This document shows, piece by piece, positions 1-64,000 of a DNA stretch of 64,000 nucleotides. The position numbers and the translations under genes are program-made. The notes under the pieces were generated by a model. The model searched no databases. It was not told the DNA's origin and saw only the letters and a program-made list of their open reading frames with translations. Position 1 is the stretch's first letter; the number at the start of each line of letters is the position of its first letter. Source of the stretch: an uncultured archaeon (GTDB lineage Archaea; Aenigmatarchaeota; Aenigmatarchaeia; CG10238-14; SCSR01); NCBI GenBank assembly GCA_964537835.1, contig CAZICS010000001.1, positions 54,275 through 118,274 of the forward strand, in the 5' to 3' direction.

Positions 1-1
1 G

Positions 2-235
2 ATTTCTTCGGAGATACACCTGCTTCAAGATGAACTAGAAAATTTGCTTTCCTTAATAGATAAAAATTCCCTTGAATACCAAAAAGGGAAGATTTCAAGA
101 GAAGTTTTTGAGTCTAATGAAAAAAGGTTGAAAAAGGAGAGTGCTTTAAGGATAAAGAAAATTAATCAGCTAGTTAAAGAAGGATTAGAATTGCTTAAAA
201 AAGCTGAAAAGGAGATTAAAGCTCAAAAAGCTTAG
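2..235 (+). CDS. Small charged protein with a SHOCT-like motif, 5'-truncated by the window edge. The ORF-track TTG at 44 is probably internal.
   Basis: The same frame is open from nt 2 (ISSEIHLLQDELENLLSLIDKNSLEYQKGKISREVFESNEKRLKKE...). Its N-part parallels SSSQIKLLQEELEDVIL of the adjacent paralog at 244..540. GKISREVFESNEKRL resembles the SHOCT consensus (G.IT.EEF...K..LL). Confidence 0.5.
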   Translation: MSSEIHLLQDELENLLSLIDKNSLEYQKGKISREVFESNEKRLKKESALRIKKINQLVKEGLELLKKAEKEIKAQKA

Positions 236-243
236 GTTTTTAT

Positions 244-540
244 ATGGAGGTAATTAAAAAAATCGATTTGAGTTCAATAGAAGAATTCATGAAAGAAATA
301 GTAGCTTCTTCTTCCCAAATAAAATTGCTTCAAGAGGAGCTTGAAGATGTGATATTACATGCAAACGAGAATGAAAAACTTTTTTCTGCTGGAAAAATTT
401 CAAAGGAAGTTTATAAGAAGAATAAAGCAAGGTTAGTAAAGGAGAAGAATCAACTAAGAAAAAAGATAAACGTGGAGTTGAGTAAATTGATAAAAATAAT
501 CAACGAGACAAAAAAATTAATGGAAGCAAACCGAATTTAA
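244..540 (+). CDS. Small K/E-rich protein with a SHOCT-like motif; tandem paralog of 2..235.
   Basis: ATG start, 98 aa. It shares the motif LFSAGKISKEVYKKNKARLVKEKNQLRKKI with 2..235 and with the 537..2477 protein. It overlaps the convergent 537..2477 gene by 4 nt. Confidence 0.55.
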   Translation: MEVIKKIDLSSIEEFMKEIVASSSQIKLLQEELEDVILHANENEKLFSAGKISKEVYKKNKARLVKEKNQLRKKINVELSKLIKIINETKKLMEANRI

Positions 541-2477
541 ACTTTTAATTTTTTAAGTTCGTTCAACAATTTCTTTTTCCTTTCGATTTGGCTTTCTTTA
601 GCTTTTCTCTTAACTTTTTTTCTTCTTTTCTTCTCTTTAGCCTTTCTCTTTCTCTCAATTTTCTTTATCTCTTCCTTTAATTTTTCCTTCAGTTTCTTTT
701 CCTTTTCTTTCTCAGGTACAACCTCCTTAGATTTCTTAACTTCTTCCTTTTTAACTTCCTCCACTTCTTCGGCACTTCTTTCAGTTCTTCCTTTCACTTC
801 TTTAGCAGCTTCTTCCTTGCTCTCTTCAATTGGTTTTTCAGTTCTTTCCTTCAGTTTCTTTTCCTCTTCTTTACTCTCAACTTTTTTCTCAACCTCTTCT
901 TTCTTTTCTTCTTCCTTACTTTCAACCATCTCTTCAACTTTCTTTTCCTCTTCTTTAACTTCCTCTTTTTCTGCACCACCAACAAACTTCTCCAATTTTT
1001 TCCATTCTTCCTTTAACTTTTCCTCTATCTCTTTAAGCTTCTTCTCGTTAGCTCTTTTAACGTTTTCATATTCTTCTTTGCTTATCCTCTTCTCTCTAAA
1101 CTGCTCTTTCAAAGATTCTAGGAATAAGAGGATATTTTCCCTTTCTCTTTTCAGGCTAATTATAGTCTCTGGAAGCTTTGTTTGGAGTAAGGGTAAAACT
1201 TTATCTATTTCATCCAACCTTTTTCTAATTTCAATCAAATCCTCTCTTATAACATCCAAATCTTTCTTACTCACATAACTTTCTAACTTTGTATTTAATG
1301 CATCAACGCTCTTAATCAATTCTTTTAAGCTTTCATCAATCTCATCTTGCTTAGCCTTATAGACCACAAACTCATCCAAACTTTTGCTCAAATCTATGAA
1401 TATCCTTTCTGTTTTAGCTCCAACTCTCTCTATATACCTTACTGCTTCCTTTACCTCATCTACTCTCTTTTGCACATCTCTTGTAACTTTCATCAAGTTT
1501 TCAATACTCCCTATAGATTTAAGAATCTCATAGACTTTGTTTATTTTTTCAGCTAGATCCTGAGACTTCCTCTCGAGCTTTTCAAGAGTTAGTTGATGCT
1601 TTTCTATTATATCGTTAAACTCTCTGAACTTCTTGTTTATTTGCTGAGGTTTTATTTCCGAAATTTCATCCTCGATCTTTTCCATTTTTACCATAGCTTC
1701 TCTCAAGCTCGCGTCTGTTTGGAAAACCATAGACCTCAATTCCCCAATATTCTCAGAAAGCGTTCTTATAGTCTCATCTGTTGCTTGCTTAGCTTCCCTA
1801 ATTGTATCGATCATAAGCTTTAATTTCTCGATTTCTACCATCGCATCGCTTTTTACCCCCTCTTTTTCTTCATAAGTTTCAGTGGGAGCTACAGGTTGAG
1901 TTTGAACTTCATATACAGATTCAGCTTGGGTCCCATAAGGAGACTCGCTTTCTTCTTTTTTCTTCCTCCCAAAAATTCTTTGAAAGAATCCGATTTTAGG
2001 TTTCTCCTCTTTTTTTTCTTCCTTACTCTCAACAGGTTTTGCTTTCTCCTCTTCAATTTTTGCTTGAGCTAGTTCTTCTGCAATCATCTCTCCAACAGTT
2101 TTCTCTTCACTTGCTTCTTCAGATTTTTCCTCCTCTTTAACTTCTTTCTTCTCATCCTTTTTTGTTTCAACTCCTCCCTCTTTTCTAACTTCCTCTCTAC
2201 TTTCAACTTCTTTCTCCTCTTCCTCAACTTTTTGCTTTAATTTAAGCTTACTTCCCCCAATTTTTTTCTCTATCTCTTTCAATCTCTTCAAATACTTTTC
2301 TTTCAACTCTCGATAACTTTTCTCCGAAATATTGGCCTTCCTGTACTCATCTTCAAGATAACCTATCATTTCCTCCAAGTCTCTTTTTTCCTTCATTAGA
2401 TCTTCTTTAACTTCTTTCCTCTTTTTCTTAACTTTCCTCCTTTTTTTTCTCGCTATTTTAACCACCCAACCTCTCAA
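537..2477 (-). CDS. K/E-rich coiled-coil protein with two SHOCT-like motifs. The start is uncertain: the ORF track gives TTG at 2477, and in-frame ATGs lie near 2399 and 2369.
   Basis: Long ORF with extreme Lys/Glu content and KEE low-complexity flanks. The central ~300 aa has heptad-like coiled-coil character. Motifs ANISEKSYRELKEKYLKRL and KRISKEEYENVKRANEKKL match the SHOCT-like pattern of the two small upstream proteins. It is on the same strand as the giant ORF, immediately downstream, and overlaps its stop. Confidence 0.6.
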   Translation of the reverse strand: MRGWVVKIARKKRRKVKKKRKEVKEDLMKEKRDLEEMIGYLEDEYRKANISEKSYRELKEKYLKRLKEIEKKIGGSKLKLKQKVEEEEKEVESREEVRKEGGVETKKDEKKEVKEEEKSEEASEEKTVGEMIAEELAQAKIEEEKAKPVESKEEKKEEKPKIGFFQRIFGRKKKEESESPYGTQAESVYEVQTQPVAPTETYEEKEGVKSDAMVEIEKLKLMIDTIREAKQATDETIRTLSENIGELRSMVFQTDASLREAMVKMEKIEDEISEIKPQQINKKFREFNDIIEKHQLTLEKLERKSQDLAEKINKVYEILKSIGSIENLMKVTRDVQKRVDEVKEAVRYIERVGAKTERIFIDLSKSLDEFVVYKAKQDEIDESLKELIKSVDALNTKLESYVSKKDLDVIREDLIEIRKRLDEIDKVLPLLQTKLPETIISLKRERENILLFLESLKEQFREKRISKEEYENVKRANEKKLKEIEEKLKEEWKKLEKFVGGAEKEEVKEEEKKVEEMVESKEEEKKEEVEKKVESKEEEKKLKERTEKPIEESKEEAAKEVKGRTERSAEEVEEVKKEEVKKSKEVVPEKEKEKKLKEKLKEEIKKIERKRKAKEKKRRKKVKRKAKESQIERKKKLLNELKKLKV

Positions 2478-3560
2478 TCCTCTTTTCTATCGATTCTAAG
2501 TAAGTTTCTGCCATTCTGAATGCACCTGTCTTAATCTTATCCTTAGCTATGTTAAGCTCGATCTCTATATCATAAGTGTCGATCTTCTTTTTCTTCAACT
2601 CCTCTATTTTCTTCTCGAACTCCTCTATTTTCTTATTTAGTTTCACATATTGATTAATTTCATCGTCTGTTAGAGCGAATGGTGAGTGTAGCAATGGCCT
2701 GAAGCTAATGAACCATGGTTTTCCATAGTTATACTCTGGGTTCTGGAACAGTCCAGTTCCTATGGTAAGCTTAGTAACCTTAGAAGCATAGTCAGCACCA
2801 TACTTCGATTTAACCCTTCCTATATCTCCTTCATACTTGGTTCTTAGCTGGATTTCGTTTGCGATATTTGCTCTTATTGCTCCCTTGAAATCTAGTAAAA
2901 CTTGTGAAATTAAGAATAGACCAATTCCCCACTTTCTGAATTCTCTGCAAGCTCTTTCTATGGCTACATAACCTCCCTTCCCTCCATATTTTGGCAACAG
3001 CCTGTGAACCTCATCGTATACTAACAACAGCTTAATTTCTTTAGATTCAGGAGGTCTCATGTCGAATATGGCTTGAATGCTTCTTCTGACAAATCTGTCG
3101 AGCTGCTCTGGTTTGAGTCTGTTCATCACGAACACGGTGATTTCTCCAGGTCTCATGTACTTCTTAATATCTATTGGCATATCTGGGTCCTCAACCAGTA
3201 CTATGTTAGTCTTGAATCCTCTTGCATCAGTTGGTTTCAATCCAAACTTTGGATAGAGGTCAAGCATAGCCTTGAGTCTGCATGGTTTCATGAAACCAGT
3301 CCATTGAGCAGTTGGGTCAAATACTATTACAGGAATCTTTCTCTTTAGCAGTTCTTCTGCACAAACCATTGCAGAGACAGTTTTACCAGATCCAGTACCA
3401 CCCGCAGCTATAGAATGCATTATTAGTTGAGACAAGTCAAGGTAAGCTTTAACATTAGTTTCAGCTATTTTTCCAACCTCTATTGAATTGGGCCCAGGCT
3501 GAGGCAATTTCTTAAATTCTACAGGAGCAATATACCTTGCTTTAGCAGCTTTAGCAGCTC
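2458..3560 (-). other. Cytoplasmic HerA/FtsK-superfamily (DUF87/AAA_10-like) P-loop ATPase domain at the C-terminus of the giant protein.
   Basis: Walker A IAAGGTGSGKT is encoded at about 3381..3419. A D-P-x-x-x-W motif (VIVFDPTAQWTG) follows it. Walker B LLLVYDEVHRLLP is encoded at about 3007..3033. The domain lies right after TM2 and ends in a K/E-rich coiled-coil tail (KLNKKIEEFEKKIEELKKKK). Confidence 0.65.
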
Positions 3561-6500
3561 TATAAGCAGCTATCCATTTCATTCCTATTATAATGGAAGG
3601 AATGCCAACGAACAAGATTATGTAAGTTAACCAATGCATGAAAATAGTTCTTAAGATAAATAGCGGCAATGGCAAAACAGTTACATCAAAATTGTCTGAA
3701 GCAGTTGCATACTTAGTTCCATACCAATAGGTTGCATTCACTTCTATCAGATACTTACCTTCTGGCGTATCCTTTGGAATTTGAATACTCTCTCTATAAG
3801 TTAAAACTGTCCTTACTGCTTTAGTTTCCTTGCTCGTTGTTATTACCTTACTTGGATCGTACAAGGATCTTATGGTGTAGGTTACTGTTATATCCTCAAT
3901 TTTCTCGGTTTGACCCATGTTTATTAGCTTAACTTCAAAAGTTAGATTTTGTCCAGGATTTACAGCTTTTGAAAGTGCAGTTACCTTTACGTCTAGCAAT
4001 GGCTCTAGAACGGATTTAACAGTAATGGTTACCGGTATTCTATCCTCTACATCACCAGCTTTAACTACTATGTCACCAGTATAAATTCCGGGTGCTATGG
4101 TTACTGGAGCATAAGCTCTTATAGCTGTTGTTCCCAAATCTTTTGGACCTACGTTAAACACAGGCTTTTGAATGGTTAGGAGTTGAAATGCAGGACCTTC
4201 TACGGTTATTCTTACGCTGATAGTTTTGTCGAGATTATTGGTTACATGGATGGAGAACAATTTTTCTTCTCCTGGTACTAGAGTAGTTTCTAATAAAGTT
4301 GACTTAATTTCTACAGGAGCTAGAGTAACGTTTGCCCCACCAGGCCCAACTCCAGGAGGTATGGCAGGAATTGCCGGCAAGGTGATGGAGGGTGCAGCAC
4401 CTGCTGCGGGAGGAATTACTGGAGTGGGCGCAGGTGGTAATGTAGGACAGTCGGTTGGGCAATTATTAGTCGATTCTCCATATTCACTTTCACATTCCCC
4501 GTTTCCACAAATAAATTCAGCTATTATGTAGGCACCAGTTAAATCAGTTAAATTGGCTTTTACATAGAATGCTGATAAGTTAACTGAGTTATCACTGTTA
4601 TCTCTGTTCGGATTTGTAATTCTTACCCATAGGTTGTTTTGAGCGGTTGTTATCTTTGAAGTCCAATTTCCTCCATACTTGTAAATTCCTATCCTAGTTG
4701 GGTCATAAATAGGAACATTGCACCCACCTTCAACACAATCTGAAAAGTTTATGTATAAAATTGAGTAAGATGGTTTGAGAATCGTGTAAACATAAATTGA
4801 TTTAATTGCACTACTAGTCATTCTTACTGGAGGAATCTCTCCAAATATTATCGGGTTGAAGTAGTTTTGAGTTAAGCTCAAATTGTACATTTCTATTCTA
4901 TGAGTAAATCCAAATTCTTTAAGCTGGATTTTTAAATCATATGATTTTGCATCTATAGTTTCATTGTAATAACCAGTAGTTAGGTTTGGACCAAAATCGA
5001 ACCTAGTTATGTTTGTACCCACGTCAAAGAATGTGAAATTAAGATTGATTGGAGGTTCGCCCAAAAGTTCAACATTCTTTGCATACCCACTAAATATAAC
5101 TGTCGGGTAAATCTCAAAAGTTTTAGTTTCAAGAGCACAATTTCCTGAAAGGTCACAAGCAGTTACATTTATAGTATAATTGCCCAATTGAGAGGTATTC
5201 GAGAAGTTGAATTCGTATAAGTAAGTATCATCGGCTTTTGAAACAAAAGTTAAAGTAATTTTTTCAGTTGAATTGTCAGGGTATTTAATAGTTCCGCTCA
5301 CATTCTTTATTCCACCTGCTTCTACTATACTCGCCCTTATGTTTACCGTAGAGTTTGCAGGTATTCTTACAGGTATTATTAAGGTTATGAGGGGTGGTAC
5401 GTTGTCCTTATAAACTATTGAATCCTCTTCTACATCACTCCTAACCAATACCCTTGTTCCGTTATAAGTAGCAGTTATATTCAAGCTATAAACTCTAGCT
5501 ATAGCTAGGTCAGGAGCTATAAATCTAACTCTCCACAATTTTTCTGTACTGTTGTAGAAAGCTAGGCTAATGTTTGCGAATTTTGAAATAGTGGAATTGA
5601 ATATAGAAACGTTAAAGCTTACGTTTTGAGTTACATAACTTGAGTTTGCACTTATGTTTACCTTTGCTTCAACAGTGTCGTTTGGAAGTATTCCTGTTAA
5701 GGGTTGGACTTTTGTCGGATAAACTATTTTAACCTTGTAGACACTAACAAACATGCTTACAAAAGTTGTTTGCATTTTAACAGAAGCATTTTCTCTTAAT
5801 GCACCTGTAATATTGCTTATTATAGTTCCTGTATAGTTTGTATCATAGGGTATATCTGGAGACGAATAGTTTATATAAACCGTCTTTTGACCAGCATATG
5901 GTAAAGTAATTTCACTTTCACTCAATCTTAAGTAAGATTTAATCGTTCCATTAACTACCAAACTCAAGTTTATCTCAGCATTTCCTGTATTTATGATAGT
6001 TAAACTTCCAAAGTAGCCAGTATCATTTTGTAAAACACTTCTATGAATTTCTTTTTCCACATGTTCCCAAGAGATGTTAACAGGGACGCTTATGTAAATT
6101 GGTAGGTAAGCTGCTTTACCATTCCAACTTATTTCTATACTTCCATTCCAGGTCCCTGTTTGATAGTTAGTTGGAACTTTAATGCTTACATTAACCTTTC
6201 TCGTCTCCCCAATCGGAATCAAAGTGAAATTACTTGGTTTAAACGAAACGTTAAAGTCTTCACATACTTTCCCACTCTTACACGTTATGCTTACATTTGT
6301 TACATTCTCATTTCCTATAGATTTCAAGGTAAAGCTTGCATTTCCTATACTTCCACCAGGAATTATCTTGGTTATATTATCTTCTAAAACTCTAAGCTTT
6401 GGATTTGGCGTAACATTTATTAAGATGCTCTTCCTGCTTGAATTATAGGTATTGTTAAGATTTCTCCATCTTGCAGTCAGGTTTATGTAGTAAATTCCTG

Positions 6501-9500
6501 CTTTAGTACCGTTTGGGATTATTATTTTGGTTAGGTTAGATTTAGAAGTCCACTTAAGAATAGTACCAAATTTGAAGAAGTCCGGTGTAGCACTTACATT
6601 GCTAGAAGAATTTATGGTTAGGTTAGAATCGAAAGCTCTTGAACCGCCAGTATTGTTTAGAGTAATATTAATCGTGAAGTTCTGACCATACTCGATTGTT
6701 ATATCATCTGCCGTTATTACTGAAACATTCGGCAATATTTCTAGCCAGGTTGTTGCCGAACCTTCTACAGCTGTTGGTGAAGTACAAGCTTGTAAGGAAC
6801 GAGTATCGTTTGCACATATTCTAATCAAGTGAATACCTTCCATGAGACTTATATAAGTTGTGTTATAAATATCTCCTGCAAACTTCTCCATGAATTGAAT
6901 GTAGGTGGAACCGTTCGGTAGGGTTACATTTATCCATGCTTTATCAACAGCAAAGTTATCTGTTATCTTTGCTTGAACTGTCACATTTTCATAACCAATT
7001 TCGAATACAAGCGGTTTGATCAAAACATCAGTAATAATTGGTGGGATGTCCGTTACATTTAAGGTAATGTTTGTAATTCTTTCAGGTGGATTTGCAAAAG
7101 TTACGTTTCTTATTACTATTTTTACTGTATAAATTCCCTCTATAGCATTTGCAGGAACACTGTAATCTACGGTAACATTTCTTGAAATCTGTTTCTCTAG
7201 ATCAAATGCTCTAGTTTGAGGAACTCCTGCAGGATAAGCTGAAATAAAGATACTACCATTTCCTTGCTTTAGAATTTCGAACGGTATCTTAACATTTCCT
7301 ATGTTCTTTACAGTTATATTTCCTATAGTACCACTTGTATTCAAAGGCAAGAGAACTGTTCCAAATGTTTCTGGCTCTCTTAGCCAAGAAGTATTCAAAG
7401 GTATGCTTATATTCAAAAGCATTTCATCAAATCCAGCATTGCTTGTACTTGCTCTTATCTTAGTCCAATATATGCCTGGAGATTGACCAGCAGGTATGGT
7501 TATGTAAATATGGGAGAGCATGCTTTCTCCAGCGAGTAATAAGCCAGTTTCGCTTGGATTAATAGTCAAAACACATAGAGGACAATCTATTGCAAGATTT
7601 CCTCCTACTGCACTCAACTCAACATCCCTAAGTTCATCATTTCCAGAGGCTATGGTTGTTACATTCCCAACATAAGTTGTTGCATCATGAGGTGCCGTCT
7701 TGTTTATACTCTTTGGAGTAATTTCTACCACTGGGTTTGAAGAGACAGTTATTGAAGTTAAGTTTGAAGCATAATCTATTGAAAGATCAGGATTTCTCCA
7801 AGTTGAGATAACATAAGTTCTTATTAGCTGGGGTGCTGTTTTAGCTGGTACGGTAACTCTAAAGGTCCAATTACAAGATTGGCCAGCGTAAAGAGTTCCA
7901 CATTCTTTTCTAGTTTCGTTATAAACCAGAGAACCAATAGGTTCTTCTTGATGAGTTAGATTAACCGAATAAGCAGTAGCTGGTCCAAGGTTAATGAACG
8001 TAACGTTTACTTCAAACGTAAAGCTTTGGGTTTGTGTTATACCATAGGCTACTATTTCTTGAGGTTCTTGTTTAACTAAGCCAGAAATCTTACCCCAAAC
8101 GCTTAAAGTACCTACAAAAGTACTGTTGATGTTATATTCTGGTCCAGCATCCTTTGCGTATACCGTAACATTATAGGTTCCTCCTATTGGTGGAGTATAA
8201 ATTGCTCTATAGGTTGCTTTGAAGAAACCAAAGCTTTCTTCGGGTACAGTAATGTTAGACATCGGAAGTATTACTGGTGTGCCATTTGGCATGGTTATAT
8301 TTGCCCATGCGGAGACTACCCGATAATTATCTATTATAGTTGCAGTAATGTTTGTTGAGTTTAAGTTTGCTTCTATGCTTGAATTGGGTAAGAGCGAGGT
8401 ATTATAAATCTTGGGAGGTTCTATATCTTTAACCCAAATAGTTTCTGTAGCTTCTTTTATATTTGCTGAATAGTATTGGGTAACATTATCACCTATCTTG
8501 CATTTGAATGTAATATTTCCTTTTTGTTCTGGAGTAAAGTTATAGCTTGCATAACCAGTGACATTAGTCTGATAACTCCCATTGAATATGTATTCAGTAG
8601 AAGGCTCCCACTTGTAAGAGAAGTTGACAGTATAATCAGAAATTCCAGCCTTGGACACGCTATCTTCAACTTTACAGGTTGGTGCAAAAGTATTTGGATA
8701 GGGAACTATTCCTGTAGGCGAAATCCAAATTACATCTGCTAAGCTTGTTATGATTATGCTTACATTATCTATTCCATCATCGTAGTAGGGTAGGGTTGCG
8801 ACTGCCATTATTTGATGCGGTCCTGTCTTTTGTTCAGCAACTATTGATTGAGCCAAGAAAGTTTCCATTCCTTCAGCAATCTGTGCAGTCTCGTTATACC
8901 ACTTAACACTTGGATTTAACTCTGCAAAACTTTCTCCATTCTCGCTAGTACCATTTGCCTTCAGAGGAATTGATTGTGATTTAGAGTAATAACTTCCATT
9001 TACAGGCTCTATTATGGTCAAATTGAGAATTCCTTTTATTGTTATGATAGTTGTGTTTGTATCTGAATCCTCATTTTGTGGTCGAGTTGCATTTATGTAA
9101 AATGTATACGGGCCTGGTATCCATGTGTCAGCTACATTAAAGTTGATTAAAGAGCACCAACCGCTTGAATTTGTTAAGCAGCTATCCAAGAAATGAGTTG
9201 AATTATAGAAGCTAACGTTTGCATTATCCGCATCCCCTATTCCTGCATCTTTAACATGAACGCTTATATTAGTTGCATGAGGACTGAATGTATCATTTCT
9301 ATAAATCCAAGCATATTGGCTCACTATTTTGTCGATTATTAGCGGTCTTGATAACCTAATCCAAGTTTCTATCTGCGAAATTGAAGTATTATAATAAAGA
9401 GTTGAATTATCCTCTATTGCACAAGTTAAATTGTACCATCCAGCAGCTTCTCCGCTTGTATACCAAGTAAGACTTGCATATCCATCAGCATTTGTTAATC

Positions 9501-12500
9501 TTATTCCTAATAGTTCACCATTCTTTAGGAATTTAACCGAATAATTAGCTATAGATTGAGTAGTGTTACTATCTCTTACATGACAGGTAATTGTTATTGG
9601 CACACCTGCTGAAGAACTTGTTCCATTGGATGGAGAAATAGAATCTAATTCGCTCCATCCATATATGTAAACTAAGCTACTGTTGCTATTAGAGTCATAA
9701 TATTCCCTTGAAGCGTTCGCATAAATTATTTCGCTACCAAGCTTGTAATTCTCTGGGACATCCCATAGAGTATTATAACCACTTGCTAAGAGATGCCAAC
9801 TAGAATTATACCAGTTTATGGTTGCATCTGCTATTTGCTGATTACAATCATCGCTTACGCTGGCATTCAAAGTAGTTTTAATCCCCCTATTGATTATAGT
9901 TCCTGTTAATGGATGAATAAGTGAAACGTTCAATTGACCATAAACTGTTAAAGTAACGTTTGATGTGTTAACAATCTTATAACAGCTAAATCCATCTTTT
10001 TCTACAGTTCCACCAATCCAGTATTGTTTTCCAGCTATAGTATCGCAAGTTGGGTCATGGTAAGCGTTACAATGACCGTTCAAGGAAGTACAGTTATATG
10101 CTAGCGTATAAGTTGATCCATCTTCAGTAACCCAAATGGTTCCGTTGGCTCCGGTAACATAAGCTCCATTATCTGAATCATAAATTATAAATTCTAGGAA
10201 TGCCTGATTATTCCCTATCCTTCTTACACTTGAATTGCTGGCTGGATTTATGCTCAAGCTTACATCATCTCTTTCCAAAGTAATATTTTTAGAAATTGTT
10301 TCGTCAGTGAAGTTGAAAGGATCTGTTGTATTGAATTTGTAGTAGAGATAAGGAGATTGTCTAGCATAATCTTCGCATGTAAATCTATGTTTAAACGTAA
10401 CGTCTACGCTTATTCCTTGAACGCTCTTCGACTCAACCAAATACCAAGTTATATTGTCATAGCTCTTCCATAAGCTTAGATTATTTATATTTAGGTCGGC
10501 ATCTGTGAAAGTAACTGTAAAGGTATAGAGTTCTCCCCAACCTCCGAATGAGTGGTCAACTCTTGGGTTGCTTAAAGAAGGTTTATCTCCAAGGAAGAAT
10601 GCCTTTACCTTTAGTGTGGAGTTGCTAGCATAATAATCTTTGCTTACATCCATACTAACATTATACCATCCTTTTGGCTTTCCTGCTGTGCTTTTCGTAC
10701 AATTATACCATCCTTGTCCTTCATCCCAGCCATCATTATCTGCTATAGTGCACTGATAAGGAGAACCCACTTGAGGTATGAACGTATAAACAACAGTTGC
10801 ACCTTCAACAGCTTCACATTCGTCATGTAAGCTTCCATTTATGGATACAAGATCACCTCTTAAGTATCCTTCCCCATCTGGATAGACGATTGAAGGTAGC
10901 AATAGGGATTTAATTGTTAGAGTATAATTGGTTGAGTTCTTATCCTTATAACAAACATCATTATAAACTCCGCCAAACCACTTTTGAACACCTGTTTTGA
11001 AGTCACATCTTGTTTGCCCAGGAGGTAACTCTAGCGGGAATTTATAAATCAAGTTACTTTCTAGGTCTGTTTCTGTAATCTTTTGGCTAGCAAAAATATT
11101 ACCATCCTTAGTTACCCAAAAGCTTCCATTTACTCCATAACCTGCAAGATTTCCTGAGTCCGCATCTATAACCTTTAGAGTTAAGTTTATGTAAGCACTT
11201 CCATTTCTCCAAACCCATTCGTTATCCCCGCTAACCAATTGCAAACTTACATCATCCTTTTCTAAGGTGAAATTCTTTGGTTCGATAGTAGTTTCGTACA
11301 ATTCTCCATAAAGCAATGGACTGTTAGGATCATCTGTTGCATTAAACTTGAATTCCCAAATATGTGGATAAGGATCGTCTCTGCTTGCTTCACAGCTCCC
11401 TCTTGTCCAGCTTAGGGTTACAGTTTTGTTTATAACTGGAGAATCTAAATTCGTTTTATTTGCTTGAATCCAACTAGTTGAACCATACCTTCTTACGTAT
11501 AAAGTTAAATTGACAAAATCATAATCCTCATCTGTTACTGTAACATTGAAGTAGAACCTTTCTCCCCATCCTCCAACCTCACTACCTTGAGCAGATATTA
11601 CAGAGAGATTAGATAAAACTGGTTTTGTTTCTATGAAGAATTCTTTTGTTCTTGTTATAGACCTATTGATGAAGTATGGACCTGAAACGTTTATCCTTAC
11701 ATCGTACCATCTTGCCTTCATGTCAAAAGTATTTCTGTTACATCTATAAACTCCTGTTGCAGGGTTTGTTATTTCTGTACAACTATAACTTTTACCCGTC
11801 TCATTATGGACAGCTTCCATGGTTATTATAGCTGGGTCTATCTCACCACCACAGTCATCCTTTATTGCTACCTCTTCAGCAATTCCAGGATAGCCTGCAT
11901 CCAAAGTTACATTTTCTTCTGAGCGTAAGACTGTATCATCTGTATAATCTCCTTGTCTATATCCACTTGGATAATAGACGAAATCTCCATATATTTCTAA
12001 AGTGTAGTTTGTTGTATTTTGTTGAATAAAGCAAGCATCAGTCACACTCCCTTTCCATTTCTGCAACCCAGGATAATAATTACAGTCTGGATTGAAGTAA
12101 TAGGTTACGTATCCAGAAGAGTTTGTTTTATTAGTTTGCGCTAGGAAAGTGCTTCCATCTTTGGTTACATAGAAGGTTACTGTAGCATTATAAGCTGGAA
12201 CATTTCTATCTGTGTCATTAACTCCTAGTACAAGCAAAATAGTATTTCCTATATCGCTATCAGACCTATTAACCTTAGAATTATTCCCTGAAATGTAATA
12301 GATTACTACATCATCTTTTATTATGCTTGGAGCGGGTATGTTGCTAGTATTAAATATGTTTGTTCCATCATCGATTTGCCATTTGAAGTAAACCAAGCTC
12401 GTATTTATTTCACTACATTCAAAATTACTAACGTTTACTTCACATGTTCCTTTTCCATTGTAAACAGTGTCATTACCTCTATAAACCCAACCCTTTGAGG

Positions 12501-15500
12501 TATAGGTAAACAATTTGCAAGTCACGTTATCGAATTGAGCATCATCTATATCTACTCTAAATGTAAAGGTTTCTCCCCATCCTCCAACTTCAGGATAAAC
12601 GCTTTCATTTTCTGCTATTGGTGGGGTGTTATTTAGATAAATCCAATCTTCGAAGATAGTCGAGTTCGAATAGTAATAATCTCTCGATGAGTTAACTCTT
12701 ATATCATAATAACCTCCTTTATGGAAGCTTGTATTCCAGGTTGAATAGTACAATCCATTACCTTTCTCGTTCGCTGGATAAGGTTCAATTAGTCTAATTT
12801 CTCCTATTGAAGAAATTTCTTCGAACGAAACATTTGCTGAACTAACATTTTCTCCGCACTCTCCTTGAATTAAACCAGTAACATTAATAACATTTCCAAC
12901 AGGGATTACACTATCTTCTTCAGGTTCAACTAAGAAATTCATCAATTGCCCTATTAAAGTAATTTGTTGATTTCCTGTGGTTGCTGTAAAGTAACAAGCA
13001 TCTTCTAGGTCAATCTTCCAGTACTGAATACCAACATCAAAAGTACAATTTGGATCAAAGGTATAATTAAAGTAGCCGTTAGTTTGAGTTACTAATTTCT
13101 TGTCAAACAAGAAGTTCAAGCCATCTGTTGTTATATAAATACTTCCGTTTACGTCAGCAAAGTCTATTTCCGTTCCTTTTATAGTGTCATAGAACTTAGC
13201 AGCAAACCAAGCGCTATCATCACCAGGTCTTGTAATTTGAGTTTTCGACCAGTCTACATCAGCTACATCCGCTTGGTCTTTTGTAATTGTTATAGAACTT
13301 GATTTTTCATCCGTATAGTTGAAGTTATCGCTTGCGTTTATTTTATACATCTTACTTCCTATATCGCTATAAGTTCTGTTGCAAGTAAAAGTAATCGGAT
13401 AGAATTCTATATTAGTACAATTTCCAACAGCTGGAACACAAACTTTTTGATCAGCTAATTCCCATTCTCCAGTTAGATTAAGCCAGAAGTAAACGTTTAT
13501 AGTAGAACCTAGTTGAGCATTGTAATCTTCATCTTCAACGCTGAATGGGAAGTGCCAATTATCTCCCCATCCTGCCGAACCAGTATCTGTATAAACAGTT
13601 CCTAAGGTAATAACAGGCTTTGAAGCAAGATAGTATGAGTTTATAGTCAAATTAGTTTCACTTGCATTATAATACTCTTTTTCAGCTTTGATTGAAATGT
13701 TTGTATAACCATAGAGCCATGTTGGTTCTGGTTGAGCAGTAGTATCTGCCCTGAAAACACACTTATAAATTCCAGGAGATTCTTCAACTATCTGACCTGG
13801 TGGACTTTGATCTTGCACGCAATCTTTCTCTGAAGGACTTGCACCCAATTGTTGAGATTTAATGGTGACGCTTGCATTACTTACACCTCCGCATTCGTCA
13901 GTTACATTAACTCTTACAGGTACGTCTTCTATACCCTTAAGGAATAGTTTAGCGTTTAATGGCTCCAACAATTCTATTTGGAGAGGAAGTGTAGTTATGT
14001 TTATTGAGAATTCACTTGAATTAGAAGCCTTGTAAGCTTCTGAATACAAAACACCAGCTTTCCATTTCTGTGGTCCAACTTCATAGCTACAGTCAGGATC
14101 AAATTCTCCAGCAGAAGTATTTATAAAGCCGCTTGAGAAAATAGCAGGTACTTCTGAATAAGTTGAACCATCTTTAGTTACCCATATTCTTACATTAGAG
14201 CTTAAAATACCAGCTATGACATCGATTCCTTTATCTATATCGTAAGTTTTAACGCTTAGCTTCTGATAACTATCGTCAGCTCTGTAAACGCTTGTTTCAT
14301 TACCTTCTGCATGAATTAGAAGCAAATCATCTTTCCCTATAACAAAACTTCCATTTCCTACCTCAAAAGTATTGTTAACAAAATCTTTAGTCGTATTCCC
14401 AAATACATCTTTTACTTCACTTACATTAAACTTGAAAACATGTGTTCCTAATCCAGGATTACTGTAAGTTGGCCATCCTTCTATTTTAAATGTAACTGTT
14501 ACATTAACACCTTGAACGCTTGAATTTGTCATCGGGATTGGCAATGGTTGAGCCCAATCTCCTTCCACTAAGCTAGAGTTAACCCAGAGTTTAACTTCTA
14601 AGATATCATCATCCTCATCTGTAACATTAACCCTAAAGTACCAAGTTTCTCCCCAACCACCATCTCCAACATTCTGTTGCGAGTCATAGCTTATCACATA
14701 AAAGTCTGTAGTTAGGATTGGCTTAGTTTCAACCCAATACCCTTTTTCCCAAATTTGGAATTGGTCTATGGTTTCATTAGAGTTGTAATATTCTTTGCTT
14801 ACATTAAACCTTACATCCCAACCCTTGGCAGAAAAGCTTGAAGTATTGATTGTACAATTGTAATAACCGCTTCCTTCATTCAATACAGGGTTACAATATT
14901 TCACATCATTTCCTTGAATCGAAGAGAAGTTAACGCTTGCATCCTGAACAAAAACATTGCAGTCATCAACAACATAACCTCTTAGCAATACATTTTGTCC
15001 ATCTGGATAATTTCCTCTTAAGTATTTCCCTCCTCTAGGTTGAGTTATAACAGGTTTTAGGTCTCCAATAATTGTAAGTGTAGAGTCACTTATGTTTTTG
15101 TCTATGTAGCAAGCATCCGTTATTCCAGCTTTCCAATTTTGTAAACCTACCGAATAACTGCAATTTGGATCGAAATAATAGGTTGCATTCCCTAAGCTAT
15201 CCGTTTGATTTATTATATCTAGCTGATAATTAGAACCATCATGAGTAACCCAGAAGCTTACATCAACACCTTCAACTGTAGAATTCTTCTCCACATCGAA
15301 AATGTTAACTGAAAGTAATACAGCACCAATACTCCTATTAACTATTGAGTTATTACCTTGGATTAGAGCTATAACTGCTTCGCTTTCTTTCAACTTAGGT
15401 GCATTGATTGGAGTTGTATTGTAATAATTAGCCGGCTCCCCATTCTTTATCTCCCACTTAAACCAATTATCATTACCTATATCGCTGCAAGTGAAACCTT

Positions 15501-18500
15501 GGTAAGGAACCCAGCAAGTTCCTTTAGTAGGTGTACCAGGGGTTCCTGTTATGGTATAACTTCCTACTTTCTCCCAAGTTATTCCATCATCCTTGCTTAT
15601 GTATAAATTACAAGTTATTGTATCTCCTTCTTGGTCATAGATATCGATCGTAAAGTTAAAGTAGCTTGACCATCCTTTATACTCATCAAAGCTTAATTCT
15701 TCCCAGTCACCTAATACATAATTATAAACATAAACGCTAACATTCTCGCTTGTAGCGTTCACATTCTCTAGCCAGAACCAATTGTTATAGAGTGAAGAAT
15801 TAAAGTTGTAGTACTCCTTGCTTGCATTCAACCTAATACTCCAATATCCTTCTTTCTTAGCAGTAGAATCCCAAGTACAATTATACCATCCATCATACTC
15901 ATTATAAGCTGGAGTACAACCCTCCCAATTACCCAAAGGACTTCTTAACTCAATACTAACGCTAGCATTAGCTATTAAACCTTCATTCAAACAATCACTA
16001 GTAGTATTAAACCTAATCAAAATCTGATCAGTAACATTGAATACAGAATTATAAACAGGTACCAACAAATTATTCTTCAATTGGCCACGAATGGTTATCG
16101 ATTGAACTGTGTATCCGCTGATTGCACTAGAAGTATAACATTCATCACCCACATCCATTCTCCAATTTTGTATACCTACTGAGTAACTGCAATTTGGATT
16201 GAAATTATAGCTTAGATAACCTGAACTATCAGTAGTTAAAGCGATAGGCGGACCATAGTTCGCATTATCATAGGTTATTCTAATTGTACCATCAACTCCA
16301 CTTCCAACATATTCTCCTCTATCCCTATCATAAACTTGGGCTTGCAGTAAAACTGTTTCATCTTCTCTGTCAACTTCGCTTGGAGTTGTTGTTGCATAAA
16401 GAACGACATCATCTTTAATTATTTGTTGTTGTTGAGTTGTTGAAACTGTGTAATTCCAATAGTCTGTTGCGGTAACATTGAAAATTCTAGTTCCCATATC
16501 AGAGCAAGTGAATGTATTCTTGTAAGTGATGGTTTTAGTAATCTTACAATCAGGAGCAGAACAAATGCTTGAGTTTAACAATTTCCAGCCATTTGTAGTA
16601 TTACTCCATAAGCTAACGTTAAGTTTTTCAAAACTAAATGTTCCTTGATCTTCATCATACAGATCTATATCGAATATCCAAGTTTCTCCCCAGCCATAAG
16701 GATTAACAGAACTTCCAAAAGAATCTTGGGTTGTTATAGTTAAAGCACTTATAGTTGGTTGAGTAACCAAAACAAATGCATTCTCTTTAAGCAACACATC
16801 TGAACTATTGTAATAAGTCTTAGAAGCATTTATGGTAGCGTTATAATATCCTAAAGTCCAGGTTGAAGGATCGAAGGAATAAGTTACATAACCGCTCGCA
16901 TTGGTAAAGGCTTGAGCCGAATGAGTAGTTGCACCCTGTTTGGCTTTAAGGTCAACTAAAGCTGATGCTACTCCACCACAATCATCGTAAACATAACCTA
17001 GATAATCTACAGTATCTATACCCTTCCTATAGCTTTCACCATTTGGTTTGATTAAGCTAACTTCCAACGGTGTTGTTATCAAGGTTAAGTTCCATGCTGG
17101 GTTTGCGGGAGTGCTCCAAGTTGGCTTATAGCAGCTTTGTCCAAAGAAGACCTTCCATTTTTGAGGTCCTATATCATACAAACATCTATCTGAAGATGGG
17201 AAGTTATCAGTAATATATCCATTTGGTTCTATCGTATTTAGTTCTAAATCTTTCCTATAATTACTTCCATCATAAGTAACCCAGAATTGACCTAAATCAT
17301 TGTAAGCAACAGGGTTACCCGTATCTAAATCTTGAATTTGTACTTTCAGCGGAACCCTTTCACCATTGGTAACATTACTCCTATTAAGGATTGCATTATT
17401 CCCGAAAATCAAACTTATGCTTATGTCATCCCTTTCCAAACTAAAGCTTCCTACGGAAGATTCAGCATAATCCTTCTGAGAGCTAGCTGGAGTAACAGTC
17501 GAATAATCATCAGTACCATTAAAGAAGAATTCATGCGTAGCGTTAGTAAGTAAATCATCGCATACAAATGATGTAGTGAATTCTATTATTGCACTTTCAA
17601 CACCAGCAGCTTTGCTTTTTCCGGTAATCGGTGGTTTCACGCTCCAGCTTCCACCTCCAGGTCTCTCGTAGAACCATACTTGAACTTGATCTAAGTCTTC
17701 ATCCGTAACATTAACTCTGAAAGTCCAAGTCTCCCCCCATCCACCTATATTCCCTCCTTGTTCTGACTCGACGCTTGTTGATATTAATTGAATTGTTGGT
17801 AAAGTTTCTATCCAGAATGCATTTGTTTCTGTATAATCTACCAAATTATAGAATTGCTTCTCAGCATAAACTCTAATATCATAATACCGAGGCGACTTTC
17901 CGCTTGAATTGAAGGTTGTATTGTAATAGCCTAAGCTTTCTTGAACATGTTGCAAGTAGAAGATATCGTTAGTGTAAGTACTCTTAACTGAAATATTTAG
18001 GTAGTCTGGGTCGATTAAATTGTTACAATCCTCGCTTATGTTAAACCTTATGGAAACATTTTCTCCACGATAAAATTCTTCTGCATTCAATGGTTGAATT
18101 ACTTGAGTTGACAAGCTTCCTTTAATAGTTAGATTCCATGTGTCAGAGTATACGTCAAAATAACATGTTTGACCTTCTATAAAGGTTGTCCAGTTTTGAT
18201 ACCCAACTTGATAAGTACAATCTGGAGAGAAATCATAAGCTGCATAGCCTAAGCTCGTATTAACTTCAGCTGCTGTCAAATAATTACTTCCATCGTAAGT
18301 TATGTTGAACTTAACTGGTGTATTATCTGCAACCGCACTTCCTTTATCCTGGTCATACACATAAACCTTTAGGGTTAAAGTTCCAGAATTTCTATTAACT
18401 TCTTTCCCATCTCCGCTTACAATACTTATTTGTAAGGTATCTTTGGTTATGTTTGGTCCTTGTGAAGTTTCGGTATTAACTGTATTATACCCATCATCTA

Positions 18501-21500
18501 AAACAAAATAGTAATAATTATCAGTTCCTATGTCAGAGCAGGTAAAGTTAATTAGCCATGAACATAGACCATGGCCTCCGGTTATTGTAATCGGGGTTTG
18601 AGATTCAAAATAGCTACCTCCATCTGTCGAAATGTAAAGGGTACAAGTGACATCATCGTTGTCAGGATCATCGATTGAAATCGAATAGTTATAAGTTGTG
18701 CCCCACCCTCCTTCATTTGGAGAAACAGGTATTATCGTGTAAGTGGGTGGAGCATTTTGTAAATAGAACCAGTTGTCATACCAAGTTGAGTTTTTATGGT
18801 AATAGTTTCTAGTTGCATTCATCCTTATATCCCAATATCCTGGTGTCTTTAGAGTAGAATCCCAAGTACAGTTGTAATAACCATTTCCTAAATCTGTAAC
18901 AGGATAGCATTCTTCAATAACATCCAAAGGAGATCTCAGATTTATGTTAACTGTAGTCTCATTTAACAAACCTTCTTGGGAGCAATCTGAATAAACACTT
19001 CCATTTATCGGAATGAGAGTTGTTGTCTGGAAGGTTGAGTCATATTCTGGATAAGTAAGGTTGACTTTAAGTTGTCCATAAATGGTAAAGAGAACAGAAT
19101 CACTTTCTGCATCTTTGTAACAGGATTCTCCTATGGTTGCGATTCTCCAATATTGGGATCCTACAGTAAAGCTACAATTTGGGTCAAAGTAAAATCTAAC
19201 TTTGGAGTCTGCTTCAGTATAGTTAGTAAGCCAGATTAAGTATTCACTTCCGTTCCAAGTAACCTTAAGTTTGGTTTCGACACCAGAACCAACTGAAGTA
19301 TCCCTATCCAAATCGATAAGTGTTGCGACGAACTTAGCTTTATCAGTAAACTCCCTATCAACTTCGCTATCGGACAAAGCTGGTTCAGCAATTATCTGGA
19401 CATCGTCTTTTGCGATAGTAATTGTATCAGAAGTATTGTAACTATATCCATAAAAGTCTGTTGCTGTCAAATTCCATTCTCTTGTTCCTACATCTTGACA
19501 TGCAAAATCATCTTCTTGGATAAAAGTATAGCTGCACGGACTTGCTGTGCAAATCGTTGAATTCAATAATTTCCATCCAGAAGCCAAGTTAACCCATAAA
19601 CTAACATTTACTTCATCTTCTCTAGGAATAATCGCTAAATCATCATCTGTTAGAGTAAAACTAAATTGCCAGGTTTCTCCCCATCCTCCAGTTGTTGAAC
19701 CTTCTTCTGAAACAGCTGAGTAAGAGGTTATTTGTGGTTTTGTAACTAAAACAAAAGCATTCTCTTCTGTCCAAACAGAACTTGAATTGTAGTAAATTTT
19801 GCTTCCGTTGAAAGTAACATTCCAATAACCTAGATAGCTATTAGGCCATCCTGCTGTGTCAGTAGCAAGGATTGTGCAGGAATAATACCCATTCCCTTCA
19901 TCTGTTACAGGAGTGCATTCTATGTCTGTAGTTCCTTTGACTATGTGAAATTCTCCATTTCCATTCGGGATCAATCCACAATCATCCTCTAACCAACCCC
20001 TGAGCAGAATGTCATCTTCTCCTCTAACAAAGGATGTTCCTCCTGTAGGTTCTGAAACATAAGCTTCTAAAGCTTGAGTTATAATTGTAAAGGAGTAATT
20101 TGTTGAATTAACATCTTTATACCAATCATTCCCTACAGTCCCAACTTTCCATTTCTGGGGACCTACTTGATAGCTACAGTCTGGATAGAACTGATAGCTA
20201 ACATTTCCCAATTCGTTACCAGTTCCTGTTGTAAAGTAGCTAGGTGGGGTTGGATGAGCAACAAAATTAGTGTTATTCGTAGTAATGTAAAATCTAACCT
20301 TAGCTCCTCCTACAGCAGCGTTTTTATCCGTATCTATAACTTTAACCTTGAAGGTAACGTTTTGTAAAGGTTCTCCTAAAGAAGCACTTCTGTTTACAAC
20401 ACTATTATTCCCTTCCAATAGTTGGATTGCTATATCATCTTTCTCTATCGTAAATGTAACTATTGAAGTATTGGCAACATTACCATCATCATCACTTACG
20501 TTAAAGAAGAGTTCCCAATCTCCTATATAGCTTCCCGTCGCCCATGTTTTTGAAAATTGGACTTTCACATTGGTTCCGCTTACACTAGAATTACACCCAT
20601 GCAAAATCCAAGCAGTATCACCAACTCTTCTGTAGTAAGAGCAAACCGTTAGTGTATCATAGTCATAATCTGTGGCATTAACCACGAACCACCAATTCTC
20701 ACCCCAACCTCCTAAATTATTGGTCCCCTCATTAATTTCTTGCTCGCTTATCGCATCTTCTCCAACTAACAAAGGAATAGTTTCAACCCAGAAAGCTTGG
20801 TATTTTGTTGTTGAATTATCATTATAATCATCTTTCTGCAAGAAGGAGGTTACATCATACCATTGAGTTGGCAGGGAAGAAGTATTAAACGTACAACTGT
20901 AGTAGCCAGGCTCTTCGAAGTTTATAGGTTCGCAAACAAATTCTTCCCCTGTTTGTTGGGATTTGTAAGTGAAATTCATTTTAGAAAAGCCGGTTAAATT
21001 CACAGAGCAATCATCGTAAGTGTGAATTCTTATGGTTATATTATCTCCTCTCAAATATTTTTCGCTGCTTGGCTGAAGAATATCATTTAAAATACTTCCA
21101 ACTACATTCACCGCAAACTCACTACTATTAACATCTTGGTAACAAGCATCTGTAATTCCTGCTTTCCAGTATTGTTGTCCAACTGAATAACTGCAATTTG
21201 GATTGAAATAGTAGCTTGAATTTCCCTGAGAATCTGTTTGGTTTAATAAGTCAAACTGATAGTTAAGATTATCGTGAGTTACCCAGAAGCTAACATTAAT
21301 GTTTTGGGCGTATGCATTTTTTTCAACATCGAATACATTAACTCCTAGCCTTATTGTGTTTCCTAATTCTACATCACTCCTATTAACATAACTGTTGTTT
21401 CCTTCTATCAAGCTTATTCTTGCTAAGGATTCTCTTAGTTCTGGAAGTTGAATTGGTGTTGTGTTATAGTAATTAGAAGGCTCACCATTTTTAATTTCCC

Positions 21501-24500
21501 ACTTGAAGCTATTGATTCCTATGTCAGAACAGGTAAAGGATTGATAAATTACAGAGCAAGTTCCTTTAGTAGGAACTCCTGGAGATCCTGTAAGGATATC
21601 TGAGCCTGCTAGTTCCCATTCGTTTGTAGAGTTTCTTTTTATGTAAAGGTTACAAGTAATTGTATCTCCTTCTGGGTCGTAGATGTCAATAGTATAATTG
21701 AATTTGGATGACCAACCTGTTGGTTGAGTAACTACTTGCCATTGGTTGGTAGAATAGTTGTAAGCGTAAACAGTCGCATTCTCAGCTGTTGAGTTAAGAT
21801 TCTCTAGCCAGAACCATTTTTGATATAGGGTTGTGTTGGAGTTGTAGTCTGTCCTTGAAGAAGTAATTCTTATAGAATAGTAACCTTCATCCTTTCCAGT
21901 AGAATCCCAAGTACAATTGTACCAACCATCTCCCTCATTGTTAATTGCACCACAACCGCTTTCTTGTGAATATGGATCAATTAAAGCAACCTCTTGAATG
22001 GTAGAATCATTTATCAGACCTTCAACTTCACAATCAGTTGAAACATTAAACCTTATCAAGATTTGGTCTGTGACATTGAAAACTGAATTGTAAATGGGTA
22101 ATTCTAAGTTATTCTTGAGCTGACCAATAACTAGATAATTCTGCAAGGAATATTCTGGGGGTTGTAGAGATTCATCTTTGTAGCATGCATCATTAACTAT
22201 TTCAACATACCAGTACTGAGTTCCAGTTTGATATGTACAGTTGGGATCGAAATCATAAGCTAAGTAACCGTTCGAATCGGTCTGAACCTGATGACCTGAA
22301 TCATAGATTAGAGGTGATGCTTGGTAAGAGAAGTAGTAAGTACCAACTACACCAGCCTCCACTGGCGATTCGTGATCTGTATCATTCACAAGTACTTTGA
22401 AGGTTCCATATGTTGCTCCTTCTCTATTAATCGAGATACCAGAACCTTGAATTACTACAAACTGAATGTCATCTTTTTCTAAGGTGATATTAGGTGGAAA
22501 AACTTCTTTGACCAAGTTGTGAGAATCTTCTGCTCTAATTTTAAGGTAAAGTATAGGTCCATTAAGATAATCTTCACAAGAAAATCTTTCAAAAAATCTT
22601 ATTTCCCTGAAGGAAGTACAATCTGTGCAAAGTTGAGAATCAACATAATACCAAGTTTGATTGTCATAAGATTTCCATAAGCTTATGTTTACCGTATCTT
22701 TAGGATCATAATCTCTAAAACTCATGTTTATACTAAAATTATAACCCCATCCCTCTATTCTCGGGGTTACATTTGCATCGTAAATTTCTGGTCTGTACCA
22801 TAACTCAAAAGCATTAATTCTTGTTACGTTAATTGGATAGTAATAGGGTTTTGTAGCGTTTGCACTTAGATTATAAAATCCTGGAGAAGCACCAACCGTT
22901 GAATAAGTATAAGTATAGCTTCCGTTTCCTAAATCATTAGCTTGTGCATATTCTGGTAAAAGATAAGAAGAACCTTGCCAAGCTTTGAAGCTTACAGAAG
23001 CTCCACTTAAATAGCCATAATAAGCCAAACATTCATCAAAAGCTTCTGTTTTAGCAAGCACATCTTCACCGATACCATAAGCTTCTCCCTCTGGTTTTGA
23101 AATTGTAAGGTTTAGTTGGGTCCAAATATTTACAAACTGGAAGCTTGTTTGATTAGCAGCATAATACCTATCACTTTCGTCAACACCAGCAAACCATTTC
23201 TGCTTCCCTGGGTAATAAGTACAATCTGGATTAAAGGTAAAGTTCGCTATATTATTAGAAATTCCAACAGTCCCAGCAGATATATAATTATTTCCATCGG
23301 TAGTCACATAAAACCTTGCTGTAACTCCGCTTATAGTTGAAGAAGGATCTGTAGTATCAACAACTCTTACAGCTAAGTAAGTGACATTGTTCCTTCTATC
23401 AACATCTGTTTCATTACCTGCAACGTACTGAATTTCTAGGGTTCTTTTGGTTACGTTGAAAGTTAGAATTGGGGTTTCATTATAGTTTCCTAATTTATCC
23501 GTAACCCTTATCTTCCATTCATACTTACCTATTTCTGTGGCTAGGAAATATTCGTTAAATTGAGCTAGGTAATTAACAGGATCTGTAACATTAAAACTAT
23601 CTCTCAGAGTCCAAAGAGTCTCACCTAAAGGTCTTATGTAGAAGCTTACATTAACCAAATCATCGTCGTCGCTTACATAAGCTTTGAACGTTATTGTCTG
23701 TCCCCAAACTTGATCATGTGGAGTAACACTTGGATTTTCAACTCTAGGCCAAACTTCGACAAAAAATCTATTAGAAAATAAAGTAGAATTGAAATTGTAA
23801 TAATTCCTTGAAGAATTCATCCTTACAGAATAATATCCTCCTACAGCATTCGTAAGGTTTATTGAGCAATTGTAGTAGTTATTTCCTAAAGGAGATGCCT
23901 CACAAGACTTAGAGTAAGATTCATGAGCTATTGTAAAGTTAACTTGAGCGTCTGATATGCCTAATTCACATTCGTCACTTACATTCCCCTCTATACTTAC
24001 ATTCTCATTAGGATAGTAAATCTCATTTCCAGTGGGATAGGTTAACAAATTCCTTAACCAACCAATAATCGTTAAAGTATAATTTGTTGAGTTTGTATCC
24101 TTATAACATGTGTTATCAACAACACCTACCTTCCAGTATTGTGGGCCAGCTGAATAAGAGCAGTTTGAATTGAAATAGTAGCTAGAAGTTGCATCGCTTT
24201 GAGTATAATTGAGAGTCCCTGAATCAAAGTTTTGAGTATCATAAGTTATCCAGAATCGAGTCTTAACATTAGCGGGAACTAAAGTTTTATTATCTGTATC
24301 ATTGACTAAAACTTTAAGGAGAATTATATCTCCTCTATTTATAGTGCTACCATTGCCTTGTAGATGTATGATTTCAACATCATCTTTATCCAAACTAAAT
24401 GCTATCCCTGCTCTATCTGTAGCGTTATGGGCATCGGTTGCATTAAACTTAAAGTAATAGGTAGGCATATCGCTACAACTAAATCCTTTATACCAGAAAG

Positions 24501-27500
24501 TTAGCTCAGTTTTTTGTCCACAATCATGGCAAATTTGCGAATCTATGAATTGCCAGGTTTGGTTATCAGGAGATAACCAGAAGCTCACGTTTACATTTTC
24601 TCCATTTAAATCACTTACATTAACTTTAAAGGTAAAATTCTCTCCCCATCCCCAGTCTTCTTCGGGTAAAACAGTTTCGTCCTCTAGAACAGGAGGTACC
24701 CATTGCTGGATTATCCTAAAGGCGTAAGGTTTAGTTTGTGAATTATCATCATAATAACTAGCATTCGAAGCAAAAGTTGTTAGGTTATACCAACCCTCAG
24801 GAGCTTCAGTAGCATTCCATTCACAAACATAAGTTCCATTGTTTAAGTTTATTGTTTCATTACAATAGAATTGGTTACCGAAAGCTATGCTCTTAATAGT
24901 GTAGTTAACGTTTGCTGAAGTTATATTGTGCAGAGAGCATTCATCAACCACATGAGTTGTTAAATTAATGTAGAGAAAGTTCAACCTTACAAATTCGTTT
25001 CCATCCGGATAAGTTATGTTAGGAGTGAGCAAACCCACTATCGAAACATTATACTCAGAAGAATTTACCGCTTTATAACATGAATCAACTGTTTTTATAT
25101 AAGCATACCATTCTTGCTTTCCAACCTCAAATCTACAATCTGGATTAAAGTAATATTTGACGTATCCACTTGAATTTGTTTTGTTCCAACTTTGCTCAGA
25201 GGTAGGGCCTGCATCAATAAAATCTGTTCCGTTAAACACAGCAAAATAGAGTTTTGGTGAGTCATAGGTAGTGCTATAAACAGCCGGGGCATTTCTATCT
25301 GTATCGTTTAAATACATAATAAATAGAGTCTGATCATCACCGTATCTTCTAACATAACTTTCATTTCCTTCTACATACAAAATTTCCAAATCATCTTTTT
25401 TGATGGTATGGTAACTCGAAGAAGTTTCTGAATAAGATTCAGGGACTCCTGGTTCTGAGGCATTAAACTTATACCACAAAACACTTCCTTGGTCTGCGCA
25501 GGTATAGGTTCTCGTAAAGTTTACCAACTTATTAGTTGGATTTGCTATATACCTACATTCAGTTATTGAATAAGGTCCTGTTTCACTGCTTGCTTCAAGT
25601 AAGCAAACCTCTACACTTTCATAATGGTCTACTATAACACTAAAATTATGTACTTCTCCCCAAGAACCATCATTAGGAAAGCTAAGCGAAGGAGCGATAA
25701 GTCTAATTGGGGTTACAAGGAAAAATGCATTATCAAAATAGTCATAACCTGAGTGATAGTCAGCTCTTTCGGCATAGATTTCAATTCTATACCAACCTGC
25801 TGGTTTGTTAGTTGAATCCCAACTGCAATTGTAATGAGTTCCATTGAAGGTTGCATAACCTGAAGAAGGACATCTGTACCATTCGTTAGTTCTAAGATTT
25901 GTTAGATTGAAGTATACCTTAGCATCCCCTACCAAATTATTACAATCGTCAGAAAGATTTCCTACTAGTTCTATTATTTCACCCTCTGTGAAATTCTTAG
26001 AGCCATCTGGGAAGACTACTTTAGGATTAAGATCTCCAACTATTTTTATTAACAAAGTTTCGCTCGAGGTATTATCAGCGTAACAACTATCCTGGCTTAC
26101 ATTAACTTCCCATGAGTATATTCCCACATTATAAGTACAATCTGGGTTGAAATCGATATAGTAATACTCAGCTGTTGAGTTAAGGCTTGAAGTTATTTCA
26201 TAGGTTGAAGAATTTTTCAAAATAAATCTAACTTTATTCGTGTCTATAACTGTTACGTTCTGATTTAAAAGAAAGTCTCTTATCTGAATGGCTAATCTTG
26301 CTGTATTATTTGGCTTCGTATCATTTCTATTTATTACCGAATCATTGCCTGCATAATGTTTAATTGAAATAGGTTCTCTTGTAACATTAAACGAAACGAT
26401 TAAGGATTGATTAGCGAATCCGGAAATATCGGTTGCATTAGACTTGAAATACCAATCTCCAACTTCGTTTAGAGTAGCATTACAAGTAAAGTTTCTTTGG
26501 TAGAATGCCTCGAAGTTATTACATTGAGAGCATTGTTGTGTATCCTCTAAATTCCAAACACCTAAATCTTTTCTTAACCAAAGGCTTATTGTTACTGTAT
26601 CGTTATCCTCATCAGTTACAAACACACTAAAGTTAAATGGTCTAATCCCCCAGGGCCCAGAGGGATAAGGTGAAACTGTCAGATTTTCTAGGTTTGGGGT
26701 ACTTGCCAAATAAAACGCACTTTCAACTTTTGCTAAACCACTCCAGTGCAAACTCTTGCTAGAATACATGGTGATATTGTACCAGCCTAAAGGAGCTGAA
26801 GCTGTTGGGAAGTTACAATGATATTCCTGTCCAACTACCGTCGCTGAGCAAGTGTACGTATAGTCGCCATTAGTTAGATTAAAGTAAACCTTATCAGCAT
26901 TAGTAACGTTATCTCCGCAATCATCTTGCACATACCCTTTGATTGTAATGCTTGAAATTAATTCCTTGCTGAAGTTCAAGTTTATCGGATAGATTATGTG
27001 ATTAGTTAACTCACCCATGAGAGTGAAGTTTATGGGTGAGGTGATATTATCCTTAACGCAAGTTGCTCCATCAGTTCCTCCTTTCCATTGGTGCAAGCCA
27101 AGATAGTACTTAGTTTTATCTGAACACCATTTTTCATTGGTGAAAGTCCTTACTAAATGACCAGAAGCATTGGTATACCAATAGTCAGCGACTCCCAAAT
27201 CTTCCCATTGATCAAAAGTATAGGCCGAAACATAGATTCTTCCTCTCGAACCTTCTGGAGCTATTTGTTGCGCATCCCTATCCCAAACATAGATTACAAA
27301 ATCTGTCGATTGAGACCTATTAACTACATCGTTGTTCATCGGATAAATCGTGCTTACATCTACATCATCTTTTTCAACCATATAAGTATCTCCATATTCT
27401 TCCTTAGTTCCGTCTGCATTGCTCGCGTTGAACTTAAACTCCCAAGTGGTTATGTTTGCGCAAGAATAGTCATAGCTGAAGTTTATTTGCTGCCAATTTA

Positions 27501-30500
27501 AGCAGTTTATGCAAATCATGCTATCTATAGGTTTCCATTCCTGCCCAACTACTCTATGCCATGCATAAACAGTAACATTCCTCCCAAACCTATCCCTTAC
27601 CCATACGCTAAAAGTAAAGTTCTCTCCCCATCCACCGCTTGAAGCTTCAACACCGTTTATGTACAAAGTTGTATTTTCTAGCAAAGGCGCATAAGTATAA
27701 ACTTTTGATTTAACGAACAATTCCTGAGTTTCGTTGAATACTTTGCCATAATTCCACCTGTATGCAAGTTTTGTTACAGAAACGTTAGCAAAAGGATTTG
27801 CTGTCGCGTCTGTATGACCAAATATTTTTATTTTTCTTGTCGCTAACTTAAACGAATCTTGAAGGTTTGGAATAATGCTCGCGTTTGCCCAAACGGTTTC
27901 TTCAGATGGTTCAAAAACATAATGTTGATGAATAGTTTGATATTCTCCGCTATCTTTAGCTATTTCTATACTCATTTCTCCTATTGTAACATTATATCCA
28001 GTGAAATGATGTAAGTGTTGAATGCCAAGCCATGTTAAACGTTCATAGGGCATGGAAGGATGCTGGAATGTGTGCATAACTTCAGTCGTGCAATTATGGT
28101 TAGAGCAGAGATATGAAACAGAATCTTCATAATAGCTTGAGCCAGTAGTGTTTTTAACCCCGAATGGTTCTAAAACTATCTTTCCTTCATAGCTACAATT
28201 CAAAGTAAAGTTGAGATACTCGCTTGATCTTGAGGGTAGCTCAGAAAGATTCCATTTAATTAATCTTTCAGTTTTGTTCCAATCGCCTGTAGTCCAAGTG
28301 ACATTACAATAACTAGGTATCGGTAGATAAATCGTCCAGTTAGTAGCGTTAACATCCCCTATGTTAGTAACTTTCAAGCTGAAGTTGTAGGTCATGTTTG
28401 GCTGGATGCTTCTAGGTTCCTCCCAGGGATAGGCCTCTCTCTGTTCTACTAGCAAGGAATATTCAAGATGGCTTTCGCTTGTATAGTTCGAAGTTTGAAG
28501 GTAGTGTCTCTTATACTCTTTTTGAATTCTTCCAGCATATTGGAGTTCCCAGTTCATATAACCTTCTGTGCTTGAAGAAGTTGGGGATTTCACTTGATAG
28601 CTTGCAACCCCATATTCGTTTACTCCTATATACCCAATAACCCAGGTTATAACATTATTCTCTAAGTCAACGCTTGCTGATACTAATTGAAGATTGCTTG
28701 ATAAAGTTGGGTTTGCTGGGGTCCACCCAGAGCTTATGTTCTCTTTCAGAGTTAGAAGCTCATTAGTAGCGGCACATCCTTTGTTGTGAATGATCAAAGC
28801 AGATTCAAAAACTTTATCTGGAGCTACATAGGTTGGAGTTTCCCTTATTATTTCTATAACTGGTTGAATAGCGTTTGATATGTTTATTTGCTTGATTTGG
28901 GTAAAGTTTAACTCTAAATCAGGATAGCTAGTGAATATACTAACATTGATACTAACATTTTCGATTGAAGATGAGGTGTTCAAGTTGAACTTGACGCTTA
29001 TTTCTTTTTCTCTATGATCATGGAAGTAGTAATAGCTTGGCTCATAACTCCATCCAGAAGGAACTTCTAAGCTAATGTTTATATCACTTTCTTCCTCTAG
29101 AGTTTTAATCACATCTACTATCACTTCTTCTGTCGTGTTTGGGCAAGTGTATTCGTTTACATAAACATAAGTCTTTGGTTTGAGGTAATCGAATTCTTCT
29201 ACTCGCTTATCTATCTCGCTTGTATTCAGTTTAAGTTCTGCTACCCAATAATAGACTTTTTCTTCAAACGTAGAAAGGTCGATATTGTAGAAGTAAGATT
29301 TGGTTATTCCGCTAGAAATTTCCAAAAATTGCTGAGTGCTTGAATAGAATACTTGCTCTCCATCTGTCAGATTTAAAGTTAAATTGCCTGAATAAGTTTC
29401 TGAGAATGGATTTGCTATTATAACAGTTAGATTAAACAAATTGCCATCTTCGCTAGACCATTGGATGTCAGAAATCTTCACCTTCCTTACAAAATATCTT
29501 TCTAAGGATATTTTGTCCACATACAAAGGTTTGTTACCTTCATTTTCTAAGAGAATTAAACACTTGCTCTCGCTACTCAACCCTATCTCATCGTTTAGAA
29601 AGTCAACTTTAGTTAGACTTAAATTCTCCCCAACTTCAAATTCTTCGAATCTTAACTTCCATTTGGTTCCATTCCAAATTTCTATTCTTGCTGTGGTACT
29701 ACCATTGGCTTCCCAGAATAATTTCAGTCTATTCAATCTTCCTATTCCACTAGTACAATTGAATTTAACCCGAAGCTTCTTCCCAGGCATCACCAAAACT
29801 TCTACCGTTGAATTATCTGCTGAAGTGCCTAGACTTACATCTTGGCTAGTAACTCTATCGGTTACATCAGTTTCATTACTTGCTTCGCTTACGTTTAACT
29901 CTTCATACTCATAGGCCTTTACTGTTGTTGAATTCCAATCTTCGTAATAGTTTATTGGTGGAATTTCATCGCTTGTATTGGCTGTTACGTTAAGCTTATA
30001 ATAAGGAGATTTTTGAGTTAAAGAAGTTACATTGATATCCCAATGAACTGGAACATATTTTGTCTCACCTAAGCCAACTTTTATCTTTCCAAGGTATTGG
30101 TTTTTGCTTGGATTGACATTCCAGTTTGGTGCAAGTAAGGTTACGTTTGTGCTTGTTGCATTTCTGTCTTTAATCCTTAAAGTAGCATTAAGGCCGAAAG
30201 GCTTGTACTGGAATACTTCCTGAGGAGCAAAAACTTGGGTAACATTAAATTCTGGGCAAGCGATATCAAGATAAACTGTATATTCGCTACTATAGCTTGA
30301 TTGATAGCAAGAGTCTGCATCGCTTACCTTAACCCTCCATTTTTGCCATCCTGGGTCATACTTACAGCTTCCATAGAATTGATAATTAAGGTAGCCAGAA
30401 GAATTCGTTTGAGCTTCGCTCGCTTCAGTGAGCCAAATGTTGGAGTTGTTTAAGGTAACTTCTACATTAACCTTTGCTGTTTCTGTTATCAATCCAGAAG

Positions 30501-33500
30501 AATCTGTATCGTTTAATGCTAGAATAAAAGTAGTTGGCTGCTCTTTTGTTACTGTATCACCATCTCCGCTTATTAGAGTGAAGCTAACATCATCTTTTTC
30601 TACAGTAAAACTATTATCATCGTTCACATAATCTCCTTCCGCAACGCTTGTTTCATAACTATTCCCTTCTGTATCCGTAGCATTGAACTTAAAGTACCAA
30701 ATGCCAATGTCAGAGCAAGAATAGCTTTCTGTCCAATAGACTATTGTCCCACTTGGATTCACTATTTGTTGTGGGGAACCAACTTGGTACCAAGGTCCTG
30801 TCAAGGAAGTTGATCTCCACAACCAAACTGTTACCGTATCTGAATCATCAGTTACATTTACAGTGAAGTTAAACGTTCTGCTCCATCCTTCGCTTCTCGG
30901 AGTTACGTTAGCTTGTTTAAGGGTTGGAATTACTTTAAGGTAGAAAGCATTTTCAAGTGTGTAACTATCGTTTATATGATAGCCTTTCTCTGCTACTATT
31001 GTAACATTATACCATCCTGCAGGTTTTCCTGAAGAATCCCAGGTGCAATTATAATATCCATTTCCTTCATCGTTCGCATACCCAGAAGAAGGACATCTCC
31101 ACCATCCGCTAGCATGAGTTAAGTTAAAGTATACGTTTGTTTGAGTAACATTTTTGAGGCAGTCATCTGTCAGGTTACCCCTTAGTCCAATTTGGTCTCC
31201 TCTTGTATAGTTAATGCTTCCGTCTGGTTGGGTAAGATAGACGCTTAGAGTTCCTATTACAGAAACTTTGAATTGCTCGCTAGTGTTATCGTACCATCCT
31301 TGGCTATTGGTTACGTTAACAACCCAGTCTTGCAAACCAGCTTCATAATTGCAACCCGGTTCAAATTGCAAGTAGTAATGAGTTGTGTTAACAGATTCTA
31401 ATTCTTCAATCCAACCAGAACCGTTCCAAATCCAGAAGTGCAGGTTTTCGGATGGGATAGAAGTTATATAACTCATTGCATCGAAGTCATAAACTCTAAC
31501 TGCTAATTCAACCCAGTTAGTGCCCTCTCTCATAACTTCTGAATTATTTCCTCCAGCAAGTTCTATTTTAATGCTATCCTTGGTTACTGTGTGGAACTGA
31601 ACAGAAGTTTCTGCTTGATTATCATGCTGGTCTGTAGCATTAAACTTGAAATACCAAGTTGTTATATTATCTTGAGTATACTCAACAGGAAAGATTACTT
31701 CCTGCTCTTGAACTGTATTGCTTACTTGAGTTTGATTAACGAGCACCCATTGCCAGCCTGTTTGAGAAGAGTTTAGCCAGAAGTAAACGGTTACCGTATC
31801 GTTATCTTCATCGCTCACGTTAACCTTGTAATAATAAGGTGAAGCTCCCCATCCACTCTTGCCAGTTGAGGAAATAACTGAAGGAGCTTCTAGGAGTGGA
31901 GTAGAGCTTAAGTAGAATTGAGTGGTATCAGATCCTGGATTGTAATAATTTTCTTCTGCATAGAATTTAACCTCATACCATCCAACTGGTTGAGAGCTAG
32001 AATCCCAAGTACAATTATACCATCCTAAACCTTCTTCTTGAGCAACACATTGGCTTACATTACCGCTTGCTAAATGGGTTAAATTAAAGTAAATAGTCGT
32101 TAATCCGGTAACATTCCTTGAGCAATCCTCAGTTACATTACCCCTCAATAAGATGGAATCTCCCTGAGTAAAGTTAGCTCCAATGGGTTGCTCTATCTTC
32201 GGAATCAAATCTGCATAAACCTTAACTGTTAAAGTAGCATATGGATAGCTTGAGTTATCCGTGTAATAAGGAGAATTGCTCACATTGACTCTCCATTTAT
32301 GCTCGCCAGCTGGATATTCGCAGCCTGGGTTGAAATCACGATAATAGTCTGTTGAATTAGCGGATTCTTCAGCTTCATTAGCTAGCCAATCACTTTCATT
32401 GTAGATGTAGAAAGTTATTTGATCTAAGGTTATGTTAGGTATTCCAGGTTGGGTTTCATTCAAAACATTCCTATCTAGCACCAAATCCCAAACTTTAGCG
32501 CTTAGCCTGATAAAACCAGAGCTTCTATTTACTGTAGAAGCATTATTACCAAAATTGCGAATTTCTATGGGTTCTTTAGTGATGTTGAAAGTATGCTGAA
32601 CTATCCAGCTTGATTCAGAATAAGTATTGTTAATATAACCGCTCAAAGAGCTTGCATTGAAGATAAATTTCCACTGACCTATGTTATTCCAAGTAAGGTT
32701 CTTCTCATGATAGAGTGAAGTTTTAGTCGGATAATTACCTTGCCATTGGTATGCTTGTACCCATCCATGAGTTTCATTCCATAACCAAAGATAAACAGTT
32801 GTGAAAGTATTATCAGGGTTGGTGACCTCTATAGTAAAGTTGAATGGAGACTTACCCCAAGGCTGATTTCCTTGAGGAAGTTTTAATGGATTATCCAATA
32901 AGATTTTGCTCCTCAAGAAGAAAACACTTTCATTGAAAGCATAACCATCCCAATATCCAGTTTTATTCGAGTAAATGCTAACATTGTACCAACCGTAAGG
33001 AAAGCTCGAGTTTGTTTGAATTTGACAAGTGCCTGTAATGTCAGCAGTGCAATTCTTCTCAAAATTGTCATGCCTTATGCTTATTATTATGGTCGAATCT
33101 ACTGTTCTATCATTACCACAATCGTCTGTTACTTTTGCTTTCAAGGTTATCATATCGCCACGAGTGAAGTTTTGACCTATTGGTTCAAGCAGCTCATTGT
33201 ACAAATCTCCTTTTAGGGTAAAGTTTAACACAGAAGTAACATTATCCTTAACGTAAGAATCTCCGCTAGTTCCACCATACCAGCTATGCAATCCTAAATA
33301 CCACTTATTTTCATCACTACACCAATAAACATTCTTATCAGCTCCTGTACCTCCACGCATAGTCCTGTTAATCCATCCATCGTTTGATGTTAGTAGAGGT
33401 GGGGAAGATTCATAGCTCCCATAAGTGAAAGCATCTAGCCATATCTTACCAAAGCTACCGGTTGGATAGGTTTTATTGTCTCTATCCCAAACTCTTACAG

Positions 33501-36500
33501 AAAATGTGGTAACCGCAGCAGACCTATTAACTATGGAATTGGGAGATGGTGTTATGTTATAAACGTTTACATCATCCTTCTCCACGCTATAATCCTTTCC
33601 ATCCAATTCAGAATTTCCGTCTGCATTACTTGCATTGAACTTGAAATGCCATGCTCCTATATCGCTTGGCAAGTAATCATAAGTAAAGTTATGCTCTTCC
33701 CATTGCAAGCAATCTATACAAGTCCAAGAATCGACTAAGCTATAAGTTCCTCCAGTCTTCTTATGCCATAGGTAAACAGTTACATTCCTCCCAAACCTAT
33801 CCCTTACTTTTACGCTAAAGTTAAACTCCTCTCCCCACCCTCCTACGCTTCTAGAAGAATCCCCATTTATATAAAGAGTAGCATTCTCAAGCAAAGGAGT
33901 ATAGGTATAAACTTTTACCTTAACAAACAACTCTTGACTTTCGTTAAACAACTTACCATAACTCCAAGTATAATTTATCTGGCTAATCGTAACATTTGCA
34001 AATTCAGACTGAATACCGTCAGCATATGCATGCAACTCCATTTTTCTTGCTTTTGAAACAAAGTTGATAGATGGATAATAAACGACGATAGCTTTGCCAT
34101 TGTAATTTGCTAGGCTATAGTTTTGCCAAGTATAAGCATAATTATCTGAATCGTCTAGCAAGTAAACGTAGCCTTCACCTATGGTTAAGTTTGATGAAGA
34201 GAAATTGTAGAGTATGGTTAGATTAATGTTTGAAATTTTTTCATAGGGCAAAGAAGGATCGTTAAATATATGCGTTACTTGGCTAGTGCAATCGCTTCCT
34301 GAGCAACTATAAGAAGTGCTATCGCTATAGGAGATTTCATTTCTTGTATCGTTTAATGCTTCTACTCTAAACAACTGTTTTCCAGTTTGAGAACAGTTCA
34401 AAGTAAAGTTCAAGTAAATGGAGCTCCTGCTTGCTAATCCAGAAATGTTCCATGCTATTGAATTTTTAGTAGCGTTTATTACGCCTCCATCATAAGCATT
34501 AATTATTTCGCAAGTCGATGGAATGAACAATTCGACGCTCCAATTACCGCTTGTTACATCCCCTATGTTAGTAACTTTCAAGCTGAAGTTGTAGGTCATG
34601 TTTGGCTGGATGCTTCTAGGTTCCTCCCAGGGATAGGTTTCTCTTTGAATGGCTATCAAATTAAACTCTAGATGAGATTCACCCGAATAATTTGCTGTAT
34701 AGAATTTATAGTTTTCAAATTCTCGTAATTGTTTATTACCATCATAAGTTAAGTTCCACCGAGCATAACCCTCTTCAGCGTTGCTAACAGGTGCTTTTAT
34801 CTGATAGGATAGAACAGCATATTTATTAATGCCAATACTTCCAAGTTGCCATGTTATTAGATTATTCTCTAGGTTGACGCTTGTTGAAACCAGCTGAATA
34901 TCTCCTTCTATTCCTGGGTTTGCCGGAGTCCACCCAGGCTTAATGTTTTCTTGTAAAGTCAAATTATTTACTGGAGCACATCCCTTGTTGTGAACTATTA
35001 GCTTGCTTTCAAAAACTTTGCTTGCTCCTATGTAGCGTGGAGTTTCTCTTATTACTTCAATAACTCCTTGGTTAGCATTAGTCAGGCTTATGTTTTGTTT
35101 TGTTGTAGCTTGCTTATGAGGTAATTGGTATACAATTGAAACATTTAGGTTAGCTGTTTCTTCTGAGCTAGAAGAGGTTAAATTAAATTTAGCTTCATAA
35201 GTTTTTTCTTCATCAGCATTTATTAAAATGTAGGCTGGAGAGTAACTCCATCCAGAAGGAACTTCTAAGCTAACATTATAAGTAACCTTATCTTGATAAG
35301 CATGAGGTATCAAAACTTTCAGGCTTTCGGTAGTTGAAGGACAAATGTATGGATTATATCTTGTCTCATAACTTACATTCTTCCTTACTATACTCTCTAT
35401 TAACTGGCTTGAATTTCCATCATAGAAAATATAAGCTTTTATGTAATAAGTTCCAGCAGACCAGCCACTAACATTTATGTTTTCGATAGCTTCGCTGGTT
35501 ATAGCTCCTTGTGCCAAAGAAACTGTTTTATGAGTGTAGTTTACCACATTGTTACTTTCATCTGTCAGATTAACCCAAAGGTCTGCGTTTATCGTCTGAG
35601 CCAGAGAATTGAAAATTTTTACAGTAACATTTAGGTAATTATCTGCTAAATCTAAACTATAAGTTTCACTTTCGCTTACAGAAGGAACTATATCAACAAC
35701 TTTTGCCTTTCTTTCAAGATACGCTTTCATGGTCGCAGAATTTATTTGCACCTCATTTTCTCCTAGGTTTTCTATTCTAAGCAAGCAATGTCCAGTTCCA
35801 TTCGGTGAAAGGAATTGTTTAATCAATCGAATATCCTCTGTCACATCCCCAGAAACTGGAAGATAGTTTACTATCTCAACAAATTGAGTTGAGTTATAAA
35901 TGTAAATTCTAACTTCACTTCCAGCACTTGAATTCATTCCCATTGTAAATGAAGTTAGTCTATAATCTGCAGCTAGGCAATTAAATGCTAAATCTTGATG
36001 CTCATCGGGCGAAACTGTTAAAGGTAATGAGCTGGATGGGCTTGCTTGATAGTATTCATAATTTTTAACAAAGAATGAAACAGAATCCTCTATTCCGAAT
36101 GAATTGTTAACTTTAATCGTTAGGTTAAATCTACCAGAAGTAGTTGCGTTTACAAGCCAGGTAACATCTTTTGTAGAACCTTGAGCAACACCTCCTAAGT
36201 ATTTAACTCTATTATCAACTTGCCATTCTGAGGGTGCAATCAATTCGGCATAGACTTCGCTCGAGTCTGCTACATAGCTTGTTATCGTTGCCTTGATAGT
36301 AAAGTTTTTGTATTGTAAGGTTTCGTTAGGATGATAATAAAATTCAATCGAAGGAGTTGCCTGACAGCCGGTTAAATCTAAAGTTATGGTGAAATTCTCG
36401 CTAATGTTGTAATTATAAGCAGGGTCATCGCTAGCTATATAAGCACGCCATTCTTGATTTCCATTAACATATTCACAAGTTGGTTGGAATTCTAAGGTTG

Positions 36501-39500
36501 CGTAGCCGGCAGAATCTGTGTAAGCATTTCCTATAACCTTTTTACCTTCAGGATAATTAGCATGCAATAATTCAAAGGTTACTTTTGCGCTTGGAGTTAA
36601 ATTATAAGTTTGTGCTATCAAGTCATAAACTTTAACAGATAGATTGACAGCTTGGCTTAAGCTTGCTAAAGAATTATTTCCTTGATCTCCGTATTCGATG
36701 CTTACATTATCTTTGGTTAAAGTAAAGCTGTCATAACCAGAGGTCGATTCTGTAGCTAACTCAAACTTAAAGAACCAAGTTCCTATATCCTGATAGGTGA
36801 AATTCTTGTACCAATAAATTTGTTTGTTCAGGCAATCAGGATATTTGCAAGTCACTGGAGTTTGATTAACACAATCGCTACATTCGGTAAAGCCTGTGGG
36901 CGAAGTTTTTGCTAGCAAGATCTTCACATCATTAGGATTAGTATCACCGCTTGATGCAATCACGCTGAAATTCCAATTCCTATATCCCCAGCCATGGGAA
37001 GTTGGAACAACCTGCGGATTTTCAAGCTTATAAATCGGATAAAGATAGAATAAACCATTTTCTCCATAATCAGCAGTTTGGTTTGGATAATGGTATTCCT
37101 TTTCTGCCATCATAGTTGTATTATACCAACCCATTGGTGTAGTTATGTTAGTCTCCCAGTCGCAAGTGAAAGCGTTTGAACCTACTTGCGAAACTGGTGT
37201 GCATTCAAAATCTTGAGTTGAATGATTTGCAAAATATCTTACATTCGCTGTTAACGCATCACCACAATCATCTGTAGTTGCACCCAAGAAGCTTATCACA
37301 TCCTCTTGCGTGTAATTAACGCTTCCATCAGGCTTAACAAAATCTAAGATTATATCTCCTTTTACAGTTAGATAGGTTGGGATGTAATCAGAAGAATCGT
37401 TCGAGAAATAGCAGTTAAGCATTGAATCATTAACAACAACTTTCCATTGCTGCTGACCAACTTGGAATTTGGGTGCACCTTCATAATCTCCGCTACAAGT
37501 AGGGTTAAAGTAAAGTTTTACATATCCATCTGAATCGGTCAAATTCTCAAAGTTTGAATCAGAATAATAAGTTGATCCATCGATAGTTACATAAAACTTG
37601 ACTGCAAAATTTGCCAGATAGCTTGAATTTTCATCTTTAACTCTAAATTCTAATAGGTCTACTTGATTTCCTCTTCTATTTGCGATCGAATTATTACCGT
37701 AAATGTATTCTAGGTAAACCTTTTCTTTAGTTATTTCAAACTGATGCTCTGCAGTTTCATTAACGTTTGAAGAATTATCTTCAATTCTAAACTTATACTT
37801 AGCAACTGGGGTTATATCTGAGCAGCTAAATCTTGCAGTAAAATCTATTCTTTTCCAATTTGAACAGGCTAAGCATTGAGTTTTATTGATTTCTTTCCAT
37901 CCAGATCCAGTGTCTACATACAAAGTAATGTTTAAATCATCGCCTTCTCCATCCATTACTTCAATTGAAAAGTTCCAAAGAGTTGCCCAGCCTGCTGAAG
38001 CACCTTCCGTTACTCCATTAACACTTTCATTCGCATGCTTTGGCGGCCAGTTTACGTTAACATAAACCGTGAAATTGTCAGAGCGGTTGTATGCATAGCA
38101 GCTTGAAAGTATAGTGTCTACATAGCCATACCATCTTCTAGTTCCTGTCGTGAAATCTTGGTCCGGAAGGAAGTAGAAGTAAACATGACCAGAAGAATTC
38201 GTTTTATTATTTCCCACATACTTTTCAGGACCCTCATAGCTTGTTGTTGTAACGTTAAACTTTATATAAAGGTCTTCGGTTATTTCTTCAGTTGGATAAT
38301 CTAGATCTTTTGCTTTTAAAATAAATTCTGCTGGTGTTAAAGGTGTTGCAGTAGTTTCATTTCCTGAAACATATTCAATAACTATACTATCTTTTGAAAT
38401 ACTGAACGCTTGAGGAGTAGTTTCTCTTGCATTCCCCTCCGTATCTGTAACATTAAACTTGAAGTTGCGCGAAGGATTAGCAAGATCTGAGCATGTATAA
38501 TTCTTTGTCCACCATAGAATTGTTCCATCACAATTTGTACATTGCTTTGGCTGACCTATTTGAACCCAATTTCCTGAGCCAGCTGGAACTTCTTCCCAAA
38601 GATAGACTGTATCCGTATCTCCCGCATTATCAGTAACATTTATAGTAAAGTTTCTCTCTATACCCCATCCACCAGATGAAGGTGTTACAGTTGGATTATT
38701 AAGAACTGGAGCAAACTTAAGATAGAATGCATTTTCCTTAAAGTCGTAACCATCCCAGTGTTTTGATTTATTAGAAGTCATGGTAACATTGTACCATCCT
38801 GTAGGTGCTCCAGAAGGTAAGGTTATTTCCTTGTAATAAGCCCCCTGTTCAGCTGAATAGAAAACTTGGGTTGAGTAAGTATAAGTGCCGTGGGTAAGAT
38901 TAAAGTAAACAGTAGCATCAGTTATAGTATTTCCACAATCATCGGTTACTGTTCCTTTTAATGGTATAGAGGAATCTTGGGTATAATTGGTTGAACCATC
39001 AGGAAGTAGGATTTGATTAGTTAAAGAACCCTTGAGGAAGAAATCCATCTCACTAGTTGCATTATCTTCCCAGCATACATCATCTTTAACTCCCATTTGC
39101 CACTTGTGGGTTCCTAAATAGTACTTGCTCGTATCACTACACCAGTCATAATGGCTAAATTCTTGCACAAAATATCCTGTAGAGTTAGTGGAAACAGGCC
39201 ATTGGCCAATTTGATTATAAGAATAAATGGACATGTTAAATTTACCGGTAGCTCCATCAGCAGGTTGGTTTAAAGTTGTGTCTTGGACATGAAGTATGAA
39301 TTGAGTTTTTGAAGCACTCCTGTTAATTGTTGCATCGGCATTGGGTGTAATCAGTGTTATAGCATCCTTATTTTTCTCTAAAGTAATTGTCATTATGGGA
39401 TAATCCTCTGGCTCAAAATTCCATGTCTGATTTCTCGTGCATCCACCTCCATTACAATCGGTTGAGTCATCTGTAGCATTAAAGAACCATTCCCATACAT

Positions 39501-42500
39501 TTGATTGGGCTCTGTCAGTGCATGTATAGGTGTAAGTAAGGTTTACGGTACATGGTGAGGATTGAGAACAGCTAGAAAGCCAGTTTGTTTGATTTGCTAA
39601 GATCCATGTTGTCGAACCATAGGGTCTATGCCATAAGTAAACTTTTATACTATCTCCCTGTTTATCATAAACTTGGACATTAAAACTTCTCCTCACACCC
39701 CAACTATCAGATTGAGGAACTGCATGAGGACTAATAAAATGAGGTCTTGTATCTTTTCCACACCAAGTATAGTTTATTTTATACGATGCCATTCCACCTC
39801 CATTTCCAGATGATTGGAGATGTATAGTAAATGGAAAATCACTCTCAGTGTAAGTTCCTGATGGTACATCACATGCACCAGGATAAGTTCCTGTATCACA
39901 TGCACTACCTCCACAAGATGTTGCTAATCTATTTGTTCCACCGCTGACACAAGTATAAGCTTCACATTCCTGTCCATTATCAACATTCCTACACCATGGA
40001 TATCTTGTGGTAGAACCATCAGAAAAGCTAACGTAATGGATACCTCCAGTAGCACCACTTTGTGAGCTAATTGATGCCCAGGCATGAATCCATATTTCGT
40101 TTATATAACAATTTATAGTATCTTCTCTACACCTACCCTCAGGAGTGAAGTAATAATCGTTTCCACTACCAGTCGCTGCATGTCCAGATAGTGGTTCTTC
40201 GAACCATAAGCAATATTCATCGCTTGCTGGAGGGTCCGTAAGTAGAAGCCATCTTCTTGCTTCTTCATAAATCCTACTATCGTAAACAATTCTTGCTCTA
40301 ATCTCGTAAAGATAAGGATATTTCACTGGTGTCTTAAAAGTATACTGAACAGAGCTTCCATTAGATAAGTTCCAAGAAATTACTTTGCTATTAGAGGTTT
40401 CGTCTAAAATACCGGACGTATTTAAAATTTCAAAATCTGTTGGCAAAATTTCTTGCAAAGTAAAGTTAGAAATATTCTCGAAGGAAACAACTTTCATGCT
40501 GGAGAAGAAAGGAGGTAGTAATGGGTCTATTCTTATGGGTGTAGCTCTTATGAATTGGAAGCTTATGTTCTTTTCTACAACAAAATTAGAATAAATGTAG
40601 CTGTTTGTGTCCTTTCCTTTAACAACAGCAAATAAGGAGTAATTACCAACTTCCAATGTTTCATTGAAGAAAGCATAATAAGTTCCTACCTTCCCTTCTT
40701 TTATGCTTCCATCTTTTGTTGAAAGGTAGTAATGTTTTCCCGAGGGAGATTCTATAGTTAGTTTTATATCAGCTCCTGAAACTGGCTTTCCTTCATCATC
40801 GACAACAGCAAATAAAAGCTTAACACTTTCACCTGGATAATATCTATCCCTTTCCGAGTTAACAACAATGAGCCCCTGCTTAATTATAATATCTCTTTCA
40901 TGAATACCGTTGGTCAAATGTATCTTGTAGGGACTTAATCTAAAAGATCCTCTTAGATCTAACTTTACTCTGTAAACTCCTGGTTTAATTTCATCTACTT
41001 CTAGGAATTCCAGTGATAATTCTTCTTCCCTCCATTCTAGACATTCATTACTTTTCTTGAGAAAATCTTTGAAAATAGCAAATAAACTAGAGCTTAAAGG
41101 TAGAGGATTTGTTGCATTAAGTTTCTCTGGAGAAAATGCTATTTTTATTCCTCTTTCATCACTTTCTACATAAAATTCTGGATTTGGGACATAACAATTT
41201 AAAACCCATCCGAATTCTTCACTCTCCATCCAAGTGCAAGCGTAGGTTGAAATTACATGAGTTACAGAGGAAAGAGATGGTATGATCCATTCTAAAGTAT
41301 CAGGAATTTCGTCTTCATCCGTATCCAAAAGCGTATAGTTAAGGCTATAGTTAAACAAGCTTACTTCAAGGTCGAAGTCTTCTATTCCTTCTGGGATTTT
41401 AGTCCTTACTCTTATATTCGTATAATGCAAGGGGGCAGAGACATTTACTATTTTCTTCCAACCACTGTCAAAAATTATCTCTTCTTCCTTAATAGGGGCT
41501 GGGGTTGAATAGCTTACGATATATTCCTTGAAGCTTTCTGAAGGGATACGGGTTATGAGGAAGTAAGTTGAATTTAACCTAACTATTGGAGTTTCATTTT
41601 TTTCTATAGTAATATTAAAAGCCAATGGAGTAATGTTGAAGGTAGCGTTATATTCTTCCATATAAGAAGGTGTTGTGACTCTTACTATTTTCCTCCATCT
41701 TACTGGAACACCTACTATGGCTTCATCCTGTATTTCTTCTGTGTTTATTTTCACATCCTCGCAGATAACAAGAATTTTGATTAATTCTTCAAGCTTAGCT
41801 CTATAACCCTGAGCAAGGATCGAAATTTCTCCTAAACCACAAGCTTGAGCTGAAAAATTCAGTTTAACTTCCTTGCTTTCATCGGGAGAAGTAAACTCTA
41901 AAGGAAAGCTCGAATTTTCAAAAACTTGCTCGTCAACCTGAGCATTTAAAAACTCAAAACCTGTATAATTTATTGTAAGATTAATGAATGCTAGCGTACT
42001 CTTTAAAGTAAAATTGACAGAAAATTCTTGACTTAGGTTTAGTTTTTTGGGATAGGATAAGTTTTCTATGAAAATTAGCGGCTTAACTATTTTGAATGAT
42101 TTATTAGGCATAGAAACATTAAAGTTACCAAAAATGTCTCCTGCAAATGTTCTTCTCCACGTATAATTTCCTTCTAGTTGGGATGAAAAAATTGCCACAT
42201 ATTTTTCTCCAATCTTGTTTGTGGTTAGGTTAAATGTTTCGTTCGGTGATTCGACTTCAAACAATACCTGTTTAACTTTTATGTTATCCTCTACTCTTGC
42301 TGAAAGGTTAAGGGTTTCACCTATGTAAAGAAAATCTGTGCTTAATTCCTCATCATAGATTAAAGGAGCTTGCTTATCAGTTACGTTTACCGTTAAATTA
42401 AAAGCAGTAAAATTCTCAATAGAGTCTGCCTTTCCAAGAACTAGATAGGTGCCATTTTCAGCGAATAAAGCTTGAATTTCTAATAAAAAGGTTTTGTTAA

Positions 42501-45168: not shown

Positions 45169-45342
45169 TCAAAAACACTTTGTACGCTAGCGTACAACAG
45201 ATCTGTATAGATCTTAATAAAGAAAATGTTTGTCGACGGTGATAAACCTAAGCTTTAACAAAAATTTCGAAAGTTCCGACACTTCGAAGGTTAAAAAAAT
45301 TGTCGAAAGTTACTTTAAAATACCAAAAAGTTCAAAATTATT
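45169..45342. promoter_or_regulatory. Divergent intergenic promoter region between the giant gene (minus) and the wHTH regulator gene (plus). It has TATA-like boxes on both strands and palindromic candidate operators.
   Basis: Plus strand: tttaaaata at 45315..45323 lies about 20-28 bp upstream of ATG 45343, implying a leaderless mRNA. Minus strand: ctttattaag-like A/T box near 45212..45222, about 45 bp upstream of ATG 45168. Palindromes lie between that box and the start codon. Confidence 0.5.
45181..45206. promoter_or_regulatory. Perfect 16-bp palindrome tgtacgctagcgtaca (45181..45196) immediately followed by a perfect 10-bp palindrome acagatctgt (45197..45206). Candidate operator 13-38 bp upstream of the giant-gene start.
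   Basis: Direct reading: both are exact reverse-complement palindromes. They are GC-containing in an AT-rich intergenic region and lie between the putative TATA box and the ATG of the giant gene. Confidence 0.5.
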
Positions 45343-45738
45343 ATGATGTTGAAAGGTTTTTTGAACAAGAAAACTCAGGAAGAAAGTGTCGAAAATATAA
45401 TTAAGAGGCTTGACATGCAATACGCTCATCTAGCTTTAGAGTTTGAAAAAATTAAGCTCTTGAACGAAAAAATCGAAAAATTGAATTCAAAGATTAGAGA
45501 GATTGAGGAAATGATTTCTCGTGGTATCAAGTTTCAGTCGAGAAGTGTGTCGACAAGAACAAAAGAAGCAATTAAACTAATCCTTAAAAAATATGGAGAG
45601 TTGACTTCTGAGCAACTAAGCAAAATACTTAAACTGTCGAGAACGAGGTGTAACGAGTACCTGAAAGAGATGGAAGAAGAGGGAATAGCCAAGTCAAGAA
45701 TTTTCTGTCGAAAAAAGCTATATTCTCTTCGACAGTAA
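45343..45738 (+). CDS. Small coiled-coil plus C-terminal winged-helix DNA-binding protein, a putative transcriptional regulator.
   Basis: 131 aa. The N-terminal half is coiled-coil (LEFEKIKLLNEKIEKLNSKIREIEEMI). The C-terminus GELTSEQLSKILKLSRTRCNEYLKEMEEEGIAKS is HTH/wHTH-like. It is divergently transcribed from the giant gene. Confidence 0.6.
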   Translation: MMLKGFLNKKTQEESVENIIKRLDMQYAHLALEFEKIKLLNEKIEKLNSKIREIEEMISRGIKFQSRSVSTRTKEAIKLILKKYGELTSEQLSKILKLSRTRCNEYLKEMEEEGIAKSRIFCRKKLYSLRQ

Positions 45739-45773
45739 GTTTTTTTCTCAAATTTAAAAGTTTAAAACTTAGT

Positions 45774-46574
45774 ATGAAAAATATGAACAGGTTAAAGGTA
45801 TGGGTAAAAGGAATGAAATTACTAAGGGCTTTTTATGGTATTTTGCTTGCATTGTTGGGTGCTTATCTTACAAACAATCTCGACTTTTTCATTCTATTTA
45901 AAGTACTAGCTGTTTTCTTTGCTTGGGAATATACTGTAGTTTTAAACAATATTTATGATCTGGAAATAGATAAACTTGCTAAGAATGAAAATCCGTTTCT
46001 GCTTAAGCTAATCGAAAAAGAGGAATACCTTAAACTCGGTATTACGATGGGATTAATAGCTATAGTTTTCTCCTTTTTTCCTTCAATGATGGTAACACTT
46101 TTAATTTTGCTTGCACTTTTTCTAGGAACCATTTATTCTGTGCCTCCTTTAAGACTTAGAAGATATCCCTTAACCTCTTGTTTCATTGCTATAGGTAGTG
46201 TGATTTCATTAATGATAGGTATGCTCCCTTGCGAGCTATATAATTATGCAATTCTCTTTTTAGTTATTTTCTTTAGTGTTTCTATAGGTACTTTAATAAG
46301 AGATTTGGAGAGCTACGAGGCTGATAAAAAAGCTGGAGTTAAAACGATATTTACTTTGCTAGGAAAAGAAGAGGGGAAAAAGGTAGTTTCATCTCTCTTA
46401 TTTCTCTCTTTCCTTCCACCTATCTTGCTTTTTCAAAAAATATTCTTTCTCTTCATTTTAGGAGGATTCTTCTCTTCCCTCCTTTTTTTCAAAACTGAAA
46501 ATTATAGGTTAGTTATGCTCATAGTCATGGGATTGTTCATAGTATGTGCCCTTCAACTGAAAGGCCTTTTTTAA
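45774..46574 (+). CDS. UbiA-family prenyltransferase (for example a DGGGP-synthase-like enzyme).
   Basis: Multi-TM protein with an Asp-rich motif NNIYDLEIDK (N-x-x-x-D-x-x-x-D) and an IYSVPPLRLRR motif typical of UbiA (YS.pPlRlKr). Confidence 0.65.
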   Translation: MKNMNRLKVWVKGMKLLRAFYGILLALLGAYLTNNLDFFILFKVLAVFFAWEYTVVLNNIYDLEIDKLAKNENPFLLKLIEKEEYLKLGITMGLIAIVFSFFPSMMVTLLILLALFLGTIYSVPPLRLRRYPLTSCFIAIGSVISLMIGMLPCELYNYAILFLVIFFSVSIGTLIRDLESYEADKKAGVKTIFTLLGKEEGKKVVSSLLFLSFLPPILLFQKIFFLFILGGFFSSLLFFKTENYRLVMLIVMGLFIVCALQLKGLF

Positions 46575-46633
46575 AGGTTTTTACAAAGTTACTCATCAAT
46601 AAAAATTTAACTTAAATTTTTGAAAACTAAATT

Positions 46634-47758
46634 ATGCAATTTATTTCAAGAATTCAGAAGCTGATAGCTTCCCTTGAAAAGGAAAGGTTCAGTATTTTTT
46701 CAATTTTTTGGCTAGTTGTGATAATAGGTATAGTAAGAGCCTATGTAGAAGAAATTTGTTTTACTGGTAATATCAGCATTTGGTCTCTTAATGAAAATGA
46801 TATAATGACCTCCCTTGCCGCCTTCTTTGGATGTACTTTCTTAGTTTCAATCTTTTCGAAAGAAAGGATCAAAAAAGTATGGAATGCTACGATATTATTC
46901 TGGCCTATCTTTATTTCCCCTCCTATAATAGACTATTTATTCTTCGGTGGTTGTTCCCGATTTTCTTATGAATTTGTTTTTTTGAATAAGGTTGATTTAA
47001 CCCTCTTATTCCCGCCCTTATATTTTATTCAAGCTGGTGTATCGCCAGGACTTGTAATAGAATATATAGCTGTTATTTTGGCTCTGGTGTATGTTTATAT
47101 AAAATCTCACTCAATAAAAAGAACTTCCCTTTTCTACATTTTTTTAAATATTCCTGGATACTTGCTAGTAATTCATCCTCTCCCTCTCTTAGCAAACTTC
47201 GATATAGTATGGCAACTTAAAGCGTTGCCCTTTGCCTATGAATGGTATTATTTTCTGTTTACAGGGTCTTCTCTCTTAATTTTTATCTTTAATAGGAAGA
47301 AGTTAAAAATTCCAAGAAAAATCATAATCTTTCTCATCCCATTAACAATCTTCTATGCACTTGGGGTATTCCTTTCCTTTTACCAGTCTCCTAAACCTTT
47401 TTCCCAACTTCTCAAATTTTCTACTTCCTTTTTCCCATTTTTAGCTTTTTTCTTACTCCAAGAACCCTCTAAACTGAAAAAGGATATAGCATTTATATGC
47501 TTATCTTTCTCTCCTTTCCTATCCTTATATTTAAAGAATATCTATGTAACAACTCTTTCTACTATCCTATCACTTTTGGTTTTTCTTTGGTATAAGCTTA
47601 GAAAATTCCCCAGAATTTTCCTTACAATTCTCCTTACATCTTCTTTCTTTTTTGGATACTTTGCTTATGGTTCGATTAATCCCATAAACAAATTTTTCTT
47701 TGTTTTTCCATTATTAGGGGTTATTTCTTTTATAATAACTATTTTAGCAAAACCCTAA
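46634..47758 (+). CDS. Polytopic integral membrane protein of unknown function.
   Basis: 374 aa with about 10 hydrophobic helices and no recognisable catalytic motif. Confidence 0.5.
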   Translation: MQFISRIQKLIASLEKERFSIFSIFWLVVIIGIVRAYVEEICFTGNISIWSLNENDIMTSLAAFFGCTFLVSIFSKERIKKVWNATILFWPIFISPPIIDYLFFGGCSRFSYEFVFLNKVDLTLLFPPLYFIQAGVSPGLVIEYIAVILALVYVYIKSHSIKRTSLFYIFLNIPGYLLVIHPLPLLANFDIVWQLKALPFAYEWYYFLFTGSSLLIFIFNRKKLKIPRKIIIFLIPLTIFYALGVFLSFYQSPKPFSQLLKFSTSFFPFLAFFLLQEPSKLKKDIAFICLSFSPFLSLYLKNIYVTTLSTILSLLVFLWYKLRKFPRIFLTILLTSSFFFGYFAYGSINPINKFFFVFPLLGVISFIITILAKP

Positions 47759-47761
47759 AAA

Positions 47762-48907
47762 TTAAATCGTTTTTTCACTCAATTCTATCCCCTTTTTCAC
47801 AATCCAAAAATCTTTAATTTTAAGAAAGAACTTAGGTTTTAAAAGGAATTTTAGGAATATTTCAAGGTAAGAAACTTTTCTCCAATCTTTCTCGCTATAA
47901 ACATATCCAATAAAATTTAATTCTTCATTCTTGAATGAATAAAATATCTCACCAGCTTTTTTAAGAATGGGATTGCAAAAAGGACTGTTTCTAAGTTTAT
48001 CCTCATATTCTTTCAACAAGGAAATATCATCAAACTCAAAAGTTTTACAAATGGTTTCTCCAGCTAGTTTACCACTAAATAAAGCAGCATGGATACCCCC
48101 TCCAAATAGGGGATTGGTTAAACCTGCAGCATCACCAACAATTAGAGCAGATTGTTTTACAAAATTTTTTAATGTATAGTTTTTTGGTATAATTCCAGCA
48201 TTCACAGATATTTTTTTATTAAGGTCAAAGCCATTGGATTTACAAAAATCATCCAACCATTTTCCAATATTTCCAATCCCACCAACACCTACATTAAATT
48301 CATCTCCTCTAGGAAATACCCATGCATACCCGTTTTTGAATCTGGCATTTAGAAACATACACAAAAATTCATTTTCTGGGAAGCTGGATGATTTAAATTT
48401 ATATTGAATAGCTGTAACAAATTCTTTTTTTCTTAAGAGATTAAGCCAAGATGCTATATTAGCTTCTGGACCGTCTGCTCCTACTAAAATATGAGATTTG
48501 AAGATTCCTCTGTCCGTTTTTACATGCCACAATTTTTTCTTTCTAATTCCGCTTGCATTTGTTTTTAAAAGAAGTTTGCACCCATAGTCAATCGCTTCTT
48601 TAATTAGCCACTGGTCAAATTTAGCACGGTCTATTGAGTAGGATTTAGTGAAGGAAAAAAAGAAGTTACCATCCGGGACAAAAATTTTAATACCTTTATG
48701 CTTTTTTTTAACCCATTCTTTACATGGTTTTAATTTACTGTTTTTTAAGCCAAACTTGCTTATCACTTCACCACATTGAATAGGGTACCCCACTTTCTTT
48801 TTTTTATCTATAACTAAAACAGAATACCCTTTCTTAGAAAGGATTCTAGCTGTCATTCCTCCTGCAGGACCCGCCCCTACTATTATTACATCGTATATCA
48901 TAATCAA
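47762..48907 (-). CDS. Geranylgeranyl reductase family FAD-dependent oxidoreductase (archaeal lipid saturation).
   Basis: N-terminus MIMIYDVIIVGAGPAGGMTARILSKKGYSVLVIDKKKKVGYPIQCGE matches the GGR signature YDVvVvGaGPaG...CGg. Later motifs GADGPEANIA and VGDAAG match the FAD-binding signature. Confidence 0.8.
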   Translation of the reverse strand: MIMIYDVIIVGAGPAGGMTARILSKKGYSVLVIDKKKKVGYPIQCGEVISKFGLKNSKLKPCKEWVKKKHKGIKIFVPDGNFFFSFTKSYSIDRAKFDQWLIKEAIDYGCKLLLKTNASGIRKKKLWHVKTDRGIFKSHILVGADGPEANIASWLNLLRKKEFVTAIQYKFKSSSFPENEFLCMFLNARFKNGYAWVFPRGDEFNVGVGGIGNIGKWLDDFCKSNGFDLNKKISVNAGIIPKNYTLKNFVKQSALIVGDAAGLTNPLFGGGIHAALFSGKLAGETICKTFEFDDISLLKEYEDKLRNSPFCNPILKKAGEIFYSFKNEELNFIGYVYSEKDWRKVSYLEIFLKFLLKPKFFLKIKDFWIVKKGIELSEKTI

Positions 48908-48955
48908 ATACTCGGCTTTTCTAGAAATAAAAATTTAAATGTTAACTTTCTATAA

Positions 48956-49567
48956 ATGAAGGGAAAAATGAAATCAGAAAGATTTCTCATAGAAGCTCTA
49001 TATATCCTGGTTAACACACCTGAAAAAAGAGAAAAAGCAGTAAGTATGCTTAGGAGTATACAAGATTTTTTCTTGAAAAATAAATTTCATTATTCTATTG
49101 GTAGGATTTTAAGCAATTTTACTCTATCTCACCAAATACTTTCTTTTAAAGAAATGGAATCTTTGATAGAAAATGCTGAAGAAATAGTGATAACTTATTG
49201 TTCTTGTCAAGATTATAGTATAAAAGAGCTTTATGATGGAAGAAAAGAGTTTTATTTCAGTTGGGATGAAGATAGTATCGAGAAATTGAAGAAAATGGTA
49301 AGGCCAAGTATACATTATTGCTTTGAAAAGGGCGGTCTTGCTCCTTTTGTTAAAAAATTCTGGAATGATTGGATAGAGTTAGATAAAAAAGAAGCATTAG
49401 ATTTATGCAAGATTTATAAGGAGCATGGAGCTTTATTTACTTCTACAAGAATAAATCCACTTAAAAGGCCTGTAGGAGGAATATGTACATGCTTCAACTT
49501 GTACAATACCTGCATAAACCTTAGGCAACACTTACTAAAACTAGGTAAGGTAGAATTTCCTGAATGA
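48956..49567 (+). CDS. Hypothetical protein with Cys motifs (CSCQDY ... CTCFNLYNTC).
   Basis: 203-aa ORF with coding-like composition; no recognised family. Confidence 0.45.
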   Translation: MKGKMKSERFLIEALYILVNTPEKREKAVSMLRSIQDFFLKNKFHYSIGRILSNFTLSHQILSFKEMESLIENAEEIVITYCSCQDYSIKELYDGRKEFYFSWDEDSIEKLKKMVRPSIHYCFEKGGLAPFVKKFWNDWIELDKKEALDLCKIYKEHGALFTSTRINPLKRPVGGICTCFNLYNTCINLRQHLLKLGKVEFPE

Positions 49568-49597
49568 TATAAAAATTTTTGTGAACAAAAATTAAAT

Positions 49598-50014
49598 ATG
49601 GTTAAAAGATTTTTGATTACAATTATTTTGTTAATAGCCTTCTTTTTCTCCCTCTTCTTAATTTCTTATAAAAAATCATTCACAGGTTATCAAGTATCCT
49701 CAGGATTTTACATAACCCTAGATTCTATTGGGTTTATGATTTTTGGAGGTATAATAGTGCTCAGTGTTTTGATGGGAAAGTTTAAGAGAGATATTTTTAT
49801 TTTCACTTCTGGCGCAATTTTAGGATTTTTAGTAGAATGGTATGGTATCTCAAGAGAAATTTGGTCCTATCCTCATGGTCAACAACTCCCACCCCTTCTT
49901 ATGATATTGGCATGGGGTGTTGTAACCCTCTCAAGCTACCATTTATCCTTAATTTTGAGAACAGCTACTAAGAAGCTTTTAAAAATAATCAAAAAATCAA
50001 AGGAAAAGGGATAG
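49598..50014 (+). CDS. Small membrane protein (3-4 TM helices), hypothetical.
   Basis: 138-aa hydrophobic ORF that overlaps the convergent gene at 49997..50902 by 18 nt. Confidence 0.45.
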   Translation: MVKRFLITIILLIAFFFSLFLISYKKSFTGYQVSSGFYITLDSIGFMIFGGIIVLSVLMGKFKRDIFIFTSGAILGFLVEWYGISREIWSYPHGQQLPPLLMILAWGVVTLSSYHLSLILRTATKKLLKIIKKSKEKG

Positions 50015-50902
50015 TGCAGTAAAGAGTAGTGGATATCTGGTCATCATAAACCAAATTCGCATCTTTGGAGCGTATTTTTTAGCTGCTTCTTCCAAATCTT
50101 TCCCCTTATTAACAAGATAAACTTCTTTAGATGCATGAGATATACCTAAAGATAGAATAATGAGCATCAGATAAGAAATGCTTGAAAGTGATTTAGCCCC
50201 GAATAAAAAAGGTGCCAAGCAAAGAAAACCTGCGGTTGAAAAAAGAAATGCTAGCAATAAAGTTTTTTTCAGTCCAAAAACATGGGCCCATGTTTTTATC
50301 CCCTCTTCCCTATCTTCAGAATAATCTTCACAAGTATTTACCAAGGTAAAACCTTCGTTCATCAGAGCATATCCGGCAACAAAGAGTAAAAAGTGAAGAG
50401 GTAATGAATAATTAAAAAGAAACCAGCCTGCTAGAATGGGTAGGGTATAGAGACCAACGAGCACAGGAACTGGGCTAAGTATACCTCTTTTTTTAATCCT
50501 AAGAGGTTCCATCGAATAGGATATACCAAAAAATAAGCCTAGGATTGAAAGTAGTGCTGTGATAAAGTAACCTCCTTGAAATAGATATGCAATTAAAAAA
50601 GAAATTAAGAGGAGTTCCAAAACTAAAATTATCTTAACATTTTTAATTCCCATCGATTTTACCGCATTACTCAAATAAGTTTTGTACTTCCCATCTACTT
50701 TCAAATCACAAAGGCAATTTAAATTGCAGGAGAAGGTTAGTATGGTAAAGAATAGAACTATGTAAGCAAGAATATATTGGCTAAGAAGCATTTCTAAACT
50801 AGTAATCCCTAAGAGTATGCCTAAGACTGCTGTTGGTAATGAAGCGATTTGAATGTTTGCTCTGCTAATTTTTAAAAAATTTAAAATGAATTTTTTGACC
50901 AT
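49997..50902 (-). CDS. UbiA-family prenyltransferase-like membrane protein (second copy).
   Basis: Multi-TM protein. ISYSMEPLRIKKRG parallels the UbiA motif YS.pPlRlKr, and the Asp-containing segment CDLKVDGKY is weaker evidence. Confidence 0.5.
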   Translation of the reverse strand: MVKKFILNFLKISRANIQIASLPTAVLGILLGITSLEMLLSQYILAYIVLFFTILTFSCNLNCLCDLKVDGKYKTYLSNAVKSMGIKNVKIILVLELLLISFLIAYLFQGGYFITALLSILGLFFGISYSMEPLRIKKRGILSPVPVLVGLYTLPILAGWFLFNYSLPLHFLLFVAGYALMNEGFTLVNTCEDYSEDREEGIKTWAHVFGLKKTLLLAFLFSTAGFLCLAPFLFGAKSLSSISYLMLIILSLGISHASKEVYLVNKGKDLEEAAKKYAPKMRIWFMMTRYPLLFTALSLFL

Positions 50903-50939
50903 GTAACATAAATAATTAGCTTAAATTTTAAAAGTCTTT

Positions 50940-52208
50940 TTATCTTTTTGCCAATTCTGTAAAAACTCTTGCCTTAAAATCTGAAATTATGCTCATTAAA
51001 TTCACAAACCCATCTTGAGGGGTAGGAAAGCAAGAAAAGTATTTATGCACATCACCATCTTTCCACCATTTAGTGCAGCAGTAATATAAATGGTCGCTTA
51101 TTTGCAATAACCTCCATATCCTGAGCAGTTGAGTATCTCCAAGCCTTTTAACAGCTTTCTCTAAATTCTTTATTTCCTCAAAGCAAACTTGTTGCATTCT
51201 ATTACCAAGCCAGGCGGAAACATCTCTTTCCATATCCGCCCAAGAGACTGTACTTAACTCAAAAACATCTATTTCTCCAGCAGGTTCATATTTTTGAATT
51301 ATCTCGCTAGGCAAGCAAAATTCCAAATTCTCATATTTCAAAACTTCTCTTGGTAAAGCTCTTAGGAACCAAAATATTCCAGATTCTGGCCATTGATGTT
51401 CCCCAAAAGTTTCATAATCCATATACAAATTTATACACTGACCAGGAGTTGCAGCAAGCCATGCAGCAAATTTATCAGCAGTCAAAGGCCATTCATTCCA
51501 ATCTTTTGCTGAAAAGCGATAGCCGATATCATCGCTTAGCCTATAATTTCTTAAAAGAACTCTTATTCTTTTTTCAGGTCTAGGATCGTTTGGGAAGCAA
51601 TACTTCCTTATATAAACATAATTTGGACTTCTCCATCCTAGAATTCTTTCTGTCCCTTCAGTAAAAATTGCTTTAAAGCCTAAATCTTCAACGATTTTGG
51701 CTATCACATTGTTGTAAATCATTTCTGTGTTAACAAAAACTTTGGGGGTGAAATTAAACAAGTCTTTCATAACTTGTCTATGCATGTTGACTTGCTCTAT
51801 GAATTCGCCTTTATCTTCAAACAAGCTTGCCAGAGAATGATAATAAGTTTCGCCTATTAGCTCAACGCACTTTGTTTCAACCAATTGCTTAAAGCTCTCA
51901 AGCAAATCTTTGTTATATCTTTCACATAACTCCAAGAAAACGCCGGTAATAGAATAACTTACTTTAAACTTTTTCTTCTCTTTCTTAAAGTTATCTATAA
52001 GTTCAAGAATTATTTGATTTGTTGGAAAATAGCATCTGTTGCAAACTCTATCAAAAATCCATTTGTCTAGGCCATGGTTAAAATAATGGTTAAAGATTTC
52101 TTTAGCAGATATATTTCCATTTGGCTGAAAAGTAGCAAGCCTAAAAGGCTGATGAACCTGGAAGTTTAAAGTTATGGAAGCCATTTCTCTCTTTTTAATT
52201 AATTTCAA
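50940..52208 (-). CDS. Glycoside hydrolase family 57 protein (alpha-amylase or 4-alpha-glucanotransferase-like).
   Basis: N-terminus ITLNFQVHQPFRL matches the GH57 motif (compare INFIFGIHNHQP of the Thermococcus litoralis GTase). KVFVNTEMIY aligns to the catalytic-nucleophile motif GVWLTERVW. The true start may be at the internal Met (MASITLNF). Confidence 0.7.
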   Translation of the reverse strand: MKLIKKREMASITLNFQVHQPFRLATFQPNGNISAKEIFNHYFNHGLDKWIFDRVCNRCYFPTNQIILELIDNFKKEKKKFKVSYSITGVFLELCERYNKDLLESFKQLVETKCVELIGETYYHSLASLFEDKGEFIEQVNMHRQVMKDLFNFTPKVFVNTEMIYNNVIAKIVEDLGFKAIFTEGTERILGWRSPNYVYIRKYCFPNDPRPEKRIRVLLRNYRLSDDIGYRFSAKDWNEWPLTADKFAAWLAATPGQCINLYMDYETFGEHQWPESGIFWFLRALPREVLKYENLEFCLPSEIIQKYEPAGEIDVFELSTVSWADMERDVSAWLGNRMQQVCFEEIKNLEKAVKRLGDTQLLRIWRLLQISDHLYYCCTKWWKDGDVHKYFSCFPTPQDGFVNLMSIISDFKARVFTELAKR

Positions 52209-52252
52209 GTCTTATAAATAAATTTTTCTATCGAAGAAAACTAAGAAAAATT

Positions 52253-54262
52253 ATGGAATTGGTTTTAGCTAAGGATTTAAAATCTAAATCCTATATCCTA
52301 ACAGGAAAAAATTCATTCTTCTACCGATTCTGCGATACCGGGTTTAAAAATAAGTGGTGTGGTTTTTGGTTTGACGGAATTAAATTTTTAGACTATTTTG
52401 CTTTTAAACTAAATGATGAGTGGCTTTCCCCAGCTAATTGTAAGAGTTTTGAATATAATGAAATTTCTGCTTCCCATAATTTTTGCTTGGCTGATTTGGA
52501 CGCAAAGGAATTTTTATACTTATCTGAAACCACAGGCTCTTTAATTTGTGTTATTACTGTTAAAAACAATTCCTCAGAAAGAAGAAAAATCGATTTGTTT
52601 TTAGAAATGGGAGTAAACATTAAAGATTGGAATGAAAACTGGCATGAGAGAAGTTATTCAACCAAATGCTTGGAGAATAAGTTTGTCATAAATTCAGAGA
52701 AAGGTTCGATGGCTTTTGGTAGCTTTCCTTTTGGTTGCTTAGACTCTAAAGAAGAATATAAAGAGCATTATCCAGGTGGAGAAAAGCAAAGAATTTTTAT
52801 TCCTGGTATTTACAAGATTAGCTTTTATCTTGGCCCAGAATCGAGTCAAGAGGCTTTTTTCATCTTAGCCCCTGGGGCTAATGAACTTAATGCTTTAAAA
52901 AATTTTGAGAATGAGATAAATTCTTTTTCTTTTAGTTATTTAGAAAAAGAAAAAAAGTTGGCTAAAATTAAGAACATGGCAAGATTCGAATCTAACTTAG
53001 ATTTTCTTGATAAGCTTTTTGAATCTAGTGTAATAAGCTTGGAGAAGCTTGCCTTTAATTCAAGCTTCGGTTTTGGTTATTTTGCAGGCTATCCTTGGTT
53101 TTTACAATTTTGGGGAAGGGATTTAGCCTGGGTTTTACCAGCTATAATAGATTATGGAAATTTTGAGGCCGCAAAAAATGCTTTAAGAACACTTTTTAAA
53201 TTTCAGTCAAAGGACGGACAAATTCCTAATATAATTTTTTTGAATGGTGAAACAAGATATAACTCGGCTGATTCTACCCCTCTTACACTTATCGCTCTTT
53301 ATCATTATGTAATGAATTCAGGGGATGTTCTATTTTTAAACGAAATCGAAAGGAATTTGGAAAAAGTATTTGATTTCTATAGGAGTAAAAAAGATAAGAA
53401 TGGTTTTGTTAATAGTGAAGAAAAAGAAACTTGGATGGATAGCTTAGAGAGGAGAGGAAAAGTTTTAGAGATTCAAGCCTTTTGGATTCATGCTTTAAAA
53501 TGTGGAGCAAAGCTCCTTGAAATTTTGGGAAAAGATCCTAAGAAGATAAAGGAAGAGGCTTTAAAGCTAGAAAAAAATTTTGAAAAAGAATTTTGGAATG
53601 AGAAGGATAAATTTTATTTTGATAGAATTTTGAATGGAAAAAAATTCAAAGAAAAAACTGCGAATGTAATTTTCCCTCTATTCTTTGGGATTTCAAGAAA
53701 TTATGGTGAATCAATTAAAAGAATAGAAAGCGATGAATTCACTTCAAAGTTTGGTATAAGAACTATTTCAAAAAATGAAAATATTTATAATCCTGCAGGC
53801 TATCATACTGGTTCAAGCTGGGCATGGTTAATTGCTTTGTTTGCAGGAATAGAATTTAAATACGGGAATGTTAAGAAAGGACTAAATTATTTGAGAATTT
53901 TATTTAAGAGATTGAATAAAAACTGTATCTCTGCAATAGATGAAGCATGGAACTCAGAAAATGGAAGTTCTATGCTTCTAAAAGGAAATAAGCTGGAGGA
54001 AGGAGCTTGTTTGCAAGCATGGAGCTCTTTAGCTATTAGAGCTATAGATGAGTGCATGCTTGGAATTAAAGTTAATGCTTTGGAAAATAAGCTTATAGTT
54101 TCTCCCTGCTTGCTAGATGGAATGAAAATTAAAAGAAGGAAGAAAATAGGAGATGATTGGGTCAATTTAACCTTTAAAAGGAAGGGAAGAAAAGTTGAAA
54201 TAAAATATGAAAGCGAGCATAAAAAGGAGTATAAACTTATTAGAGCTCCTTTACTCAGTTAG
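52253..54262 (+). CDS. Glycogen debranching enzyme (amylo-alpha-1,6-glucosidase, GDE_C family).
   Basis: GYFAGYPWFLQFWGRDLAWVLPAII contains the hallmark WFGRD-type motif of archaeal and bacterial GDE. The 669-aa size fits. Confidence 0.7.
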   Translation: MELVLAKDLKSKSYILTGKNSFFYRFCDTGFKNKWCGFWFDGIKFLDYFAFKLNDEWLSPANCKSFEYNEISASHNFCLADLDAKEFLYLSETTGSLICVITVKNNSSERRKIDLFLEMGVNIKDWNENWHERSYSTKCLENKFVINSEKGSMAFGSFPFGCLDSKEEYKEHYPGGEKQRIFIPGIYKISFYLGPESSQEAFFILAPGANELNALKNFENEINSFSFSYLEKEKKLAKIKNMARFESNLDFLDKLFESSVISLEKLAFNSSFGFGYFAGYPWFLQFWGRDLAWVLPAIIDYGNFEAAKNALRTLFKFQSKDGQIPNIIFLNGETRYNSADSTPLTLIALYHYVMNSGDVLFLNEIERNLEKVFDFYRSKKDKNGFVNSEEKETWMDSLERRGKVLEIQAFWIHALKCGAKLLEILGKDPKKIKEEALKLEKNFEKEFWNEKDKFYFDRILNGKKFKEKTANVIFPLFFGISRNYGESIKRIESDEFTSKFGIRTISKNENIYNPAGYHTGSSWAWLIALFAGIEFKYGNVKKGLNYLRILFKRLNKNCISAIDEAWNSENGSSMLLKGNKLEEGACLQAWSSLAIRAIDECMLGIKVNALENKLIVSPCLLDGMKIKRRKKIGDDWVNLTFKRKGRKVEIKYESEHKKEYKLIRAPLLS

Positions 54263-54496
54263 TTTATAAAGCAACCCTTTTTTATCTTTGATTATTTCTA
54301 TTTTCCCTTCTCTTCCTAACCATCCTAAGGCTCCAAAGACTTCATTCAGTTTAAGCTTAGCTTGCTTGGCTATTGCGCTTGCCGATAAAGCTCCTTTTTC
54401 CTTTAGAACATGCCAGACTTTTCCTGCGTTTACCCCAAAGATTTCTTCTGGTTTCATACTATCAAATTTATTCTCCTGTAAAATAAATTTTTTCAT
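54251..54496 (-). CDS. Small winged-helix protein (81 aa).
   Basis: VWHVLKEKGALSASAIAKQAKLKLNEVFGALGWLGREGKIEI is wHTH-like. It overlaps the ends of both neighbours, so the call is less certain. Confidence 0.4.
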   Translation of the reverse strand: MKKFILQENKFDSMKPEEIFGVNAGKVWHVLKEKGALSASAIAKQAKLKLNEVFGALGWLGREGKIEIIKDKKGLLYKLTE

Positions 54497-55226
54497 ACTT
54501 TTCTGGATCCTCTAACATATCTTTCAGCTTTTCAGGATTTTTTTCTAGAAGATTCAACGGATTTAATTTCTTTTTGATCTTTTTTATAAGCTTATATTCA
54601 CCTCCCTTATACCTCTCATTTTTTCTAATCTCAAACTTATCTTTCTTTTTGTCATAGAATAAATGAAAAGGGAATCCTTTTCCTTTAACAGCAAGATAGT
54701 TATGCCCAGCTTTTTCTGGAGCAAATGTTATAAAAAGACAATCTTTTTTAAAACTTGTAGTTCTATGTAAAAATCTGGGATGAATATAGACAAAATCACC
54801 TTCTCTAAGTTCAATGATAAAAGTTTCGTAAGTTTTTTTATCGGAAAGTATGAGGAAGCATTTATTCTTTAGAACATAATGTGCTTCCCCTACTTCAGCC
54901 TCATGAGCATGTCCATAGGTTGAAAAAAGTTCACCTTTATTTGAAAGTGAAAATATACCATGGTTAAGAATAGTGACATCTGAAACTATTTTGGTTTTTT
55001 CATAGAGTTTCTTGAATTTTTCTACAGCTTTCCAAAGTTGGTAGAGTTCATAGACGATAAAATCTCCACAAGCTTCAACCATTTTTTTAGCATTTTCTAA
55101 ATCAAGTATAACTCTGTCTTTTATTAATTCAGAAGCATATCTTTTCCAGTTTGGAATTTCTTTCTTGAAATCGAAGAATAAACCATCTTTTATTTGCTTG
55201 AAATCAAATCCAAAGTTTATTTTCAT
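54468..55226 (-). CDS. pgiA: Cupin-type glucose-6-phosphate isomerase (cPGI) with an N-terminal extension.
   Basis: TYGHAHEAEVGEAHYVL parallels TKGHFHAKLDRAEVYVAL, DFVYIHPRFLHRTTS parallels VVYVPPYWAHRTVN, and PEKAGHNY parallels PADAGHDYG of Pyrococcus furiosus cPGI. These are the metal-ligand His/Glu motifs TxGHxH...ExY...H. Confidence 0.8.
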   Translation of the reverse strand: MKINFGFDFKQIKDGLFFDFKKEIPNWKRYASELIKDRVILDLENAKKMVEACGDFIVYELYQLWKAVEKFKKLYEKTKIVSDVTILNHGIFSLSNKGELFSTYGHAHEAEVGEAHYVLKNKCFLILSDKKTYETFIIELREGDFVYIHPRFLHRTTSFKKDCLFITFAPEKAGHNYLAVKGKGFPFHLFYDKKKDKFEIRKNERYKGGEYKLIKKIKKKLNPLNLLEKNPEKLKDMLEDPEKYEKIYFTGE

Positions 55227-55258
55227 ATTTAAATTTTGTTTTTCGGAAAATTAAAAAT

Positions 55259-56533
55259 ATGAAAGCTTTTTATGTTCCTTGGCTTCACATGCACCAGCCA
55301 TTAATCTGGCTTGATAATAAGCTGGTAAGCAACTTGGAAAAAATGCTTTTATCTAAAGATTCAAAAGAGGTTTGGGACGCAAAATTAATGGCAAGAGCTT
55401 ACAAAAATCCTGCTAAGTATGTAAAAAAGCTTAGGGAAGAAGGTTATCAAGCAAAAATTATGCTTGATTATTCTGGAGTTTTGCTTGAAAGTTTGGCTGA
55501 CTTAGCAAAAAGGAAAGTTTTGGATATAGAAGTTGAGGGAGAGAAGGTTGGAGATATAATAAAATTTTTTAAAGAAGTTTTGGAAAAATTTCCAGATTCT
55601 ATAGAGTTTGTTGCAACAGCCTATTCTCATTGCTATTTTCCCGCAACTCCTGAGCAAGATTGGAAGATGCAAATAGAAGAGTGGAAGCAGGTTTTTAAAA
55701 AATTATTTGGGAAGAAAGCTTTGGAGAGAGTAAAAGGATTTTGGCTGCCAGAACTTGGAGTTCCAGGGTTTGAAGATAAGCTCGAGAAATTGATAAAAGT
55801 TTTAAATGAGGAAGAAATAGAATGGCTTTTCCTACCTTTACAAGCTGTTGAGAATTATGAGAAGCTTAGCTATGAGGAACGAATAAGAATAGCTTGCATG
55901 CCTCATTTGCTTAAAATAAAAGATCAATCAATTCCAGTAATTTTTAGAACACCTTCCTATTTCATAGACCAGCAAGCTGGTTGCTTAGCTGGAGAAGTAT
56001 GCAAAAAAGTTAAGGAAGCAATTCAAATCTTTTCAAAATTTAACAAACCTGCTTTGATAGTTCCTGCCAGCGATGGGGAAAACGGGAATGTGATGATGAA
56101 TGAATTCTTTCCTTTAACTTTTGAGCCTTTATTCAAAAATTATGTTGGAAGAGAATTTGGTTCCTTAACAATTTCTGAATTTCTACACGAGTTTTATGAA
56201 AAGAGGGGAGAAATCAGGCCAGAAAGTGAAATCAAGCTTAAGACTCTAGGAGCTTCATGGATAGATGGACATGAACTTTGGCTAAAGGGTTCAAGAAGAT
56301 TAGAGATGGTTAAAAAAGTTTATGAGTTGAGCAAGAGATTTCACGAGCTTGAAAGAAAAATCTTGGAAAAGGTTGGAGAAATAGAAGAATTGAAAGAAGT
56401 TAGAAGGCTTTTACTAATTTCTGAGACTTCATGCTATGTTTATTGGAATATTGAGTTCTGGTTTAAACAAGGAGAAAAAACTATAGAGCTTGCAAACAAA
56501 AAAATTTCTGAATTAGAGAAGAAATATTTATAA
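55259..56533 (+). CDS. GH57-like glycoside hydrolase or transferase (second paralog).
   Basis: WLHMHQP parallels HNHQP, LDYSGVLLE parallels VHFSGPLLEW, FVATAYSHCYFPATPEQD parallels VVAGFYEPVLAAIPKED, and VKGFWLPELGV parallels AKGVWLTERVW (nucleophile Glu). Confidence 0.6.
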   Translation: MKAFYVPWLHMHQPLIWLDNKLVSNLEKMLLSKDSKEVWDAKLMARAYKNPAKYVKKLREEGYQAKIMLDYSGVLLESLADLAKRKVLDIEVEGEKVGDIIKFFKEVLEKFPDSIEFVATAYSHCYFPATPEQDWKMQIEEWKQVFKKLFGKKALERVKGFWLPELGVPGFEDKLEKLIKVLNEEEIEWLFLPLQAVENYEKLSYEERIRIACMPHLLKIKDQSIPVIFRTPSYFIDQQAGCLAGEVCKKVKEAIQIFSKFNKPALIVPASDGENGNVMMNEFFPLTFEPLFKNYVGREFGSLTISEFLHEFYEKRGEIRPESEIKLKTLGASWIDGHELWLKGSRRLEMVKKVYELSKRFHELERKILEKVGEIEELKEVRRLLLISETSCYVYWNIEFWFKQGEKTIELANKKISELEKKYL

Positions 56534-56568
56534 GAAAAATCAAAATTAATTTTTAATTAGGTTTTAGA

Positions 56569-57741
56569 ATGAGGATAGCTTTATTTTCTTGGGAATCCTT
56601 GCATTCTTTGCCTGTTGGTGGGTTAGCTGTTCATGTAACTGAGCTGGCTGCTGCTTTAGAAAGAAAAGGAAATGAGGTTCATGTTTTTACGAGGATTGGG
56701 CCAAACCAAAAGATCTATGAGGTTATAGATGGCGTGCATTATCATCGCTGTCCTTTTGCTTTTAATTCCAACTTCATCTATGAAATGACCAATAACATGT
56801 GTAAATCAATGGCCCATTTCTTTTTTGAAACTGAAAATGTAGCAGGTCATTTTGATATAATTCATGGTCATGATTGGCATGTTGTGAATGCTTTGGATGA
56901 AATAAAAAGAGCGAGGAATAAAAAAGTGATTTTTACTTTACATTCAACCCAGTACGGAAGAGATGGTAATCATTTTCATGATGGAGCAGCTCAAGATATA
57001 AGAAATATAGAATGGTTCGGGACTTATGTAGCTGATAGGGTTATAGTTTGTTCTAATGCGATGAAAAATGAGGTTATGCGAATCTATAGAGTTCCTGATT
57101 GGAAGATGAGAGTCATACCAAATGGAGTTTGGGCAAGGAATTTTGATGGATTTATTGATGCATGGAAAGATGTAAAACAATACTTTGGATTTGCTCCTCT
57201 TGATCCGATGATAGTTTATGTAGGTAGGATGACCGTTCAAAAAGGACCTGATTTATTGATAGAGGCTATTCCAGATGTTCTAAAAGATTTTCCTAATGCA
57301 AAATTTGTTTTTGTGGGCGATGGCTACATGAAACCACAGCTTGAGAAAAGGGTAGGCGAGCTAAATTTATGGCATGCAGTTAGATTTACTGGTTATATCC
57401 CAAATGACTGGAAAACCAAGATTATGAAGGCAGCTGAATGCATAGTTGTACCTAGCAGGAATGAGCCATTTGGAATAGTTGTTTTAGAAGGTTGGAGCTG
57501 CTATAAGCCTGTAATAGCAACTCATGGAACAGGAGCTGGCGAACTAATTTGGCACGATGTGACTGGCTTGAGAGTTTATCAAGCTCCTAATTCTATAGCC
57601 TGGGGCATAAAAGAAATTTTGAGAAATCCGGAGAAAGCAAAATGGATGGGAAAGAATGGAAGGAATGCTGCAGAAAAAGTTTTCAACTGGGATAGGATAG
57701 CCGAACAAACTTTGAAAGTTTATGAGGAAGTTTTGGGTTAA
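56569..57741 (+). CDS. glgA: Archaeal glycogen synthase (GT-B glycosyltransferase).
   Basis: MRIALFSWESLHSLPVGGLAVHVTELAAALERKGNEVHVFTR parallels the Pyrococcus GS MKVLLLGFEFLPVKVGGLAEALTAISEALASLGHEVLVFTP. C-terminal VVPSRNEPFGIVVLEG matches IIPSYFEPFGLVALEA. Confidence 0.8.
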   Translation: MRIALFSWESLHSLPVGGLAVHVTELAAALERKGNEVHVFTRIGPNQKIYEVIDGVHYHRCPFAFNSNFIYEMTNNMCKSMAHFFFETENVAGHFDIIHGHDWHVVNALDEIKRARNKKVIFTLHSTQYGRDGNHFHDGAAQDIRNIEWFGTYVADRVIVCSNAMKNEVMRIYRVPDWKMRVIPNGVWARNFDGFIDAWKDVKQYFGFAPLDPMIVYVGRMTVQKGPDLLIEAIPDVLKDFPNAKFVFVGDGYMKPQLEKRVGELNLWHAVRFTGYIPNDWKTKIMKAAECIVVPSRNEPFGIVVLEGWSCYKPVIATHGTGAGELIWHDVTGLRVYQAPNSIAWGIKEILRNPEKAKWMGKNGRNAAEKVFNWDRIAEQTLKVYEEVLG

Positions 57742-57773
57742 ATTTATAAGCTACCTTTTCTTAAAAATAGAGC

Positions 57774-57995
57774 ATGAAATGCTGGTTTTGTGAGAAGGAG
57801 GCAAGAGGAATTTGTATAGTTTGCGGAAGAGCGGTTTGTCATGAACATGGCTATAAGCTTGACCAATTCACTCATGCAAAAAGTGATACAAGCACAGGTT
57901 TTGCAAGCTACTTCAAAGCTTTTAATGTTCTAAAGTGTAAAGAGTGTAAGATAGAGTGGGAAACTTGGGAGCAAGGGAAGCGAATAGTTAAATAG
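57774..57995 (+). CDS. Zinc-ribbon protein (CxxC ... CxxC x2).
   Basis: 73 aa carrying CWFC...CIVCGRAVCHEH...CKECK. Confidence 0.5.
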   Translation: MKCWFCEKEARGICIVCGRAVCHEHGYKLDQFTHAKSDTSTGFASYFKAFNVLKCKECKIEWETWEQGKRIVK

Positions 57996-58653
57996 CTTTG
58001 GCCTTGATTACCAAGTAGTGAGGATAATAGTTTTCCTCTAAGCTAGAAGAACCTAGTTCCTTAATCTCTTCAATCTTAAATTCTTGAGAAATTATAGTAT
58101 TCAGATAATCTTCTAAGGTCCAGTGGTAGTTAAAATATCTAATATTTCCGTTTATTTTCAGAAACTTGCCTCTCTTGAAGTAATTTTTTGTATGTCTCAC
58201 CATTCTCTCTATAGGATGAGGGACTACTACTAAAAGTTCTCCATCTTTCTTTAAAATTCTTCTGAATTCTTTTAAAACAGCTTTCAAGTTTTTCTTATAC
58301 ATAAGAGAAAAAACCGAAAGGACTAGGTCAAAACTTTCCCTTTCGAATCCTGTCCTTTCCATATCTCTGAGGAAAAATTTTACTCCTAGATTTTTACATC
58401 TCTTTCTAGCTAATTTAATCATAAATTCGCTGACATCTATTCCAACAACTTTTGCGCCTCTCTTTGCTAGCAATTCACATTCTTTTCCCGTGCCACAGCC
58501 AGCATCCAAAATTTTCTTTTCTCTCGAATCATTAATCACAGAAATGATTATTTGTGAAATCTTTTTTCTGTCAGGATTTTTCTCTTCTTTCTTAACAAAA
58601 AATTTTCCATAGGTATTGTAAATTTTTCTCGCTTCTTTTGCATCTTCATCCAT
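57988..58653 (-). CDS. Class I SAM-dependent methyltransferase.
   Basis: Motif I ILDAGCGTGKECELLAKRGAKVVGIDVSEFMI (GxGxG) and motif II-like DLVLSVFSLMY. Confidence 0.75.
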   Translation of the reverse strand: MDEDAKEARKIYNTYGKFFVKKEEKNPDRKKISQIIISVINDSREKKILDAGCGTGKECELLAKRGAKVVGIDVSEFMIKLARKRCKNLGVKFFLRDMERTGFERESFDLVLSVFSLMYKKNLKAVLKEFRRILKKDGELLVVVPHPIERMVRHTKNYFKRGKFLKINGNIRYFNYHWTLEDYLNTIISQEFKIEEIKELGSSSLEENYYPHYLVIKAKAI

Positions 58654-58750
58654 AAGTCTTAAATTGATTTTTGGTGTTTTAAGCTCATTTTACCACCGAA
58701 GGGGTTAAAAATTAAAAATTTTCGCGCATCAAATAATTAATCGTGAGCCG

Positions 58751-59560
58751 ATGAATAGAGAAGAGATAGAAGAAATGTTAAAGAATTTTGGCTTGAGTGA
58801 GTATGAAGCAAAAGCTTACTATGCCCTTTTACTGCTTGGACATTCAAAAGCTAGCGAAATATGCAAGCTTGCAAGAATTCCTCAATCAAAGATTTATGAA
58901 GTTTTGGATAGGTTAGCTGAAAAAAATTTGGTTGAAGTTTATGAAGTAAGGCCAAAAGAGTTTAAACCAATTTCCCCTCAAGTTGTATTGAGAAATTTTT
59001 TAGAAGCTCAAGAAAGAAAGATTAAGGAAATGAAGGAGAAAATCGAGGAGCTTGTCACTTCTTTAAACTCGAGAGGAACTAAAGTTTTCGAGGGAATTTG
59101 GGCTTCTAGGGAAAGAGGATGGAAGGTTTTCATGAATAAGGCTACTGAAATGTTCGAGCATGCTGAGAACTATGTTTTTGTTATGAGTAAGTACTTTTCT
59201 TGGTCTTCAAGGCTAGCAAAAGCAGTGAAAGCTTGCATTAAAAGAGGAGTTGAAATTAAAACCATAGCTTCCAAAGGTATAGACGAGACAAATTACTATA
59301 GAGCTAAGTGGTACCATGACAATGGAGTTAAGATAAGAGTTTTAAGATCTGGCAAATACCCTAGCTTAATAGACGTAGATGGAAAAGAGGTTTTGCTAAG
59401 GCTGGATAAAAATTCTAGTAGAAGAAACCCAGTTTTTACTTCAATCTGGTCGAAGGATGAAGGTTTTACCAGGATAATCGATACTTTTGTTAAGCACATA
59501 TGGAGGAATTCGAGGCCAGTCGATTTCGAGAAGTTGAAGAAGTTAGTCGAGAAAGCTTAA
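58751..59560 (+). CDS. trmB: TrmB-family sugar-responsive transcriptional regulator.
   Basis: N-terminus LKNFGLSEYEAKAYYALLLLGHSKASEICKLARIPQSKIYEVLDRLAEKNLVEV parallels TrmB LSEIGFTKYEILTYWTLLVYGPSTAKEISTKSGIPYNRVYDTISSLKLRGFV. The 269-aa size includes a C-terminal sensor domain. Confidence 0.75.
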   Translation: MNREEIEEMLKNFGLSEYEAKAYYALLLLGHSKASEICKLARIPQSKIYEVLDRLAEKNLVEVYEVRPKEFKPISPQVVLRNFLEAQERKIKEMKEKIEELVTSLNSRGTKVFEGIWASRERGWKVFMNKATEMFEHAENYVFVMSKYFSWSSRLAKAVKACIKRGVEIKTIASKGIDETNYYRAKWYHDNGVKIRVLRSGKYPSLIDVDGKEVLLRLDKNSSRRNPVFTSIWSKDEGFTRIIDTFVKHIWRNSRPVDFEKLKKLVEKA

Positions 59561-59590
59561 AAGTTTAAGAACTTATTATTAGGTTTATGT

Positions 59591-61192
59591 TCAGCTAGAA
59601 AGATACCTATCTAAGAATTTTGTAAAAGCGTAAATGCTAAGGGTACCAGCTGCCAACCAAATAACATTCCTTAGCGTTTTATCATTTTCGATTCTAATGA
59701 AATTTCTCAGCCTATAGTTTCTTGAGTTGAATGAACGATTTTCTAATCTTCTAATTTGATTTAACTGATTCCTATATTCCTTTAAAAGTCTATCTATCTC
59801 ATTCAACCTTTTCCTATAATTTTGAATGTTTTGATTAATCTCATCCACCATAGCTTGCAATCTCCTTTCTCGGGCTACTTGCGGAGAAACTTCCTCTAAT
59901 CTTTTCTTCTTAACAAATCGCTTCGGAGGAATAGTTATCCCTCTTCTTAAGTAATTGTTCCTCAAAAAATCAAGATACCACTTAATTCCTTTTGGCTTAT
60001 GAAGGTCGACTTGCTGAGCAACATAAAGGTAAGCTAAGGGATAAACTTGAAATTCTGGTAAATAATAAGGAGCAGAAAGTTTTTCTCCTGTGTAAAAGCC
60101 AATCCCTCTTTCCAAATACTCTAATTTCCTTAGCTTAGCCCCGAACTTAACCAAACTCTTAAGAGAATTCTCTAGGCCAGCGAATTCTTTTGGAACATTT
60201 TCTATGCAAGCGTTTTCTATCGAAAGGTAAGAGGCTATTCCTTCTTCCAAAATCTTGAAGGGCAACGATTTAGAAATATAGCTAAAGCATGATTCATAAA
60301 GTTTGCTCAACGGAATTTTCGAAATGTCTGAAATTTCTATTCCATGCCTTCTAACGATTTCCCAAAAAACAAAAGGATTCGTTAGATCTTTCCCTCTTAC
60401 GTCAATTCCTTTTTGCTCAAGTTTTTCCCTCAATTTTTTATCTATTGAACCAAAGAGAATTCCCCTATCTCGAAAAATCCTGAAAATCGGTAAGTCTTTG
60501 AACGATTCGTCAAAAGCTTTGGAAACAGCTAGGGAAAAAGCATCCGAGTTGTACAAGTTTGAAACGTGGTGAAGAATTTCATGAGTAGGTGTGGTTATTC
60601 CGCTAGAAAGAGACCTAAAAACCGAGGGCTTAAGCCCGATTTCCACTTTCAATTTATTCTCCAAATAATACTCGTCTAAAACTTTTCCTGCGTTCTTTTC
60701 TATCCCAGAAATCCAAGGAGTAAGCTTGTATCCCACTTTACCTTTTCCTATCGGAGACAAATCGAGCTCCAATTCTTTTTCTTCCTCGTTCCTCAAATAG
60801 CTCTTAATCCCCATTTTTCTAAGGCTAGAAGAAATTATAGAATAAATTAGTTCGCTTTCAAAAGGCTGGTCAACAAATTCTCCGAATAGCATTTCGGCAA
60901 AAGTATTGGAAAGGTTTTGAAGCTTGTACCTGAATTTAAAGTAAGCATCTTTCTCTCCTTCTTCCAAATCTTTTTTACGCTCTAGGAGCCAGTTTAAATC
61001 GTTCAAAGTCCCTTCTTGACCTGAGCTAAAAAGAAACTCAGGATGGAGCTCATCCTTAAGCTCATACAAGCTTTCTACCAATTCCTTTTTTGTTTCCCTC
61101 AACTCTATTTCATAGAGGTTTGGTAAAACTTTAAACTCCTCCTTATCTTTTCTTGGAATGAACTTTAAGATTTCTTTAAAAAGTTCAGGCAT
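59591..61192 (-). CDS. Hypothetical 533-aa protein with a C-terminal hydrophobic helix and an Arg/Asn/Gln-rich coiled-coil tail; last gene of the Mrr-AAA operon.
   Basis: Long ORF on the same strand that overlaps the upstream gene by 8 nt (translational coupling). No recognised motif. Confidence 0.55.
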   Translation of the reverse strand: MPELFKEILKFIPRKDKEEFKVLPNLYEIELRETKKELVESLYELKDELHPEFLFSSGQEGTLNDLNWLLERKKDLEEGEKDAYFKFRYKLQNLSNTFAEMLFGEFVDQPFESELIYSIISSSLRKMGIKSYLRNEEEKELELDLSPIGKGKVGYKLTPWISGIEKNAGKVLDEYYLENKLKVEIGLKPSVFRSLSSGITTPTHEILHHVSNLYNSDAFSLAVSKAFDESFKDLPIFRIFRDRGILFGSIDKKLREKLEQKGIDVRGKDLTNPFVFWEIVRRHGIEISDISKIPLSKLYESCFSYISKSLPFKILEEGIASYLSIENACIENVPKEFAGLENSLKSLVKFGAKLRKLEYLERGIGFYTGEKLSAPYYLPEFQVYPLAYLYVAQQVDLHKPKGIKWYLDFLRNNYLRRGITIPPKRFVKKKRLEEVSPQVARERRLQAMVDEINQNIQNYRKRLNEIDRLLKEYRNQLNQIRRLENRSFNSRNYRLRNFIRIENDKTLRNVIWLAAGTLSIYAFTKFLDRYLSS

Positions 61193-61751
61193 AGACTACC
61201 ACTTTCTTCTTCTTTCTCTTCTTTTTCTTGATCAACGGTTTTTCCAGCTTTTTCTCTTTCTTCGGCAAGTAAGACTTGAGTTTCTTGAGCATAGGTTCTC
61301 TTAAAGGTTGAGGAAGCGTTTCAAGTATATCTTTAAGCAAATAGAGTAATTTCTCGAAATCCGTCGATTTCATGCTTTCTTCCAAAAGTTTTTTGAGTTC
61401 TTCCGAGCTTTCATAAGCTAGAGAAAAGATTAACCTATCGATCGGGCTTATTCTACCGACTGCATAGCCTCTTATCTCTGGATAATTGGATAGAAGATTA
61501 AGCAAGGTAGCTTTTTCAACAGCATTTAGCTTGTTTATTCTTTCCAATTCTTCTTTAAGAATAGAAAGGTCTAGAGCTCCCTTGTAAAGCAATTCATTCC
61601 TAAGATAGATTGAAACTTCTTTTTTAAGCTTATCTAAATAAAGTGATAAAGGGTTCATGCAAGAGTAAGGAGAGAGCATGAAATATATGCCGCTATCGTC
61701 TATCCTTTTTCTTAAAGTATAGTATTCAGAATCAGAAACTTTTAGTTTCAT
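61185..61751 (-). CDS. Hypothetical 188-aa protein with a poly-Lys C-terminus (KKKKRKKKKVVVYA).
   Basis: ORF within the operon that overlaps the downstream gene by 8 nt. Confidence 0.5.
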   Translation of the reverse strand: MKLKVSDSEYYTLRKRIDDSGIYFMLSPYSCMNPLSLYLDKLKKEVSIYLRNELLYKGALDLSILKEELERINKLNAVEKATLLNLLSNYPEIRGYAVGRISPIDRLIFSLAYESSEELKKLLEESMKSTDFEKLLYLLKDILETLPQPLREPMLKKLKSYLPKKEKKLEKPLIKKKKRKKKKVVVYA

Positions 61752-61814
61752 GTTTGATTATGGAAAGAATTTTTTATAAATCAGTTTAGGACAACCAAGG
61801 TAGTGAGTAATTAA

Positions 61815-62213
61815 TTACTTGCTTTTCTTTCTCTTATGATACCTAATCAGGGTTTTTGCCAAATAATCACAAAAATCGACTAGGAAAAATATACTCGAAG
61901 ATATCTTGATCGTTCGCATAAGCGAGGAGTTTTCAGAATCTTCGATTTCTCTAACCAAATCTTCTAAATGATTTATCTTCCCTTTAATACTAGGAGCTTC
62001 TGACTTATCCAGTGTCATTATACTTTTTGCAATTTGCTTAAATTCTTTTAGATATTTTTTCTTTCCGCTTTTCCATTCTGTATAGGATACGGAAAAGTAT
62101 TCAGCATCATCTAATTTGCTAGAATAATATTCACGAATTTCCCATAGTTTTTTCAATAAACCGACAGAGTTTGCATTTTTCATCTTTTTGGAAGGATAGA
62201 TGTATGCTACCAT
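61815..62213 (-). CDS. Hypothetical 132-aa protein.
   Basis: ORF 17 nt downstream of the Mrr-AAA gene on the same strand. Confidence 0.45.
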   Translation of the reverse strand: MVAYIYPSKKMKNANSVGLLKKLWEIREYYSSKLDDAEYFSVSYTEWKSGKKKYLKEFKQIAKSIMTLDKSEAPSIKGKINHLEDLVREIEDSENSSLMRTIKISSSIFFLVDFCDYLAKTLIRYHKRKKSK

Positions 62214-62230
62214 GGTTCAAAATAAAATCT

Positions 62231-63727
62231 TTAAATTTTAATTTTTAATCCTGTTTCTTCAATTTCCTTAAGCAATTCTTCTTCCCCATACCTCTTACAA
62301 GCTCTTATAGCTTCGGCAAACCATGCTTGGGTAGATGGCTTTTGCTTTTCTAGAATTTTTTCAAAATCCTTTTGGGTTAATTTTCTTTTTCTCCCTCTAA
62401 TCAAATCCAATAAATTCTTTTTCTTCGATTTTTCAACTAGTAATTTCAAATCAGCACCGCTCCATCCTTCAGTCCTTTCAGCAATCCTTTCTATCAAATC
62501 ATCAACGCTCTCTACCATTTGCGTAGCAATCAAATCTCTCATATGAATCCTTAAAATCTCTTTTCTGGCCTCGTAGTCTGGAGGAGGGACGAATATTCTT
62601 TCATCAAACCTCCCAGGCCTCCTTATAGCTGGGTCTAAAAGCCAGGGTTTGTTGGTAGCTCCTAACAGAGAAAATTTTCTTTCAGAGTTTATACCATCCA
62701 ACTGTTGCAAAAACTCATTCTTTATTCTCTCATCATAAGAAGAGCCCCCTCTTTTCATGTAAACATCCAGTTCATCGAGAAAAATTATACAATTATCCTC
62801 TTTTTCCCTTGCATAATCAAAAATCGATGAAATTACTCTAAGAGAATTTGCTGAATAGCGTTTAATTAGGTCGCTAACCCTTGGTGCTATAAACTTGCTT
62901 TTTGCTTCATTAGCTACTGCCTTAGCAAGCAAAGTTTTTCCACATCCAGGGGGACCATACAAAAGGATATTCCCGGGTTTTATGTCAAACTTTTCGTACA
63001 AACTTTTATAGAGAGTAGGATAAACTATGGAAATTCTCAACTCATTCTTAACTTCTTCCAACCCTCCTATATCTGAAAAGCTTATGCTCGGCCTTTCGCT
63101 AACTAATAATTTTTCGATTGGATTTTCTTTTTGTCGAGGTTTTAGTTCTGTATGCTGCTCTTCAAACTTTTTGTTTAAAGCCTGATAGAATTCCGAGTAT
63201 GGGTTTAAATCTAAGTACAGAATTCGATTTTGCGGCTTTGGCAATAAAATCTTGCTTAAGGTTTTTGAGTTATCTATTCGATCTAAGGCAAATTTTGCTA
63301 ACGGAAGAACTACATTATTCATTAAATCGTTCCTGATTATAACCCTATCGAGCTGATATTTTTCCAATTCTTTTTTCAATTGCTTTCCATCTATGAGCTT
63401 GATGTTATAGGTTAAAGCAAGGCTTAGAATGTTGTCGGAAAAATAAGAATTGGTTATCAAATGTGCTTCAGGGATTCTGCAATCATCTACAGCAGTCAAA
63501 AATCGAGAAAAATCGTCTAACCTTACAGGAGAGCCATTTAGAGAATACTTTGCCTCGAAAACCAAAACTTTCTTCCTATATTTTCCTTTAACGCAATATC
63601 CGTCAAACTCATGCTTTGCCCCACTCCTTCCTACCAAAGTTTTATTCAATTCTACTCTGAACCCCTTCCTCGTGTACAATTCAGCGAGCAAGACTTCAAA
63701 CTGATGAGCATAGCTCATCCTTTTCAT
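62231..63727 (-). CDS. Mrr-cat (PD-(D/E)xK restriction-endonuclease-like) N-terminal domain fused to a classic AAA+ ATPase.
   Basis: N-terminus YAHQFEVLLAELYTRKGFRVELNKTLVGRSGAKHEFDGYCVKG...VLVFEAKYS matches the Mrr_cat D...(E/Q)xK pattern. AAA domain motifs: Walker A ILLYGPPGCGKTLLAK, Walker B CIIFLDELD, second region of homology GATNKPWLLDPAIRRPGRFDERIFV. Confidence 0.75.
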   Translation of the reverse strand: MKRMSYAHQFEVLLAELYTRKGFRVELNKTLVGRSGAKHEFDGYCVKGKYRKKVLVFEAKYSLNGSPVRLDDFSRFLTAVDDCRIPEAHLITNSYFSDNILSLALTYNIKLIDGKQLKKELEKYQLDRVIIRNDLMNNVVLPLAKFALDRIDNSKTLSKILLPKPQNRILYLDLNPYSEFYQALNKKFEEQHTELKPRQKENPIEKLLVSERPSISFSDIGGLEEVKNELRISIVYPTLYKSLYEKFDIKPGNILLYGPPGCGKTLLAKAVANEAKSKFIAPRVSDLIKRYSANSLRVISSIFDYAREKEDNCIIFLDELDVYMKRGGSSYDERIKNEFLQQLDGINSERKFSLLGATNKPWLLDPAIRRPGRFDERIFVPPPDYEARKEILRIHMRDLIATQMVESVDDLIERIAERTEGWSGADLKLLVEKSKKKNLLDLIRGRKRKLTQKDFEKILEKQKPSTQAWFAEAIRACKRYGEEELLKEIEETGLKIKI

Positions 63728-63858
63728 ACCTCCTCAAAAATCTTGAAAAATTTTCCAACTTTTCTCGAACAATTTCTCCGTAGAAATTTTTTAAATTATT
63801 AAAGCTTCCGACAGGATCGACTAAGAATAAGACTAAGTTTAAAAGATGAATTTTAAGT

Positions 63859-64000
63859 TCATACTTTTTCATTTCCCATCCTCCTTAAGATCTCCTCCAA
63901 CTTTTTAGCAAAACCTTCTCTCAGCCCTCTTTCTCTAGCCTTTTTATTTTTCTCAGCATAGACTTCCCCAGCAAGGACTGAAACAGCTCCTAAGCTTAAA
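63859..64000 (-). CDS. 3' end (C-terminal 47 aa) of an upstream minus-strand gene that runs off the window; function unknown.
   Basis: Frame open from the window edge: ...LSLGAVSVLAGEVYAEKNKKAREGLREGFAKKLEEILRRMGNEKV then stop (TGA, complement of 63859..63861). Confidence 0.35.
   Translation of the reverse strand, partial: LSLGAVSVLAGEVYAEKNKKARERGLREGFAKKLEEILRRMGNEKV

Follow-up and report, generated by a model that had tools for sequence, protein, structure and literature searches.

Two classes of conserved candidate operator in the divergent promoter between a giant surface-protein gene and a small winged-helix regulator gene of an Aenigmatarchaeota archaeon

The spacer that divides the gene for a 14,236-residue surface protein from a small divergent regulator gene is best read as a bidirectional archaeal promoter with two operator systems, in which the winged helix-turn-helix (wHTH) domain at the head of the giant protein would repress its own gene and the small wHTH protein would control both genes. 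We give this full model a probability of about 0.6. Two elements of it, an 18-bp palindrome (dyad 1) and a TGTCGA box array, are far more securely identified as conserved cis-elements with a function. The initial annotation had proposed operator sites here, for the small wHTH protein, for the giant protein's own wHTH or for both, and a comparison of about 100 loci supports that reading; the assignment of each motif to a binder is a separable matter, to which co-occurrence of motifs and protein domains is the guide. The analysis establishes the elements with their places and conservation, the co-occurrence patterns and the synonymous-codon constraint; we infer the sign of regulation, the pairing of binder and site, and the transcription starts.

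The window, by which we mean the whole stretch of 64,000 nucleotides analysed, has a GC content of 35% and is depleted two-fold in CpG; the sources of its closest homologues place it in the DPANN phylum Aenigmatarchaeota. Its highest CpG density (per 500 nt) begins at 45155, in the box array described below (Table 1). A tRNA scan of the 64-kb window returned no genes. Both flanking open reading frames and the wHTH domains ascribed to them proved real. Residues 9-55 of the giant protein match the Pfam families HTH_IclR (31.7 bits, cut-off 22, E=1.3e-7) and MarR_2 (27.7 bits against 27), and the small protein matches HTH_24 (32.7 bits against 21.9, E=5e-8). The true start of the small gene is probably its second ATG, at 45346, which gives a protein of 130 residues as in its relatives.

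Table 1 Features of the spacer and of the two flanking genes, in positions of the window (wHTH, winged helix-turn-helix; box, TGTCGA or a variant).
Feature	Position	Strand	Description
Spacer	45169..45342		174 bp; divides giant ORF (-) from small ORF (+)
Giant gene	2458..45168	-	14236 aa; wHTH, membrane helix, Ig-rich ectodomain, membrane helix or helices, HerA-like ATPase
Coding region of giant-protein N-terminal wHTH	44974..45168	-	aa 1-65, predicted to be cytoplasmic; helix GLHRHTSSKYLHEL
Coding region of single membrane helix	44821..44895	-	aa 92-116, after wHTH and linker; from hydropathy scan
Three boxes in 5' part of giant gene	44543..44969		44543 (-), 44676 (-), 44964 (+)
Dyad 1	45180..45197	.	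TTGTACGCTAGCGTACAA; consensus TTGTAC-N6-GTACAA(CA); 12-29 nt upstream of giant ATG
Dyad 2	45199..45214	.	AGATCTGTATAGATCT; 14/16 positions symmetric; between TATA-like box and dyad 1
Giant-gene TATA-like box	45214..45222	-	TTTATTAAG on minus strand; A/T box at equivalent place in orthologues
Conserved block and box 1	45223..45236	+	AGAAAATGTT, then TGTCGA at 45231..45236; minus strand TCGACAAACATTTTCT
A/T element GATAAAC	45242..45248	+	5 nt after box 1; conserved TGTCGA-N5-ATAWA pattern
Box 2, degenerate, inverted	45276..45281	-	CCGACA, against TCGACA in most orthologues; TTCGAA flanks at 45266 and 45283
Box 3	45301..45308	+	TGTCGAAA; 7 nt upstream of small gene's putative TATA box
Putative small-gene TATA box	45314..45322	+	TTTAAAATA; about 25 nt before ATG; position conserved in alignment
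Small regulator gene	45343..45738	+	131 aa
Box in small gene	45387..45392	+	codons S-V-E
Palindromic double box in small gene	45548..45555	.	TGTCGACA
Box in small gene	45635..45640	+	L-S-R codons CTG TCG AGA, recognition helix; synonymous constraint
Box in small gene	45706..45711	+	codons C-R (TGT CGA)
Inverted box in small gene	45729..45734	-	TCGACA; codons L-R-Q-stop (CTT CGA CAG)

The initial annotation rested on inverted repeats in the spacer, all of which are present in the sequence. The 16-bp palindrome TGTACGCTAGCGTACA lies at 45181..45196 and is the core of the perfect 18-bp palindrome that we call dyad 1. The adjoining 10-bp palindrome ACAGATCTGT (45197..45206) also exists; it is not conserved as such, being absent in the closest relatives (L005, L006 and L008), and belongs to a 16-bp near-dyad of the form AGATCT-N4-AGATCT (dyad 2) that had been missed. 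The elements TTCGAAAG at 45266 and ACTTCGAA at 45281, described as an imperfect inverted repeat, are likewise there, but simply flank the degenerate inverted box 2. The element TGTCGAAA recurs at 45387 and 45706, and its core TGTCGA forms an array, also overlooked before, that enters both coding regions. The richness of the spacer in restriction sites (NheI, BglII, SalI, HindIII, BstBI) is accounted for by the dyads and boxes themselves.

As bare palindromes these elements are weak evidence, so their significance rests on conservation. Markov-shuffled versions of the 64-kb sequence contained a perfect 18-bp palindrome in 43% of cases, and the window itself holds other long palindromes elsewhere, one of 22 bp and another of 16 bp. 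Within a single 174-bp spacer a palindrome of at least 16 bp is expected 0.005 times and one of 10 bp 0.23 times, so that the 10-bp palindrome alone is not significant. These frequencies lend some weight to the view that the palindromes are functionless chance features of an AT-rich spacer. Against it, about 100 loci conserve a position-specific pattern, down to 40% protein identity, that only 5 of 2371 background windows contain. Conservation refutes chance for dyad 1 and the boxes and leaves it possible only for the exact 10-bp ACAGATCTGT; as an account of the palindromes in general we find it scarcely credible. Dyad 1 moreover occurs only once in the window and seldom in some 700 kb of related DNA, so the condition named in the initial annotation as a refutation, a palindrome common throughout the genome, does not refute its reading.

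Conservation was assessed in two samples: a genome sample of 31 orthologous loci (L006 to L036) with close relatives (L001 to L005), and an independent set of metagenome loci (L072 to L151) collected with the membrane protein's wHTH as bait, 65 of them non-identical. Dyad 1 occurs in 21 of 32 orthologous genome loci, whose proteins share 40-87% identity. Relatives with the wHTH head at about 85% identity (L005, L006, L008) conserve it perfectly. In the metagenome set, where a call required at least 10 of 12 matches no more than 90 nt from the start codon, it was found at 52 of 65 loci, against 5 of 2371 background windows from the same loci. All these loci are phylogenetically related, and the counts therefore overstate the number of independent events.

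The pattern of variation within dyad 1 bears on what kind of molecule reads it. The half-site GTACAACA is nearly invariant, while the 6-nt centre differs by lineage (GCTAGC, GAATTC, AATATT, ACTAGT, ACCGGT, AACGTT). Complementary bases at positions 7 and 12 are found in 29 of 30 distinct dyad-1 sequences, and in 19 the central 4 nt form a palindrome, compared with 1/16 expected by chance. Covariation of stem positions, as at positions 7 and 12 and in the arms of dyad 2, could reflect RNA hairpins in the 5' leader of the giant mRNA that act on stability or translation; the leader would form two short hairpins, and dyad 1 probably falls within the transcribed region in some lineages. Yet a hairpin cannot pair at its centre, where dyad 1 is symmetric, and this favours a protein site in double-stranded DNA. 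The half-site is also conserved in sequence beyond its pairing potential, the leader folds no better than its shuffles (z=-1.5; 17 of 200 shuffles were as good), and in a search of 44800..45900 against Rfam the sole matches were to two snoRNA families, both below threshold (24 and 21 bits, where 42 and 45 are required). In short-spacer lineages, furthermore, the dyad sits between the A/T box and the start codon of an mRNA that is probably leaderless. We consider RNA hairpins very unlikely to be the function of the dyads. As a DNA site, dyad 1 displays the two-fold symmetry and conserved half-sites, near the regulated gene, by which a dyad operator bound by a dimer is recognised.

Which protein would bind dyad 1 is suggested by the genes with which it comes and goes. 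Where the divergent gene is without a wHTH (L007, L001-4, L028, L029, L030, L031 and L035), dyad 1 is missing and the boxes are kept; in L007 and L001-4 only TGTACGTACA remains of it. In L016 a truncated wHTH accompanies a mutated dyad. The loci L146 and L147 have the dyad and neither small gene nor boxes. Head paralogues with a different helix, MSRITATKY, have a different dyad, TGTTTAACA, at the same place. This co-occurrence points to dyad 1 as the predicted operator of the giant protein's own wHTH head, with the caveat that the joint loss of dyad and wHTH could reflect one deletion that took the 5' end of the gene together with the adjacent upstream DNA.

The operators might instead be real and their assignments different, with one or both dyads bound by the small wHTH protein or by an unlinked third regulator, and the giant wHTH acting elsewhere or having no regulatory role. 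Mere physical linkage may account for the co-occurrence of dyad and head, and dyad 2 changes in sequence symmetrically by lineage though both local helices are invariant. Several observations speak for the giant head all the same: loci of small-protein paralogues that share its helix carry boxes and never the dyad (0 of 35 loci, L037 to L071), L146 and L147 retain the dyad without the small gene, and the type of dyad switches with the helix type of the membrane-protein paralogue. We regard these other assignments as unlikely and keep the giant protein's head as the probable ligand of dyad 1.

Dyad 2 is the less certain element. It abuts dyad 1 and contains most of the 10-bp ACAGATCTGT, which is identical in L010. 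Counterparts at the same place in other lineages are AAATCTGGCCAGATTT, AAATCCGGCCGGATTT, ATTTGGCCAAAT and AGTCTAGACT, and no dyad 2 occurs in L005, L006 or L008 or in the short-spacer group. At about 19 of 31 loci the 26 nt distal to dyad 1 contain a perfect palindrome of at least 8 bp; random windows do so in 9.6% of cases. Across lineages the arms of dyad 2 vary symmetrically while both local recognition helices stay constant. An invariant helix does not account for a varying site, which counts against our model; dyad 2 may serve a third factor or have a role in structure or in promoter melting.

The second motif class is the TGTCGA box. Counting both strands, the window has 24 copies, of which 11 fall in the approximately 1.2 kb of 44543..45734 and nine in 44964..45734; the 17 kb beyond the array contain no copy. 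Over 32 loci, box density is 11.4 per kb in the spacer, 7.1 per kb in the small gene and 3.75 per kb in the 5'-most 750 nt of the gene for the membrane protein, whereas the flanks have 0.3-0.4 per kb. Three spacer positions recur in the orthologues: a plus-oriented site at about -113 of the small gene, with AGAAAATGTT before it and ATAWA 5 nt after it; an inverted box at about -68; and a plus-oriented box at about -45 or -22, beside the putative TATA box of the small gene. The conserved block, TCGACAAACATTTTCT when read on the minus strand, lies directly upstream of the giant gene's TATA-like box. The element GATAAAC may be a second promoter element or part of a binding site. Box-to-box spacings peak at 23, 35, 45 and 94 nt, which mainly reflects conserved positions in related loci and does not amount to a general spacing rule.

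Within the small gene the boxes occupy different codon phases, and one of them falls in the sequence for the recognition helix itself. There the invariant residues K-L-S-R are encoded by AAA CTG TCG AGA in 25 of 32 genome-locus genes, and (C/T)TG TCG AGR is found in 27 of 28 further genes from metagenome loci. In this genome Leu is encoded by CTG in only 4% of cases and Ser by TCG in 5.7%. These rare codons are kept while those for T, C, N, E, Y and L beside them are free to vary, so selection acts at the nucleotide level.

Boxes accompany the small gene. They are present in 58 of 59 metagenome loci with a divergent small gene and in one of six without (Fisher p=4e-6), and clusters of them also lie beside paralogues that share the LSRTRCNEY helix (L037 to L071). 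The TGTCGA boxes are accordingly marked, by this co-occurrence, as putative sites of the small wHTH protein. Orthologues of that protein across the phylum are 40-91% identical and all about 130 residues long, with an invariant recognition helix KLSRTRCNEYLKEME (wHTH helix LSRTRCNEYLKEME). In its AlphaFold model (mean pLDDT 86.7) a long helix of residues 16-59 precedes a wHTH at 69-129. Foldseek superposed the 69-129 core on AdcR (5jls), CadC (1u2w), HlyU and CzrA, which are generic MarR/ArsR folds, and returned no informative specific relative; the Pfam family TrmB stayed below its curated cut-off (22.4 bits against 25.6), and the whole protein had no match among solved structures or curated NCBIfam and Pfam families. 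For both proteins, sequence comparison with solved structures gave generic coiled-coil and wHTH matches only, and neither reached the cut-off of any curated NCBIfam family, including Lrs14 (16.8 against 90) and the ArsR/SmtB family HTH_metalloreg (16.3 and 27.6 against 55).

The extent of the array raises the question of whether it is chiefly structural or chromosomal, for example a centromere-like or silencing domain on which the small protein nucleates and spreads, with regulation secondary. It has 9-11 boxes over about 1.2 kb, conserved ones among them lying within two coding regions, and the protein's long coiled-coil-like helix would suit oligomerisation. The neighbourhood is, however, without a gene for a partition ATPase or Orc1, the genes beside the small gene differ among close relatives, and the boxes abut A/T promoter boxes. 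There are also several paralogous clusters per genome, each by its own paralogue gene, a situation that autoregulated transcription factors fit better than a single chromosomal site does. We therefore think a mainly structural role quite improbable. A replication origin or partition site was likewise discounted, with no Orc1 or ParA/SegA gene nearby and several paralogous clusters in each genome.

The arrangement of the motifs suggests how the two predicted operator systems could act on the promoters. Read on the minus strand, the order is box 1 (TCGACA), AAC, the A/T box ATTTTCTTTATTAAG, dyad 2, dyad 1, 11 nt and the ATG. Short-spacer lineages (L012, L015, L020, L021 and L032) have TCGACAAAC-ATTTTCTAT-G-dyad 1-GAG-ATG, so that dyad 1 fills the 24 nt from the A/T box to the start codon of a probably leaderless mRNA. 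In the window the predicted giant-gene start, about 23 nt past the A/T box, is expected to fall inside dyad 1. In the metagenome loci the gap from dyad 1 to the start codon is 1-48 nt, mostly 9-33 (chiefly 9-12, 16 or 32), so the position of the dyad relative to the transcription start is not constant; in some lineages dyad 1 would be transcribed, which counts against our model. The small-gene mRNA is probably leaderless too, given a putative TATA box about 25 nt ahead of the ATG. In other lineages the small-gene box sits between TATA and start, and both of its positions would interfere with TBP/TFB or with polymerase. Archaeal repressors are known to block polymerase recruitment from sites downstream of the TATA box.

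In the first of the two systems dyad 1 would be bound, most likely, by a dimer of the giant protein's cytoplasmic N-terminal wHTH, which would make the giant protein a single-pass transmembrane transcription regulator. The head on dyad 1 would block polymerase recruitment, so that the giant gene would be under negative autoregulation. The wHTH is made first and its gene lies beside the site, which makes it plausible that the head acts in cis over the long time needed to synthesise the 43-kb message. In the second system the most likely ligand of the TGTCGA boxes is the small coiled-coil wHTH protein. Each divergent promoter has a box next to its putative BRE/TATA region, a further box separates the two, and others fall inside both coding regions. 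The resulting domain, about 1.2 kb long, probably serves to repress or tune the two genes, and the small protein may act by oligomerisation or looping through its N-terminal helix. The orientation of the boxes relative to transcription differs between the two promoters, a point against the model.

The architecture of the giant protein is compatible with a DNA-binding head held at the membrane. After the wHTH comes a Lys/Glu-rich linker and then a hydrophobic segment at residues 92-116 (Kyte-Doolittle 19-residue mean 2.28) that is conserved in orthologues. Positive charges, KKWGVGRKSQVK, on the N-side of this membrane helix suggest that the wHTH faces the cytoplasm. Beyond it lie about 13,700 residues with many NxS/T motifs and Ig-like domains, a surface part that is probably glycosylated, further hydrophobic segments near residues 13,836-13,868 and a C-terminal HerA-like P-loop ATPase. 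Most orthologous neighbours have the same head module, a wHTH of the pattern 'PEGLT..GLHRHTssKYlHEL..AKLCYLK' followed by linker and membrane helix, in which the recognition helix HRHT..KY is nearly invariant. In sister lineages the same head is borne by proteins of 240-350 residues, and separate Ig-rich genes follow. Pfam scans of the giant protein matched, of the IclR type, only HTH_IclR and no C-terminal effector-binding domain, and for lack of that domain we do not count it as an IclR-family member.

Autoregulated divergent promoters with dyad operators for MarR/ArsR/IclR-type repressors are textbook cases, and the archaeal repressors MDR1, Phr and LrpA bind downstream of the TATA box. The locus resembles such promoters in its symmetric 18-bp site between a TATA-like box and the start codon of the gene whose product is the presumed binder, in the wHTH fold and in the divergent gene pair. 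It departs from them in that a single spacer is shared by two distinct wHTH proteins and by two or three classes of motif, one of which is an array running into both coding regions with synonymous-codon constraint, and in the predicted membrane anchoring of one regulator. The wHTH core of the modelled small protein, with HTH_24 above cut-off, is like those of MarR and ArsR/SmtB regulators; unlike the MarR/ArsR dimer interface, its own would be formed by the single long N-terminal helix 16-59.

Membrane-bound one-component regulators (TTRs) are a recognised, widespread class in which the single-pass type is the commonest (PMC10269533), and the Sulfolobus proteins ArnR and ArnR1 are archaeal examples (PMC6396743). 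The giant protein has both sequence features that define a TTR, a predicted DNA-binding domain and at least one predicted transmembrane region. Like the bacterial ToxR, CadC and TcpP and like ArnR/ArnR1, it would combine a cytoplasmic DNA-binding domain, a membrane helix and an extracytoplasmic part, and it would be expected to act on DNA from the membrane. Unlike known TTRs, it carries a wHTH of about 65 residues, ArsR/IclR/MarR-like, at the extreme N-terminus of 14,236 residues, the remainder being the Ig-rich, probably glycosylated surface part and the C-terminal HerA-like ATPase. In ArnR, by contrast, the membrane helices are C-terminal and a HAMP domain is present. Literature searches on the motif, on Aenigmatarchaeota regulators and on giant DPANN proteins found the TTR concept and ArnR, and no earlier description of the module. 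The features that differ from known cases are the head on a surface protein of this size, its pairing with a second, cytoplasmic wHTH, the codon-constrained array that reaches into both genes, and paralogous modules with dyads of their own.

A more far-reaching possibility, which we regard as speculative and improbable, is that the locus encodes a feedback device from cell surface to genome. The giant adhesin of an episymbiotic archaeon would bear its own transcription-factor head, and a Hint-like domain at residues 243-403 would cut off or uncouple that head exactly at the point of the split that sister lineages show in the gene. It would then bind its own promoter in cis while the 43-kb message was still being translated and the protein inserted, and would report the state of the ectodomain, assembly or host contact directly to transcription, with the small wHTH protein coating the 1.2-kb array, including the codon-constrained sites in its own gene.

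Almost nothing is known of gene regulation in DPANN archaea or of the control of giant surface proteins. The locus offers two sequence-defined candidate operators and two candidate regulators, together with natural variants across the clade: genes that lack the head, genes that are split or fused, and paralogous modules whose dyads differ. It is also a clear case of DNA-level selection on synonymous codons in the sequence that encodes a regulator's own recognition helix. If the head does regulate its own gene, the giant protein would far exceed in size every transmembrane transcription regulator described, and cell-surface adhesion would be linked with transcription in a host-dependent archaeon.

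The giant gene spans 2458..45168 (-). At its C-terminal end, the encoded protein has hydrophobic segments near aa 13836-13868 together with a cytoplasmic P-loop ATPase of the HerA/FtsK type; this ATPase displays the Walker A motif GTGSGKT and matches Pfam DUF87 (E=1.5e-9). NCBIfam matches of the C-terminus to CedD, HerA and TraD are weak, all falling far under their cut-offs. The giant protein would thus combine a DNA-binding head with a translocase-like tail, both facing the same side of the membrane.

Between these ends lies a Hint/intein-like module: it begins with Ser1 in SYDEETKVLT, contains a block B sequence (VTEGHKL) and ends in VWSSN, followed by Leu. Its Pfam Intein_splicing match (E=1.7e-4) is under the cut-off of that family. 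The module is positioned at the split point of the orthologous gene in six loci of related genomes (L005, L006, L008, L009, L011 and L014), which encode a wHTH-membrane protein of 240-350 aa and separate Ig-rich ORFs; in L010, L012 and L015 the gene is unsplit. Self-cleavage at this putative Hint-like module might mimic the split.

Features of the giant protein and of the regions flanking its gene
Feature	Window position	Strand	Extent	Content or basis
ORF	537..2477	-	646 aa	
Giant protein, C-terminal part	~2461..3900	-		Hydrophobic segments, ATPase
Hint/intein-like module in giant protein	~43960..44442	-	aa 243-403	Motifs, Pfam match under cut-off
Region between small wHTH gene and GH57 gene	45774..50902		~5 kb	

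The 646-aa ORF, for which no Pfam family was found, overlaps the giant-gene stop by 20 nt and is therefore probably co-transcribed. On the other side, two consecutive ATGs open the small wHTH gene (45343..45348), and an alignment with its relatives, which are uniformly 130 aa long, points to the second (45346) as the real start. The region that follows the small gene encodes two prenyltransferases of the UbiA type, a protein resembling geranylgeranyl reductase, and membrane proteins. It is missing from the close relatives L001-L005, where GH57 directly follows the small gene, and so represents a lineage-specific insertion or deletion.

The longest perfect palindrome of the window, 22 bp (AAAAACATGGGCCCATGTTTTT, 50276..50297), falls within an ORF at 49997..50902 (-). 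Across all 64 kb, AAGCTT occurs 92 times, compared with 15-18 occurrences for 6-bp palindromes of similar composition (AGATCT 15, TTCGAA 18, GCTAGC 15).

Further, paralogous modules occur within the same genomes (L055, L056, L061, L041, L062, L069 and L034:7192; L047 and L051). Where a paralogous head carries the helix MSRITATKYVHEL, a dyad of the TGTTTAACA type lies immediately 5′ of its ATG, and direct repeats (TAGACATTGG) accompany the heads with IPRQTVSKYVYAL. Many of these head modules are close to a small-wHTH paralogue bearing its own TGTCGA cluster. The paralogous modules suggest an expanded family of paired regulators.

What the first reader, a model, noticed from the sequence alone, without database searches (positions are those of the whole stretch)
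59591..63727. Four-gene minus-strand operon led by an Mrr-cat nuclease - AAA+ fusion, a candidate uncharacterised defence module
Seen: 62231..63727 encodes an N-terminal Mrr-type PD-(D/E)xK domain (HEFDGY...VLVFEAK) fused to a complete classic AAA ATPase (GPPGCGKT, DELD, SRH). Three co-directional, partly overlapping ORFs of unknown function follow it (132, 188 and 533 aa, the last with a C-terminal hydrophobic helix). Established knowledge: Mrr-like nuclease domains and ATPases are recurrent building blocks of anti-phage and anti-plasmid systems. Inference: this may be an ATP-dependent nuclease system with accessory or effector proteins, and I do not recognise it as a named system.
Basis: partly seen in the sequence, partly recalled or inferred. 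Interest (0 to 1): 0.6.

Follow-up and report, generated by a model that had tools for sequence, protein, structure and literature searches.

The report
Conserved archaeal Mrr-AAA gene cluster
The four genes are real, but they are the tail of a larger gene cluster that a small group of uncultured DPANN archaea (Aenigmatarchaeota) keep in the same chromosomal neighbourhood, so it looks like a lineage-specific cellular machine of unknown role (a nuclease, an optional protein-unfolding motor, a probable zinc protease, small membrane proteins) rather than a mobile anti-virus system.

Summary
All four minus-strand ORFs exist as described. A (498 aa) is an Mrr-type PD-(D/E)xK domain with invariant catalytic residues, fused to one complete classic AAA module closest to Cdc48/VAT D2. 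A does not lead the operon. Two more overlapping co-directional ORFs lie upstream, and the last runs off the window end. In about 17 related loci, all Aenigmatarchaeota where named, five small genes (X1-X5, several membrane-embedded) always directly precede the Mrr gene. A TrmB regulator, a HAD-like/352-aa pair and the C-D pair always lie within about 12 kb, though their order and orientation change. In at least six lineages the Mrr domain stands alone without the AAA module. B occurs only in the closest relative. D is an orphan family with an invariant HExxH plus downstream EE, so it is probably a zincin metalloprotease. C is its constant partner and ends in a poly-Lys tail plus a hydrophobic-Tyr-Ala terminus, which resembles an HbYX motif. 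Only A matches PADLOC, Pfam, PHROGs or NCBIfam, and its PADLOC hits are generic AAA similarity. There are no relatives in viral contigs, phages or plasmids, and the flanks are housekeeping genes. The defence reading is not supported. The best reading is a vertically inherited, clade-specific, membrane-proximal nuclease/protease module of unknown role.

The parts
63859..64000 (-). 3' end (46 codons plus stop) of gene X5, a small protein with a C-terminal transmembrane helix. The gene runs off the window end. It is the fifth of five small genes that precede the Mrr gene in all relatives.
   Evidence: Sequence read. It is 85% identical to the C-terminus of L005 562-984, and matches L004 and L006 X5. 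A transmembrane segment is present in full-length X5 of L004, L005 and L006.
63696..63872 (-). s58, a 58-aa ORF overlapping both the end of X5 (14 nt) and the start of A (32 nt).
   Evidence: It is 88% identical to the called gene L005 971-1147 and has a weak match upstream of A in L010. Its relationship to the 65-83 aa ORFs that follow A in L004, L006 and L015 was judged by eye only.
62231..63727 (-). A: the Mrr-type nuclease domain, a linker, and a single classic AAA ATPase (498 aa).
63371..63709 (-). Mrr_cat PD-(D/E)xK domain of A (aa 7-119). E11, D42, E58 and K60 are invariant.
   Evidence: Pfam, alignment A1/A2, the motif retained in all 15 loci, nearest PDB entry AF1548 1Y88 at E 8e-4, translation.
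62360..62968 (-). AAA core (aa 254-381) and lid (aa 411-456) of A. It carries Walker A GPPGCGKT, Walker B FLDELD, the pore-loop K-R-Y, and the SRH IRRPGRFD.
   Evidence: The best PDB profile matches are VAT/p97 D2.
61815..62213 (-). B: a 132-aa fast-evolving ORF with the N-terminal motif MVAYIYPSKKMK and a C-terminal hydrophobic stretch. It is not conserved beyond the closest relative.
   Evidence: It is 56% identical to L005 2630-3040, while A, C and D are 94-97% identical. It is absent between A and C in L018 and L025. Motif recurrence is shown.
61185..61751 (-). C: a 188-aa orphan protein, always immediately upstream of D and overlapping it. It has an N-terminal beta domain, a helical bundle, a disordered poly-Lys tail and a C-terminal V-Y-A.
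   Evidence: (A4).
59591..61192 (-). D: a 533-aa orphan protein, a probable zincin metalloprotease with a long C-terminal helix/coiled coil (437-489) and a terminal hydrophobic helix (506-532).
   Evidence: (A3).
60569..60583 (-). HEILH (aa 204-208) of D. The H-E-x-x-H motif is invariant in 13 homologues. The candidate third-ligand region L-E-E-G lies at aa 315-318.
58751..59560 (+). TrmB-family transcription regulator, convergent with D. It is a constant neighbour of the cluster in every long related contig.
57988..58653 (-). UbiE/Methyltransf_11-like methyltransferase. It neighbours TrmB in the window, L001, L012/L021, L013 and L024.

Best explanation
The finding is the distal part of a vertically inherited gene neighbourhood found only in a clade of Aenigmatarchaeota. 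It is not a mobile defence island.

The core has four parts.
(1) Five small genes, X1-X5. X1 and X2 are paralogous proteins with two Gly-rich helices. X3 and X5 are single-pass membrane proteins. X4 is a soluble helical protein.
(2) Directly after them, a catalytically intact Mrr-type PD-(D/E)xK nuclease. In roughly half of the lineages it carries a C-terminal Cdc48-D2-like AAA unfoldase.
(3) The C-D pair. D is a probable zinc metalloprotease of a new family with a C-terminal coiled coil and a hydrophobic tail. C is its constant partner.
(4) A TrmB regulator and a HAD-like/352-aa pair.

Proposed mechanism (inferred, not shown):
- The X proteins form a membrane platform that holds the Mrr nuclease at the inner face of the membrane.
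- Where present, the AAA ring threads protein clients through its aromatic pore loops.
- D, positioned by its tail and helped by C, cleaves protein clients.

Together these would form a membrane-proximal protein- and nucleic-acid-processing module, probably regulated by TrmB.

What is shown: gene content, conservation, motif integrity and synteny. What is inferred: physical association, membrane location of D, and substrates.
For: - X1-X5 are always co-directional and abut the Mrr gene in L001-L006, L008, L010-L013, L017-L022, L024 and L025.
- TrmB, the P440/P352 pair and C-D all lie within about 12 kb in every contig long enough to show them. The three sub-operons change order and strand, so proximity survives rearrangement.
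- The flanks are housekeeping genes: RNA polymerase subunits, polyprenyl synthase, PFOR, ScpB, GlmS and glycogen genes.
- GC content is uniform.
- The Mrr catalytic motifs are kept in all 15 versions, fused or not.
- Walker A, Walker B, the pore loop and the SRH of the AAA module are invariant.
- D has invariant P-x-H-E-x-x-H-(H) and E316-E317-G318. Its AF2 model (pLDDT 82, pTM 0.77) runs beta-sheet, then the HExxH helix, then a helical lobe. The top Foldseek hits are the gluzincins neurolysin and ACE, though weakly (E 0.04).
- X5 and X3 have transmembrane helices.
- No hits were found in PADLOC, PHROGs, viral contigs, plasmids or phages.
Against: - No interaction or expression data exist.
- The AAA module is dispensable in many lineages, so an 'unfoldase feeds protease' coupling cannot be the conserved core.
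- C-D is 5-8 kb away on the other strand in L004, L014 and L015.
- D's terminal helix is only moderately hydrophobic, and it did not pass the transmembrane threshold used.
- The role of a cytosolic nuclease in such a module is unexplained.
- Conserved synteny could partly reflect slow rearrangement in small genomes.
- Presence in all genomes of the clade was not tested genome by genome.
Confidence: 0.4

Rival explanations
1. It is a novel anti-virus or anti-plasmid defence system. The Mrr nuclease is the effector, the AAA ring senses or activates, and B, C and D are accessory or effector proteins.
For: - An intact nuclease plus an ATPase is a common defence pairing (established knowledge).
- PADLOC IetA-type models hit the AAA part.
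- B evolves much faster than its neighbours: 56% identity against 94-97%.
- The AAA module has been lost or gained repeatedly, a modularity also seen in defence genes.
- The ATPase-plus-protease pairing resembles IetAS.
Against: - The IetA and IteA scores are generic: NCBIfam 105 bits against a cut-off of 510, below the PAN and CDC48 scores of about 210.
- No other component hits PADLOC.
- The chromosomal position and housekeeping flanks are conserved across 40-97% identity.
- There is no compositional anomaly.
- There are no integrases, toxin-antitoxin, restriction-modification or CRISPR neighbours.
- Viral contigs, phages and plasmids hold no relatives.
Confidence: 0.12
2. It is a membrane-associated DNA or nucleotide acquisition or processing apparatus of a host-dependent DPANN cell. 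The X1-X5 membrane proteins and the always-retained Mrr nuclease would handle incoming or host-derived nucleic acid. The AAA module and the protease would be auxiliary.
For: - The nuclease with an intact active site is the one enzyme never lost, and it always follows the membrane-protein genes.
- X1 and X2 are paralogous small proteins with two Gly-rich helices.
- Nucleoside and nucleotide salvage genes occur in the same neighbourhoods: IU nucleoside hydrolase and dCMP deaminase in L014 and L024, thymidylate kinase in L025.
- DPANN archaea commonly lack nucleotide biosynthesis (established knowledge).
Against: - The cluster has no DNA translocase (VirB4/HerA/FtsK type).
- Classic-clade AAA proteins act on polypeptides.
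- The Mrr protein has no signal peptide or transmembrane helix.
- The salvage-gene neighbours are not constant.
- X1 and X2 show no Pfam similarity to pilins or to VirB2/TrbC.
Confidence: 0.15
3. There is no single machine. The three sub-operons are unrelated functions that remain neighbours by descent. A alone is a Cdc48-like segregase whose nuclease-fold domain targets it to DNA, for example to remove or process DNA-bound proteins.
For: - The sub-operons shuffle independently.
- The AAA part is closest to Cdc48/VAT D2.
- Streamlined genomes can keep long-range synteny.
Against: - Proximity is retained despite inversions and reordering in every long contig. This is the classical signature of functional linkage.
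- The Mrr gene is always translationally tight with X5.
- In two separate clades C-D directly follows the Mrr gene.
Confidence: 0.2
4. It is an integrated virus, plasmid or other mobile element carrying a nuclease, an ATPase and membrane proteins.
For: The cluster holds many small orphan membrane proteins and an AAA ATPase. PHROG families of unknown function hit the AAA part.
Against: - There is no integrase, tRNA target or repeat.
- The flanking genes are the same in distant relatives.
- No relative occurs in 2.9 million viral contigs, in phage records or in plasmid records.
- GC content is uniform.
Confidence: 0.03

Closest known systems
Cdc48/p97/VAT (D2 AAA module) of the classic AAA clade
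   Same: Both have Walker A and B, an aromatic pore loop, an SRH with arginines and a lid domain. The best PDB profile hits are VAT and p97 D2. NCBIfam CDC48 scores 208 bits, and the top phmmer hits after the orthologues are archaeal CDC48 proteins.
   Different: A has only one AAA domain and no double-psi-barrel N domain. It has no HbYX C-terminus and carries an Mrr nuclease domain in place of the N domain. The score is far below the family cut-off (208 against 803). PAN (210 bits) and CdvC (189 bits) score about equally, so no subfamily can be assigned.
Mrr-type (type IV) restriction endonuclease catalytic domain, PF04471; nearest structure AF1548 (PDB 1Y88)
   Same: The Pfam match is above the cut-off. 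The catalytic D...E-x-K and the upstream Glu are invariant.
   Different: There is no Mrr_N winged-helix DNA-recognition domain. The domain is about 130 aa, either at the N-terminus of an AAA protein or standing alone at about 165 aa. It is embedded in a conserved operon of membrane proteins rather than in a defence island.
FtsH (membrane AAA plus M41 HExxH metalloprotease)
   Same: A classic AAA unfoldase and an HExxH protein with a hydrophobic anchor helix are encoded together, next to membrane proteins.
   Different: Here they are separate polypeptides. D has no detectable sequence relationship to M41 or to any Pfam peptidase. NCBIfam FtsH scores 165 bits against a cut-off of 600. The AAA part is missing in many lineages that keep D.
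IetAS defence system (AAA ATPase IetA plus serine protease IetS)
   Same: Both have an ATPase-plus-protease gene content. PADLOC IetA models hit the AAA region (71e-36 to 6e-13).
   Different: The hit is generic AAA similarity: NCBIfam IteA scores 105 bits against a cut-off of 510. There is no subtilisin-like partner, the extra Mrr domain is present, and the context is conserved and housekeeping in type.
McrBC (AAA+ motor plus PD-(D/E)xK nuclease)
   Same: Both combine a hexameric NTPase with a PD-(D/E)xK nuclease.
   Different: From general knowledge, not tested here: McrB is a GTP-specific AAA+ protein of another clade with a DNA-binding N domain, and its nuclease is a separate subunit. No McrB or McrC model was among the matches.
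HbYX-tailed proteasome interactors (PAN, archaeal Cdc48, PbaB; PMC3493965, PMC3605417, PMC11475706)
   Same: C ends in a flexible tail followed by hydrophobic-Tyr-X at the extreme C-terminus in 13 of 15 homologues.
   Different: C has no similarity to any of these proteins and no ATPase. Binding to a 20S alpha-ring is untested, and the tail is poly-Lys.

Membership tests
Mrr_cat PD-(D/E)xK nuclease domain (PF04471) | Profile match above the Pfam gathering score | tested here: met
   39.9 bits against a cut-off of 21, aa 7-119. Also annotated on the orthologues.
Mrr_cat PD-(D/E)xK nuclease domain (PF04471) | Catalytic acidic residues and Lys (E...D...E-x-K) present | tested here: met
   E11, D42, E58 and K60 are invariant in 11 orthologues. 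The motif is present in all 15 fused and stand-alone versions and aligns to AF1548.
Mrr type IV restriction enzyme (full architecture) | N-terminal winged-helix (Mrr_N) DNA-recognition domain upstream of the catalytic domain | tested here: not met
   The catalytic domain starts at residue 7 and no Mrr_N hit was found.
Classic AAA ATPase (PF00004) | Walker A, Walker B, pore-loop aromatic residue, second region of homology with arginines, lid domain | tested here: met
   PF00004 at E 3e-35 and AAA_lid_3. GPPGCGKT, FLDELD, K-R-Y and IRRPGRFD are invariant or nearly so.
CDC48/VAT family (TIGR01243) | Two tandem AAA domains plus the N domain; score above the curated cut-off | tested here: not met
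   208 bits against a cut-off of 803. A single AAA domain aligns to D2 only.
PAN proteasome-activating nucleotidase | Coiled-coil/OB N-terminus, C-terminal HbYX, score above the cut-off | tested here: not met
   210 bits against a cut-off of 500. The C-termini of the A orthologues are variable and not Hb-Y-X.
CdvC/Vps4 | N-terminal MIT domain, ESCRT-III partner genes, score above the cut-off | tested here: not met
   189 bits against a cut-off of 650. There is no MIT domain, and no Snf7 or CdvA hits among the neighbours.
IetAS (PADLOC / NCBIfam IteA_antiphage) | IetA equivalog score and an adjacent IetS serine protease | tested here: not met
   NCBIfam scores 105 bits against a cut-off of 510. 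No IetS-like neighbour was found.
Any catalogued defence system (PADLOC-DB 2.0) | System-specific hits on partner genes and location in a variable or defence island | tested here: not met
   B, C, D, X1-X5, P440 and P352 give no hits at or below 0.01, apart from one marginal 2TM match for B at 0.008. The flanks are conserved housekeeping genes.
Zincin (HExxH) metallopeptidase - protein D | Invariant H-E-x-x-H on a helix that follows a beta-sheet | tested here: met
   H204, E205 and H208 are invariant in 13 sequences. The AF2 model places the motif in helix 195-214, after strands 130-187.
Zincin (HExxH) metallopeptidase - protein D | Third zinc ligand and fold match to a known peptidase clan | tested here: inconclusive
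HbYX-motif proteasome interactors - protein C | Hydrophobic-Tyr-any at the extreme C-terminus | tested here: met
   [V/I/A/L]-Y-A in 13 of 15 homologues; V-V-Y-A in the window.
HbYX-motif proteasome interactors - protein C | Binding to and gate opening of the 20S alpha-ring | not testable with these tools
   This needs biochemistry or complex modelling. The presence of a 20S proteasome in these genomes was not checked.

The most novel reading that the evidence does not exclude
This may be a previously undescribed archaeal envelope machine. X1-X5 would form a membrane platform for an Mrr nuclease/Cdc48-like unfoldase, with a new zincin protease (D) and its HbYX-tailed adaptor (C). It would act on a set of mostly tail-anchored client proteins that share an N-terminal M-x-Y-x-Y-P-x-K-K tag. 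B is one of them, and 2-4 such genes sit beside the cluster in every related locus. This would amount to a new targeting or processing pathway in DPANN archaea, possibly linked to host interaction.
Probability: 0.12. Interest if true: 0.8.

Novelty: new variant of a known kind. Interest (0 to 1): 0.45.

Why it matters
If the cluster is one functional unit, it would be a DPANN-specific cellular machine built from two familiar engines (a PD-(D/E)xK nuclease and a Cdc48-like unfoldase) and about nine orphan families. One of those is a new candidate zinc-protease family found in only about a dozen sequences among billions. It would offer a way into the 'dark matter' of uncultured, host-dependent archaea.

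It is also a useful cautionary case. 'Nuclease plus ATPase plus unknown genes' is not enough to call a defence system. Here comparative context points to a vertically inherited, fixed-position module, and the ATPase itself is optional.

Tried and rejected
- Named defence systems. PADLOC was run on all four ORFs and on 10 neighbour proteins. Only generic AAA hits appeared.
- Virus or plasmid origin. PHROGs gave only AAA hits. A viral-contig scan found no relatives. tblastn against plasmids and phages gave no match.
- ESCRT/Cdv reading. I suspected a Vps4-like ATPase with ESCRT-III-like small partners. CdvC scores below PAN and CDC48, there are no Snf7, CdvA or MIT hits, and the ESCRT-diversity paper (PMC11188069) mentions no Mrr-fused form.
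- BLAST relationship between D and the 352/440-aa neighbours: none.
- Bacterial-type promoter and terminator scan: at or below the shuffled expectation, and not informative for an archaeon.
- Literature searches for an Mrr-AAA fusion in archaea or Aenigmarchaeota found nothing relevant.
- The first NJ tree picked up a spurious motif match inside the giant ORF. It was redone with the correct window sequence.

Full report
OBSERVATION

- A: 62231..63727, 498 aa
- B: 61815..62213, 132 aa
- C: 61185..61751, 188 aa
- D: 59591..61192, 533 aa

Spacing is tight. The A-B gap is 17 nt, the B-C gap is 63 nt, and C and D overlap by 8 nt. A TrmB-family gene converges on D 30 nt away.

A matches Pfam Mrr_cat (aa 7-119, 39.9 bits against a cut-off of 21), AAA (aa 254-381, E 3e-35) and AAA_lid_3. 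In an alignment of 11 full-length orthologues at 40-69% identity, the following are invariant or nearly so:
- the nuclease residues E11, D42, E58 and K60;
- Walker A (GPPGCGKT) and Walker B (FLDELD);
- the pore-loop K-R-Y;
- the SRH (IRRPGRFD).

The AAA part is a classic-clade module. PDB profile hits are led by VAT/p97 D2. NCBIfam gives PAN 210, CDC48 208, CdvC 189 and FtsH 165 bits, all far below their cut-offs. It therefore belongs to no named subfamily.

The nearest solved relative of the nuclease domain is AF1548 (1Y88, E 8e-4), with the catalytic D and E-x-K aligned.

Upstream of A, a 58-aa ORF (63696..63872) overlaps A's start. It is itself overlapped by the end of another minus-strand gene that runs off the window at 64000.

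The 97%-identical contig L005 and more distant relatives show what lies beyond. Five small co-directional genes, which I call X1-X5, abut the Mrr gene.
- X1 and X2 are paralogues with two Gly-rich helices.
- X3 (in L004) and X5 carry a clear transmembrane helix.
- X4 is a soluble helical protein with a conserved Y-K-P-L-A motif.
- None hits Pfam, PHROGs or PADLOC.

So A does not lead the operon. The window holds only its distal half.

COMPARATIVE CONTEXT

Homologues of A, C and D are few. There are 13, 15 and 13 clusters respectively among 5.8 billion proteins. D has only 9 representatives among 1.84 billion. Wherever a source names them, they are Aenigmatarchaeota (DPANN).

I assembled about 17 related loci and mapped all components by tblastn. 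Every contig long enough to show them carries these within about 12 kb:
- X genes followed by Mrr, with or without AAA;
- a TrmB regulator;
- a pair of 411-479 aa and 338-353 aa proteins;
- the C-D pair.

The larger protein of that pair has a DxDxT/DxDGV motif (seen by eye in the translations). It also gives weak, sub-threshold HAD hits in L004, L012 and L025.

The order and strand of these blocks differ between lineages.
- Window, L005, L018, L025: X-A-(B)-C-D.
- L011-13, L021, L022: X-Mrr-C-D.
- L004, L014, L015: C-D lies 5-8 kb away on the other strand.
- L024: C-D converges directly on the Mrr gene.

The wider flanks are ordinary genes: RNA polymerase subunits, polyprenyl synthase, PFOR, ScpB, GlmS, and glycogen genes in the window. 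GC content does not differ from the surroundings. The family is absent from 2.9 million viral contigs and from the phage and plasmid collections.

Proximity that is kept through rearrangement, a fixed chromosomal neighbourhood and no mobile-element association together mark a vertically inherited, functionally linked module. This is not how a defence island behaves. [quoted passage not shown]

THE AAA MODULE IS OPTIONAL

In L011, L012/L021, L013/L022, L019, L020, L014 and L024 the Mrr domain is a stand-alone ORF of 156-196 aa. It ends in the linker region and has no AAA gene nearby.

A rough NJ tree of the nuclease domain nests these stand-alone forms among fused ones. This suggests repeated loss of the AAA module. 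All 15 versions keep the catalytic motif. The conserved partner of the X genes and of C-D is therefore the nuclease, not the ATPase. This weakens the description 'ATP-dependent nuclease system'.

B is not conserved. It occurs only in L005, at 56% identity, while A, C and D are 94-97% identical. It is absent between A and C in L018 and L025.

THE UNKNOWN PROTEINS

D. In the alignment of 13 homologues, P202-x-H204-E205-x-x-H208-(H209) and E316-E317-G318 are invariant. The AF2 model is good (pLDDT 81.7, pTM 0.77). It has an N-terminal helical region, a five-stranded sheet (130-187), the HExxH helix (195-214), a helical lobe, a 50-residue helix (437-489) and a terminal helix (506-532). This is the layout of a zincin or gluzincin. 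The top Foldseek PDB hits are the gluzincins neurolysin and ACE, but they are not significant (E 0.04-0.6). I call D a probable zinc metalloprotease of a new family, with confidence of about 0.6.

C. This protein has a six-stranded N-terminal domain, a helical bundle and a disordered poly-Lys tail (pLDDT 81). It has no structural or sequence relatives. Its extreme C-terminus is hydrophobic-Tyr-Ala in 13 of 15 homologues. That is the form of the HbYX motif used by archaeal proteasome interactors (PMC3493965, PMC3605417, PMC11475706). This is a lead, not a test.

MECHANISM

The best-supported reading has four steps.
- The X proteins form a membrane platform for the Mrr nuclease.
- Where present, the fused Cdc48-like ring translocates polypeptides. 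Its intact aromatic pore loops indicate this, and classic-clade AAA proteins act on proteins (established knowledge).
- D is a tethered metalloprotease assisted by C.
- TrmB regulates the set.

The anatomy is shown. The physical coupling, the membrane location of D and the substrates are inferred.

The rivals are set out in their own section:
- a genuinely novel defence system (0.12);
- a membrane DNA/nucleotide-handling apparatus of a host-dependent cell (0.15);
- unrelated sub-operons that are merely syntenic (0.20);
- a mobile element (0.03).

COMPARISON WITH KNOWN SYSTEMS

By function it most resembles unfoldase-plus-zincin arrangements such as FtsH. At the level of parts it resembles Mrr/AF1548 nucleases and Cdc48 D2. 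It fails the membership tests for CDC48, PAN, CdvC, FtsH, IetAS and full-length Mrr enzymes. No published description of an Mrr-AAA fusion or of this cluster was found.

VERDICT

The defence interpretation is not supported. What is there is a clade-specific conserved module built from known engines plus about nine orphan families.

Interest is moderate at 0.45. There are several real curiosities: a new HExxH family, an optional AAA fusion, an HbYX-like adaptor and a recurrent N-terminal tag. However, there is no functional handle yet, and the organism is uncultured.

Noticed in passing
window 2458..45168 (-): A single 14,236-aa ORF fills two thirds of the window. Its first 4,500 aa carry Ig-like and adhesin-type domains (Big_1, MG2, Big_3_5, CarboxypepD_reg, DUF11), plus weak N-terminal HTH and intein-like hits. 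It is probably a giant DPANN surface protein. A 1,775+ aa protein with a faint MG2 hit (L014), and an unannotated 1,590-aa protein at the corresponding position in L024, lie near the related clusters.
   Followed up: partly
window 61815..62213 (-) (ORF B); L001 3190, 13761, 15323; L004 5222, 13869; L008 4697, 5040; L014 13304, 15060, 15501; L015 11793, 5463: A recurrent N-terminal motif, M-(x0-3)-Y-x-(Y/H/T)-P-x-K-K-K, heads 2-4 otherwise unrelated ORFs of 110-310 aa next to the cluster in every related locus. Many of them have C-terminal transmembrane helices. About 13 genuine N-termini were found among 2,877 start sites tested. It may be a shared targeting or processing tag. Genome-wide enrichment was not testable.
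   Followed up: partly
L011, L012/L021, L013/L022, L019, L020, L014, L024 (Mrr ORFs): The Mrr domain occurs as a stand-alone 156-196 aa protein in lineages nested among AAA-fused ones. This implies repeated loss of the AAA module, or less likely repeated gain.
   Followed up: yes
L004 10755-13122; L001 9531-11931; L015 13274-15568; L025 11961-14274; L012 873-3169: A constant gene pair accompanies the cluster. One member is a 395-479 aa protein with a HAD-type DxDxT/DxDGV motif and sub-threshold Pfam Hydrolase hits. The other is an orphan of 338-372 aa. In the window this pair must lie beyond coordinate 64000.
   Followed up: partly
L004 4257-5168; L006 1807-3481 and 7333-7572; L008 5040-5966; L010 3598-4044; L015 7852-8739: Proteins of about 300 aa of a GldG/IFT52 'GIFT'-like family (ABC_transp_aux and IFT52_GIFT hits in L004) recur near the cluster, sometimes in tandem.
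   Followed up: no
window 52253..57741 and 54468..55226: A glycogen or starch metabolism block lies just downstream of the cluster. By eye it includes a 669-aa amylo-alpha-1,6-glucosidase-like protein, a 424-aa GH57-like protein and a 390-aa glycogen-synthase-like glycosyltransferase. This fits a sugar-sensing role for the adjacent TrmB regulator. Functions were judged from the translations only.
   Followed up: no
window 57774..57995 (+): A 73-aa Cys-rich ORF (CxxC...CxxC...C..H, then CxxC) that looks like a small zinc-ribbon protein, lying between the glycosyltransferase and the methyltransferase.
   Followed up: no
window 61185..61220 (-) and alignment A4: C's tail (poly-Lys, then hydrophobic-Tyr-Ala at the extreme C-terminus) is conserved in 13 of 15 homologues, and also in L014 (VVYG) and L015 (ISYA). 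It resembles an HbYX proteasome-docking motif.
   Followed up: partly
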